This document shows, piece by piece, positions 1 through 28,171 of a stretch of DNA of 28,171 nucleotides; positions within the stretch are counted from its first letter, which is position 1, and each line of letters begins with the position of its first letter. This DNA is from a virus. A model generated the notes under the pieces. It was not told the DNA's origin and made no database searches. It saw only the letters and a program-made list of their open reading frames with translations. Made by a program: the position numbers and the translations under genes. The DNA lies in UHGV virus genome UHGV-1292719. One strand, given 5' to 3'.

Positions 1-198
1 GTCTCAAGTGAACCCACTTGAGACACTGTTTGTCATGCCCCAGTCGATAATGAACTGGGCCGGGTTGGTGCGATAAAACTGCTTAAGCGCTGGCAGCATT
101 TCAGGGTTCTGGCGAATGCGCTGTAAGCGCTCCATCCGCCATTCAAAAACCATCTGGTAATCAGGATGTTTAAAATCGAAGGGGAATGGTAACGGCAT
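1..198 (-). CDS. terminase large subunit, N-terminal portion (gene runs off the window start)
   Basis: Minus-strand ORF open to the window edge; N-terminus [14 protein letters not shown]...[24 protein letters not shown] resembles large-terminase N-termini that follow this type of small subunit; position directly downstream of the small subunit. Confidence 0.6.
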
Positions 199-200
199 AC

Positions 201-452
201 TTAGCCCATCATTTTTCTATACGCCTCTGCAGCCTGCTCCGGCGTTAAGTTGGTAATTTCTGTTCTGACTGGTCCTCCATCAGCGCCAGTCACTTCATTT
301 TTGACGTTGTCTTTAAACGCCTGAACAGAAACATGACGCCCAAGCAACTCAAGGTTTTTAACCTTATCAGGCCATTTGATTTTCTTCAGAAGTGCGGCGC
401 TATCTGCGGATACCATCTCCATGACATCCATTCCTATAGCGTTGTGCGCCAT
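201..452 (-). CDS. probable C-terminal part of the terminase small subunit, in a different frame from 434..751 (frameshift or sequencing error?)
   Basis: 83-aa ORF starting 18 nt inside the end of the upstream ORF; a stop lies immediately upstream in this frame; together the two ORFs give the ~180 aa usual for this family. Confidence 0.45.
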
Positions 453-751
453 ACCTTAGGCCAGTCTTTAATGGGTTTTAGCTCACCGTTTTGCAGGAGA
501 ATGTCAAGCACATCCATCTGGTCGATTTCAATAAGGCGATTAAGCACATATTCTGCATTAATACCAACAAGATCATTGCGTTGCGCTTTCAGTTCGGCGA
601 TTCTTAACTTGATGTCAGGTTTTGACAGGTTTTCGGATGCGGTACGGTTAGCTGTCTTAGCGCTGTACCCCGCCCGAATAGCCGCTTGCGTGGCGTTTAA
701 ATCGATGAGGTACTCGCGACAGAACATTTCTTGTTTGTCGGTGAGTGCCAT
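434..751 (-). CDS. terminase small subunit (N-terminal DNA-binding part)
   Basis: N-terminus [30 protein letters not shown] is the canonical start of Terminase_2-type small subunits; only 105 aa before the stop. Confidence 0.75.
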
Positions 752-778
752 GTATCTCTCTCTTAAAAAGGAAGCTTT

Positions 779-940
779 ATGTCAAAAAATCCACGTACCC
801 CTAAATTTAAAATCGGCGACATTGTTTATTTGGTTTCAGGCGGCCCGGCGATGGCTATTCAGGAGCCAATCATAAACAGCTTTGATGTTTTTGTTGGTGA
901 TTACTGGTGTCAGTGGTTTTCAGGAAGAAAGCAAGAATGA
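779..940 (+). CDS. small DUF2158/YodC-like protein (53 aa)
   Basis: ATG at 779 preceded by AAAAAGGAAG; product MSKNPRTPKFKIGDIVYLVSGGPAMAIQ...WCQWFSG shows the GD-V-L-SGGP-M ... WF pattern of YodC-like proteins; stop overlaps the next start (ATGA). Confidence 0.5.
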   Translation: MSKNPRTPKFKIGDIVYLVSGGPAMAIQEPIINSFDVFVGDYWCQWFSGRKQE

Positions 941-1272
941 GCCAGATTTCCAGAAGAATCACTGACTGCTACCAACCCAAAGCCGTAAACCCAAACGCAC
1001 TCAAGTTGTCTCTTACAGACGTGATGAAGTGGATGATGGCTCAGTTAGAATATGACGGTTGCCTGTATCAGGAAGACGTAGTTGATTATTTAGTCAAACT
1101 CGATAATGAGCAGTTTCTGAAAGAAAATGCTGATGGTAATCTTGTTTTATCTACACCTGTCATTACCCAATTCCGCAAAGTAAGCGGTGATAAAGTGGTT
1201 TGGGTTAAGCCTGAGCGATATTGGCGTTATCGCGTTAATGAAGATGAGCCTGGTCGCGAAGCGCGCGGATAA
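937..1272 (+). CDS. hypothetical protein (111 aa), translationally coupled to the DUF2158-like gene
   Basis: ORF-track ORF 907..1272, trimmed to the ATG at 937 that overlaps the upstream stop; no recognisable motif. Confidence 0.5.
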   Translation: MSQISRRITDCYQPKAVNPNALKLSLTDVMKWMMAQLEYDGCLYQEDVVDYLVKLDNEQFLKENADGNLVLSTPVITQFRKVSGDKVVWVKPERYWRYRVNEDEPGREARG

Positions 1273-1280
1273 ATAATCTG

Positions 1281-1313
1281 TGGTGACTCTGTGTTATGGT
1301 CACCATTCTTATT
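1281..1313 (+). terminator. hairpin plus T-rich tail after the plus-strand two-gene operon
   Basis: TGGTGAC-11 nt loop-GTCACCA followed by TTCTTATT. Confidence 0.45.
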
Positions 1314-1393
1314 CAACGGAATCCAAGTCCGGTTTTACCATAATTCTGCACCTAAAGTTAAAGCCATTACAATGATGCTACCCATTTGACGGC

Positions 1394-1424
1394 AATAGAA
1401 AAGCCACTCGCACTTGCCAGTGGC
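1394..1424 (-). terminator. hairpin with U-tract downstream of the protease gene
   Basis: GCCACT-10 nt loop-AGTGGC; A-run 1394-1402 on the plus strand gives a U-tract after the hairpin on the minus-strand transcript. Confidence 0.45.
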
Positions 1425-1453
1425 CCTATGTCTTTTACTAAATCGCAGCTTGA

Positions 1454-2194
1454 TCAATGTTGAGGAAGTGAATTAACTGCATTTACGATTGGTTCTAACG
1501 AGAAACCAGTCCCAATGCCAGGATTGGCATTAAGATTCAACATTTCATTAACCATTTGCAGTGAGCGACTGAACATATCTGCCATTCGTCCAAAGTTAAC
1601 CCCCATGACTTCCACTGACATTTGCTGTGCTGCCTGCGCCAAATAGCCGCGAAGCTGAGCAACTTCATTAGAGAGCTGCTGCGCATCAGGCGGCAGAATG
1701 TATCGACGTTGAGTAACAATGCCTACAGCTTCTCCCGTTTCCCGGTCAATAATTGGACCGCCTGAATTTCCACCATTAACCATTCCATCAAGAGCAAAAC
1801 GCCCACTTTCCAGAGGGGCGGAAATAATCCCTTCATTCGTAAGCAATTGAGGCAGCCCATGCGGATACCCGGCAAAGATTAACTTTTTGCCTCGAGTTGG
1901 AGTAAATCCTACAGATGGTTGAAGTACTGTTCTCCCGGCAGGAAGCGGTGATTGCAACCGCATAATCGCAAAGTCGTTGTCACCATCAATGTACAATATT
2001 TGAGCTTCTATATGCTCATTAGATTCAGTCTGAAGGTTAACATGATTAATTTGACGCAGATTCTGCAAGTTACAGCAGGCGGCGACAACATGAAAATTGG
2101 TTACGACCAGATCTTCTCGCATAAAGCTGAACCCACTACCACGAGAATCCCCTGCAATGACCTGAAAAGTTGCGTTGGCTAGAGTTTGATGCAT
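1454..2194 (-). CDS. trypsin-fold (S1/chymotrypsin-like) serine protease, no signal peptide, with ~90-aa C-terminal extension
   Basis: 246-aa ORF; catalytic-triad motifs in order His (VVTNFHVV), Asp (DNDFAIMRL), Ser (GNSGGP); GGAG 7 nt upstream of the ATG; no hydrophobic N-terminal leader. Confidence 0.8.
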   Translation of the reverse strand: MHQTLANATFQVIAGDSRGSGFSFMREDLVVTNFHVVAACCNLQNLRQINHVNLQTESNEHIEAQILYIDGDNDFAIMRLQSPLPAGRTVLQPSVGFTPTRGKKLIFAGYPHGLPQLLTNEGIISAPLESGRFALDGMVNGGNSGGPIIDRETGEAVGIVTQRRYILPPDAQQLSNEVAQLRGYLAQAAQQMSVEVMGVNFGRMADMFSRSLQMVNEMLNLNANPGIGTGFSLEPIVNAVNSLPQH

Positions 2195-2250
2195 CGATTT
2201 GCTCCGATACCGGTGTGTGAAAAAATCATAATGAATTCATCCACCAGAAT

Positions 2251-2271
2251 AATTGATGTGTCACATCAATT
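2251..2271. promoter_or_regulatory. perfect 10-bp inverted repeat (operator-like) between the small ORF and the protease gene
   Basis: AATTGATGTG-T-CACATCAATT read directly; a further ACATCAATT half-site copy sits near 2294-2302. Confidence 0.45.
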
Positions 2272-2307
2272 TACGCTCGAAATATTCAATACATCAATTA
2301 GCCCGTA

Positions 2308-2745
<438 letters not shown>

Positions 2746-3045
2746 TAAGGCTGGAGGTTCATCTTTCAGTGGCTGCCAGTGTTATTTCCCCACTTACTGG
2801 CTTGGGTTGTTTCGCTGTACTGCCGTAACTGGTTGCCCAGAATAAATTCCGGTTTCATTATCAAGCCCACCCGTAGATAGGCTTTGTAATGAACTGGCTC
2901 TTATCTCAACGCAGCCCCTTACCGCGCGCCAGATGCTCAACTTCAAGCATCAGCAATGAGATGTTTAATCTGGATTCACTCCAGAAGTGATCACCACCCT
3001 GTCTACAGAGCCAGATGTGAAGGATGATGAGTAAAATTATCGCTA

Positions 3046-3483
3046 TCATCGAAGGCATTGCGTCCTGATGTATTCCTGCAAGTAGTTAACCTGCGCGGTT
3101 ATCCTGTCGATTCCACTTCGGAGACGGTAATAATTGAGTTCAGCATCTGCTGTAAGTCTTGGGCTTTCTCCATCGCCCATGCTGCTGGCTCCGGTCGTTG
3201 ACTTTGCACAGGTGGCGGCGACTTGCAGGCGCTTACGCCCAGCAGAAACATCAGCACGGAGACTTTCGATAGTCGCGTTAGCATCAGCAAGTTCCTTTGT
3301 ATATCTTGCGTCGAGTTCTGCTACATCACGTTGACGCTTCTGCATATCAGCGATGATGGATGTGGCTTTATCGCGCTGTTCTTTGTAGGTCATGGCGTTA
3401 TCACGGTAATGATTAACAGCCCATGACAGGCAGACGATGATGCAGATAACCAGAGCGGAGATAATCGCGGTTACTCTACTCAT
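3046..3483 (-). CDS. Rz: i-spanin Rz
   Basis: [30 protein letters not shown]... closely matches lambda Rz; start overlaps the endolysin stop (ATGA). Confidence 0.9.
3099..3290 (-). CDS. Rz1: o-spanin Rz1 lipoprotein, embedded in the +1 frame of Rz
   Basis: Nested ORF with lipobox-like LLGVSAC followed by a proline-rich stretch ([13 protein letters not shown]), as in lambda Rz1. Confidence 0.75.
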
Positions 3484-3977
3484 TGTTGCCCCCACAAACA
3501 GACTTCACGCTCAATCTCACGGCGAGTCATCAGCCCTTTCCATTGCTTACCGCCAGCGTATGTCCAGCGCCGTAGCTGATCACATGCGCCTTTGATATCG
3601 CCCTGGTTTATTTTGCGAAGAAGCGTCGATGTTCTGAAATTTCCAGCACCAACGTTGTAAACGAACGAGTAAAGAGCGCCGCGCGTTGTTTCCGGTATAT
3701 CGACTTTGATGTACGGGTTAATTTGTCTGGCGACAGTGGCAAGGTCTTTATTCAGGAGGGCTTTGCATTCTGCTTCGGTATACGTTTTACCGAGCATAAT
3801 GTCTTTTCCGGTATGCCCGTAACATACAGTCCATACACCAACGATATCTTTATATGGTATGTAGCTGACGCCTTCCAGACCATCGTTACCACTTGGGCCA
3901 GTGATTAACACAGATGCTATAGCAATAGCCCCGCCACCAATAGCCGCAGCAACGGCTTTTCGTAATGATGGAGGCAT
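3480..3977 (-). CDS. R: endolysin (phage lysozyme) with N-terminal signal-anchor-release-like segment
   Basis: 165 aa; glycine/alanine-rich hydrophobic N-terminus [20 protein letters not shown] then lysozyme-like core; matches the phage 21 / DLP12-type endolysin from memory; follows the holin with ATGA overlap. Confidence 0.9.
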
Positions 3978-4192
3978 TATTCACCTCTCGCAGCCTTTCT
4001 TCTGTCTTCTCTGATTTTGAAGTACAGATTTGTCAGATAGGTGAGAAAGCCCAACACAAGGCTTCCAAGCACCCCAATCGCAGCCCACTGTGATGGACTG
4101 ACCTGATCCAACCACTGCAAAAACCAGTATCCCGCACTACCAGCGGATGTTCCGTAGGCAATGCCAGTTGAGATTTTGTCCATTGATTTCAT
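3977..4192 (-). CDS. S: class II holin (phage 21 S-type pinholin) with dual start
   Basis: 71 aa, [30 protein letters not shown]...; two transmembrane segments and charged C-terminus; Met1/Met4 dual-start arrangement. Confidence 0.85.
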
Positions 4193-4310
4193 AGCAACGC
4201 CTCCGCCAGTAACGGATTGCGTAGTTCTTATATTGGGAAGGGAGAAAAAGAAGACCGCAGCATAACTATCACTGATGAATTCAGGACATCCAGTGGCTAC
4301 GGCTCAGTTA

Positions 4311-4386
4311 TGGTGCTGGTTAACGGACTTGAACCGCTACCCATTCGCTTACAAGGCGACCGCTCTACCATTGGAGCTAAACCAGC
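4311..4386 (-). tRNA. tRNA gene (76 nt, ends CCA), anticodon tentatively UGU (Thr)
   Basis: Folded by hand: 7-bp acceptor stem GCTGGTT/AACCAGC, D-arm GCTC/GAGC with GG loop, anticodon loop CUUGUAA, T-arm with TTCAAGT loop; lies in the Q-S interval where lambdoid phages often carry tRNAs. Confidence 0.55.
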
Positions 4387-4391
4387 ATATT

Positions 4392-4466
4392 TGGCGGGAC
4401 AGCGTGGACTCGAACCACGATAAGAAGGTTAACAGCCTTCCGTAATGACCTTTATACGACTGACCC
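4392..4466 (-). tRNA. second tRNA-like sequence (75 nt, ends CCA), anticodon tentatively GUU (Asn); irregular stems
   Basis: Perfect T-arm CGTGG-TTCGAGT-CCACG and anticodon stem GAAGG/CCTTC with loop CUGUUAA, but one acceptor mismatch and a weak D-stem. Confidence 0.4.
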
Positions 4467-4557
4467 AAATAAAAAAAGCCACCGTTGCAACTTAAGAGTC
4501 ACTAACGGCAGCTTATGCGAATAGTGTTGCTCATTTGCTCAATGATGTCAACACGTT

Positions 4558-5046
4558 CTATGCTACATGTTTAATTTTCTCTACACGTTTCCGGTTTTTA
4601 AACGCACTATTCAGAACCGGGTAAATCATAAACAACGAGGCATTGAGGATTTCGTCAACTTCCCGTCGACAGGTTGCGAGCGATGGTTTTTGAATGCGCC
4701 CGCCGCCCCGGCATAACATCTTGCGAGGTCTTGCGACGCGATGATAGTAAGATGCAATGGCGTGCTTGGAAGAGCCGTGGGCGTAGTAGCTGAGGAGGAT
4801 GCCAAAGGCTTTCTTGTCAATGTACATGACGGAATTGACGACCTGAGAAATCAACATTCCATCATCATCATTACACATTGGCCTTGTCATAACTCTTCCC
4901 GGCTCTACGCTCTCCATGAACTTAGCTATTACGCTGCTCATGCGCTTTTCCAGACGACCTGAATAAACCCATGCGCCCCACAGTTCAAGCCAGCCATTCA
5001 GCCACTCGTGCTGTTCTTTGGTGAGGTTTAGTTCTCTTATGCCCAT
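4558..5046 (-). CDS. Q: late-gene antiterminator Q-like protein
   Basis: Last gene before the lysis cassette, immediately after ninG; ORF trimmed to the ATG preceded by AAGGGAGAAGG (MGIRELNLTKEQ...). Confidence 0.65.
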   Translation of the reverse strand: MGIRELNLTKEQHEWLNGWLELWGAWVYSGRLEKRMSSVIAKFMESVEPGRVMTRPMCNDDDGMLISQVVNSVMYIDKKAFGILLSYYAHGSSKHAIASYYHRVARPRKMLCRGGGRIQKPSLATCRREVDEILNASLFMIYPVLNSAFKNRKRVEKIKHVA

Positions 5047-5089
5047 GCGCCTTCTCCCTTGTGATCTGGAATGGTTTTTACTGAGAACG

Positions 5090-5704
5090 TCATGCGGCCT
5101 CACTTCTGCTGTTTCGCAGGTCTTTGAGTTTCTGCTGATACTCCGCCTTGATGGCCCTGCACTCTTCGACAGTCCAGCGATGGCGGTTATGGTTTGATTC
5201 GATTTCGTCTACTGCTTCCTGCCCGATGCGGCTAATCAGTTCGACGCGATACGGAACGAGATTTCCGCTTTTGTGCTGGTTGCACACCACGCATTGCTTG
5301 TGAATATTGCGTTCATCAAATCGGAGTTGAGGTGCCGCAGCAGTTGTCCGGTAATGTCCGGCATCCCACTGAGCAGACGTGAGCGTTCCGCAAGAGATAC
5401 ATGGTAAGTCGCGGTCTCTTTCTCTGATGAAGGCGTTTACGGCTTGTTGGGCTTGTTTAATCCAGTAACTGCGGGGCTTTAAGGCGAGTTTTCTAATCTT
5501 AAGTTTATCTTTCTGTTTCTGCTCCTCTCGTCGTCGTTTCTTCTCTGCTGCTTTTTCCGCTTTTTCGCGTTCTTTACTTCGTCGTTCGAGTGCTATCTTG
5601 GTTCCACACTCTGGAGAGCACCACCACTGATTAGCGAATGCAGGGTGAAACCATTCCCGACATTCATCGTTTTTACATCGTCTTCGCGCTGGTTTAGCCA
5701 TCAT
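5090..5704 (-). CDS. ninG: NinG (Rap) recombination protein
   Basis: 204 aa, cysteine-rich N-terminus and lysine/glutamate-rich basic stretch; matches lambda NinG from memory. Confidence 0.85.
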
Positions 5705-5906
5705 CTTCTTCCTCGTGCATCGAGCTATTCGAATCGCTCATCAGCTCTGCACAGCAGTACTCACACACGTGAACTTCCAGCACATGCAGCTTCTGACCGC
5801 AATTAGCGCACGTTAAAGCCCGCTCGACGCTTTCTTGTTCGTAACTTCGATTTGGGTCAATCACCTTGTATTCCTCGCACGATGTCTTAGCCACCGGATA
5901 TCCCAC
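5694..5906 (-). CDS. ninF: NinF-like protein
   Basis: C-terminal ~50 aa ([34 protein letters not shown]...MHEEEDDG) matches lambda NinF. Confidence 0.7.
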
Positions 5907-6043
5907 AGGTGAGCCGTGTAGTTGAAGGTTTTTACGTCAGATTCTTTTGGGATTGGCTTGCGTTTATTTCTGGAGCGTTTCGTTGGAAGGTATTTGCAGT
6001 TTTCGCAGATGATGTCGGTGATACTTCGTCGCTGTCGTCTCAT
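5861..6043 (-). CDS. ninE: NinE-like protein (60 aa)
   Basis: [52 protein letters not shown]... within ORF 5861..6103; start overlaps the NinB stop. Confidence 0.7.
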
Positions 6044-6480
6044 GCCGCCCTGTCTCCCCATCGCGCTTTCCATTCGAGAGCCAGTCGCGCTTCGTCCGAC
6101 CACTTAACGCCACGCTCTGTACCGAATGCCTGTATAAGCTCTAATAGCTCCGCAAATTCGCTTACACGCATCCTGCTGGTTGACTGGCTTATTACCACAA
6201 AGCCATTCCCGGCAAGGTTAGGAACAACATCCTGCTGCTTTAATGCTGCGGTAAACACACACTTCCAGCTTTCTGCATCCAGCCAGCGACCATGCCATTC
6301 AACCTGACGAGAGACGTCACCAAGGCAAGCCCAAAGCTTTCGATTCTGGTCTAAGCTGCGGTTGCGTTCCTGAATGGTTACTACGATTGGTTTGGTTGGG
6401 TCTGGAAGGATTTGCTGTACTGCGTGAATAGCGTTCTGCTGATGTGCTGGAGATCGAATTTCAAAGGTTAGTTTTTTCAT
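6040..6480 (-). CDS. ninB: NinB (Orf-family recombination mediator)
   Basis: 146 aa from [38 protein letters not shown]..., matching lambda NinB. Confidence 0.85.
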
Positions 6481-6553
6481 GACTTCCCTCTCCCCCAAAT
6501 AAAAAGGCCTGCGATTACCAGCAGGCCTGTTATTAGCTCAGTGATGTAGATGG

Positions 6554-6844
6554 TCATCTTTTAACTCCATATACCGCCAATACCCGTTTCATCGCGGCAC
6601 TCTGGCGACACTCCTTAAAAATTAGGTTCGTGCTCATCTTTCCTTCCCGTTCTTCCTTGGTAGCAAACCGGTAATACACCGTTCGCCAGACCTTACCTTC
6701 GATAACCAGAAGACCTGCCCGTGCCATTTTAGCCGCGGCCTGATTTATGCTGGTTACTGTTGCTCCTGTTAGCGCGGCAACGTCCGGCGCACAGAAGCTA
6801 TTATGCGTCCCCAGGTAATGAATAATTGCCTCTTTGCCCGTCAT
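6554..6844 (-). CDS. ren: Ren protein
   Basis: 96 aa, MTGKEAIIHYLGTHNSFCAPDVAALTGATV..., near-identical to lambda Ren from memory. Confidence 0.85.
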   Translation of the reverse strand: MTGKEAIIHYLGTHNSFCAPDVAALTGATVTSINQAAAKMARAGLLVIEGKVWRTVYYRFATKEEREGKMSTNLIFKECRQSAAMKRVLAVYGVKR

Positions 6845-7542
6845 ACACTTGCTCCTTTCAGTCCGAACTTAGCTTTGAGTTCTGCGATCTTCGCCAGAGC
6901 CTGTGCACGATTTAGAGGTCTACCGCCCATGACAGGAAGTTGTTTTACTGGTTCAGGGATCGCCTCACCACGGTTAATTCTCGCAGTCATATGGACAAGC
7001 TCATCTGCGGCCTTACGGCGTAATTCCGCATCAGTAAGCGCATTGGCCCGCATGTTCTGATACAGGTTGGTAACCAGCCAGTAGTGCGAGTTTGATTTCC
7101 ACGGATAAGACTCCGCATCCGGATACAGGCCTCGCTTCCGGCAATACTCATAAACCATATCAACCAGCTCGCTGACGTTTGGCAGCCCGGCGGTAACGGA
7201 TGCTTCTTCCCGGCACCATGCAACAAACTGCCCGGGTGATGGCAGAAATGGTCGATTCTGCCGACGGGCTACGCGCATTCCTGCGTTAACCTGTTCCATC
7301 GTGGTGATCCCGTTTTCCCGAAAAGCCAGAACCCACTGGCGACGGATTTCGTTCACTTCGTTCTGGTCACGGTTAGCCAGGCTCGCCGGGAAAGTTGCCA
7401 GTAACTGGCTGAACACACCATTGATGATCTGCGCTACCTGTTGTACCTGCGGCTTTTCGTCGTACTGTTCCGGCATGTTGTTGGCGATCCGACGCATCTG
7501 CTCACGGTCAAAGTTAACCATCTGTGCGGCGATGTTTTTCAT
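6841..7542 (-). CDS. P: replication protein P (DnaB helicase loader)
   Basis: 233 aa, same length as lambda P with a closely matching sequence; overlaps the O stop. Confidence 0.9.
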   Translation of the reverse strand: MKNIAAQMVNFDREQMRRIANNMPEQYDEKPQVQQVAQIINGVFSQLLATFPASLANRDQNEVNEIRRQWVLAFRENGITTMEQVNAGMRVARRQNRPFLPSPGQFVAWCREEASVTAGLPNVSELVDMVYEYCRKRGLYPDAESYPWKSNSHYWLVTNLYQNMRANALTDAELRRKAADELVHMTARINRGEAIPEPVKQLPVMGGRPLNRAQALAKIAELKAKFGLKGASV

Positions 7543-8438
7543 AAATCCACCCCGTAAATCCAGTCAGTGTTTGTCAGGTCGAGTTTTGGTTTGCTGGCTG
7601 TCACGCCTGCCTGTTGCTTGTTACGGTTGATTTCGAGCTGGGTCCACTTGTCGCGGAGTTTGGCCGGACTCAGCACGTTACCGGACCAGAAGTTGTCCTG
7701 GCAGGCCCAGCGGAAAAGCACACACATATCGCGGTGGTTACGTCCGTCACGTTCACGCATCAGGCGGATATCGTTAGCCCACCTAGCAAAATTCGGTTTT
7801 CTGGCTGATGGCGCGATGGTCTTCACCATGTCAAACATCCACTCTGCGGCGGTCAGGTCTTCTGCTGTTCCCCACTTGCTGCCGCTCTGAATTGCAGCAT
7901 CCGGTTTAACCACAGAAAGATCGTTTTCTGGCTGGTCAGAGGATTCGCCAGAATTCTCGGACGAATAATCTTTTCTTTTTTCTTTTGTAATAGTGTCTTT
8001 TGTGTCCCCCTGTTTTGAGGGATAGCACCCCCCCAATTTGAGGGATGTTTTATCCCTCGTTTTAGGGGATTTTCCCTCGTTTTGAGGGATACACCATTCT
8101 GAGATGTTTTTATTTGGTCCAAACATGCCGCCTTGCTGCTTGATAATATTCATTCTGACGAGTTCTAACTTGGCTTCATTGCACCGTTTGACAGGTAACT
8201 TTGTAATCTCGCTAAGTTGAGAATCGGTGATTCTGTCCATTGGTTTATTCCACCCATAGGTTTTACGCAGAATGGCAAGCAGCACTTTAAACTGTCGCTT
8301 GGTCAGATCTGCGCCCGAATAAGCCTCAAGCAGCATATTTGATAGTCTGGCGTAACCATCATCGAGATCTGCCACATTACGCTCCTGTCCGGCAAAGTTA
8401 CCTCTGCCGAAGTTGAGTATTTTTGCTGTATTTGTCAT
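7539..8438 (-). CDS. O: replication initiator protein O
   Basis: 299 aa, lambda O-like; contains the ori iterons in its central region. Confidence 0.9.
   Translation of the reverse strand: MTNTAKILNFGRGNFAGQERNVADLDDGYARLSNMLLEAYSGADLTKRQFKVLLAILRKTYGWNKPMDRITDSQLSEITKLPVKRCNEAKLELVRMNIIKQQGGMFGPNKNISEWCIPQNEGKSPKTRDKTSLKLGGCYPSKQGDTKDTITKEKRKDYSSENSGESSDQPENDLSVVKPDAAIQSGSKWGTAEDLTAAEWMFDMVKTIAPSARKPNFARWANDIRLMRERDGRNHRDMCVLFRWACQDNFWSGNVLSPAKLRDKWTQLEINRNKQQAGVTASKPKLDLTNTDWIYGVDL
8003..8091. repeat. ori-lambda-type iterons (four ~18-bp repeats) with adjacent AT-rich region, inside the O gene
   Basis: Four repeats of the CCCTC-N-TTTTGAGGGA type (TCCCCCTGTTTTGAGGGATA, CCCCCCAATTTGAGGGATG, TCCCTCGTTTTAGGGGAT, TCCCTCGTTTTGAGGGATA); AT-rich tract at ~7961-8000. 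Confidence 0.8.
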
Positions 8439-8470
8439 AATGACTCCTGTTGATAGATCCAGTAATGACC

Positions 8471-8770
8471 TCAGAACTCCATCTGGATTTGTTCAGAACG
8501 CTCGGTCTTGCACACCGGGCGTTTTTTATTGGTGAGTTCATCAAGCGCATACTTAAAAGCCCTGCTAATCGGACTGATGTCTGATGCCATTCCGAAAGCA
8601 CACAAGACCGAAGCAATAAACCGCCAGTCCGTTCTGCTTATCTTCGATTCATGACAGCCAATCATCTTTGCCAGACCGCGCTGGGTAAGCGTTGACAGGT
8701 TGATGAGTAAATCAGTTTCAGCGCGATCAATTTCTCGCTGTGTTGGCTTGCTGTAGCTTGCTTGTGCCAT
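8471..8770 (-). CDS. cII: cII-like transcriptional activator
   Basis: C-terminus ...LTNKKRPVCKTERSEQIQMEF matches lambda cII; lies between cro and O. Confidence 0.75.
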   Translation of the reverse strand: MAQASYSKPTQREIDRAETDLLINLSTLTQRGLAKMIGCHESKISRTDWRFIASVLCAFGMASDISPISRAFKYALDELTNKKRPVCKTERSEQIQMEF

Positions 8771-8834
8771 TTGTTAATTTTCCTATATTGATATTGAGTT
8801 ATAGCGGCACACCCAATGGATTTGCCGCTGATGT

Positions 8835-8874
8835 TTGCTCACCCGGTTAGAGGTGAAAGGCCAGAACTGTTAAA
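8835..8874 (-). promoter_or_regulatory. nutR-like site (boxA plus boxB hairpin)
   Basis: Minus strand reads TGCTCTTTAACA (boxA-like) then hairpin TCACC-loop-GGTGA, between cro and cII. Confidence 0.45.
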
Positions 8875-8885
8875 GAGCAATTTGC

Positions 8886-9071
8886 TTATGCCGCTTGGCG
8901 GTAAGCACTTTCTTGATACTTCAGGGCGCCAGCTGTAACGATTTCCAATCGATAGGCGTCTTTCTCTGGGATAACTTCTTTCCACTGAGAGACTGCTGCA
9001 TCGCTAATGCCTAGTGCTTTAGCAACAGCACGCTGGGTTCCGAAGTGGTCAATAACATCTTTTTTGTACAT
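8886..9071 (-). CDS. cro: Cro repressor, P22-type
   Basis: 61 aa, MYKKDVIDHFGTQRAVAKALGISDAAVSQWKEVIPEKDAYRLEIV...; helix-turn-helix; divergent from the repressor gene. Confidence 0.85.
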   Translation of the reverse strand: MYKKDVIDHFGTQRAVAKALGISDAAVSQWKEVIPEKDAYRLEIVTAGALKYQESAYRQAA

Positions 9072-9079
9072 AGACTCGC

Positions 9080-9152
9080 CCCCGAAATTAAAGAATACTT
9101 AAATTATCCACCAAAGGAATCTTAAGTCAAGTTTATTTAAGATGTCTTAACT
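9080..9152. promoter_or_regulatory. right operator / PR-PRM region with P22-type operator half-sites
   Basis: 73-bp divergent intergenic region with TTAAG...CTTAA-type 18-bp sites, e.g. ATTTAAGATGTCTTAACT at 9135-9152. Confidence 0.55.
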
Positions 9153-9803
9153 ATGAATACACAACTGATGGGTGAGCGTATTCGCGCTCGCAGAAAAGAA
9201 CTCAAGATTAGGCAGGCTGCCCTTGGCAAGATGGTTGGCGTGTCTAATGTTGCTATTTCCCAATGGGAGCGATCTGAAACTGAGCCCAATGGCGAAAACC
9301 TATTGGCCTTAGCCAAGGCTTTGCAGTGCTCCCCTGATTACCTGTTGAAAGGAGAGGATAGTCTTTCAAACATTGCCTATCACAGCAGGCATGATCCAAG
9401 AGGTTCGTATCCTCTAATTAGTTGGGTAAGCGCAGGATGTTGGATGGAAGCTGTAGAGCCATATCATAGGCGTGCAATAGATAACTGGTACGACACAACG
9501 GTAGATTGTTCTGAAGACTCTTTTTGGCTCGACGTTAAAGGCGATTCAATGACTGCCCCGGCAGGACTGAGTATTCCTGAGGGGATGATTATTCTCGTCG
9601 ACCCAGAAGTCGAACCACGTAATGGAAAGCTGGTAGTCGCCAAACTTGAAGGAGAAAACGAGGCGACATTCAAAAAGTTAGTTATTGATGCCGGTAGAAA
9701 ATTCCTGAAACCACTCAATCCACAATACCCAATGATTGAAATCAATGGGAACTGTAAAATCATTGGCGTTGTCGTTGATGCCAAGCTAGCAAACCTTCCT
9801 TAA
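9153..9803 (+). CDS. c2: prophage repressor, P22 C2-type (HTH plus LexA-like S24 autocleavage domain)
   Basis: 216 aa, MNTQLMGERIRARRKELKIRQAALGKMVGVSNVAISQWE...; Ala-Gly cleavage-site context and GDSM serine motif. Confidence 0.9.
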   Translation: MNTQLMGERIRARRKELKIRQAALGKMVGVSNVAISQWERSETEPNGENLLALAKALQCSPDYLLKGEDSLSNIAYHSRHDPRGSYPLISWVSAGCWMEAVEPYHRRAIDNWYDTTVDCSEDSFWLDVKGDSMTAPAGLSIPEGMIILVDPEVEPRNGKLVVAKLEGENEATFKKLVIDAGRKFLKPLNPQYPMIEINGNCKIIGVVVDAKLANLP

Positions 9804-9830
9804 GGGGCTTTCGCCCCTTTTTTATTTCCC
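9804..9830 (+). terminator. rho-independent terminator after the repressor gene
   Basis: GGGGC-TTTC-GCCCC followed by TTTTTTATTT. Confidence 0.6.
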
Positions 9831-9862
9831 GTTAAAAATCAAAGACAAACTAAATTCACGCC

Positions 9863-9925
9863 CATAAAATTAAGTTTTCTTCAAAAATGCACTTGACCAA
9901 TAAATTAAGAAGTCTTAAATTTAAG
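9863..9925 (+). promoter_or_regulatory. left operator / PL-like promoter directed toward N
   Basis: Operator-like AATTAAGAAGTCTTAAATT and AATTAAGTTTTCTTCAAA; candidate TTGACC-17 nt-TAAATT. Confidence 0.4.
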
Positions 9926-9966
9926 CCATCAACAGGACGCTGGAAGCCAAACGGAACAGATTGGCA

Positions 9967-10007
9967 GGCTCTTTAACATCGACGGACTCTCAACCTAACC
10001 GTTGAGA
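9967..10007 (+). promoter_or_regulatory. nutL-like site (boxA plus boxB hairpin)
   Basis: GGCTCTTTAACA then hairpin TCTCAAC-CTAACC-GTTGAGA (7-bp stem) upstream of N. Confidence 0.5.
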
Positions 10008-10117
10008 CCAGAACTTGAGTGGTTTTGGGGATGGCGCGAATTGCAGCTGCAAGACAGCGATCGAGAAGATAAGCACCTCGACGCGTCATGCGCCAAAGCC
10101 ACTTAAAGGAGACCATC

Positions 10118-10423
10118 ATGGTAACCATTGTCTGGAAAGAATCCAAAGGTACGGCAAAAAGCCGCTACAAAGCTCGCAGAGCAGAACTTATTGCCGAGCG
10201 ACGCAGTAATGAAGCACTGGCGCGAAAAATTGCGCTAAAGCTCTCTGGTTGCGTCAGAGCAGACAAAGCAGCATCACTAGGAAGCCTTTGCTGCAAGAAG
10301 AAAGAAGAAGTCGTTCGAAAAAATAGAAGTATTTATTACAAGGATTCAAACCCATTAGGAAACAAAATACATGCAGTCCAAAAAATAAAATTGTACAGTA
10401 AACTACCGTACGGTGCTTATTGA
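10118..10423 (+). CDS. N: N-like antiterminator (arginine-rich motif protein)
   Basis: AAGGAG then ATG at 10118; N-terminal arginine-rich motif GTAKSRYKARRAELIAERR; first gene after nutL. Confidence 0.65.
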   Translation: MVTIVWKESKGTAKSRYKARRAELIAERRSNEALARKIALKLSGCVRADKAASLGSLCCKKKEEVVRKNRSIYYKDSNPLGNKIHAVQKIKLYSKLPYGAY

Positions 10424-10425
10424 GT

Positions 10426-10764
10426 ATGCTTATGGTGAAAAAGACTATTTATGTTAATCCTGACCGCGGACAAAACAGAAAAGTATCTGATAGAGGTCTT
10501 ACATCTCGAGACAGGAGGAGAATAGCGAGATGGGAAAAGAGGATAGCATATGCATTAAAAAACGGTGTAACACCTGGATTTAATGCTATAGATGACGGCC
10601 CTGAATATAAGATTAATGAAGAACCAATGGATAAAGTTGACAAAGCATTAGCAACACCATTTCCTCGCGATGTCGAAAAAATTGAAGATGGAAAATATGA
10701 GGATGTAATGCACAGAGTTGTTAATCACGCTCACCAACGAAATCCAAATAAAAAATGGTCATAG
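10426..10764 (+). CDS. hypothetical basic protein (~112 aa) immediately after N
   Basis: ORF 10420..10764; first ATG at 10426; arginine-rich segment SRDRRRIARWEKRI; no membrane segments; followed by a strong terminator. Confidence 0.5.
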   Translation: MLMVKKTIYVNPDRGQNRKVSDRGLTSRDRRRIARWEKRIAYALKNGVTPGFNAIDDGPEYKINEEPMDKVDKALATPFPRDVEKIEDGKYEDVMHRVVNHAHQRNPNKKWS

Positions 10765-10786
10765 CCCACTTCGGTGGGTTTTTTAT
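10764..10786 (+). terminator. rho-independent terminator (UUCG tetraloop hairpin plus T-run)
   Basis: CCCAC-TTCG-GTGGG followed by TTTTTTATT. Confidence 0.7.
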
Positions 10787-10903
10787 TGTCTGAACTAACC
10801 GAATTTATTACAGCAAGCCACGCAGTGAAATGGGTGTGACTTGTGTTGGTCGCCAGAAGCAACGCGGAAAATCAATTCCAGCTTATTACGATTGAGGTGA
10901 GCC

Positions 10904-11041
10904 ATGCTCAAGAAAGTCAAACGCCGACTTTACAAAGAAGGTAGATATTCATGCCAGTTGCCAAAATGCGACACAACAAAATGGAGTGTCGATGATTGGT
11001 GTAACTGGATAGATAGATACGGAACTTGGTGGGATAAATAA
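10904..11041 (+). CDS. small cysteine/tryptophan-rich hypothetical protein (45 aa)
   Basis: Hand-translated MLKKVKRRLYKEGRYSCQLPKCDTTKWSVDDWCNWIDRYGTWWDK; GAGGTGA 5 nt upstream of the ATG. Confidence 0.35.
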   Translation: MLKKVKRRLYKEGRYSCQLPKCDTTKWSVDDWCNWIDRYGTWWDK

Positions 11042-11095
11042 CAGGTAACTTAAGCGTATTTACTTTCGCAGCAAACAACTTATTTGAGGTGATAT

Positions 11096-11182
11096 ATGGA
11101 AGAAGAATTTGAAGAGTTCGAAGAGCATCCTCAGGATGTGATGGAACAATACCAGGACTATCCTTATGACTACGACTATTGA
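11096..11182 (+). CDS. acidic 28-aa peptide, lambda orf28-like by position and length
   Basis: MEEEFEEFEEHPQDVMEQYQDYPYDYDY; GAGGTGA upstream; overlaps the ral start by ~17 nt as in lambda. Confidence 0.45.
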   Translation: MEEEFEEFEEHPQDVMEQYQDYPYDYDY

Positions 11183-11366
11183 TAAAAATCAATGGTGTGG
11201 ACAATTCAAGCGATGCAATGGATGCAAGCTGCAATCGGAATGCATGGTTAAGCCTGAAGAAATGTTTCCTGTAATGGAAGATGGGAAATATGTCGATAAA
11301 TGGGCAATACGAACGACGGCAATGATTGCCAGAGAACTTGGTAAACAGAACAACAAAGCTGCCTGA
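11166..11366 (+). CDS. ral: Ral (restriction alleviation) protein
   Basis: 66 aa, MTTTIDKNQWCGQFKRCNGCKLQSECMVKPEE...; matches lambda Ral from memory. Confidence 0.8.
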   Translation: MTTTIDKNQWCGQFKRCNGCKLQSECMVKPEEMFPVMEDGKYVDKWAIRTTAMIARELGKQNNKAA

Positions 11367-11540
11367 TAGTGACCTTTATTTTTGGCACAGAATAAACACT
11401 GCACTGTGTATTCATTCCAACGAGTGAATACACGGAGCAATGTCGCTCGTAACTAAACAGGAGCCGACTTGTTCTGATTATTGGAAATCTTCTTTGCCCT
11501 CCAGTGTGAGGGCGATTTTTTTCTGTGAGGATATGAATAG

Positions 11541-11909
11541 ATGTCAAACATCAAAAAATACATCATTGATTACGACTGGAAAGCATCAATAGAAATTGAA
11601 ATCGACCATGACGTAATGACAGAGAAAAAACTTCACCAGATTAATAATTTCTGGTCAGATTCTGAATACCGACTCAATAAACACGGCTCTGTATTAAATG
11701 CTGTATTAATCATGCTGGCGCAACATGCTCTGCTTATAGCAATTTCAAGCGACTTAAATGCATATGGTGTTGTGTGTGAGTTCGACTGGAATGATGGAAA
11801 TGGTCAGGAAGGATGGCCTCCAATGGATGGTAGCGAAGGAATAAGAATTACCGATATCGATACATCAGGAATATTTGATTCAGATGATATGACTATCAAA
11901 GCCGCCTGA
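11541..11909 (+). CDS. ea10: Ea10-like early protein
   Basis: 122 aa; position between ral and cIII and sequence consistent with lambda Ea10 from memory. Confidence 0.7.
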   Translation: MSNIKKYIIDYDWKASIEIEIDHDVMTEKKLHQINNFWSDSEYRLNKHGSVLNAVLIMLAQHALLIAISSDLNAYGVVCEFDWNDGNGQEGWPPMDGSEGIRITDIDTSGIFDSDDMTIKAA

Positions 11910-11981
11910 GCGCGGCGTTACCGCATACCAATAACGCTTCACTCGAGGCGTTTTTCGTTATGTATAAATAAGGAGCACACC

Positions 11982-12146
11982 ATGCAATATGCCATTGCAG
12001 GGTGGCCTGTTGCTGGCTGCCCTTCCGAATCTTTACTTGAACGAATCACCCGTAAATTACGTGACGGATGGAAACGCCTTATCGACATACTTAATCAGCC
12101 AGGAGTCCCAAAAAATGGATCAAACACTTATGGCTATCCAGACTAA
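11982..12146 (+). CDS. cIII: CIII (FtsH inhibitor)
   Basis: Hand-translated 54 aa [54 protein letters not shown], lambda cIII-like; AAGGAG upstream. Confidence 0.8.
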   Translation: MQYAIAGWPVAGCPSESLLERITRKLRDGWKRLIDILNQPGVPKNGSNTYGYPD

Positions 12147-12258
12147 ATTCACTATCGCCACTTTTATTGGCGATGAAAAGATGTTTCGTGAGGCCGTCGA
12201 CGCTTATAAAAAATGGATATTAATACTGAAACTGAGATCAAGCAAAAGCATTCACTAA
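12115..12258 (+). CDS. kil: Kil (FtsZ inhibitor)
   Basis: 47 aa [47 protein letters not shown], at the end of ORF 11989..12258; overlaps the cIII 3' end. Confidence 0.75.
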
Positions 12259-12629
12259 CCCCCTTTCCTGTTTTCCTAATCAGCCCGGCATTTCGCGGGC
12301 GATATTTTCACAGCTATTTCAGGAGTTCAGCCATGAACGCTTATTACATTCAGGATCGTCTTGAGGCTCAGAGCTGGACGCGTCACTACCAGCAGATCGC
12401 CCGTGAAGAGAAAGAGGCAGAACTGGCAGACGACATGGAAAAAGGTCTTCCACAGCACCTGTTTGAATCACTCTGTATCGATCATTTGCAACGCTGCGGG
12501 GCCAGCAAAAAAGCCATTACCCGTGCGTTTGATGACGATGTTGAGTTTCAGGAGCGCATGGCAGAACACATCCGGTACATGGTTGAAACCATTGCTCACC
12601 ACCAGTTTGATATTGATTCAGAGGTATAA
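12213..12629 (+). CDS. gam: Gam (RecBCD inhibitor)
   Basis: 138 aa, [36 protein letters not shown]...; lambda Gam-like. Confidence 0.9.
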
Positions 12630-12634
12630 AACGG

Positions 12635-13420
12635 ATGAGTACAGCACTCGCAACGCTGGCAGGGAAGCTGGCTGAACGTGTCGGCATGGATTCTGTCGAC
12701 CCACAGGAACTGATCACCACTCTTCGCCAGACAGCATTTAAAGGCGATGCCAGCGATGCGCAGTTCATCGCATTGTTGATCGTCGCCAACCAGTACGGCC
12801 TTAATCCGTGGACGAAAGAAATTTACGCCTTCCCTGACAAGCAGAACGGCATCGTTCCGGTGGTGGGCGTTGATGGCTGGTCCCGTATCATCAATGAAAA
12901 CCAGCAGTTTGATGGCATGGACTTTGAGCAGGACAATGAATCCTGCACATGCCGGATTTACCGCAAGGACCGTAATCATCCGATCTGCGTTACCGAGTGG
13001 ATGGATGAATGCCGCCGCGAACCATTCAAAACCCGCGAAGGCAGAGAAATCACGGGGCCGTGGCAGTCGCATCCCAAACGGATGTTACGTCATAAAGCCA
13101 TGATTCAGTGTGCCCGTCTGGCCTTCGGATTTGCTGGTATCTATGACAAGGATGAAGCCGAGCGCATTGTCGAAAATACCGCATACACTGCAGAACGTCA
13201 GCCGGAACGCGACATCACTCCGGTTAACGATGAAACCATGCAGGAGATTAACACTCTGCTGATCGCCCTGGATAAAACATGGGATGACGACTTATTGCCG
13301 CTCTGTTCCCAGATATTTCGCCGCGACATTCGCGCATCGTCAGAACTGACACAGGCCGAAGCAGTGAAAGCTCTTGGATTCCTGAAACAGAAAGCCACTG
13401 AGCAGAAGGTGGCAGCATGA
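12635..13420 (+). CDS. bet: Bet (Red-beta single-strand annealing protein)
   Basis: 261 aa, [38 protein letters not shown]...; lambda Bet-like. Confidence 0.9.
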
Positions 13421-14097
13421 CACCGGACATTATCCTGCAGCGTACCGGGATCGACGTGAGAGCTGTCGAACAGGGGGATGATGCATGGCACAAATTACGG
13501 CTCGGCGTCATCACCGCTTCAGAAGTTCACAACGTGATAGCAAAGCCCCGCTCAGGAAAGAAGTGGCCTGACATGAAAATGTCCTACTTCCACACCCTGC
13601 TGGCTGAGGTTTGCACCGGTGTGGCTCCGGAAGTTAATGCTAAGGCGCTGGCCTGGGGAAAACAGTACGAGAACGACGCCAGAACCCTGTTTGAATTCAC
13701 TTCCGGCGTGAATGTTACTGAATCCCCGATCATCTATCGCGACGAAAGTATGCGCACCGCCTGCTCTCCCGATGGTTTATGCAGTGACGGCAACGGCCTT
13801 GAACTGAAATGCCCGTTTACCTCCCGGGATTTCATGAAGTTCCGGCTCGGTGGTTTCGAGGCCATAAAATCGGCTTACATGGCCCAGGTGCAGTACAGCA
13901 TGTGGGTGACGCGAAAAGATGCCTGGTACTTTGCCAACTATGACCCGCGTATGAAGCGTGAAGGCCTGCATTATGTCGTGATTGAGCGGAATGAAAAGTA
14001 CATGGCGAATTTTGACGAGATGGTGCCGGAGTTCATCGAAAAAATGGACGTGGCACTGGCTGAAATTGGTTTTGTATTTGGGGAGCAATGGCGATGA
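13417..14097 (+). CDS. exo: Exo (lambda exonuclease)
   Basis: 226 aa, [40 protein letters not shown]...; lambda Exo-like; overlaps the bet stop. Confidence 0.9.
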
Positions 14098-14255
14098 AGC
14101 ATCCTCACGATAATATCCGGGTAGGCGCGATCACTTTCATCTACTCCGTTACAAAGCGAGGCTGGGTATTTCCCGGCCTTTCTGTTATCAGAAATCCACT
14201 GAAAGCACAGCGGCTGGCTGAGGCGATAAATAATAAACGGGGGCTGTATGACTGA
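14094..14255 (+). CDS. small exo-xis region protein (53 aa)
   Basis: ATG overlaps the exo stop; [53 protein letters not shown]; 3' end overlaps the methyltransferase start. Confidence 0.4.
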
Positions 14256-14805
14256 TTTCACCGGAAGCAATACTCCTGCCGAACATCGCGACAGCTGGCG
14301 CACACCACCAGAGATTTTTGCTGCGCTTAATGCAGAGTTCGTTTTTCAACTTGATGCTGCCGCCAGCGAAAAAAACCGACTATGTCGGCTTTTTATCTCA
14401 CAGGAGCAGAACACATTAACCACTTCATGGCCTGAAGCAATGGGATATGCCTCTGGTTATGTCTGGTTGAATCCACCATACAGCAATATTTCCCCTTTTG
14501 TGAAAAAGGCAGCCACTGAAAACAAATTCAGTAGTGTGGGATGTGTAATGTTATTGCCTGCTGACACATCTGTCGGATGGTTTCATGAAGCGATACAAAC
14601 CGCCAGTGAGGTCAGATTCATCACGGCAGGACGACTGGCATTTATTAACCCACTCACTGAGAAACCCGTCAGTGGAAATAATAAAGGCTCGATGCTCATT
14701 ATCTGGCACCCATACCCCCGTACACACTGCCACTTTACGACCGTTGATCGTGGAGAGTTGATGGCGTTCGGCTCAAGGATTCTTGCCCGTCGGGAGGCTG
14801 CATGA
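14248..14805 (+). CDS. orphan DNA N6-adenine methyltransferase (phage Dam-like)
   Basis: 185 aa with the NPPY catalytic motif (YVWLNPPYSN); no adjacent restriction endonuclease gene. Confidence 0.8.
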   Translation: MTDFTGSNTPAEHRDSWRTPPEIFAALNAEFVFQLDAAASEKNRLCRLFISQEQNTLTTSWPEAMGYASGYVWLNPPYSNISPFVKKAATENKFSSVGCVMLLPADTSVGWFHEAIQTASEVRFITAGRLAFINPLTEKPVSGNNKGSMLIIWHPYPRTHCHFTTVDRGELMAFGSRILARREAA

Positions 14806-14885
14806 CAACCACGGAATGCATTTTTCTGGCAGCGGGCTTCATATTCTGTGTGCTTATGCTTGCCGACATGGGACTTGTTCAATGA
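14802..14885 (+). CDS. small hydrophobic peptide (27 aa), translationally coupled
   Basis: MTTTECIFLAAGFIFCVLMLADMGLVQ; ATGA overlaps at both ends. Confidence 0.3.
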   Translation: MTTTECIFLAAGFIFCVLMLADMGLVQ

Positions 14886-15097
14886 CACCTCAGCAGGAAA
14901 ACGCCCTTCGCAGCATTGCCCGTCAGGCTAATTCTGAAATCAAAAAAGCCAGACAGCAGTTTCCGGATAAAAACGTCGATGACATTTGCCGTAGCGTACT
15001 TAAGAAGCACCGCGAAACGGTAACGCTGATGGGATTCACACCGACTCATTTAAGCCTGGCGATCGGCATGTTAAACGGCGTCTTTAAGGAACGGTGA
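14882..15097 (+). CDS. hypothetical protein (71 aa)
   Basis: In-frame ATG inside ORF 14783..15097 that overlaps the upstream stop: MTPQQENALRSIARQANSEIKKARQQFPDKNVDD... Confidence 0.45.
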   Translation: MTPQQENALRSIARQANSEIKKARQQFPDKNVDDICRSVLKKHRETVTLMGFTPTHLSLAIGMLNGVFKER

Positions 15098-15195
15098 ACA
15101 TGAAAAGCAAAATCATCAGGGAGCTACAGGCTCCTTTTTTATTGTTCGCATTCATCCTCAAGCGTATTAACCAACAATTCAGGGATTAATGGAAG

Positions 15196-15414
15196 ATGGC
15201 AGACATCATTGATTCAGCATCAGAAATCGAAGAATTACAGCGCAATACAGCAATAAAAATGCGTCGTCAGAACTACCAGACTGTATCCGCAACTCATTGT
15301 TGTGAGTGTGGCGATCCGATAGATGAGCGAAGACGCCTGGCTGTTCAGGGTTGTCGGACTTGTGCAAGTTGCCAGGAGGAGATCGAACTTAAGAACAAAC
15401 AATGGGGACTGTGA
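15196..15414 (+). CDS. DksA/TraR-family C4 zinc-finger protein
   Basis: 72 aa with CCECG...CRTCASC (CxxC-17-CxxC). Confidence 0.7.
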   Translation: MADIIDSASEIEELQRNTAIKMRRQNYQTVSATHCCECGDPIDERRRLAVQGCRTCASCQEEIELKNKQWGL

Positions 15415-15461
15415 TGGCCTCAAAGCAGCAAATTTCAACATCGTCCAACTGAGGTGTAAAA

Positions 15462-15740
15462 ATGTTCAGAATCATTTTTCCTAACACCTGGTACGTCGAC
15501 CACCACGGCACTCCCTGCAAAATCCTGCGTTCTACCCACAACAAAGTTCACTACATCCGAAAAGGCAGAACATGTATCGCCAGCATGTTCCGCTTTAATC
15601 ATGACTTTGAACCTGTGAATAAAGCTGATGCAGATCGGATAGCAGAAGAGATCGAAACGGCAGAACACATTAAGAAGTTACGTGACATGCGTTCAAAAAG
15701 CAGAGGTAACCATGGAATCATACAGCCTCACACTCGATGA
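15462..15740 (+). CDS. hypothetical prophage protein (92 aa)
   Basis: ORF directly upstream of xis; no recognised motif. Confidence 0.5.
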   Translation: MFRIIFPNTWYVDHHGTPCKILRSTHNKVHYIRKGRTCIASMFRFNHDFEPVNKADADRIAEEIETAEHIKKLRDMRSKSRGNHGIIQPHTR

Positions 15741-16062
15741 GGCCTGTCAGTTTCTTAAGATATCCAGACCAACCGCCACCAACTGGATACGAACAGGCCG
15801 CCTACAGGCAACACGTAAAGATCCAACCAAGCCAAAATCTCCTTACCTCACAACACGGCAAGCCTGCATTGCGGCGCTTCAGTCTCCGCTGCATACTGTC
15901 CAGGTGAGCGCGGGTGATGGCATAACAGAGGAAAGAAAATGTCACTCTTCCGCAGAAGTGAAATATGGTACGCCAGTTTCACATTGCCGAACGGTAAAAG
16001 ATTTAAACAGTCTCTTGGAACAAAGGACAAAAGGCAGGCGACAGAGCTCCATGACAAGCTAA
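15712..16062 (+). CDS. xis: excisionase, P22 Xis-like
   Basis: From [37 protein letters not shown]... (HTH-like), ~116 aa; overlaps the int 5' end. Confidence 0.6.
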
Positions 16063-17102
16063 AGGCTGAAGCATGGCGGGTCAGCAAACTTGGTGAAATA
16101 CCTGATATAACGTTCGAGGAAGCGTGTGTCAGGTGGCTTGAAGAGAAAGCACATAAAAAATCACTGGACGATGACAAAAGCCGGATCGGATTCTGGCTTC
16201 AACATTTCGCAGGAATGCAACTAAGAAACATTACTGAATCAAAAATTTATTCAGCAATGCAGAAAATGACGAACCGGCGTCATGAGGAAAACTGGAAACT
16301 CAGGGCAGAAGCATGCAGAAAAAAAGGGAAACCTGTTCCAGAATACACGCCAAAACCAGCGTCCGTTGCAACGAAGGCGACGCATCTTTCATTTATAAAG
16401 GCCCTGCTAAGAGCCGCAGAGCGTGAATGGAAAATGCTCGATAAGGCACCAATTATTAAAGTGCCTCAACCAAAGAATAAACGGATCCGCTGGCTGGAGC
16501 CCCATGAAGCACAAAGGCTGATTGATGAATGTCCGGAGCCATTAAAGTCTGTTGTTGAATTTGCACTGGCAACAGGCTTAAGACGCTCGAACATCATCAA
16601 CCTTGAATGGCAACAAATAGATATGCAGCGCCGGGTGGCATGGATAAACCCGGAAGAGAGTAAATCAAACCGCGCAATTGGCGTTGCGCTGAATGATACT
16701 GCATGTCGCGTATTGAAAAAACAAATCGGGAATCATCACCGTTGGGTATTTGTGTACAAGGAAAGCTGTACCAAACCAGACGGAACGAAAGCGCCAACAG
16801 TAAGGAAGATGCGGTATGACGCAAACACAGCCTGGAAAGCGGCGCTGAGACGGGCTGGTATTGATGATTTCAGATTTCACGACTTGAGACACACCTGGGC
16901 AAGTTGGCTGGTTCAAGCCGGAGTCCCGTTGTCAGTGTTACAGGAAATGGGAGGCTGGGAGTCTATCGAAATGGTTCGTCGATATGCTCACCTTGCACCT
17001 AATCACCTTACCGAACACGCACGGCAAATAGACTCGATCCTGAACCCATCCGTCCCAAATTTGTCCCAGTCAAAAAATAAGGAAGGTACTAATGATGTGT
17101 AA
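15939..17102 (+). CDS. int: tyrosine integrase, P22 / thrW-targeting family
   Basis: 387 aa; C-terminal catalytic motifs [10 protein letters not shown] and MVRRYAHL (R-H-R-Y tyrosine recombinase signature); ends 14 bp before the att core. Confidence 0.9.
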
Positions 17103-17116
17103 CTTATTGATTTAAA

Positions 17117-17162
17117 TGGTGCCGATAATAGGAGTCGAACCTACGACCTTCGCATTACGAAT
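17117..17162 (-). other. attachment-site core: 46-bp copy of the 3' end of tRNA-Thr (thrW-type), not a complete tRNA
   Basis: Minus strand reads ATTCGTAATGCGAAGGTCGTAGGTTCGACTCCTATTATCGGCACCA (anticodon-stem 3' half, T-arm, acceptor 3' strand, CCA); sequence 5' of it (CTTATA...) does not continue the tRNA. Confidence 0.75.
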
Positions 17163-17608
17163 TATAAGAATCCGCTTCTAATTCAAAGCATTACCCCATC
17201 AACACTGCGCTCACACGTCCCACCACATCAAAACATGTAAAGCCTTGCAAGCCATTGTGAGGCCTTTTGTGTCTCAGTTTTGTCCCATCCGCGCTTGTGT
17301 TTTCTTTCATACATACACAATAATATAAATTAAAATAATAAACTATGAAACTAATGTGTCTTTCATCAACAACATGGTAACAATGCTTATTATAACATTG
17401 TGTAATTATCATTTTTTCCGAGCATTGTGTGAAATTCATACCGATTTGTTGCAAAAAAAAATTACAAGTAAAATGTTTTTAAAATGTAATTTTGGAGGAA
17501 AAGACAAGTCTACTAACCACCTGTTAATACAATTAATCATGAATATATTTCTTTAGCCCCGAGATATTAATTAATTAGTTGTTCATCGCTTTATATACTG
17601 GTTTCATT

Positions 17609-19810
17609 ATGCTTAATAAAAAAACAATTGCTGTGTTAATAGCTTCTACAATTCCAACAACAGCTTTAGCCGCATCATTTACTCAAAATATTGCAAAAGG
17701 AACAGAAGTCAGCAATGAGGTTATTGATGGTAAGCAGTCCGTTTATGGTAATATTACAAATAGTATGATTACTACTGGCGGGCATCAATACATTTACTCT
17801 GGAGGAGCAGCTTCTGATATTATTCTTAATGGTGGTAAAAGCACTGTAAATAACGCCGACATCAAAAATTTCAAAATAATAAACGGAATTCAGGCCTTAA
17901 ATACTGGTGCTATATCTTATTCCGCAGAAATAACTGGAACGGGTATCCAGCGTGTAAATGATGGTGCTAAATCAGCTTATAGCACATTAGCCAATGGTGG
18001 TCGACAGTATATAAATTCTGGTGGAAAGTCAGAAAACACCACTATTGAAAGTGGTGGGAGTCTTTATACTTACGCTAACGGTGAGTCCCTCAACACTACT
18101 GTCAATGATGGGGCGTTCTTTGTTAGAGGGGGGACTGCAACTAATAGCGTTATTAATGGTGGTAAACAAGTAGTAACCGAAGGAGGGATCACTACTGGTG
18201 ACATTATCAATGACGGTGGTTATCAAAATATTGGTGTAAATGGTTCTGCCTTTAATGTTGTAGTTAATAAAGGCGGCCGTCAAGATATTAATACTGGCGG
18301 CTATGCAAAAGATACAACCATCATTGGTGGACAATATGATATAGATCCAGAGGCAACTGGTGAAAATGTAAGTTTTGACGGTGGTTTAGGTTTTGTTCGT
18401 GAAACTGGAATTTTAACTGGCTATGCCACTCTAAAAAACGGTGCTGAAATTTATATGGCTGAGGGTTCTGATGCAGATATTTCACTATCTAGTCAGAGCA
18501 AGCTTTATGTTGTTAATGATATTACAAATAGCAACATGACACTGGATAACTCATCTGTTTATTTCCGTTCTTCTTTTGATGGTGAATTATCAACAAATTT
18601 AAAAGAATTTAAAACTCTGAACGTCAATAAACTAAACGCCAATAACTCCTCGTTCTTTATGAAAGTTGAAGGTATGAATGGCGATTTTCTTAATATTTCC
18701 GAGTTTTCTGGCGATAACAACACAGTTAGCATTAATGGTAGCGGTAAAGAAAGCAGTGATGGATATCATCTGATTCACGCTGGTAATAGTAGTGTTGATG
18801 CTTTTAAATTAGACGGTGGCAAAGTTGAACTTGGCTCATATGTCTATACATTAGAAAAAAATAATGATGACTGGTATTTAAGACAGCATGCTGATCAACT
18901 TTCATCCTCAGCAAAAACTGTTCTTTCAATGGCATCTTATGCATCTTCAATATTTACAAATGAATTTCATACTATCTCTGATAGATTGAATAATAGTTTG
19001 ACCGATATTGAAGGGAATCATCTTTGGGGAAGATTTATCAGCTCTGATTATCGTGTTAATAATGGTGTGAATGAACCATATAAACTTACACAAAATGGTT
19101 TTGAGTATGGATTAGGCAAAACCATTTCAAAAGAACATGGCGATTTTAGTTTTGGTATCTCCGCTGGTATTACCCAAAACAAAATAAAAGAAAAATCTGG
19201 GACTCGTTCTGATGTTGACAGTTACTCAGTTGGTTTATACGGTTCCTATATCCACAAAAACGGATTCTACATTGATGGATTAATCAAAGGAAACCGATTT
19301 GATAACACTACGGAGATTATCATTGATTCGTCCGACATTGCTACTGCTAATTTTAAACAAACTGGCTTTGGTTCTGCATTAGAATTTGGCAAATATACTT
19401 GGTTTGATAATTCATTTGTTACTCCATATGTACGAACAGAATACTTCATGGCCAACAATGAAGAAGTTAAGATTAGCAATGGAATGAAGGCTGATTTGGG
19501 CAATGACAGATCATTGAAAGGAGAAGCCGGGGTTAAATTAGGGACAAACTTAAATGTTTGGCAAAACACTAATATTACTCCATACTTAAAAGTATCACTT
19601 GAACACGAATTCATTGATGACAACTATATTAAGATCAATGACAGTGTAAAAATTAACAATGATAACTCGGGAACCATCGGGAATTATAGTTTAGGCCTTG
19701 ATGCTAAGATGGGCAAAAATGCATCTTTTTATTCTGAGCTTGGTTACTCTAAAGGTTCAAACATCGAGGTTCCATTCAACGTAAAAGCTGGTGTTCGAGT
19801 CCTCTTTTAA
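17609..19810 (+). CDS. autotransporter (type Va) adhesin-like protein: signal peptide, repetitive beta-helical passenger, C-terminal beta-barrel
   Basis: ORF 17579..19810 trimmed to MLNKKTIAVLIASTIPTTALAA; repeated ~19-aa GG-x-Q-x-I-x-GG-x-A-x-T-I motifs; C-terminus ends ...NVKAGVRVLF; AT-rich codon usage. Confidence 0.85.
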   Translation: MLNKKTIAVLIASTIPTTALAASFTQNIAKGTEVSNEVIDGKQSVYGNITNSMITTGGHQYIYSGGAASDIILNGGKSTVNNADIKNFKIINGIQALNTGAISYSAEITGTGIQRVNDGAKSAYSTLANGGRQYINSGGKSENTTIESGGSLYTYANGESLNTTVNDGAFFVRGGTATNSVINGGKQVVTEGGITTGDIINDGGYQNIGVNGSAFNVVVNKGGRQDINTGGYAKDTTIIGGQYDIDPEATGENVSFDGGLGFVRETGILTGYATLKNGAEIYMAEGSDADISLSSQSKLYVVNDITNSNMTLDNSSVYFRSSFDGELSTNLKEFKTLNVNKLNANNSSFFMKVEGMNGDFLNISEFSGDNNTVSINGSGKESSDGYHLIHAGNSSVDAFKLDGGKVELGSYVYTLEKNNDDWYLRQHADQLSSSAKTVLSMASYASSIFTNEFHTISDRLNNSLTDIEGNHLWGRFISSDYRVNNGVNEPYKLTQNGFEYGLGKTISKEHGDFSFGISAGITQNKIKEKSGTRSDVDSYSVGLYGSYIHKNGFYIDGLIKGNRFDNTTEIIIDSSDIATANFKQTGFGSALEFGKYTWFDNSFVTPYVRTEYFMANNEEVKISNGMKADLGNDRSLKGEAGVKLGTNLNVWQNTNITPYLKVSLEHEFIDDNYIKINDSVKINNDNSGTIGNYSLGLDAKMGKNASFYSELGYSKGSNIEVPFNVKAGVRVLF

Positions 19811-19826
19811 TATTCAATAATGTTAC

Positions 19827-19858
19827 CCTGTACGCCCATTATTAATTGGGCGTACAGG
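19827..19858 (+). terminator. long perfect hairpin downstream of the autotransporter gene
   Basis: CCTGTACGCCC-ATTATTAATT-GGGCGTACAGG (11-bp stem); only a weak T-tract follows. Confidence 0.45.
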
Positions 19859-19940
19859 CCTCTCATTACATTTTAATATTTAAATTCAATTCAAAATTCA
19901 CATCATAATCTATTAATTATTAAACATTAACATTCTTACA

Positions 19941-20429
19941 TCAAATCAAGCATCGCACTCTGAAGCAAGTAGCCATCTGCCTGCTTCCTTTGATCTGCGA
20001 GAAGTTTGTGGCAGTGATCACCAATCCCCCCTGTGCGCGAGCAGCTTTCAGTCCAGCTTTTGTTCGTTCAACAATCAGTTCACGCTCCATTTCAGCCAGA
20101 GCACCCATCACATGAAAGAAAAAGCGTCCCATTGAGGTACTGGTATCAATTGAATCCGTCAGACTACGAAAGTTGATGCCTCGTTCGCGCAACTCCTCCA
20201 CCAGCACGACAAGATGCCGCATACTGCGCCCCAGCCGATCCAGCTTCCAGACAACCAGAGTGTCACCTTCCGATAATGTCCTGAGCAGTTTTTTCAATCC
20301 CGGCCTTTCGGACTTTGTACCGCTTATCTTGTCTTCAAAAATCAGCTCGCATCCTGCACAGTTCAGCGCATTACGTTGTAGATCTGTGTTCTGGTCATTT
20401 GTTGACACACGTACATAGCCAATAAGCAT
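19941..20429 (-). pseudogene. pin: Din-family serine invertase (Pin/Gin/Hin-like), catalytic domain intact, C-terminal HTH domain lost
   Basis: MLIGYVRVSTNDQNTDLQRNALNCAGCELIFEDKISG...VERTKAGL is a typical resolvase/invertase catalytic domain; after ARAQG the frame diverges at a C6/G6 homopolymer (20036-20041) and ends in unrelated sequence at the junction with the AT-rich islet. Confidence 0.7.
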
Positions 20430-20455
20430 GGTAGATCTCCCTGACAAAAGCAGGG

Positions 20456-21007
20456 ATGATGCCATTTGCTCGTTATTTCTACATTTTCATAAACGTTGGT
20501 TTGGGAGAAGGCTCTGCATTACCTGTTGGGGTGCCTGTTCCGTGGCCTTCAGCCACTCCGCCAACAGGCTGGCTGAAATGCAACGGAGCAGCTTTTTCTG
20601 CTGAAGAATACCCGGAGCTGGCAAAGGCTTACCCGACAAATAAATTGCCTGATTTACGTGGTGAGTTTATTCGTGGCTGGGATGACGGACGTGGTATGGA
20701 TACGGGGAGGGCAATATTATCCGCTCAGGGCGATGCCATACGTAATATCTATGGTGAGTTCAAGACTGTAAACACCGAAAATTATTCAATATGGGAATCA
20801 GTAGGCTCTTTTAAGGGGGCAGTGGTGCCTTTGAACCCCTCAACGAACAATAGTTATTTCTCCTTAATCAGAAGTATGGTGACAGAAAGAACAGATGGCG
20901 CTGTTTACCCAAAAGTGATTGGCCTTGATGCTTCAAGAATTGTTCCAACTGCAAACGAAAACCGTCCTCGTAACATTGCCTTTAATTATATCGTGAGGGC
21001 TGCCTGA
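20456..21007 (+). CDS. alternative tail-fibre C-terminal segment (Sv'-type) inside the invertible segment; silent in this orientation
   Basis: ORF has no credible own start; from the crossover site it encodes ...NVGLGEGSALPVG..., and the expressed fibre on the other strand encodes ...[11 protein letters not shown] at the matching site. Confidence 0.6.
   Translation: MMPFARYFYIFINVGLGEGSALPVGVPVPWPSATPPTGWLKCNGAAFSAEEYPELAKAYPTNKLPDLRGEFIRGWDDGRGMDTGRAILSAQGDAIRNIYGEFKTVNTENYSIWESVGSFKGAVVPLNPSTNNSYFSLIRSMVTERTDGAVYPKVIGLDASRIVPTANENRPRNIAFNYIVRAA
20484..20509. repeat. left recombination site (hix/gix-like) of the invertible segment
   Basis: Core AAACG-TT-GGTTT; 15-bp perfect inverted repeat TTGGTTTGGGAGAAG shared with 22368-22382. 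Confidence 0.55.
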
Positions 21008-21609
21008 TGAATAAAGCCGTATTAAATAACGAACTCATTGCCATAAAAGCGGGAGTCATTACCATTTATAATTATGATGGTGAAACGCGGGAGTATATTT
21101 CCACATCAACTGAATATCTTGCGGTTGGCGTCGGTATCCCGGCATGTTCTTGTTTAGATGCACCAGTTACACATAAAGCTGGTTATGCAATCTGCCGTTC
21201 TGCAGATTTTAACTCATGGGAATATGTGCCAGACCATCGCGGTGAAATCATCTATAGCACCGAAACAGGAGAATCGAAAGAAATCACAGCTCCGGGTGAT
21301 TATCCTGAAAATACAACCACTATCGCCCCGTTAACGCCATACGATAAATGGGATGGTGAGAAATGGGTGACGGATACCGAGGCACAGCATAGCGCCGCAG
21401 TAGAAGCGGCAGAAGCACAGCGCCAGTCGCTGATTGATGCTGCAATGGCTTCCATCAGTCTGATTCAGCTGAAATTACAGGCCGGGCGGAAGCTGACGCA
21501 GCCAGAAAACACCCGACTTAACGCTGTGCTGGATTATATTGACGCGGTGACGGCAACAGATACCAGCACAGCGCCAGACGTCATCTGGCCTGAACTGCCG
21601 GAGGCGTAG
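21007..21609 (+). CDS. tfa: tail fibre assembly protein (chaperone) paired with the silent fibre segment
   Basis: 200 aa; conserved C-terminal chaperone region ...DYIDAVTATDTSTAPDVIWPELP. Confidence 0.8.
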   Translation: MNKAVLNNELIAIKAGVITIYNYDGETREYISTSTEYLAVGVGIPACSCLDAPVTHKAGYAICRSADFNSWEYVPDHRGEIIYSTETGESKEITAPGDYPENTTTIAPLTPYDKWDGEKWVTDTEAQHSAAVEAAEAQRQSLIDAAMASISLIQLKLQAGRKLTQPENTRLNAVLDYIDAVTATDTSTAPDVIWPELPEA

Positions 21610-22021
21610 GCCATTCAATATCTGGCGCACCGGAAGTATCGACCAGTTCCAGTGCGTCCAGATAATCCAGCCACAAATTATATTGCGCCAGTTCCCCACC
21701 TTTCAGGCGACCAATCGCCGCTTTACCAGGCCATTGCTTACTGTTTATGTATTCGTTGACCTGATTAATCAATTGCTGCTTTTCCAATTCGGCTGCGGCA
21801 ATTTGTTCCTCATGAGTTGGCGGTGGAATATCAATCCATGCAGGCATTCCGTCGATGACACCTCTGTATTTTCCTTCTGGTGCTTCCTTCATAAATTCGG
21901 CGGCAACAGTGTCGTCAATTTCGATTCCATCACCGGGCCATTCGCCGGATTCCTGATAAGCGATTTTAAGCTCCACAGGGAAAAACGCATTTTTATCGGC
22001 ACTGAAAATATATTTCTGCAT
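21581..22021 (-). CDS. tfa: tail fibre assembly protein (chaperone) for the expressed fibre
   Basis: 146 aa; C-terminus ...LWLDYLDALELVDTSGAPDIEWPTPP parallels the plus-strand copy. Confidence 0.8.
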   Translation of the reverse strand: MQKYIFSADKNAFFPVELKIAYQESGEWPGDGIEIDDTVAAEFMKEAPEGKYRGVIDGMPAWIDIPPPTHEEQIAAAELEKQQLINQVNEYINSKQWPGKAAIGRLKGGELAQYNLWLDYLDALELVDTSGAPDIEWPTPPAVQAR

Positions 22022-22023
22022 TT

Positions 22024-22737
22024 CTACCGTCCTATCGAAATATAACTGAATCTGTATTGCTGTGAGATATCACTGGTTGCCACACGCCACGCTGAATTAC
22101 TGATATGTTCAAAATTTACAGACAAAACCTGCGGGGCAGGATTCGACGGGTCTGACTGAACGGCATCAGACATAACACTGACTGAAACCATCGGCTGATT
22201 AGGGAATGGTATAGGGAAGTGTCCACTGATAAAGCGGGTCGTGTTTCCTGAAAAAGTGCCAAACTGAACAATATATCCACCTGGTAGCCTGAACCATCCC
22301 GAACCAGAAGCGAATGCTCCCATATCCGGTATCTGATTATCTCCTGTGCCCACATCCCTTTTCGCCGCTTCTCCCAAACCAAGGTTTTCGAGAGCCGTTT
22401 TCACCGTGCCATCCGATTTGATATCGCCAAACGGATTCTTGCGGCTCAGGTATTCAACAGCAAACCCCGATCCCAGCAATTCAACAAAACCGGGCAGATC
22501 ACCATTATCAAGCACATCCCGTTGCGTTTTGTCACTTACAAACTGGGCCAGAGCTGCAGCAATAAAGCTGGCCTGCCGAATAACCTTATTGACTTGCGCA
22601 CTGGATGCTTTCCCTGCTGTAAATCCGGATAAAAGCGCAGGCAACGCTTCCCATTCCTCCTGCGACATAACATTGGCATTCCGATCAGTTGCAAACGCTT
22701 TAAAGTCATTTTTCGCCATCAGAGTAATACTCCCCAT
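22024..22737 (-). CDS. tail fibre protein (constant N-terminal part fused to the currently expressed variable C-terminal part)
   Basis: 237 aa; N-terminal [27 protein letters not shown]...[23 protein letters not shown] is typical of Mu S / e14 Stf-type fibres; crossover site lies inside the gene. Confidence 0.75.
22369..22394. repeat. right recombination site (hix/gix-like) of the invertible segment, inside the tail-fibre gene
   Basis: Palindromic core AAACC-AA-GGTTT (plus strand 22376-22387); inverted copy of the left site. Confidence 0.55.
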
Positions 22738-23399
22738 GCCCCTACATCAAAACCACTGATGAATTCGTTATCCATATCAAAACCAAAAAATTTTGAACCT
22801 TCCGATGGAGTTTCCACCGAAGGTGTTTCAATGCCACCCGCCCAAACCCCGGCGGCTTTTACTGTGAGATATCCCTGTTTAATTGCAGCAATTAACTCAC
22901 GCGATACATCTGAAATATCAGTATCAGGAAAGAGCCAGACCGATATCGTCATGTCCTGGTTATCGACTATCTGCATTCGCAGTCCGGATCCTGCTGTCGC
23001 CGCGTCAAGAATTGCTGGAAGCGAATCATTCCGTCCGTCCCAGTTATTAATCGCAATCTTCGCTTTAAGGATGACACGATAAGTTTCATCGCTGAGGTAC
23101 ATGTATCCGGAATCAGGATCGTATGGCCCCTGCCATACACCCTGATCATATCCAAGCCCGTCGGTATCCCAGCTGAAATACACACCTGAGATAGGCTGGC
23201 TGACAACACGGCTACGTCCGATCCACAATCCCAGAATGTCAAGTTGCACACCAACCGCAGAGTCAATATCAAATGCAGTAATCAGCCCTCTGGTGGCAGC
23301 CGCAACATCAATAAGTGGCCGGGTCATCAGATCAACATGCGCAAGAAATTTAGGTTTGGTGGCGTGGTAGTTCGTGATTAGTTCGGTGTATTTGCTCAT
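22719..23399 (-). CDS. phage tail protein (Mu gp48 / e14 YmfQ-like)
   Basis: 226 aa between the baseplate J-like gene and the tail fibre, overlapping both; order matches Mu-type baseplate clusters. Confidence 0.6.
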
Positions 23400-24595
23400 G
23401 ACTCCACCGTTATAACGATATTTTCCGGGGTACAGGACGCAGATTCGTTGTATCTGATATCAATGTTTGATGACGACAAAGCCCCCGGGGATTTCCCAAT
23501 CGTCAGTTCCTGAATATCGTAATAGCGTGCATTCCCGCCACTCACCACGCCAAGATTCGCCGGTGAGTAAATGCGACTTAAAAGGACCGAATCACCAATC
23601 GTCAGACTATTGATATAGTCGGAAATAGCCTGCTGGATCTGCTGCCCTATCTGTGAGGTATAACCCGTAAAAACTTTTAATTTAATCAGGGCATAAACAG
23701 GCACATCACTGGAACGCGAGAATTTGATTACATGGGGATTGCCGTATTTATCCGGAACCGTAACGGATGTTGTACCGTGAGTGGCTGTCCCCTGGCCTTT
23801 ATTCCCTCTGATAGCCTGAGCAATATCCGTTACATCACCGCCATCCACAATTACAGCAACAGAGTGTGGCGGTAACCCGTTACCGTCCTCCGAACCAGTA
23901 TCGTTTTCATAGAGTTTGTGGCGGGTTACACCGGTAACATTAGAAACAGCACCATCCAGTGCTTCAAATGGGGTTATTGATGGCAACGCAACACTTTGCG
24001 ACTGGCGGATACGTAACTCAGCGTCAGTTTCTGCCGGAGTGCCCACAGTAGCCGCAGCAGGATTAGTTACCGAAACCCAGCCACGGGTTGGCGTATTAAT
24101 TTCAGTGATAGTTCCAGCCAGCGCCGCCACTGCACCACTGACGGAACATGTTGCGGTCACCATCACTGTACCATCCACTCCGACCACCACTGAAGCAGGC
24201 AAACGCCATATCACATTATTACTGTCTTTCACGCTGCCATTAATGATGGTTGTTCCGGCAGTTCCTGTAAGAAGCAAATCAACCGTAGAATTCGTCGCGC
24301 CTCTACGTGAAATACCATTTATTTTCACGTTACTGGTCAGTGAGGCCCCATAGCCGGTTGCTGGTGAAAAACAGTTGTAGACAGTTATCGCCATATTATT
24401 GGCATCATGAATTGCCAGCGCCATCAGAGCCACCATCTGACCGTCTTTACTGTCCGGTTCGAGGTAGGCATCACTACCATAAATCTGCTGAAAATAGCTA
24501 ATCAGGGTGCTGAGTATCGTCTGATAATCAGGCGCACTGATCCCCTCCGCGGTTACCTTTGCAGATAAACCGAGAGAATCAAGGTTCAGAGCCAT
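23396..24595 (-). CDS. baseplate J-like protein (Mu gp47 family)
   Basis: 399 aa; size and position (W-like, J-like, I-like, fibre) typical of Mu/P2-type baseplate modules. Confidence 0.75.
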   Translation of the reverse strand: MALNLDSLGLSAKVTAEGISAPDYQTILSTLISYFQQIYGSDAYLEPDSKDGQMVALMALAIHDANNMAITVYNCFSPATGYGASLTSNVKINGISRRGATNSTVDLLLTGTAGTTIINGSVKDSNNVIWRLPASVVVGVDGTVMVTATCSVSGAVAALAGTITEINTPTRGWVSVTNPAAATVGTPAETDAELRIRQSQSVALPSITPFEALDGAVSNVTGVTRHKLYENDTGSEDGNGLPPHSVAVIVDGGDVTDIAQAIRGNKGQGTATHGTTSVTVPDKYGNPHVIKFSRSSDVPVYALIKLKVFTGYTSQIGQQIQQAISDYINSLTIGDSVLLSRIYSPANLGVVSGGNARYYDIQELTIGKSPGALSSSNIDIRYNESASCTPENIVITVES

Positions 24596-24948
24596 TACGC
24601 CTCCGATGTAACAGTCGTTATTCCATAAAGAGTGTCGATTTCAGCGGAAAACATGACACGTCGGGTCGTGGTATCCACCGTCGTATTGAAAGAGAGGATT
24701 GATTTAACGCCCCGCGTTTCAAGGATGCGCTTACGGATCGCCAGGTTGTAGGTTTCCGGCTTCTGCTTACCGAGTACGGACTGGATCCACGGAATCCCCT
24801 CGGTGGTGTCGAGAAACCATTGCCCATACCACAATTCGAATCGCGTTTTTACCGCCTGCGCCACGGCCTCCGGTGAGTTAATCAGCCAGGTGTCATCACC
24901 GCTGCCAAAGGTGTAATCGCCATCGGCGTCTTCACGTCTGTATCGCAT
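24595..24948 (-). CDS. small baseplate protein (W / gp25-like, tentative)
   Basis: 117 aa directly upstream of and overlapping the J-like gene. Confidence 0.5.
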   Translation of the reverse strand: MRYRREDADGDYTFGSGDDTWLINSPEAVAQAVKTRFELWYGQWFLDTTEGIPWIQSVLGKQKPETYNLAIRKRILETRGVKSILSFNTTVDTTTRRVMFSAEIDTLYGITTVTSEA

Positions 24949-25721
24949 CAGTTTACTCCGTCGGTATTGCTTCCACCGCGCTGAACACCACCATGAGTGT
25001 GCGTATCATCGATTGGCTTGCCGTTAGCCTTCACGCTACCCAAAAACTCAACAGCACCAGTGATTTTTGAAGCCACACCAGAAACAACAGACCCCACCAT
25101 GCCTCCCATCCAGGTTAACAGGCCATGAATGGTTACTTTCTCAGAAAAATCAGCCAGAGGGGCAACCACATCAAGCCCCCCCGGAGCGACAATTTTAATT
25201 TTCCTGGTATCAGGATTAAGCTCAAAATAGGTGCTGCCGTCGTCACTACGCAACTGTGTGGCACTGGTATTAATACCGCTAATCTTCCTTGCCTGCGACT
25301 GGGGACCGACAATACAAAACGCATCCGATAAATCATGCATTCGATCATCGACCGGCTCCTGTATCCCGCCACTCTGCCACCAGAAATCAATACAACGATC
25401 GGCAAAAATCACCAGGCATTCATCGCCGGCTTCCACCGGGAAAGTTAACGTGCAGCCGCCGCCGCGCGGGAATACCACTGGCACATCCACCAGCAATGGG
25501 TAATTTTGGGTAATGCGGTTGCCGTCATTATCCTTTTCAACCGAACGGATCGCAGGCTGCACAACCGCTGTCACCGCATCAGGATCGAATGACTGGACGA
25601 TGCCAGGCAAAGCAACACGGATCTGGTTCTTTGTTGTGTCCCGCTCTGATTTGAATGTTTCGGCAAGGTCGCCGCTGCGGGTCGGGTCAGATAATGCCAT
25701 TTGGTAGGCTCCAGAAAGCAA
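24948..25721 (-). CDS. baseplate spike / assembly protein V-like (Mu gp45 family, tentative)
   Basis: 257 aa with glycine-rich C-terminus (GGMVGSVVSGVASKITGAVEFLGS...HTHGGVQRGG); upstream of the W-like gene. Confidence 0.55.
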   Translation of the reverse strand: MLSGAYQMALSDPTRSGDLAETFKSERDTTKNQIRVALPGIVQSFDPDAVTAVVQPAIRSVEKDNDGNRITQNYPLLVDVPVVFPRGGGCTLTFPVEAGDECLVIFADRCIDFWWQSGGIQEPVDDRMHDLSDAFCIVGPQSQARKISGINTSATQLRSDDGSTYFELNPDTRKIKIVAPGGLDVVAPLADFSEKVTIHGLLTWMGGMVGSVVSGVASKITGAVEFLGSVKANGKPIDDTHTHGGVQRGGSNTDGVN

Positions 25722-25746
25722 AAAACCCGCCGGGTGGCGGGTTTTA
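25720..25746 (-). terminator. rho-independent terminator (bidirectional hairpin) after the two-gene cargo operon
   Basis: AAAAAA-CCCGCC-GGGT-GGCGGG-TTTT; A-run and T-run flank a 6-bp GC stem. Confidence 0.7.
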
Positions 25747-25763
25747 TTAATTACTTAATAGGC

Positions 25764-26186
25764 TTAACTTGCAGTTTTTTTAGTATCAATCATACCAGCA
25801 ATAAGTGACTGCAAATCCTCTGCATCCTTGATGGTACTACAAGCATCAATCCGATTAACGTGCTTATCAAGATTATAATCAGCAATGACTCTTCGGTGAT
25901 GCGCGGTTTTGAGCTTAAGCCCAACCTTTTTGGCAGAAGTTCGGTCAAGACTATGTGCTAGAGCTGCATTCTCGCCGCAAAGATATTCAGAAAGCCTCGC
26001 ATGTACCCCACCGGGTAACTTTTGCCCTTTCTCATCTTGAGTTGGGATATAGCCATCCGTGAGCAATAACGCTGAATGATACATCGTATAATACGCTCTA
26101 CTTATCGCATTACGCGTCCACTGTTCACCGCTATTCTCAATAGAGCTTTTAGCCATCTCCAGAAAGCAGTTAATCGCTACAGGCAT
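25764..26186 (-). CDS. HEPN-like protein (140 aa), tentative
   Basis: N-terminal helix AISRAYYTMYHSALLLTDG resembles the conserved first helix of HEPN domains and contains an R-x6-H spacing; start overlaps the upstream stop. Confidence 0.55.
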   Translation of the reverse strand: MPVAINCFLEMAKSSIENSGEQWTRNAISRAYYTMYHSALLLTDGYIPTQDEKGQKLPGGVHARLSEYLCGENAALAHSLDRTSAKKVGLKLKTAHHRRVIADYNLDKHVNRIDACSTIKDAEDLQSLIAGMIDTKKTAS

Positions 26187-26917
26187 CAGTTCACCGCCTC
26201 AAAGTAAGCGACACTGCATCCCGTTTCTAGACCTCTTTCAATCATCTCATCAACGACCTTATCGTTAAGATATGAAAGATACTCTGCGTCTTCAGTTTCG
26301 ATGCCAACAGAAAAAGAACCATAACCCTCACCATCGGTAAGCAGACTGGAGGTTTTAGCACGGAGTGATTCGCTTTCCACAATGTACATCAATACATCTG
26401 CAGCTTTTTTCAAACCGTCACTCATTGGACCGCCTAAGTTGCTCAAAACTACAGCGGTTTCCAATGCAGATACATGCTTTTCTTTTTCAGTTTGACCAAA
26501 TTTCTCAAGCTTAGCGATAGCCATATCGAGAATCTCCCCATCAGCCCAGAAGGCCGCAAAATTTAAACCATGTTCGGCCATGCAGGGGAAGTCGTAGTCG
26601 AGAGCCCGAGTAAGCAACTCTCGCCGTTTAGAGTAAAGCCCAAGGTTGCTTAGTGCGCTAGAATAATTGTTCCAAGTAACAGGATCTGTCGGGCATATGG
26701 CTAGAGATGTCTCAATCGCCTCGATACCTCGCTCCACTTTGCCATCCAGCAACAGAATCAGCCCTTCAAGTGCTAGAGATTGATACCTTATAGGTAAAGC
26801 ACGGGCATCTCTCAACAACTTCTGTTTTTCAAGGTCAAGAAGCAAGATTCTTCCTGCTTCCAAGGATGGACCAAGCTTAGCGACGACTTCTCCAGTTTTT
26901 GGTTGCGCTACTGGCAT
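26186..26917 (-). CDS. alpha-helical repeat (TPR-like) protein (243 aa), tentative
   Basis: Repeated amphipathic helix pairs with W/L/G/Y/A spacing (e.g. WNNYSSALSNLGLYSKRRELLTRALDYDF); acidic C-terminus; first gene of a two-gene operon after a 136-bp intergenic region. Confidence 0.55.
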   Translation of the reverse strand: MPVAQPKTGEVVAKLGPSLEAGRILLLDLEKQKLLRDARALPIRYQSLALEGLILLLDGKVERGIEAIETSLAICPTDPVTWNNYSSALSNLGLYSKRRELLTRALDYDFPCMAEHGLNFAAFWADGEILDMAIAKLEKFGQTEKEKHVSALETAVVLSNLGGPMSDGLKKAADVLMYIVESESLRAKTSSLLTDGEGYGSFSVGIETEDAEYLSYLNDKVVDEMIERGLETGCSVAYFEAVN

Positions 26918-27053
26918 AAGGTGCTTTTACTCTTCTTAGTCATTTTGTAGTCGACGTAGTTTAAACAAGTATTAGCTGCAAGCAACAACTTTGTAAAACC
27001 ACACAGGTAGATTAGATGTAAATTTCATCCAAGTACCTAACCAGAAAGAAAGT

Positions 27054-27395
27054 TTAGCCATAGACTTTCTTACACGGGAAAGACCCGATGATTTTCGGCG
27101 CGTCCATGCTGTTCTGCAGCAGCTGGACGTTCAGGAAACGCTTTTCGGTACCAGGGCGACGAATGTATTCAAAGCCGTAGTTGTTACCGTCTTTGGCAGG
27201 CATAAGCCCCATGTCTACTTTCAAACCATTGGTACCCAGCTCGGTGATTTTTTGAGAGGTAACTCTTTCACCGTTGATTGTCGATAACTCGCCCTGGTTT
27301 GCAACCATAGTGTAGCCACCGCATTTAACCGTAAAGCCATCCGCCCACGCGCTGCACGCAGAAAAGACAGCTAACAGAAAAATAATCCCCCTCAT
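27054..27395 (-). CDS. small secreted/periplasmic protein (113 aa) with signal peptide
   Basis: MRGIIFLLAVFSACSAWA then mature domain with two cysteines; AAGGGGA upstream; start 3 nt after the hub-gene stop. Confidence 0.6.
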   Translation of the reverse strand: MRGIIFLLAVFSACSAWADGFTVKCGGYTMVANQGELSTINGERVTSQKITELGTNGLKVDMGLMPAKDGNNYGFEYIRRPGTEKRFLNVQLLQNSMDAPKIIGSFPCKKVYG

Positions 27396-27398
27396 TGC

Positions 27399-28171
27399 TC
27401 ATCCCCTTTGCAAAGCCGATTGCGTATACAGATCCGCCGCGCCACGCGCTTCGCACATCATATCCATGTACCACGCCTGGCCCCTTGTGTCGCCAGTGTA
27501 CATAATCCCGCGCACAATATAAACGCCATCCGTTGCGATGCTGGCAGGCTGCGCCGTGGTGCCGCTAAGCGTGATATTTCCGTCCGTGTTCTGGTCAGTG
27601 ATCTGCCCACCAGCCTTAGCGATATCGTTGTTCGACAGCGCGGTGCGATACACGGAAGCCTGATCCAGTTGAATGAGTCCGTTAACCCGGATGTTCGGAT
27701 TAATAAGCGCGCGGACGTTTACGCCGTTGCCGATGGTCTGCTGCGGCATACCGATAAGCCCGGTAGCGCTGTTGAGCACAATCGCTTTGTGAACATATTC
27801 ATTATTCGCCACCATCTGGCGCTGACCGTCCACGAATTGCCATGTTGCGCCACATTGCCCGGCTACATTATCCATAAGATGCCGCGTCATGCCAAAGAGT
27901 ACCCGCCCCCGGGGGAATACAGTAGCAGGCATTTCAGGCGTCAGGCCTTCGGTCGCACCTTTGGCTTCGAAGTCTTTCATCAGCGCACGGTTCACATCAG
28001 CGACCGTGTAACCGGCAGCCAGCGTCTGTGAGGTTATACTGGTGGCAAAAGCCAGATCTGTATCGGCTGCCTGAATCAGGACGTAGGAATCAACCGGGCT
28101 GTCTTTTCCTGTGACCGAGTAGCGAATTTCACCGCTGAAAATCAGTCCGTAGTTGCGGCCATCACTCTGGC
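27399..28171 (-). CDS. baseplate hub / gpD-like tail protein, C-terminal portion (gene runs off the window end)
   Basis: Hand translation shows the frame open upstream of the ORF-track start (a GTG) to the window edge with no stop; position upstream of the spike gene fits a Mu gp44 / P2 gpD-type protein. Confidence 0.55.
   Translation of the reverse strand, partial: QSDGRNYGLIFSGEIRYSVTGKDSPVDSYVLIQAADTDLAFATSITSQTLAAGYTVADVNRALMKDFEAKGATEGLTPEMPATVFPRGRVLFGMTRHLMDNVAGQCGATWQFVDGQRQMVANNEYVHKAIVLNSATGLIGMPQQTIGNGVNVRALINPNIRVNGLIQLDQASVYRTALSNNDIAKAGGQITDQNTDGNITLSGTTAQPASIATDGVYIVRGIMYTGDTRGQAWYMDMMCEARGAADLYTQSALQRG

What the first reader, a model, noticed from the sequence alone, without database searches (positions are those of the whole stretch)
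17103..17200. Integrase-adjacent att core is a partial tRNA-Thr copy flanked by foreign DNA: tandem or composite element array
Seen in sequence: the 46 nt after int are the 3' end of a tRNA-Thr on the minus strand, but the 5' flank is unrelated AT-rich DNA, so no intact tRNA is formed here. Established knowledge: after integration into a tRNA gene, the phage side flanking the 3' end of the core lies next to the reconstituted intact tRNA. Inference: since int flanks the 3' side of a core that lacks the tRNA 5' half, the DNA to the right (autotransporter islet and Mu-like tail remnant) probably belongs to a different element sharing the same att site in tandem, or the locus has been rearranged.
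Basis: partly seen in the sequence, partly recalled or inferred. Interest (0 to 1): 0.5.

Follow-up and report, generated by a model that had tools for sequence, protein, structure and literature searches.

The report
Ordinary phage attachment site (attP)
The 46-base tRNA-Thr fragment after the integrase gene is the well-known attachment-site core of P22/SfV-type phages, here with its own phage DNA on both sides, so it is ordinary and not a scar between two foreign elements.

Summary
Window 17117-17162 (minus strand) is 46/46 identical to the 3' part of E. coli thrW, tRNA-Thr(CGU), and no tRNA is formed there.

This is not the tRNA-proximal end of a simple lysogen. But the DNA to the right is not foreign.
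- The next 127 nt (17163-17289) are the conserved P arm, which follows the same core in the genomes of phages SfI, SfII, SfIV, SfV and P22/L. SfI annotates these 46 nt as "attP core".
- The autotransporter, the truncated pin gene, the tail-fibre genes and the baseplate genes belong to the same phage type as the int side.
- E. coli SM107 and LR-46 carry that phage as a single thrW prophage, with the window's two halves at its opposite ends.
- Joining LR-46's two ends in silico reproduces the window's junction as one 7.8-kb alignment.

So the site is a complete, cognate attP (P arm, core, P' arm with int). It comes either from phage-form DNA or from the internal junction of a tandem lysogen of one phage type. 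The window cannot decide between these. Both situations are already documented, so novelty and interest are low.

The parts
15682..16062 (+). xis (excisionase-like, overlaps the start of int)
   Evidence: The ORF matches Pfam HTH_17. An excisionase is annotated at the same position, overlapping int, in SfI, SfIV and phage L.
15939..17102 (+). int, a 387-aa P22/SfV-type tyrosine integrase transcribed towards the att site
   Evidence: 98-99% nucleotide identity to int of SfIV, SfI, SfV and SfII, and about 79% to P22/L. The exact protein carries PF00589.
17040..17116 (.). P' arm (3' end of int plus a 14-nt spacer), with two invariant GTCCCA motifs at 17052-17057 and 17063-17068
   Evidence: The direct repeats are reported. 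The motifs are invariant among the window, SfI, phage L and Cronobacter phage ENT47670 while their surroundings diverge. Their role as arm-type Int-binding sites is inferred.
17117..17162 (-). att common core, the 3' 46 nt of thrW tRNA-Thr(CGU)
   Evidence: The same 46 nt are annotated as 'attP core' in phage SfI and as 'tRNA-like fragment / P22 attP site' in phage L. A 46-bp attP is described in PMC3851460.
17163..17289 (.). P arm, with GTCCCA motifs at 17217-17222 and 17282-17287 and a terminator-like hairpin at 17242-17263
   Evidence: Homology to SfIV, SfI, SfV, SfII and P22 runs across the core up to 17289. Conserved blocks are shown and the terminator-like site. The same arm sits at the attR side of the SM107, LR-46, LR-50 and PSS-11 prophages.
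17290..19810 (+). Cargo (moron) slot: AT-rich upstream region plus a 733-aa autotransporter gene (17609-19810)
   Evidence: Pfam Pertactin and Autotransporter domains. GC is 21-31% upstream of the gene. The slot occupies the position of gtrABC in SfI and phage L. The same islet sits at the attR end of the thrW prophages in LR-46 and LR-50.
19941..20465 (-). pin/fin-type serine invertase gene that has lost its C-terminal end
   Evidence: Only the Resolvase N-terminal domain is present. The gene is annotated as incomplete in LR-46 and LR-50 and is intact in SM107.
20456..28171 (-). Tail-fibre (invertible-segment type) and baseplate genes of the same phage type; the stretch runs off the window
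   Evidence: Pfam DUF2612 and a spike-protein domain. The region is collinear with the attR-proximal part of the single prophages in SM107 and LR-46 at 96-97%.
30..15681 (.). The rest of the int-side phage: start of TerL, terS, lysis genes, tRNA-Thr(TGT)/tRNA-Asn, Q, nin, P, O, cII, cro, cI, cIII, gam-bet-exo
   Evidence: Collinear with the thrW-proximal part of the SM107 prophage. 99.93% identical to L022 over 12.2 kb.

Best explanation
The 46-nt element is the common core of a complete P22/SfV-family attP site. The order is xis, int, a 14-nt spacer, the core (a copy of the 3' part of thrW), a 127-nt P arm, a cargo gene and the tail genes. Both flanks belong to one temperate phage type, with lambdoid early genes and an E217-like myovirus structural module.

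How it works is inferred from the lambda/P22 paradigm. Int, with IHF, binds arm-type sites in both arms and core-type sites inside the 46 bp, and exchanges strands with thrW. Because the phage carries the tRNA's 3' 46 nt, integration rebuilds an intact thrW next to int (attL). The displaced 46 nt are left next to the P arm and cargo gene at the far end (attR, beside yagP').

The window shows the unrecombined state, P arm, core, P' arm. That state exists in circular or concatemeric phage DNA and at the internal junction of a tandem lysogen of the same phage. My rough split is about 0.5 for phage-form DNA and 0.35 for a tandem-copy junction. The window cannot settle this.
For: - The core is identical to thrW and unique in the window.
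- Homology to free phage genomes runs uninterrupted from int across the core to 17289.
- SfI annotates these 46 nt as attP core, 14 nt after int and followed by cargo and then a tail-fibre gene. Phage L annotates a tRNA-like fragment and the P22 attP site at the same place.
- Four GTCCCA motifs, the core and a P-arm hairpin stay invariant across phages that are only about 80% identical.
- The window is a circular permutation of single prophages. Window 30-17162 matches SM107's terS-to-thrW end and 17099-28169 matches its attR-to-baseplate end. LR-46 carries int next to thrW at one end and the autotransporter next to the core at the other.
- A simulated excision of the LR-46 prophage aligns to the window as one HSP, 12880-20695, at 97.4%.
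- Published work: a 46-bp attP shared by SfI, SfV and SfIV, and integration into thrW (PMC3851460).
Against: - The source molecule is unknown.
- terS carries a private 1-nt deletion, and TerL is cut at about codon 56 by 29 unmatched nt. If these lesions are real, the int-side phage is defective, which fits a resident prophage better than virion DNA.
- No deposited phage genome carries the autotransporter islet.
- Composite arrays of unlike elements do occur at this core in finished genomes: PSS-11 and EC21Z-144.
- The arm-type and IHF sites are inferred from conservation and were not matched to experimentally mapped sites.
Confidence: 0.85

Rival explanations
1. The core is the boundary between two different integrated elements that share the thrW att site: an int-bearing lambdoid prophage on the left, and an unrelated autotransporter islet with a tail remnant on the right.
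For: The geometry rules out a simple attL. Unlike elements do abut this core in finished genomes. In PSS-11 a P22-like prophage meets an SfV-like prophage. In EC21Z-144 an int remnant with an AbiE/RT islet meets a lambda-like prophage. SfI and SfX were shown to integrate in tandem (PMC3306764). The lesions in terS and TerL suggest a decaying resident element.
Against: Both sides belong to the same phage type and together form a gap-free circular permutation of the single prophages in SM107 and LR-46. The terS and TerL start at the left end and the baseplate genes at the right end are parts of one structural module in those prophages. There is no second core, no bacterial gene and no duplicated phage function in the 28 kb.
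Confidence: 0.08
2. Assembly chimera. A single integrated prophage whose attL and attR were wrongly joined across the 46-63-bp repeat, giving an apparent attP.
For: The shared identity of about 63 bp (17100-17162) is a repeat in any lysogen. Three k=31 Logan contigs with the identical int all stop inside the core. The window's first 29 nt look like a contig-tip artefact.
Against: Assemblers normally break at such an X-shaped repeat and do not join the two ends. That is what the Logan contigs show. A wrong join would also need the bacterial flanks to be absent from both ends of a 28-kb contig.
Confidence: 0.05
3. A degraded attL. An originally intact thrW next to int whose 5' half was later replaced by an insertion or deletion.
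For: Int lies on the side where the intact tRNA is expected.
Against: The break falls exactly at the core boundary. The sequence that follows is the conserved phage P arm, at 97-100% identity to attR and attP arms.
Confidence: 0.01

Closest known systems
attP of the Shigella flexneri serotype-converting phages SfI, SfII, SfIV and SfV
   Same: The integrase is 98-99% identical at the DNA level. The 46-nt core is identical, 14 nt after the int stop. The P arm of about 127 nt is the same. The layout is the same: xis, int, attP, cargo, tail-fibre genes (PMC3851460).
   Different: The cargo next to attP is an autotransporter gene and not gtrA-gtrB-gtr(type). The structural module is E217-like (DUF2612, baseplate J, DUF3383 sheath in relatives) and not the Mu-like tail with HK97-like head of SfV.
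P22 / phage L attP (thrW target, 'tRNA-like fragment')
   Same: The core, the arm motifs and the gene order int, attP, cargo are the same. The curated annotation in phage L marks the tRNA-like fragment and the P22 attP site at the homologous place.
   Different: The int region is only about 79% identical at the DNA level. P22 and L are podoviruses carrying gtrABC.
Single thrW prophages of E. coli SM107 and LR-46
   Same: They are the same phage type, with the window's two halves at the attL and attR ends. LR-46 also carries the autotransporter islet and the truncated pin gene.
   Different: They are integrated, as thrW-int ... cargo-P arm-core-yagP'. The window has the two ends joined. SM107 carries FRG, AAA-ATPase and HNH genes in the cargo slot.
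Tandem lysogens at thrW (SfI+SfX in S. flexneri; the E. coli ET201 double lysogen)
   Same: Their internal junction reads int, core, P arm, exactly as in the window.
   Different: In those cases the bacterial flanks and both prophage copies are seen. Such junctions are present in only 3 of 5,426 finished E. coli genomes. For the window, the flanks are unavailable.

Membership tests
P22/SfV-family attP site (thrW-targeting lambdoid integration module) | A common core identical to the 3' 46 nt of thrW | tested here: met
   46/46 identity to the tRNA-Thr(CGT) of SM107 and to the annotated attP core of SfI.
P22/SfV-family attP site (thrW-targeting lambdoid integration module) | An adjacent P22-type tyrosine integrase with an overlapping xis, transcribed towards the core | tested here: met
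   The int is 387 aa, carries PF00589 and is 98-99% identical in DNA to SfIV and SfI int. The xis ORF has an HTH_17 domain and overlaps the start of int.
P22/SfV-family attP site (thrW-targeting lambdoid integration module) | Both phage arms (P and P') contiguous with the core, as in free phage genomes | tested here: met
   Homology to phage genomes is unbroken from 15900 to 17289 (alignments).
P22/SfV-family attP site (thrW-targeting lambdoid integration module) | Arm-type Int sites and IHF sites in the arms | tested here: inconclusive
   Four invariant GTCCCA motifs, two per arm, and a conserved hairpin were found by footprinting. They could not be compared with the experimentally mapped P22 sites, because the papers found did not give them.
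P22/SfV-family attP site (thrW-targeting lambdoid integration module) | Int-dependent recombination with thrW | not testable with these tools
   Indirect support only: near-identical modules are found integrated at thrW in SM107 and LR-46.
attL of a simple thrW lysogen | The core continues into the 5' half of thrW, followed by proA | tested here: not met
   The window diverges from thrW at 17163. No tRNA is called and no proA is present.
Tandem or composite prophage array at thrW | Further core copies, a second integration module, or bacterial flanks that bound two elements | tested here: inconclusive
   There is no second core copy and no bacterial gene within the 28 kb. One phage length is about 42 kb, so the neighbouring att sites would lie outside the window. 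The source contig could not be found.

The most novel reading that the evidence does not exclude
The window is the internal junction of a natural tandem lysogen at thrW. A decaying copy (terS frameshift, truncated TerL) sits next to an autotransporter-carrying copy of the same phage type. It would have arisen by secondary integration into a prophage att site or by unequal attL x attR exchange. This is rare in finished genomes (3 of 5,426 E. coli).
Probability: 0.35. Interest if true: 0.2.

Novelty: already known. Interest (0 to 1): 0.1.

Why it matters
It matters little beyond correct annotation. The 46-nt tRNA fragment should be labelled the attP core of a P22/SfV-type integration module, not a degraded tRNA or a scar between foreign islands.

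The practical lesson is that an int-adjacent partial tRNA with the cognate P arm signals phage-form DNA or a tandem lysogen.

A side point may be useful. The slot next to attP carries interchangeable cargo in related thrW phages: an autotransporter, gtr genes, or defence-like genes. This may help people who catalogue lysogenic-conversion and defence genes.

Tried and rejected
1. I first read the right side as the end of an SfV-like, Mu-tailed prophage, from LR-50 and PSS-11, which favoured two different elements. I dropped this when one search showed the window's baseplate genes are of the SM107/LR-46 type, and searches showed a single-phage circular permutation.

2. I tried to find the source contig and failed.
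- Exact junction patterns gave nothing in viral, genome or metagenome collections.
- The exact int protein is found only on short Logan contigs that stop in the core.
- The exact autotransporter and peptidase proteins are found only in other genomes.
- The exact 243-aa protein (26186-26917) is not on record.
So free phage and tandem lysogen could not be told apart.

3. I tried to identify the first 29 nt of the window (IS end or host gene). There was no hit in the loci fetched up to that point, in E. coli genomes even at E<=10, or in viral, genome or metagenome collections.

4. I asked whether the terS 1-nt deletion is inherited. None of 201 genomes with this segment shares it, so it cannot be told from a sequencing error.

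5. A literature search for the mapped P22 arm-type sites found nothing usable.

6. I considered that the tRNA-Thr at 4311-4386 might be the intact partner of the core. I rejected this. Its anticodon is TGT, it sits between Q and holin as in related prophages, and it does not match the core.

Full report
**What is at the coordinates**

The integrase ORF (15939-17102, + strand, 387 aa) ends with TAA at 17100-17102. Fourteen bases later, at 17117-17162, lies TGGTGCCGATAATAGGAGTCGAACCTACGACCTTCGCATTACGAAT. Read on the minus strand, this is the stretch of a tRNA-Thr(CGU) from the anticodon loop to the CCA end.
- It occurs once in the window, and no match is expected by chance even with three mismatches.
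- In E. coli SM107 the same integrase is followed by an intact tRNA-Thr with anticodon CGT (thrW) and then proA. The window is identical to that tRNA over exactly these 46 nt and departs from it at 17163.
- ARAGORN and Rfam at gathering threshold find no tRNA there. A relaxed Rfam scan gives 14 bits against a threshold of 29.

One detail is not. The immediate flank (17163-17289) has 43-51% GC; the AT-rich DNA (21-31% GC) begins only at about 17300.

**What the flanks are**

Against deposited phage genomes, the region 15900-17289 matches SfIV, SfI, SfV and SfII at 98-99% and P22-type phages at about 79%. Each match is one uninterrupted piece that runs through int, the core and 127 nt beyond it.
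- The SfI record annotates precisely these 46 nt as "attP core", 14 nt after int, followed by gtrA-gtrB-gtrI and a tail-fibre gene (alignment).
- The phage L record annotates a "tRNA-like fragment" and the "P22 attP site" at the homologous position.
- The SfIV paper describes a 46-bp attP identical in SfI and SfV, and integration into thrW (PMC3851460).

I aligned the window with SfI, phage L and Cronobacter phage ENT47670. Against diverged surroundings, several blocks stay invariant:
- the core plus TTATAAGAA;
- two GTCCCA motifs in the int-proximal arm (17052, 17063);
- two GTCCCA motifs in the distal arm (17217, 17282);
- a hairpin at 17242-17263 that also scores as terminator-like.

I take the four motifs as candidate arm-type Int sites. 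This is an inference; I could not retrieve the mapped P22 sites.

**The decisive turn: the right-hand genes**

Against finished E. coli genomes, the sequence from 17099 rightwards (core, P arm, autotransporter) is common. It sits beside paoD-yagP', at the far end of thrW prophages.

At first this looked like a second element, because in LR-50 and PSS-11 the prophage has a Mu-like tail, and in PSS-11 a P22-like prophage abuts the core. But the window's own baseplate genes are of another type: DUF2612, baseplate J and a membrane-puncturing spike protein. Their best matches are LR-46 and SM107.

SM107's thrW prophage is one phage, with this order: yagP', core, P arm, cargo, pin, tail fibres, baseplate, tail, head, TerL, terS, lysis genes, tRNA-Thr(TGT)/tRNA-Asn, Q, nin, P, O, cII, cro, cI, bet/exo, xis, int, thrW, proA.
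- Window 30-17162 is collinear with its terS-to-thrW part.
- Window 17099-28169 is collinear with its attR-to-baseplate part.

LR-46 has the same phage type, with the autotransporter islet and the truncated pin gene at the attR end and int next to intact thrW at the other end. I joined LR-46's two ends at the core in silico, as Int-mediated excision would. The product aligns to the window as a single 7.8-kb HSP (12880-20695, 97.4%) straight across the junction.

The window is therefore a circular permutation of one phage of about 42 kb. The right-hand DNA is that phage's own P arm, cargo slot and tail genes.

**Mechanism (inferred from the lambda/P22 paradigm)**

Int, with IHF, assembles on the arm sites and exchanges strands inside the 46-bp identity with thrW. 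Because the phage supplies the tRNA's 3' part, integration regenerates thrW next to int. The displaced 46 nt end up next to the P arm and cargo at the other end. SM107 and LR-46 show exactly this arrangement. The window shows the substrate, or excision-product, state.

**Which molecule carried this attP**

The window cannot settle this. Two situations give int, core, P arm: circular or concatemeric phage DNA, and the internal junction of a tandem lysogen.

Tandem integration at thrW is documented for SfI and SfX (PMC3306764). Among 5,426 finished E. coli genomes, only three have the whole int, core, P arm stretch in one place; I examined two of them.
- ET201 is a double lysogen of one SfV-like phage, with the same portal protein on both sides.
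- EC21Z-144 is a true composite: an int remnant with an AbiE/RT islet, joined to a lambda-like prophage.

Evidence leaning towards a resident, decaying copy:
- terS has a 1-nt deletion, not in a homopolymer. It is the only gap in 12.2 kb against a 99.93% identical relative, and it is private to the window (0 of 201 genomes).
- TerL is cut at about codon 56 by 29 nt that match nothing.
- No deposited phage carries the autotransporter islet.

Evidence leaning the other way:
- The 29 nt form a perfect 10-bp hairpin at the very first base. That looks like a contig-tip artefact.
- The window holds no bacterial gene.
- A single indel may be a sequencing error.

My split is about 0.5 for phage-form DNA, 0.35 for a same-type tandem junction, 0.08 for two unlike elements, 0.05 for an assembly chimera and 0.01 for a degraded attL.

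**Comparison and verdict**

The site meets the testable defining features of the P22/SfV-family attP: the core, the integrase with xis, and both arms. It fails the test for a simple attL.

Everything here is already described in the literature and in database annotation. Interest is low.

Noticed in passing
window 1-29: GTCTCAAGTGAACCCACTTGAGACACTGT is a perfect 10-bp stem with a 4-nt loop at the very start of the window. It matches no related prophage, no finished E. coli genome (even at E<=10), and no viral, genome or metagenome contig. It truncates TerL at about codon 56 with a stop codon. It is probably a contig-tip artefact, or otherwise an unknown breakpoint.
   Followed up: partly
window ~435 (terS, 201-751, minus strand): A single-base deletion (CATTCCT-ATAGCG against CATTCCTGATAGCG) splits the 183-aa small terminase into 105-aa and 83-aa ORFs. 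It is the only gap in 12.2 kb against a 99.93% identical relative, and none of 201 E. coli genomes with this segment shares it.
   Followed up: partly
window 17290-19900, and the homologous slot in L019, L029, L018, L032, L033 and L015: The slot between the P arm and the pin/tail-fibre genes holds different cargo in related thrW phages. It holds an autotransporter here and in LR-46 and LR-50, gtrABC in SfI and phage L, FRG plus AAA-ATPase plus HNH in SM107, DUF262 in ET201, and a restriction-modification system plus a diguanylate cyclase in EC21Z-144. A type I R-M system with AbiE lies on the other, int-side flank of the core in L015. The att site is thus flanked by a cargo and defence hotspot.
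   Followed up: partly
window 19941-20465 (minus strand) and 20456-22021: The pin/fin-type invertase keeps its resolvase catalytic domain but has lost its C-terminal DNA-binding end where the autotransporter islet begins. The neighbouring invertible tail-fibre segment is therefore probably frozen in one orientation. LR-46 and LR-50 have the same truncation; the gene is intact in SM107.
   Followed up: partly
window 25764-26917 (minus strand): A two-gene cassette sits inside the baseplate operon: a 140-aa protein with no Pfam hit and a 243-aa protein with a weak TPR hit. SM107 has ORFs of similar size at the same place, but they are too diverged for megablast. The exact 243-aa protein is not on record in the protein collection.
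   Followed up: no
window 4311-4466 (minus strand): Phage-borne tRNA-Thr(TGT) and tRNA-Asn(GTT) lie between the Q antiterminator and the holin gene, as in the SM107 prophage. They are unrelated to the att core.
   Followed up: yes
window 1454-2194 (minus strand): A trypsin-like (Trypsin_2) 246-aa protein is encoded between the lysis genes and terS. The exact protein is listed in 606 blocks of the collection, in the same position in the eight related E. coli prophages shown.
   Followed up: no
L001 ~19893-20015 versus L002 ~19960-20003: In LR-50 the short stretch between the yagP' fragment and the distal core resembles the 3' end of the integrase that abuts the core in PSS-11 (alignment A1). 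This suggests a relic of an older integrase at the E. coli thrW-distal site.
   Followed up: no
L004, L005, L006 (Logan contigs): The three Logan contigs shown that encode the identical integrase all stop at window position 17144 or 17145. That is 30 nt past the polymorphic base 17114, as expected for a k=31 assembly graph when a sample holds two core copies with different left flanks, that is, an integrated prophage.
   Followed up: partly
window 11969-12027 (+): Rfam finds the lambda cIII thermoregulator element (88.5 bits). This fits the lambdoid early region of the int-side phage.
   Followed up: no

Follow-up and report, generated by a model that had tools for sequence, protein, structure and literature searches.

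An AIDA-type autotransporter gene as probable AT-rich cargo beside the attachment site of a temperate E. coli phage

The window analysed here is the whole 28,171-nt stretch of the virus genome UHGV-1292719. Its genes are ordered integrase, attP, cargo and tail fibres, as in SfI-type phages, and collinearity with phage SfI extends from the lysis genes, across int-attP, as far as the tail fibre. Both window ends match a single prophage type, and the map, with 28 kb visible, looks complete. A P22/Sf-type tyrosine integrase is encoded at 15939..17102 on the plus strand (Pfam Phage_integrase, 3.2e-48), with 14 nt between its stop codon and the att core at 17117..17162 (minus strand). The core is the 3' end of the tRNA-Thr gene thrW and is an exact match (46/46 bp) to the core sequence of SfI, SfII, SfV, SfX and P22 (PMC3636060); no complete tRNA was found there using ARAGORN. 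On the cargo side the core is followed by a conserved attP arm (17163..17289, plus strand), which is 95-98% identical to sequences of SfIV, SfII, SfI and SfV annotated as attP or terminator, and the region 17000-17289 is collinear with the int-attP of SfI at 97.6% identity. Within the arm there is a terminator-like hairpin at 17242-17263, followed by CTTTTGTGTC. The arm is present in 2698 of 5426 complete E. coli genomes.

Directly after 17289 the window, SfI and two E. coli loci designated L001 and L006 all part ways in the alignment. The block that begins there (17290-19940) is 34.3% G+C, compared with 47.0% in the left flank and 48.6% in the right, and the lowest 2651-nt window outside it is 41.1% G+C (mean 47.5%, sd 2.4). 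An earlier reading of the letters, made with no database searches and referred to below as the sequence-only reading, had described about 2.8 kb of AT-rich DNA at 17163-19940. The computed composition does differ from that of the flanks, and the description holds for 17290-19940 but not for the first 127 nt, which are 44% G+C and belong to the attP arm of the Sf-type phages, outside the AT-rich block. The long AT-rich upstream region that it noted is the non-coding leader at 17290..17608 (plus strand, 26.6% G+C), which is conserved together with the gene in four annotated E. coli loci (L001, L002, L004 and L005) and whose two small ORFs gave no protein-family matches. The coding sequence downstream of it is 35.9% G+C (26% at third codon positions, GC3), and the non-coding stretch at 19811-19940 falls again to 26.2%, before base composition jumps at about 19945 on the right side of the block. 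Borders formed by repeats or IS ends were considered and rejected, as none were present at 17290 or at 19940-19980 by eye and in a repeat search near the right end.

The coding sequence (17609..19810, plus strand) is an intact ORF of 733 codons running from an ATG at 17609 to a stop at 19810; the TTG at 17579 that a program-made ORF list gave as the start differs from the annotated start and was not adopted. Its product was assigned as a type Va autotransporter using Pfam, NCBIfam, PDB sequence matches, AlphaFold and Foldseek. Residues 1-21 (17609-17671) are a signal peptide, read straight from the sequence as MLNKKTIAVLIASTIPTTALA and followed by ASF; it contains two lysines, a hydrophobic core and the motif ALA/A at residues 19-22, and the AlphaFold model shows a short helix of low confidence at residues 1-23. 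The passenger (residues 22-431; 17672-18901) has AIDA-type repeats and a pertactin-like junction and is modelled as a beta-helix spanning residues 26-431. It is joined by a helical linker, seen as helices in the AlphaFold model (residues 433-463; 18905-18997), to a 12-strand barrel (residues 469-733; 19013-19807), for which the model, with a mean pLDDT of 89.1, shows 12 long strands at residues 469-732. The C-terminus reads VRVLF, so that the last residue, F733, is aromatic.

Profile searches matched the Autotransporter beta-domain (PF03797, 2.5e-41), AIDA repeats (PF16168, 5e-17) and Pertactin (8e-15) models of Pfam and the NCBIfam models TIGR01414 (4e-76) and TIGR04415, the latter a repeat model for heptosylation targets that was matched by the passenger repeats in four stretches (2e-22). 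PDB sequence matches included TibA (5e-27), an AIDA-family adhesin (1e-20) and Ag43 (8e-20). Structural matches found with Foldseek were Ag43, TibA, BrkA and EspP, with TM scores of 0.92 for the BrkA beta-domain, 0.82-0.86 for EspP, and 0.82 for TibA55-350, which shares 30% identity with the passenger. No enzymatic domain was found in the protein, and no DNA-level tandem repeats were found in the passenger region, where the repetition exists at the protein level only. By sequence and predicted fold, the protein is a classical type Va autotransporter of the AIDA/Ag43/TibA type. It is orthologous to neither AIDA-I nor Ag43, scoring 86 bits against NF033176 and 63 bits against NF033177, both of which have cut-offs of 1200. 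The sequence-only reading had identified an AIDA-like autotransporter correctly, from its signal peptide and passenger to the barrel and its VRVLF end. Family resemblance suggests that it most likely promotes adhesion, cell-cell aggregation or biofilm formation by the lysogen. Compared with a 74%-identical orthologue its dN/dS is 0.12, and the gene is under purifying selection; among the E. coli alleles, 17 non-synonymous differences stand against 1 synonymous in L004 plus L005, although these counts are small.

A perfect hairpin begins 17 nt past the stop codon (19827..19858, plus strand; stems 19827-19838 and 19847-19858, 8-nt loop), with a folding energy of -26.7 kcal/mol and z = -7.65. Its stem is 12 bp long rather than the 11 bp previously counted. 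It has no T-tract, and because no T run follows it, the terminator scan made no call there; it is probably a transcript-end or stabilising element. Candidate promoter sites in the leader numbered 16, versus 13.0 ± 3.8 in shuffled sequences, so none stood above chance, and the presumed promoter of the gene is placed within 17290-17608.

Past the block, an ORF at 19941-20465 (minus strand) matched the Resolvase N-terminal domain (PF00239, 8.6e-51) and the DNA invertase family phrog_125 (6.5e-79), with no C-terminal DNA-binding domain found by Pfam. Alignment to the intact pinE of L006 delimited a Din-family (Pin/Fin) serine invertase remnant at 19979..20429 (minus strand), which keeps codons 1 to about 151 of 184, is frameshifted near codon 134 and has lost its helix-turn-helix. 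Codons 1-133 share 91-100% DNA identity with pinE, and mismatches are unusually dense in the final 60 nt or so before the junction. Between the AT-rich DNA and the recognisable invertase lies a junction zone of 38 nt (19941..19978), in which no significant similarity was found to the intact pinE 3' end or to the sequence downstream of it. A decayed invertase running on to its stop, as suggested by MAFFT, was rejected, because the alignment of 19811-19978 with the pinE 3' end scored within the shuffle distribution. The right edge of the block had been said to coincide with the break in the invertase; the composition jump near 19945 and the ORF edge at 19941 bear this out, whereas detectable invertase homology stops at 19979.

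The junction zone is near-identical in all autotransporter loci examined, and in each of the 25 autotransporter genomes matched (25/25) the junction aligned over 98-100% of the query. A truncated, frameshifted invertase was present in all four annotated autotransporter loci (L001, L002, L004 and L005), where RefSeq describes it as 'frameshifted; incomplete; missing C-terminus'. Labels such as 'pinE' or 'recombinase family protein' might have indicated an intact gene in some of these loci, but those in L004 and L005 are flagged as frameshifted and incomplete. Conversely, an intact pinE of 555 nt (184 codons) was found in the three E. coli loci (3/3) that have the attP arm and other cargo in place of the block, namely L006, O157:H7 and APEC O78, and the autotransporter beside an intact invertase was encountered in none of the loci compared. 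Differences between loci spare the block and the adjoining 150 nt or so of the remnant and are concentrated at 20100-20500, a pattern that points to one origin with recombination thereafter.

The tail-fibre switch module (20456..22737; Pfam Collar and Caudo_TAP, PHROG tail-fibre families) contains an expressed fibre gene (22024-22737, minus strand) with its chaperone (21581-22021, minus strand) and a silent alternative fibre C-terminus (20456-21007, plus strand) with its own (21007-21609, plus strand). Its crossover sites form a 19-20-nt inverted repeat (20491-20510 and 22368-22387): the left site, TTCTCCCAAACCAACGTTT (20491..20509, minus strand), is where homology with one class of loci breaks, and the right site, TTCTCCCAAACCAAGGTTT (22369..22387, plus strand), lies inside the expressed fibre gene. 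In L002, a 99.8%-identical locus, the segment 20491-22387 is inverted, which makes a dead switch doubtful. Since the resident invertase is frameshifted and has no DNA-binding domain, any inversion must rely on another invertase, and the segment probably still flips in trans.

The autotransporter gene occupies the slot that in Shigella phage SfI holds the O-antigen-modifying genes gtrA-gtrB-gtrI, to which it corresponds in orientation and in left boundary. The gtr cluster always adjoins attP, followed by int and xis (PMC3636060). The slot holds a RES-family NAD+ phosphorylase and other genes in L006, an AraC regulator and a GIY-YIG protein in the O157:H7 locus, and a TrlF ATPase in the APEC O78 locus. 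With gtrABI of SfI and the present gene, these make five different contents with one common left boundary at 17289/17290, and three of them are bounded on the right by the invertase 3' end. We therefore take the AT-rich block to be foreign cargo, in a variable slot that a temperate E. coli phage has beside its site of integration. The proposal of an islet wedged beside the att core stands as to the foreign gene but not as to the insertion, for the slot runs from the attP arm (to 17289) to the invertase and tail-fibre module; given that the block has the position and orientation of gtrABI in SfI, the event is better called a cargo replacement than an islet insertion.

The gene is sporadic, being found in 27 of 5426 complete E. 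coli genomes (about 0.5%), and its foreign composition and this distribution uphold the earlier suggestion of horizontal acquisition. Its carriers are human, poultry and food isolates, some of them with decayed prophage remnants, clearly so in L001. Clustered at 90% identity, the protein belongs to a group of 546 sequences. The close family is small and occurs in a few enterics (74, 64, 59 and 41% identity); the homologues at 74, 64 and 59% sit at unrelated places on the chromosomes of other enterics, with DNA similarity limited to the coding sequence, and a Providencia relative is 61% identical over residues 309-733. Distant blastn searches of sequenced phage records matched the 127-nt attP arm only and not the gene, the AT-rich block had no match in a plasmid collection searched in the same way, a scan of IMG/VR returned no relative of the protein, and a literature search returned nothing specific on a named or prophage-borne form of the autotransporter at thrW.

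The reading that we favour, and consider probable, is that of a moron cargo in the slot of thrW phages, which entered once with removal of the invertase 3' end, spread later by recombination, and encodes a surface autotransporter. It draws on what was directly established, namely the composition, boundaries, family and fold, the equivalence of the slots, the linkage to a truncated invertase, and the two orientations of the fibre segment. The AT-rich region 17290-19940 would be a lysogenic-conversion ('moron') gene in a slot of the thrW-integrating SfI/SfV/e14-type lambdoid phages, which in the integrated prophage would lie at the end nearest to the yagP/pao flank of the host. Read-through from the integrase would probably be stopped by the hairpin in the attP arm before it reached the gene, transcription would presumably start from the gene's own promoter in the 320-nt leader of 27% G+C, and H-NS may silence this leader by analogy with other AT-rich acquired genes. 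The protein would be exported by Sec via its 21-residue signal peptide and its 12-strand barrel inserted by BAM, so that the beta-helix of about 410 residues, with 19-residue rungs of the AIDA/TibA/Ag43 type, would be displayed on the surface. The cassette would have entered the slot a single time by illegitimate recombination, with a right junction that deleted the last 33 or so codons, including the helix-turn-helix, of the Din-family invertase. Homologous recombination would then have carried it from one phage backbone to another, with exchanges in the attP arm to its left and in the 5' half of the invertase and the tail-fibre genes to its right. Both crossover sites would have been kept, with inversion probably carried out in trans by the invertases of other prophages.

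The sequence-only reading had attributed inactivation of the invertase to insertion of the islet. The perfect linkage of the gene with the truncated invertase, and the intact invertases beside other cargo, agree with it, but the event appears to have been a replacement that removed about 33 codons, and its effect on the switch is doubtful. The comparisons support an acquisition, by exchange of cargo within a phage, together with loss of the invertase 3' end; the truncation may date from the acquisition itself or from a later deletion. A rather unlikely alternative is that the invertase decayed independently, by a frameshift and then a deletion, while the switch was run in trans, the coincident edges being due to a later deletion. 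The separate frameshift near codon 134 and the dense mismatches in the last 60 nt or so point to more than one lesion, and the 38-nt junction zone has no recognised source; however, the alignment of every matched autotransporter locus across one junction of invariant haplotype, together with the three intact genes beside other cargo, argues against it. The orientation seen in L002 could in principle stem from recombination with a different phage instead of an inversion; a 224-nt patch (20704-20926) is unmatched in that comparison.

It is more improbable still that the gene forms an islet of the chromosome, at the far end of the thrW island, and simply lies between two integrated elements unrelated to each other, with a lambdoid prophage to its left and a remnant of tail genes to its right. 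Most carriers have it next to the yagP'/pao flank of the host and to fragments of decayed prophages, as in L001, tandem elements are common at this att site (a P22-like remnant in L002, other integrases in L006 and L018), and the gene was not found in the phage or viral-contig collections. However, the order of arm, cargo, invertase and tail fibre matches sequenced SfI in architecture and left boundary, the attP arm is phage and not host DNA, and both window ends match one prophage type, which places the gene inside an apparently whole phage map. As for function, we hold a different surface role to be a minor possibility, either serum resistance in the manner of BrkA and Vag8, to which the barrel and junction are closest, or masking of a phage receptor for superinfection exclusion. 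The slot otherwise holds surface-modifying (gtr) or defence-like genes, and differences between the E. coli alleles are mostly non-synonymous; against this, both the sequence and the fold of the passenger match TibA, Ag43 and adhesins of the AIDA family, the protein has no enzymatic domain, and the non-synonymous excess rests on those small counts. In a broader view the phage would be 'adhesin-converting', much as the phages of Shigella are serotype-converting, with a general surface-remodelling and defence slot, an autotransporter that also serves the phage (e.g. as a superinfection shield by aggregation or receptor masking) and a host-range switch dependent on the invertases of co-resident prophages; this is speculative and has a slim chance of being correct.

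The gene adds a rare, uncharacterised surface protein to the E. coli autotransporters and indicates a route for its movement, as a cassette in the phage slot that drives Shigella serotype conversion, exchanged among phage backbones via the conserved att arm and the invertase and tail-fibre genes. Should the protein cause cells to aggregate or adhere, temperate phages of this kind could pass on colonisation traits. The broken invertase beside a still-variable tail-fibre segment would form a small natural case of a prophage relying on the recombinase of another. Current understanding is unchallenged by these findings: this is a familiar sort of phage cargo and involves no new mechanism.

Among known proteins, the self-associating autotransporters Ag43 (flu), TibA and AIDA-I are alike in signal peptide, beta-helix of about 19-residue rungs, pertactin-type junction and 12-strand barrel, but the present protein is 22-30% identical to them and has a much shorter passenger (about 410 residues). 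AIDA-I and TibA have their cognate heptosyltransferase gene (aah or tibC) adjacent, whereas no gene of this type was found beside the autotransporter, nor any other family-matched ORF in 17163-19978. Prophage-borne autotransporters of E. coli include the Eib immunoglobulin-binding proteins and Eaa of the ECOR-9 prophages, as well as Ag43 in CP4-44, all of them accessory genes of prophages or of prophage-like islands; the Eib proteins are type Vc trimers and Eaa is of the serine protease type, whereas the protein described here is a short monomeric autotransporter of the AIDA type, nameless in all sources searched. The switch shares with the Din systems (Gin/G, Cin/C, Pin/P and Hin/H) the serine-recombinase domain, two inverted crossover sites and alternative fibre ends with their chaperones, and both orientations are seen in nature, as they are for the present segment, but the invertase here is frameshifted and has no DNA-binding domain. 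The end of the e14 prophage (stfE-tfaE-pinE-mcrA-att), which we take to be an invertible tail-fibre module with the Pin invertase and an AT-rich accessory gene just inside the end, is a further parallel, and RefSeq gives e14-type names to tail genes, pinE and ymfQ in the comparator loci; e14 differs in that it integrates at icd with another integrase, has an intact invertase and carries a restriction enzyme as cargo. The gtrA-gtrB-gtr(type) cassette of SfI, SfII, SfIV, SfV and SfX lies in the same slot directly past the same attP arm and, as here, is transcribed away from attP and placed between attP and the tail-fibre genes, and its phages share the integrase and thrW core of the window. The gtr proteins and their biochemistry are unrelated to the autotransporter, and SfI has no invertase beside its cassette, yet the gtr cassette alters the cell surface of the lysogen, as we infer the autotransporter does.

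Exact computation of base composition gave 34.3% G+C for 17290-19940, against 47.0% for the left flank (1-17112) and 48.6% for the right flank (19979-28171). Sliding-window composition placed a trough at ~17250-19950, and the lowest other 2651-nt window, when the whole of the window was scanned, contained 41.1% G+C. Both edges were sharp in 100-nt windows, with G+C dropping over 17200-17300 (51% to 21%) and climbing over 19900-19950 (36% to 55%), and GC3 of the autotransporter coding sequence was 26% versus 37-63% in twelve other window genes. The markedly AT-rich islet of the sequence-only reading was upheld by this difference from the flanks, with a correction to its extent of 17163-19940: the AT-rich part begins at 17290, and the first 127 nt (17163-17289, 44% G+C) are a phage att arm outside the islet, since they share 95-98% identity with the SfIV, SfII, SfI, and SfV attP region and recur in 2698 of the 5426 complete E. 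coli genomes searched.

The segment 17117-17162 (minus strand) matched the published att core exactly (46/46). This core, described for P22 and for serotype-converting phages of Shigella, equals the 3' end of the tRNA-Thr gene thrW (PMC3636060); no full tRNA was found at 17117-17162. The region 17000-17289 was collinear with SfI int-attP (97.6%), and the whole window ran collinear with SfI in reverse orientation, its order being lysis genes, tRNA-Asn/Thr, Q, nin, P, O, cII, cro, cI, N, gam/bet/exo, xis, int, and attP, with cargo, tail fibre, and baseplate beyond. The tRNA-Thr(TGT) and tRNA-Asn(GTT) genes (4311-4466, minus strand) lay downstream of Q, as in phage 21 and SfI. Across 17102-17290, int, core, arm, and cargo formed one unbroken run, the arrangement of an intact attP; a simple prophage would have them separated. 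The left end of the window (terS, accessory genes, lysis) was 99.3% identical to a prophage at torS in strain SCU-171, and the right end (DUF2612, baseplate J, spike) matched the same prophage type in gene order and sizes. Because both ends match one prophage type, the window appears to cover about 28 kb of a phage map that closes into a circle of roughly 42 kb; its source may be excised or free phage DNA, or else a tandem lysogen. The interval ~750-2200, lying between terS and the lysis genes, held YodC-family, DUF6953, and S1-family peptidase genes (the last at 1454-2194, minus strand, GC3 37%), named from the 99.3%-identical SCU-171 locus; this interval looks like a second accessory-gene location of the phage.

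In SfI the arm is followed by gtrA-gtrB-gtrI, reading away from attP, and the window carries the autotransporter gene at that position in the same orientation; gtr genes next to attP are the rule for these phages (PMC3636060). A four-way alignment of SfI, the window, and the E. coli loci L006 (other cargo) and L001 (autotransporter gene, adjoining host flank) showed all alike through 17289 and split by cargo type from 17290 on. Three E. coli loci shared core and arm but differed in cargo: L006 (1182-5897) carried a RES-family NAD+ phosphorylase plus hypothetical proteins; O157:H7 strain 2-6-2 (6128-9158), an IS fragment, an AraC regulator, and a LEM-3-like GIY-YIG protein; and APEC O78 (6128-10557), a TrlF-family AAA ATPase. 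All three then carried an intact 555-nt pinE followed by an invertible tail-fibre module. Of the genes in these att-proximal slots, the RES-family NAD+ phosphorylase, the TrlF-family ATPase, and the GIY-YIG protein were defence- or toxin-like. Beyond the core in O157:H7, on the side away from the slot, came a tandem P4-like satellite carrying an ABC-three-component system. The autotransporter, noted between att core and invertase, lies in a variable cargo slot that usually adjoins an intact invertase, with the arm at 17163-17289, shared with SfI-type phages, between core and slot.

The invertase ORF of the window (19941-20465, minus strand) encoded an N-terminal resolvase domain alone. Alignment to the intact pinE of L006 placed a frameshift near codon 134 and the end of homology at window position 19979, codon ~151 of 184, so that the entire helix-turn-helix is absent; the 168 nt from the autotransporter stop to 19979 matched neither the 3' end of pinE nor the DNA downstream of it at a significant level. 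The final ~60 nt of the remnant, at 19979-20060, diverged most from intact pinE, with ~13 mismatches plus indels per 50 nt near the junction versus 0-6% divergence elsewhere in the gene, a pattern that local decay, or origin from another allele, could explain. The autotransporter gene was present in 27 of 5426 complete E. coli genomes. The invertase was flagged 'frameshifted; incomplete; missing C-terminus' in all four carrier loci whose annotation was read (L001, L002, L004, L005), and a 721-nt junction-spanning query aligned over 98-100% of its length in 25 of 25 matches. No autotransporter locus with an intact invertase was found among these four loci and 25 matches, and the suspected link between broken invertase and autotransporter was borne out by this comparison with the three other-cargo loci.

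A 19-20-nt inverted repeat, TTCTCCCAAACCAA(C/G)GTTT, was located at 20491-20510 and, within the tail-fibre gene, at 22368-22387; between the copies lay two alternative fibre C-termini, each with its own chaperone. Carriers fell into two classes, in which the alignment either ran to the query end (~20600) or stopped at about 20502-20511, the crossover site. In L002 (strain PSS-11), which was 99.8% identical to the window through islet and remnant, the segment 20491-22387 was reversed (L002 15388-17233, 95-98% identity) between direct flanks. Because the broken invertase was common to both orientation classes, the simplest reading suggests inversion after truncation, catalysed in trans by the invertase of another prophage. 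Gin, Cin, Pin, and Hin cross-complement one another, and PSS-11 has a second invertase-like place. It is possible that the inverted segment of L002 was imported by recombination rather than flipped.

Across the four annotated carriers, the islet and the ~150 nt of remnant next to it departed from the window sequence at only a handful of positions, and differences clustered at 20100-20500, reaching 20 per 100 nt in L005. The junction is therefore one haplotype, which suggests a single origin, and recombination breakpoints fall within the 5' part of the invertase gene, in its first half. Right-hand tail modules also varied, being of the ymfQ/gp47/GP46 type in L002, L004, and L005 and of the DUF2612/baseplate-J type in the window. 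Variation of both remnant and tail modules between carriers fits movement of the cassette between phage backbones by homologous recombination.

The autotransporter ORF was intact (ATG 17609 to stop 19810, plus strand, 733 aa), and its AIDA-like assignment was confirmed by profile searches (Pfam Autotransporter beta-domain 2.5e-41, AIDA 5e-17, Pertactin 8e-15; TIGR01414 4e-76). An AlphaFold model from an alignment of 17 sequences (mean pLDDT 89.1, pTM 0.74) predicted a beta-helix (26-431), helices (433-463), and a 12-strand barrel (469-732), and Foldseek matched it to Ag43 (E 1e-17), TibA55-350 (target TM 0.82, 30% identity), the BrkA beta-domain (TM 0.92), EspP, and the AIDA-I transport unit, in agreement with PDB sequence matches. 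Because its scores against the AIDA-I, Ag43, and BafA models fell far short of their curated cut-offs, the protein stands apart as a short member within the AIDA-type group; no source checked gave it a specific name. It matched a heptosylation-target repeat model, and no glycosyltransferase gene was found near it within the window. The downstream hairpin exists (19827-19858, z = -7.65), with a perfect 12-bp stem instead of the 11 bp first read and with no T-tract.

The close family was small, at 74, 64, 59, and 41% identity before a drop to ~33% and lower. The first three occupied unrelated chromosomal sites: the 74% relative between trpA and ompW, in a genome whose housekeeping genes are only ~80% identical to E. 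coli; the 64% relative adjoining allantoin-utilisation genes; and the 59% relative, in Citrobacter werkmanii, adjoining a PapB-like regulator and IS fragments. DNA similarity of relatives to the window was limited to the coding sequence (17697-19812), and a Providencia alcalifaciens relative was 61% identical across residues 309-733. The dN/dS of 0.12 against the 74% orthologue indicates purifying selection on the protein. The E. coli alleles differed little from 17609-19810 of the window and nearly always non-synonymously (10 versus 1 in L004, 7 versus 0 in L005), all in the passenger half and too few to call positive selection. A 99%-identical copy on a 3.8-kb contig (DVIU01000229.1) of the chicken-gut MAG Candidatus Scatousia excrementigallinarum most probably represents E. 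coli DNA assigned to the wrong bin.

Phage- and island-borne autotransporters (Eib, Eaa, Ag43), att-proximal conversion cassettes (gtr in Sf phages, mcrA in e14), and Din inversion systems are all known. The locus, itself uncharacterised, is no new kind, and combines these known elements: autotransporter cargo, an att-proximal cassette, and a Din switch.

Follow-up and report, generated by a model that had tools for sequence, protein, structure and literature searches.

An e14-type tail-fibre inversion switch in an Escherichia coli prophage whose own invertase is an old pseudogene

Organization of the switch locus

We analysed a 28,171-nucleotide stretch of DNA (UHGV virus genome UHGV-1292719), referred to below as the window. 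The locus described here belongs to an E. coli prophage and is a switch of the e14 "P segment" type, which inverts tail-fibre DNA; its own invertase is an old pseudogene. Its features are as follows.

17117..17162, minus strand: perfect 46-bp copy (46/46) of the 3' part of thrW (tRNA-Thr), a ptwF-like secondary attachment site
17579..19810, plus strand: 743-aa autotransporter in an AT-rich island (32-40% GC), with Autotransporter, Pertactin and AIDA domains
19941..20429, minus strand: Pin-type serine invertase pseudogene, 162-aa ORF (catalytic domain 20028-20429)
20345..20408, minus strand: presumed recombinational enhancer within the surviving 5' part of the pin gene, from our reading of the sequence
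20456..21007, plus strand: silent cassette 1, StfE-like ORF with a Collar-domain fibre C-terminus (Pfam)
20484..20509, plus strand: left 26-bp site, TTTTCATAAACG-TT-GGTTTGGGAGAA, crossover dinucleotide 20496-20497
20498..22380, no strand: invertible segment, 1883 bp between the crossover dinucleotides
21007..21609, plus strand: cassette 1 assembly chaperone, TfaE-like, 200 aa (Caudo_TAP, E 5e-32)
21581..22021, minus strand: cassette 2 assembly chaperone, 146 aa, now in the expressed orientation (Caudo_TAP, E 5e-33)
22024..22737, minus strand: currently assembled tail-fibre gene, 237 aa, with a gp53-like C-terminus (Pfam Gp53-like_C)
22369..22394, plus strand: right 26-bp site, TTCTCCCAAACC-AA-GGTTTTCGAGAG, crossover dinucleotide 22381-22382
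22719..25721, minus strand: upstream late-operon genes running into the fibre gene (from Pfam and from how the homologous, intact locus of strain APEC-O117H42 is annotated)

The window contains exactly two copies of the core TTGGTTTGGGAGAAG, one at 20496-20510 (+) and the other at 22368-22382 (-); no copies are expected by chance (100 dinucleotide-preserving shuffles), and the inverted-repeat arms reach 20 nt (AAACGTTGGTTTGGGAGAAG / CTTCTCCCAAACCAAGGTTT). The two 26-bp sites are inverted relative to each other, each with a central 2-bp crossover, and the right site falls within the fibre reading frame (codons ...LGLGE...). The left site has the same sequence as the pinE-proximal site of e14 in K-12 and as the repeat quoted in PMC12529663, and the right site has the same sequence as the distal site of e14. 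The initial annotation had described a perfect 15-bp core at these two places, centred on AAACG-TT-GGTTT and AAACC-AA-GGTTT, with two opposed fibre C-termini between them, each with its own chaperone. All of this reads as described, the cassettes being recognized by their Collar, Gp53-like_C and two Caudo_TAP domains.

The constant N-terminal part of the fibre gene (22383-22737) lies outside the segment and its variable C-terminus (22024-22382) inside. The first 14 codons of the cassette 1 ORF are likewise outside, while the part from 20498 onward would be fused to the constant fibre part after inversion. Inversion in silico yields an in-frame fibre of 288 aa, so both states are translatable. 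All four cassette genes are open reading frames, and the switch is structurally intact. Around the left site, 689 nt (20019-20706) have 94.6% DNA identity to the pinE-stfE region of e14 in K-12, and the cassette 1 chaperone has 88% DNA identity to the tfaE region. The late-operon genes encode a DUF2612 protein, baseplate J, a 117-aa protein and a spike/baseplate V-like protein; NCBIfam did not assign a specific name to the invertase, to the fibre or to the ORF at 25764-26186.

The family's recombinational enhancer, which in hin lies in the 5' part of the gene, is presumed to be kept in the same part of the dead gene. Two 15-mers of the Fis type, G-N13-C, are found at 20394-20408 and 20345-20359 (gene nt 22-36 and 71-85), and from homology and the hin enhancer sequence we take these to be candidate Fis sites. 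They lie in the stretch shared with K-12 pinE-stfE. The candidate enhancer is about 95 bp from the left site, a spacing compatible with that of the hin enhancer, which is about 100 bp from hix (PMC3798978).

The invertase pseudogene

The 162-aa ORF contains the Resolvase N-terminal domain (PF00239, aa 3-135, E 7e-51) with the active-site-serine motif YVRVSTNDQ, and its catalytic domain shares 130/134 residues with K-12 PinE and has 97.8% identity to intact PinE. The ORF is shorter than the Fis/enhancer-dependent invertases, which have about 184-190 aa. Pfam did not find HTH_7 in it, whereas an intact homologue has this domain at residues 138-180, and in the three frames and a stitched reading Pfam found no HTH at E<=10. 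A tblastn search of the window with the C-terminal 55 residues of PinE returned nothing significant (E about 5).

The frame is lost at a G6 run at 20026-20031 where one base is missing, and in alignments with two intact pinE genes the window gene has a minimum of two 1-bp deletions, with substitutions amounting to about 30%. A single frameshift as the only lesion is excluded by the further indels and by the loss of similarity after codon 158. The residual similarity to PinE, about 70% identical, covers codons 141-158 at 19960-20008 and ends at 19960, that is, at codon 158 of 184, and helices 2-3 of the helix-turn-helix are missing. Helix 1 of the invertase DNA-binding domain is contacted by Fis (PMC3798978). 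At about 19940 the GC content drops from 45-60% to 17%, which makes the junction with AT-rich DNA a real one. The initial annotation was therefore right that the catalytic domain is kept, that the DNA-binding domain is lost and that the gene ends where AT-rich DNA begins; it was also right that the frame is left at a C6/G6 homopolymer, but it placed this at 20036-20041 and did not include the further lesions. PGAP (NCBI) calls the identical remnant in other genomes a pseudogene, "frameshifted; incomplete; missing C-terminus", and for the invertase this call is correct.

The tail beyond the G run has no close intact relative among E. coli genomes, where a blastn search in the "distant" setting matched the 27 remnants described below only. 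Phage matches to the pin gene end at the G run, while matches to a plasmid pinE run 70 nt past it at only about 70% identity. The local score of the residual tail against the plasmid pinE, a closer gene than the pinE of APEC, is 31, compared with 15.7 +/- 2.2 for shuffles and reached by 1 of 2000; a first test against the APEC pinE was marginal (5/500). By these searches the tail is decayed PinE-type sequence and does not come from another invertase lineage.

Carriers of the remnant

The remnant tail is present in 27 of 5426 complete E. coli genomes, one copy in each, at 98.8-100% identity and always adjoined by the same AT-rich autotransporter. This shows the dead invertase to be an old, inherited pseudogene. 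The autotransporter is flanked by the dead invertase and the attachment-site fragment, a place taken in e14 by mcrA (order pinE-mcrA-attR). The thrW fragment marks where a lambdoid prophage (1-17162) ends, and it is also the outer boundary of the older, thrW-integrated element that contains the switch. The similarity to the prophage stops at 17162 and that to remnant-bearing loci begins at 17099, and the identical fragment is present in locus L007, which has no left prophage. In carriers without a prophage at the attachment fragment the remnant adjoins a yagP fragment and paoD; in LR-46 thrW is followed by int, the early genes, the tail genes, the fibre, the switch, the dead pin, the autotransporter, the yagP fragment and paoD, in that order.

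Behind this conserved end the loci differ. The tail module behind the switch is of the YmfQ type in most carriers and of the DUF2612 type in the window and LR-46, and the catalytic part of the gene ranges from 90.2% (H9Ecoli) to 100% (BA92) identity to the window while the tail is invariant. The carrier loci are thus mosaics produced by homologous recombination. A truncated prophage end and its cargo gene can evidently persist while the prophage body behind them is exchanged.

Orientation of the segment

The segment is found in both orientations within the lineage. By the feature that adjoins the remnant, about 12 carriers are called window-like and 9 flipped-type. In PSS-11 and 1217KP the window's cassettes are reverse-complemented between the same flanks, with 98.5-100% identity where they match. 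The other case is 160-11H1 versus EC-07 and L9. These three share a 1-bp deletion at gene nt 327 that leaves ORFs of 117, 117 and 89 aa, respectively, a dead gene with three independent lesions in one sub-lineage. When 160-11H1 is re-inverted in silico it aligns colinearly with EC-07 along 8088 nt, and 15 positions differ. Two of these are in the 1898-nt segment and two in the right flank; none falls in the stretch that runs from the final 674 nt of the autotransporter across the spacer and the entire dead gene through the left site. The pair differs by a clean flip of the 1.9-kb segment, and this flip appears to be later than the death of the gene. For the window's own combination of the remnant with a DUF2612-type tail the only carrier that could serve as flip partner is LR-46, in which the switch is degraded.

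Discussion

The switch occupies the far end of a prophage that is integrated at tRNA-Thr thrW. Late-operon transcription (minus strand, right to left) would reach the constant fibre N-terminus, 22737 to 22383, then cross the right 26-bp site and enter whichever cassette faces the operon, at present the gp53-like C-terminus with its 146-aa chaperone and, after inversion, the Collar-domain C-terminus with its 200-aa chaperone. The 3' end of pin, encoding helices 2-3 of the DNA-binding domain, has been replaced by the AT-rich autotransporter island, and the remaining traces of the domain are frameshifted and decayed, so that the 162-aa protein cannot be expected to bind the sites. Both sites and the cassettes are intact, as is the 5' part of the pin gene, in which the Fis-dependent enhancer of the family is expected, and the segment therefore is probably still a competent substrate. 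It would then be inverted whenever another prophage or a plasmid in the cell supplies a cognate Pin-family invertase. We consider this whole reading, an e14-type switch with a dead cis invertase and a competent segment flipped in trans, to be the probable one, with a good deal of room for doubt.

The initial annotation had regarded the switch as probably locked unless another invertase acts in trans. For the lineage the locked state is unsupported, since carriers of the same dead gene are found in both orientations and 160-11H1 and EC-07 differ by a flip. The same observations make its escape clause the better-supported reading, and because the flip came after an extra frameshift shared within the dead gene, the switch is best read as an orphan that is flipped in trans. 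The orphan switches of this lineage would thus still undergo inversion, the most likely agent being an invertase produced elsewhere in the cell. Candidate sources exist. One genome, APEC-O117H42, has both the remnant and an intact pinE, with a left site identical to that of the window and a right site that differs by one base. In 17 of the 27 carriers a query made of the remnant and its flanks matches one or more additional loci, presumably pin-like (one was inspected). The e14 P segment is inverted in trans by PinQ of prophage Qin (PMC12529663) and, according to PMC3535392, citing Kutsukake et al. 2006, Fin of Fels-2 inverts the H segment in the absence of Hin.

The strongest alternative is that the window's switch is a locked fossil, frozen with the gp53-like C-terminus expressed, either because no cognate invertase is present or because the levels of heterologous invertases are too low. 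No second invertase or serine recombinase was found in the 28-kb window. Ten of the 27 carriers, including the flipped-type 1217KP and LR-50, have no second match to the query of remnant and flanks, which is blind to PinQ-type genes (38% identical to PinE). In several carriers the switch has decayed further, with IS1 in place of the right site in BA92 and degraded cassettes in PSS-08-1 and LR-46, and in a K-12 pinE mutant the P segment was locked although the chromosome has pinQ and pinR (PMC12529663). The pinE deletion may, however, also have removed the enhancer. Against a lock, the window's two sites match the e14 sites exactly and all four cassette frames are open, and the 160-11H1/EC-07 flip, by its shared frameshift, seems to postdate the death of the gene. 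Across 57% of the query length the window's left prophage is moreover 98% identical to a type of prophage that in SM107 has an intact pinE at its far end; the window strain may or may not contain such an invertase. We therefore regard a locked switch as unlikely, although it deserves to be taken seriously.

It is also conceivable that both orientations were imported, that is, that pre-flipped segments came from phages with a live invertase by recombination through the pin catalytic and constant fibre regions. The mosaicism of the loci is in keeping with this. The catalytic part varies while the tail does not, two types of tail module are found behind the switch, and between 1217KP and JS01 the flipped segment is 98.0% identical while the left flank is only 93.8% identical. 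Some of the orientation differences could thus be imports and not in situ flips. For 160-11H1 and EC-07, however, the imported DNA would have to come from a donor of identical sequence and leave no recombination tract behind, and as a general explanation we find it improbable.

That the invertase is truly intact, its frameshift being a homopolymer sequencing error or an on/off slippage tract as the initial annotation had also allowed, has next to no probability and is effectively excluded: the G run does vary, with seven bases in 1217KP and six in the others, but G6 is found in 15 of 16 remnant-bearing sequences compared, from independent assemblies, the G7 variant still stops after 164 aa (...GGIGDHCHKLLADQRKQADGYLLQSAMLDLM, then the stop codon) without a helix-turn-helix, the second 1-bp deletion, the roughly 30% substitutions and the zero similarity past codon 158 all persist, no HTH is found by Pfam in any frame or stitched reading, and a read error does not explain why the same remnant, called a pseudogene by PGAP, recurs beside the AT-rich autotransporter island in 27 independent complete genomes.

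A switch with a dead invertase that is found cleanly flipped between near-identical loci provides support from natural populations for cross-talk between prophage invertases. It also means that, even with a broken neighbouring invertase, the orientation in an assembly cannot safely be assumed to be fixed. One may speculate further that the dead-invertase end is a fixed recombination anchor at the thrW island for successive phages of different tail types, although we think this rather doubtful. If it were true, incoming YmfQ-type or DUF2612-type phages would recombine via pin/switch homology, and each would lose the 3' end of its invertase and attR and so be grounded. The orphan switch would be retained because the host gains from its inversion in trans, for instance when small StfE/StfE2-like products prevent other phages from adsorbing, as reported for e14, and its orientation would report which invertase-bearing elements share the cell.

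Comparison with known systems

The window's locus is homologous to the textbook tail-fibre switch of the e14/Mu type. In the G segment of Mu with Gin and the C segment of P1 with Cin, Sc lies outside the segment, Sv/U and Sv'/U' lie inside, and a Fis/enhancer-dependent serine invertase is encoded just outside (PMC12529663, PMC3798978). By description the window shares this switch logic, but Mu and P1 are functional phages with a live invertase.

The closest likeness in detail is to e14 of K-12 (stfP-tfaP / tfaE-stfE-pinE; PMC12529663). Besides the two identical 26-bp sites, both elements have the order constant fibre, site, two opposed C-terminus and chaperone cassettes, site, divergent invertase gene, cargo and attachment site; the catalytic domains agree at 130/134 residues, and the TfaE-type cassette has 88-95% DNA identity. 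Unlike e14, the window has an invertase without its DNA-binding domain, and its cassette 2 (gp53-like C-terminus and 146-aa chaperone) shows no similarity to stfP-tfaP in DNA. The segment measures 1883 bp in the window against 1797 bp in e14, the element is at thrW and not at icd, the cargo is an autotransporter in place of mcrA, and the tail module is of the DUF2612 type where that of e14 is of the YmfQ type. Action in trans has been demonstrated experimentally for Fin on the H segment and PinQ on e14, whereas for the window we infer it from genome comparisons. In those two systems a prophage invertase flips a switch located elsewhere, and this is the mechanism that we propose for the orphan switch of the window.

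The invertase remnant and its switch

The switch and its invertase occupy the following positions.

19941-20429, minus strand: invertase ORF, 162 aa
20456-21007, plus strand: Collar-domain fibre C-terminus
20484-20509: left 26-bp site, TTTTCATAAACG-TT-GGTTTGGGAGAA
21007-21609, plus strand: Caudo_TAP chaperone, 200 aa
21581-22021, minus strand: Caudo_TAP chaperone, 146 aa
22024-22737, minus strand: fibre with a gp53-like C-terminus, 237 aa, first 118 codons outside the invertible segment
22369-22394: right 26-bp site, TTCTCCCAAACC-AA-GGTTTTCGAGAG

The pin-type invertase has kept its catalytic domain and lost its DNA-binding domain, as the initial annotation proposed. Pfam detects the Resolvase catalytic domain alone; an intact homologue adds HTH_7 at residues 138-180. 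Residues 1-134 are 97.8% identical to one intact PinE and match K-12 PinE at 130 of 134 positions. The frame is indeed lost at a homopolymer, which reads G6 on the coding strand and lies at 20026-20031, ten nucleotides from the 20036-20041 originally assigned. In an alignment to an intact plasmid pinE the 70 nt after the G run are only about 70% identical and include a second 1-bp deletion, so the defect comprises more than one lesion. Similarity to pinE is supported up to position 19960, that is, over codons 141-158 (score 31 against 15.7 +/- 2.2 for shuffles, with one of 2000 shuffles reaching 31), and the alignment gives no further similarity beyond it. GC content falls from 45-60% to 17% at about 19940, confirming that the ORF ends at an AT-rich junction. 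A residual helix-turn-helix, sought in every frame and in a stitched reading, gave no Pfam match. Because pinE similarity stops at 19960 and GC content falls at about 19940, helices 2 and 3 are physically missing and the rest of the motif is frameshifted.

The anatomy of the switch is as first described, with inverted sites and two opposed fibre/chaperone cassettes. The window has two copies of the 15-mer TTGGTTTGGGAGAAG, one at 20496-20510 (+) and one at 22368-22382 (-), where chance predicts none, and the inverted arms of the sites reach 20 nt. At both sites the same frame reads ...GLGE..., and in-silico inversion yields an in-frame 288-aa fibre. The pin-proximal ORF begins 40 bp outside the segment (MMPFARYFYIFINV...; 20456-20497), and inversion would therefore swap its C-terminus too, changing the product from 183 aa to 132 aa.

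Setting and age of the remnant

The window DNA is from E. coli. Left of the switch it contains the following.

1-17162: half of a lambdoid prophage, with its early and regulatory genes, terminal gene an integrase
15939-17102, plus strand: integrase of this prophage
17117-17162, minus strand: 3' part of tRNA-Thr thrW, copied over 46 bp with no mismatch, a secondary attachment site
17163-19940: AT-rich island, 32-40% GC
17579-19810: autotransporter within the island, 743 aa, AIDA/pertactin-type, BafA-like C-terminal barrel

A remnant-tail query (19880-20045) searched in 5426 complete E. coli genomes matched exactly 27, always as a single chromosomal copy 98.8-100% identical, and the G run has six bases in 15 of 16 remnant-bearing sequences compared. 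These results effectively rule out the suggestion that the homopolymer is a sequencing error and show the lesion to be old and inherited rather than an artefact. In the sole G7 variant, 1217KP, the ORF still terminates without a helix-turn-helix. PGAP labels the remnant in other genomes 'frameshifted; incomplete; missing C-terminus'.

The same autotransporter adjoins the remnant in all 27 carriers, and its island is seen only with the dead pin end (27/5426). In carriers without a prophage at the att fragment, the remnant lies beside a yagP fragment and paoD. The gene order in strain LR-46 is proA, thrW, int, lambdoid early genes, head and tail genes, DUF2612 gene, fibre, switch, dead pin, autotransporter, thrW fragment, yagP fragment, paoD, which makes the dead invertase, on gene order, the distal end of a prophage integrated at thrW. 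In the simplest history, pin would have lost its 3' end when the AT-rich cargo was acquired. The thrW fragment directly follows the left-prophage integrase, which is 92.6% identical to that of the LR-46 thrW prophage. Because the same fragment is present in carriers without the left prophage, this prophage appears to have inserted at the thrW island's old attR copy (ptwF-like), so that the autotransporter now lies between two prophages placed back to back.

Other features include a GC-rich hairpin 3' of the autotransporter stop codon (about 19826-19859) and, within the lambdoid prophage, two tRNA genes 5 bp apart, Thr-TGT and Asn-GTT (4311-4466, minus strand). Baseplate genes on the minus strand lie right of the switch. 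Just upstream of a spike/baseplate V-like gene in their operon, a 140-aa ORF (25764-26186, minus strand) has no match in Pfam or NCBIfam and is a possible moron gene; at the corresponding place, matched by position alone, APEC-O117H42 has a 'hypothetical protein'.

Probable inversion after loss of the invertase

The loss of the DNA-binding domain had been taken to leave the switch probably locked. This is too strong, since carriers occur in both orientations and one flip appears to follow the death of the cis invertase. In PSS-11 and 1217KP the cassettes of the window lie in reverse complement within the same flanks (98.5-100% identical where matching), and, judged by the feature beside the remnant, about 12 genomes are window-like and 9 of the flipped type. 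Strains 160-11H1, EC-07 and L9, from different laboratories, have in common a further 1-bp deletion, at gene nt 327, that shortens their ORFs to 117, 117 and 89 aa, respectively, and marks one sub-lineage. The 1898-bp segment of 160-11H1 is inverted relative to EC-07 and L9; re-inverted in silico, 160-11H1 is colinear with EC-07 over 8088 nt and differs from it at 15 positions. Two of these fall inside the segment and another two in the right flank; the stretch that runs from the final 674 nt of the autotransporter across the dead gene and left site has no mismatch. Because this inverted pair shares the extra deletion and near-identical flanks, we infer that the flip postdates the invertase's death and left no recombination tract, the pattern predicted if an invertase acting in trans carried out a site-specific inversion. 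Homologous import of an already-flipped segment fits this pair poorly.

The window has no second serine recombinase in its 28 kb. A remnant-plus-flanks query matches at least two places in 17 of 27 carriers; within the sub-lineage it matches four places in 160-11H1, three in L9 and one in EC-07. In APEC-O117H42, where the remnant occurs together with an intact pinE, the left site matches that of the window exactly and the right site departs from it by one base.

Mosaicism among carriers

Across carriers the tail and island are invariant, the catalytic part is 90.2-100% identical to the window, and the remnant's similarity to intact pinE genes breaks off at about 20019-20030, by the G run. Behind the switch, most carriers have a YmfQ-type tail module, and the window and LR-46 a DUF2612-type one; in YmfQ-type carriers the match to the window stops about 64 bp beyond the right site. 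Because the catalytic part varies, the 3' tail is invariant and the tail-module type differs, the data suggest that incoming phages, recombining homologously against a fixed dead end, repeatedly rewrote the prophage body right of the G run.

Later decay stages of the switch are seen in the compared loci of BA92 (locus positions 6456-7929), PSS-08-1 (6016-7231) and LR-46 (5394-7194). In BA92 the right site and the constant fibre part have given way to IS1 copies, and PSS-08-1 has cassettes that are degraded or joined to CP4-6-type genes (ykfB, yafY-like).

Comparison with known switches

The enhancer in this invertase family lies within the coding sequence of the invertase, in its 5' part. The window gene retains this part (94.6% DNA identity to K-12 over 689 nt) and with it a putative enhancer region. 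In hin the enhancer is about 100 bp from one site (PMC3798978). Inversion in trans has precedents: PinQ of prophage Qin inverts the P segment of e14, a cryptic K-12 prophage (PMC12529663), and Fin of Fels-2 inverts the H segment of Salmonella in the absence of Hin (PMC3535392). A K-12 pinE mutant was reported locked although pinQ and pinR are on the chromosome (PMC12529663); that deletion may have taken the enhancer as well.

Both 26-bp sites are identical to those of the e14 P segment and include the repeats quoted for it (PMC12529663). As in the pin-proximal ORF here, e14 stfE starts outside the segment, and the two forms of the product are structural counterparts of the K-12 StfE/StfE2 pair, reported to affect T2 adsorption; the swapped-in C-terminus here is unrelated in DNA sequence to e14 stfP. 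The cargo slot between pin and attR holds mcrA in e14 and an ATPase/HNH pair in an intact relative in SM107, in contrast to the autotransporter here. The feature is an e14/Mu-type fibre switch, a very well-known kind, with a pseudogenised invertase whose status is already flagged in public annotation. The genome comparisons that favour flipping of such an orphan switch in trans add modestly to this picture.

What the first reader, a model, noticed from the sequence alone, without database searches (positions are those of the whole stretch)
25764..26917. Two-gene cassette (TPR-like protein plus HEPN-like protein) with its own terminator, inserted between baseplate hub and spike genes
Seen in sequence: two overlapping ORFs (243 aa and 140 aa) preceded by a 136-bp intergenic region and followed by a strong bidirectional terminator (25720-25746); they interrupt an otherwise contiguous Mu-type baseplate gene order and look AT-richer than the flanking tail genes (by eye, not computed). 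The 140-aa protein has an N-terminal helix (AISRAYYTMYHSALLL) resembling HEPN domains; the 243-aa protein looks like a helical-repeat scaffold. Established knowledge: HEPN domains are typically RNases and recur as effectors in abortive-infection, toxin-antitoxin and CRISPR-associated systems. Inference: a candidate anti-phage or toxin-like module carried as a moron; I cannot match the pairing to a named system.
Basis: partly seen in the sequence, partly recalled or inferred. Interest (0 to 1): 0.75.

Follow-up and report, generated by a model that had tools for sequence, protein, structure and literature searches.

The report
Swappable HEPN toxin-like pair in prophage tail
A prophage carries, at a swappable slot inside its tail genes, a two-gene unit made of a probable RNA-cutting toxin (HEPN fold) and a repeat-protein partner. 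It looks like an unnamed toxin-antitoxin or anti-phage module, but its function has not been tested.

Summary
Two translationally coupled genes on the minus strand, A (26186-26917, 243 aa) and B (25764-26186, 140 aa), form a 1.3-kb AT-richer segment between a conserved 113-aa gene downstream of the baseplate hub and the spike gene.

The slot is a cargo hotspot in SEN34-like (Brunovirus) prophages:
- Flanks are about 90-96% identical in the most closely related prophages (lower in more distant ones), while the cargo differs.
- At least seven deeply diverged A+B alleles occur there, or a YafO toxin pair, or small membrane proteins.
- This allele is in 12 of 5426 complete E. coli genomes.

A and B stay adjacent in at least 9 unrelated phage contexts, including the tin/old defence hotspot of a P2-like Vibrio phage.

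The terminator belongs to the conserved backbone, not to the cassette.

Best reading (confidence 0.55): an autonomous moron encoding a HEPN RNase toxin held by a TPR partner, acting as a toxin-antitoxin or abortive-infection module. No defence database model or paper I could search names it.

The parts
27054..27395 (-). Conserved 113-aa signal-peptide protein (phrog_3443; called 'STY1065/STY2022 family phage-derived protein' in some RefSeq records). It is the left backbone flank of the hotspot, not part of the cassette.
   Evidence: ORF. PHROG hit E 8e-48. Present next to every alternative cargo. The conserved DNA flank starts at 27049-27067.
25749..27050 (.). Variable (swappable) segment: intergenic region, gene A, gene B and about 15 nt after the B stop codon.
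   Evidence: BLAST breakpoints against 14 related loci: right flank ends at 25742-25767, left flank starts at 27049-27067. GC is 43.7%. This DNA is found in only 12 of 5426 E. coli genomes, all at least 99.3% identical, with no intermediate identities even with sensitive blastn.
26918..27053 (-). 136-bp AT-rich intergenic region upstream of A (34.6% GC), carrying a sigma-70-like site at 26997-26968 (TTTACA, 18 nt, AATACT). Putative cassette promoter, unverified.
   Evidence: The promoter match is 9 of 12 and is not enriched over shuffles.
26186..26917 (-). Gene A, 243 aa. Ten helices forming a TPR-like repeat (TPR unit about aa 44-110) plus a C-terminal beta-beta-alpha-beta domain (aa 187-242). 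Aa 136-180 are the most variable part. Proposed partner, antitoxin or sensor of B.
25764..26186 (-). Gene B, 140 aa. HEPN domain of the AF0298/UPF0332 (HEPN-T) type, a putative RNase toxin. Residues invariant across all alleles: E21, R25, S29, R30, Y32, Y33, H62, L92, R99, D103, Y104.
25716..25745 (-). Intrinsic-terminator-like hairpin plus U-tract, 18 nt after the B stop and about 21 nt before the spike ATG. It belongs to the conserved backbone and forms the right boundary of the hotspot.
   Evidence: -18.9 kcal/mol, z = -4.2. It lies inside the flank shared by all cargo alleles.
24948..25700 (-). Baseplate spike gene (N-terminal spike domain plus apex motif), the right backbone flank. The real start is probably ATG 25700, as in RefSeq, not the TTG at 25721 that lies inside the terminator.
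   Evidence: Pfam PF18352 E 2.4e-44 and PF18946. RefSeq annotation gives 753 bp. Sequence.

Best explanation
The segment is an autonomous two-gene moron sitting in a cargo hotspot of a lambdoid-regulated, SEN34-like myovirus prophage.

Gene B encodes a small HEPN-T-type protein. It most likely acts as a metal-independent RNase toxin that uses R99 together with the relocated His62, as proposed for AF0298-like HEPNs.

Gene A is translated first and is coupled to B through a TGATG overlap. It encodes a TPR-like protein that occupies the operon position normally held by the MNT antitoxin of HEPN-T toxins. I infer that A binds B and keeps it inactive, and that A is also the specificity or sensor component.

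On infection by another phage, or on loss of the element, A is titrated or degraded. B is then released and cleaves RNA, stopping growth. That is abortive infection or addiction.

In the lysogen the pair would be expressed from its own AT-rich upstream region and stopped by the backbone terminator. In lytic growth, Q-antiterminated late transcription would read through that terminator into the spike gene.

Shown here: the ORFs and their coupling; the HEPN fold and residue conservation; the TPR-like fold of A; strict A-B adjacency; hotspot behaviour; and the presence of a Q antiterminator.

Inferred: RNase activity, toxicity, neutralisation by A, the trigger, the defence phenotype and the expression pattern.
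For: 1. HEPN identity of B.
- Profile E 1.6e-7 to solved HEPN 9xbd, aligned over aa 26-132.
- The 'UPF0332' label appears on homologues.

2. The active-site pattern fits a described catalytic variant.
- Anantharaman et al. 2013 (PMC3710099) report that AF0298-like HEPN-T proteins keep the R, lose the motif His (often replaced by D), and carry a conserved alternative His in the insert between helices 2 and 3.
- B has invariant R99, D103/Y104 and H62. H62 lies in the 44-81 insert. All are conserved across 14 alleles that are only 23-57% identical to the window's B.

3. Toxin-antitoxin-like operon.
- The partner gene is upstream, with spacing from -20 to +3 nt in all 13 or more loci.

4. A and B travel as one unit, in all of these contexts:
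- the Brunovirus-type baseplate slot in E. coli and Ewingella;
- siphovirus tail modules in Lelliottia and Klebsiella;
- next to a T7-like terminase in Brenneria and in a metagenome;
- next to an integrase in Pantoea;
- the nin-like region of Klebsiella phage Chronis;
- between replication gene A and the portal gene in a P2-like Vibrio phage. That position is the tin/old defence hotspot of P2 (PMC9519451).

5. Co-divergence.
- Pairwise identities of A and B correlate (Spearman 0.83 over 78 pairs).
- A always diverges faster, with mean identity 24% against 37% for B.

6. Hotspot behaviour.
- The same flanks carry at least 7 A+B alleles, a YafO-toxin pair, or DUF4282, DUF2335 or other small proteins.
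- A+B alleles make up 15 of 30 two-flank rows in an evenly spread sample.

7. An A-only remnant exists in phage YP3, where B is deleted. No B-only locus was seen.

8. Classical moron setting.
- A Q antiterminator (4558-5103, PF06530) and a lambdoid layout are present in the window.
- The segment has lower GC and GC3 than its flanks.
Against: - There are no functional data of any kind.
- The canonical Rx4-6H His is absent. Catalysis by the alternative His is itself only a published prediction, and some PF05168-type HEPNs (sacsin, the KNTase C-terminal domain) bind ligands rather than cut RNA.
- None of the alternative cargos in the slot, and neither A nor B, matches a validated defence system in PADLOC 2.0.0. 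The slot is therefore not yet a proven defence hotspot.
- The promoter call is no better than chance.
- The co-divergence statistic ignores shared ancestry.
- The A-only argument rests on a single locus.
Confidence: 0.55

Rival explanations
1. It is a plain addiction (toxin-antitoxin) module that stabilises the prophage or its tail region, with no role against other phages. B is a toxin, A a labile antitoxin, and allele diversity reflects exclusion between competing cassettes.
For: It shares the operon logic and HEPN evidence of the best explanation. A YafO-family toxin pair occupies the same slot in other prophages. No known defence model matches.
Against: The pair recurs at moron positions of many different temperate phages, including the P2 tin/old defence hotspot. 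Many prophage toxin-antitoxin pairs have turned out to act in defence. The partner is a 243-aa TPR-type protein, which is more typical of sensors than of small labile antitoxins.
Confidence: 0.2
2. B is a non-catalytic HEPN that binds a ligand or RNA. The A-B pair then serves the phage itself, for example as a counter-defence, a regulator of lysogeny or late expression, or a host-modulating factor, and not as a toxin.
For: The canonical catalytic His is missing. The nearest structural relatives include non-nuclease HEPNs such as sacsin and the HEPN domain of Roquin. B's own sequence does not reach any Pfam or NCBIfam threshold.
Against: R99, H62, E21, D103 and Y104 stay invariant at 23-57% overall identity, which points to a conserved active or modified site. 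This matches the alternative active site predicted for AF0298-like HEPN-T toxins (PMC3710099). The operon is toxin-antitoxin-like, and the only decayed copy seen is A-only.
Confidence: 0.15
3. The two proteins are accessory tail or baseplate assembly factors (chaperone-like) specific to this tail type.
For: The pair lies inside the baseplate gene block, in the same orientation as the late genes. TPR proteins can act as chaperones.
Against: Prophages with about 90-96% identical hub-side (113-aa gene) and spike flanks lack the pair and carry unrelated cargo, or only a 79-aa protein. The pair also occurs in siphovirus, podovirus-like and P2-like genomes, and beside an integrase. B has a HEPN fold. 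PHROG families 5176 and 22649 have no structural annotation.
Confidence: 0.03

Closest known systems
HEPN-T / UPF0332 proteins (PF05168; AF0298, PDB 2hsb) and the HEPN-MNT (HepT/MntA) type VII toxin-antitoxin systems
   Different: The partner is not a minimal nucleotidyltransferase. A is a 243-aa TPR-like protein with a beta-beta-alpha-beta C-terminal domain and no NTase motif or hit. Neutralisation by AMPylation, the defining mechanism of type VII systems, is therefore not expected.
Prophage-encoded HEPN abortive-infection proteins HepS (Gifsy-1; PMC13043305) and Tha (S. aureus prophages; PMC11087260)
   Same: All are HEPN effectors carried by temperate phages as accessory genes. HepS and Tha are activated by tail proteins of incoming phages, which gives a working model for a trigger.
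   Different: HepS and Tha have no separate TPR-like partner gene of this kind. No sequence relationship to either was detected. The window's pair has a separate TPR partner and an atypical active-site pattern, and no phenotype is known.
AbiV (Lactococcus abortive infection protein)
   Same: According to Anantharaman et al. 2013, AbiV carries the alternative conserved His at the same position as AF0298-like HEPN-T proteins, the same pattern seen in B. It is a validated Abi protein.
   Different: AbiV is a single, larger protein from Gram-positive plasmids or chromosomes. No match to an AbiV model turned up in the PADLOC search. It has no TPR partner.
HEPN families found with repeat proteins (LA2681, fused to or in an operon with TPR; AbiU2, in an operon with a Sel1-repeat protein), from the HEPN census in PMC3710099
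   Same: They share the architectural theme of a HEPN nuclease domain paired with an alpha-helical repeat protein in a conflict-system context.
   Different: Those HEPN families keep the canonical Rx4-6H motif and belong to different HEPN clades. No homology to them was tested or detected here.
Cargo and defence hotspots of temperate phages (P2 tin/old and Z/fun loci, the P4 psu-int locus; PMC9122126, PMC9519451, PMC13586616) and classical lambdoid 'morons'
   Same: All show fixed insertion points between conserved core genes, rapid turnover of unrelated cargo among near-identical backbones, lower GC, and a flanking terminator. One A+B homologue sits in the P2 gene A-portal hotspot.
   Different: This hotspot lies inside the baseplate block (between the 113-aa gene and the spike) of SEN34-like myoviruses. 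No paper I could search describes it. None of its cargos is yet a validated defence system.

Membership tests
HEPN superfamily (fold level) | Four-helix up-down bundle superimposable on solved HEPN domains | tested here: met
HEPN-T / PF05168 / UPF0332 (sequence level) | Significant profile match to family members | tested here: met
   The allele profile A5 against PDB sequences gives 9xbd E 1.6e-7 (aa 26-132) and 2hsb E 1.4e-5. PF05168 is hit by 3 of 14 alleles at E 2.7e-4. The window protein alone gives no Pfam or NCBIfam hit, so membership rests on profiles and structure.
Catalytic HEPN RNases | Rx4-6H motif at the end of helix 3 | tested here: not met
   That position reads R99-V-I-A-D103-Y104 and has no His in any allele. 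R30-x6-H37 fits the pattern but lies in helix 2, which is not the catalytic position.
AF0298-like HEPN-T subgroup (alternative active site) | Motif Arg kept, His lost (replaced by D), and a conserved His in the insert between helices 2 and 3 (PMC3710099) | tested here: met
   R99, D103 and H62 are invariant in 14 of 14 alleles and 25 of 25 close homologues. H62 lies in the 44-81 insert of the model.
HEPN-MNT type VII toxin-antitoxin | Adjacent MNT nucleotidyltransferase antitoxin (GSx(n)DxD) that AMPylates the HEPN Tyr | tested here: not met
   The partner A has no NTase hit in Pfam, NCBIfam or PADLOC. Its predicted fold is TPR-like plus a beta-beta-alpha-beta domain. No MNT gene lies in the segment.
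Type II-like toxin-antitoxin pair | Bicistronic operon with the antitoxin upstream and tight coupling; toxin toxicity neutralised by binding; usually an autoregulatory DNA-binding domain | tested here: inconclusive
   The architecture fits: spacing is -20 to +3 nt in every locus. No DNA-binding domain was detected in A. Toxicity and neutralisation cannot be tested with these tools.
TPR repeat proteins | 34-residue helix-turn-helix repeats recognised by TPR profiles and structures | tested here: met
Phage moron / cargo hotspot | Insert between conserved late genes, absent or different in close relatives, with deviant composition and its own promoter and terminator | tested here: met
   Variable presence and sharp breakpoints are shown. 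Lower GC and GC3 are shown. The terminator is present but belongs to the backbone. The promoter is only a weak consensus match. A Q antiterminator is present in the window.
Known anti-phage defence systems (PADLOC-DB 2.0.0) | Match to a system's protein models | tested here: not met
   B gives only HEPN_IX at E 1.6e-4 (8 of 14 alleles) and one weak PDC-M05B hit. A gives nothing for the window protein and one weak TPR hit among 36 relatives. DefensePredictor's DS-28 HEPN pair is a different family with a canonical RNSVAH motif.

The most novel reading that the evidence does not exclude
The A+B family is a previously unnamed class of phage-borne immune module. In it, the MNT antitoxin of a HEPN-T toxin has been replaced by a TPR-type protein that both restrains the toxin and directly senses a protein of an invading phage. 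The many deeply diverged alleles, swapped at fixed slots in tail modules and at the P2 tin/old locus, would then record an arms race over trigger specificity. The toxin would be the first functionally relevant example of the predicted 'relocated-histidine' HEPN active site.
Probability: 0.3. Interest if true: 0.7.

Novelty: new variant of a known kind. Interest (0 to 1): 0.5.

Why it matters
If the pair is a toxin-and-sensor module, three things follow.
- It adds a new partner type (TPR plus a small beta-beta-alpha-beta domain) to HEPN-T toxins, which are otherwise known with MNT antitoxins.
- It gives a tractable E. coli system for testing the long-predicted alternative HEPN active site (Arg plus a relocated His).
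- It defines a new, easily scanned cargo hotspot inside the baseplate block of SEN34-like prophages, including one in EPEC E2348/69. The other occupants of that slot (a YafO pair, DUF4282, DUF2335 and unknowns) would then become candidate exclusion or defence genes.

If the pair turns out to be an ordinary addiction module, the finding is a routine prophage moron.

Tried and rejected
- Direct family scans of the window proteins. Pfam, NCBIfam, PADLOC and PHROGs gave only sub-threshold TPR hits, a weak HEPN_IX hit and unknown-function PHROGs.
- hhalign between the thin A243 alignment and the A256/A258 pair was not significant. Homology among the A alleles was instead established in three ways: transitive BLAST links, an exhaustive profile search, and a 36-sequence alignment that recognises the Vibrio homologue at E 3.5e-14.
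- A known named system was considered and rejected.
  - DefensePredictor DS-28 is a different HEPN.
  - Accession searches found no paper.
  - The PADLOC model name HEPN_IX appears in no paper.
  - The source of PDB 9xbd/9xbc was not found.
- HEPN-MNT membership was rejected because there is no nucleotidyltransferase.
- A tail-assembly role was rejected on synteny.
- Repeats flanking the cassette as recombination scars: none in the window. A 124-nt repeat was found only in phage YP3.
- The identity of A's C-terminal beta-beta-alpha-beta domain could not be resolved, because whole-model fold searches are dominated by TPR hits.
- The idea that the slot is a proven defence hotspot was tested by scanning the other cargos against PADLOC. 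None matched.
Full report
**1. What is in the sequence**

Two minus-strand ORFs occupy the stated coordinates: A at 26186-26917 (243 aa) and B at 25764-26186 (140 aa). The A stop codon and the B start codon share one base (…AAC TGA TG…), and a GAGG lies 9-13 nt upstream of the B start. This arrangement suggests translational coupling.

Upstream of A is a 136-bp intergenic region with 34.6% GC. It holds one sigma-70-like site (TTTACA, 18 nt, AATACT; 26997-26968). The scan found no more such sites than shuffled sequence gives, so this site is only a lead.

Eighteen nucleotides after the B stop there is a 10-bp, GC-rich hairpin followed by a U-run (25745-25716). It folds at -18.9 kcal/mol, z = -4.2, and none of 200 shuffles folds as well.

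The segment is measurably AT-richer than its neighbours: 43.7% GC against 49-55%, and GC3 0.38-0.41 against 0.44-0.62.

The neighbours are baseplate genes. On one side lie the hub (which runs off the window end; phrog_196, E217 gp41-like) and a 113-aa signal-peptide protein. On the other lie the spike (spike N-terminal domain plus apex motif), a sheath-initiator-like 117-aa gene, baseplate J and DUF2612.

**2. The slot is a cargo hotspot, and the terminator belongs to the backbone**

The flanks of the segment occur in 262 of 5426 complete E. coli genomes. Only 12 of these carry this cassette (99.3-99.5% identical). Sensitive blastn with the cassette alone finds nothing else, so there are no intermediate alleles at the DNA level.

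In the other prophages the flanks are about 90-96% identical among close relatives. Identity breaks off sharply at window 25742-25767 on one side and 27049-67 on the other. The hairpin therefore lies in the shared flank. It is the right border of the slot in every allele, not a feature of this cassette. The left border is the stop codon of the conserved 113-aa gene, not the hub.

The slot holds one of the following:
- other two-gene pairs with the same architecture:
  - A243+B142
  - A256+B131, also present in EPEC E2348/69
  - A258+B123, which RefSeq labels 'HEPN domain-containing protein'
  - A257+B126
  - A272+B127
  - A257+B131, where RefSeq leaves the B gene unannotated
- a YafO-family toxin with a 190-aa upstream gene
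- single small proteins: DUF4282, DUF2335 and two unknowns.

In an evenly spread sample of 30 loci with both flanks, 15 carried an A+B pair, 8 carried DUF4282 and 4 carried the YafO pair.

Sequenced relatives also differ at this point. Salmonella phage SEN34 (genus Brunovirus), Yersinia phage YP3 and Escherichia phage vB_EcoM-606R2 each carry different cargo here.

The window itself carries a lambdoid control region: a CI-like repressor, O/P replication genes, NinG, a Q antiterminator (4558-5103), lysozyme and Rz. Late transcription is therefore probably Q-antiterminated. That would explain how a strong hairpin about 21 nt upstream of the spike start codon can be tolerated. It also gives the classical moron logic: autonomous expression in the lysogen and read-through in lytic growth. 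This last step is inference.

**3. Protein B is a HEPN domain of the AF0298/UPF0332 type**

- **Homologues.** The search returned 32 homologues of 134-146 aa, all from Enterobacterales or metagenomes. Two of them carry the label 'UPF0332 family'.
- **Fold.** The AlphaFold2 model is confident (pLDDT 91.6).
  - Next come TT1696, ST0689, sacsin-HEPN, LsoA, SO_3166, HepT and Csx1/Csm6.
  - Foldseek gives the same ranking.
- **Sequence profile.** A profile of 14 diverged alleles matches solved HEPN chains: 9xbd at E 1.6e-7 (nearly full length) and 2hsb at E 1.4e-5. Three alleles hit PF05168.
- **Motif.** The canonical Rx4-6H motif is not present. The corresponding position reads R99-VIA-D103-Y104.
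- **Match to a published variant.** Anantharaman et al. 2013 describe this variant for AF0298-like HEPN-T proteins: the Arg is kept, the His is lost (often replaced by D), and a conserved alternative His lies in the insert between helices 2 and 3. They predict that this forms an alternative RNase site, and note that AbiV shares it (PMC3710099).
- **Conservation in B.** E21, R25, S29, R30, Y32, Y33, H62, L92, R99, D103 and Y104 are invariant across alleles that are only 23-57% identical to the window's B. H62 lies in the 44-81 insert.
'AISRAYYTMYH' is the family's signature helix 2. It is not the catalytic motif.

**4. Protein A is TPR-like with an extra C-terminal domain, and is not an MNT**

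- **Profile search.** An exhaustive profile search found about 35 full-length relatives (220-274 aa). It also found hundreds of long TPR proteins that match aa 50-110 repeatedly.
- **Solved structures.** The family profile hits consensus TPR proteins at E 1.7e-54.
- **No nucleotidyltransferase.** No NTase signature or hit was found.
- **One family.** The A proteins of the different alleles belong together. This rests on transitive BLAST links, a consistent 36-sequence alignment, and hhalign at 98% probability to the Vibrio homologue.
- **Variability.** The most variable part is aa 136-180. The N-terminal helices, the TPR core and the C-terminal domain are better conserved.

**5. A and B behave as one mobile unit**

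Wherever a B homologue was located, an A homologue lies immediately upstream, with spacing of -20 to +3 nt. The contexts are:
- the same baseplate slot in Ewingella
- siphovirus tail modules, after the tape measure gene in Lelliottia and before it in Klebsiella
- next to a T7-like terminase in Brenneria and in a metagenome
- beside an integrase and an IS element in Pantoea
- a nin-like region in Klebsiella phage Chronis
- between replication gene A and the ogr/portal side in a P2-like Vibrio phage.

The last position corresponds to the P2 locus that harbours tin and old, where several new defence systems were found (PMC9519451).

Pairwise identities of A and B are correlated (Spearman 0.83 over 78 pairs; not corrected for phylogeny). 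A always diverges faster than B.

Yersinia phage YP3 keeps an A gene but has lost B. No B-only locus was seen. This is the order of decay expected for an antitoxin-toxin pair, but it rests on one case.

Only 2 of 50,697 deposited phage genomes encode a B homologue. Apart from those two, every B homologue I located lies in a bacterial genome or metagenome contig, within or beside phage or integrase genes.

**6. Mechanism**

*Best-supported model (confidence 0.55).* This is a moron encoding a HEPN-T RNase toxin (B). B is restrained by a TPR-type partner (A) that has taken the place of the usual MNT antitoxin. B would be released on phage infection or on loss of the element, giving abortive infection or addiction.

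*Shown.* The gene anatomy, the folds, the conserved residues, the linkage of A and B, and the hotspot behaviour.

*Inferred.* RNase activity, toxicity, neutralisation by A, the trigger, and expression from the cassette's own promoter.

*Rivals.*
- A pure addiction module (0.2).
- A non-catalytic HEPN with a phage-serving role, for example regulation or counter-defence (0.15).
- A tail assembly factor (0.03), which synteny largely refutes.

*Main weaknesses.* There is no functional evidence. The active site is atypical. Neither the pair nor the other cargos in the slot match any PADLOC 2.0.0 system.

**7. Comparison with what is known, and novelty**

The closest family for B is HEPN-T/UPF0332, and membership is met at both fold and profile level. 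The pair is not a HEPN-MNT system, because the defining nucleotidyltransferase is absent.

Functional analogues are the prophage HEPN Abi proteins HepS and Tha (PMC13043305, PMC11087260), AbiV, and HEPN-plus-repeat-protein operons such as LA2681 and AbiU2-Sel1 (PMC3710099). The slot resembles the P2/P4 hotspots (PMC9122126, PMC13586616).

I found no paper or defence model that names this pair or this hotspot. These were limited searches, so this is absence of evidence only.

I rate it a new variant of a known kind, with interest 0.5. It is a concrete and readily testable candidate, but it is not surprising in kind.

Noticed in passing
window 17579-19810 (+): A 743-aa autotransporter adhesin (Autotransporter beta-domain, AIDA and Pertactin domains; BafA/Ag43-like) lies in a markedly low-GC stretch (32-40%). 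It sits between the integrase/att end (similarity to other genomes stops at about 17163) and the tail-fibre genes, and looks like another cargo gene in the phage 'b-region'.
   Followed up: partly
window 19941-22737: This looks like an invertible tail-fibre (host-range) segment. A Gin/Cin-type resolvase-invertase (19941-20465, -) lies next to a tail-collar fragment and a tail-fibre assembly gene on the + strand (20456-21609). These face a second assembly gene and the fibre C-terminus on the - strand (21581-22737).
   Followed up: partly
window 27054-27395 (-): A 113-aa protein with an N-terminal signal peptide (phrog_3443; 'STY1065/STY2022 family phage-derived protein' in some records) is conserved between the hub and the hotspot in all relatives examined. 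Its function is unknown, and a secreted protein is odd inside a baseplate block.
   Followed up: partly
L021 (Yersinia phage YP3) 1598-1721 and 2522-2645: A perfect 124-nt direct repeat flanks the A-only remnant. The 5' leader and start codon of the spike gene are duplicated in front of the A gene. This could be a recombination scar of cassette exchange or B loss, or an assembly artefact. There is no equivalent repeat in the window.
   Followed up: partly
L008 461-856 and L012 (E. coli BY63, BH100): An intact 131-aa HEPN (B-type) ORF downstream of the 257-aa A gene is not annotated in RefSeq, so automated annotation under-counts this pair.
   Followed up: yes
PDB 9xbd and 9xbc: Two recently deposited 'HEPN domain-containing protein' chains are the best sequence matches to the B family. 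They differ in the aligned stretch by Y to F at the Tyr of the RxxxDY motif, which suggests someone is testing that Tyr (Y104 in B). No associated paper was found.
   Followed up: partly
window 1454-2194 (-): A trypsin-like serine peptidase gene (PF13365) lies downstream of the lysis cassette. It may be another accessory gene of the prophage.
   Followed up: no
window 27399-28171 and 25700-25721: Two ORF-calling caveats. The hub ORF is listed as 198 aa from a GTG, but its frame stays open to the window end (RefSeq gives 353 aa). The spike ORF is listed from a TTG at 25721 inside the terminator U-tract, whereas ATG 25700, preceded by GGAG, is the likely start.
   Followed up: yes
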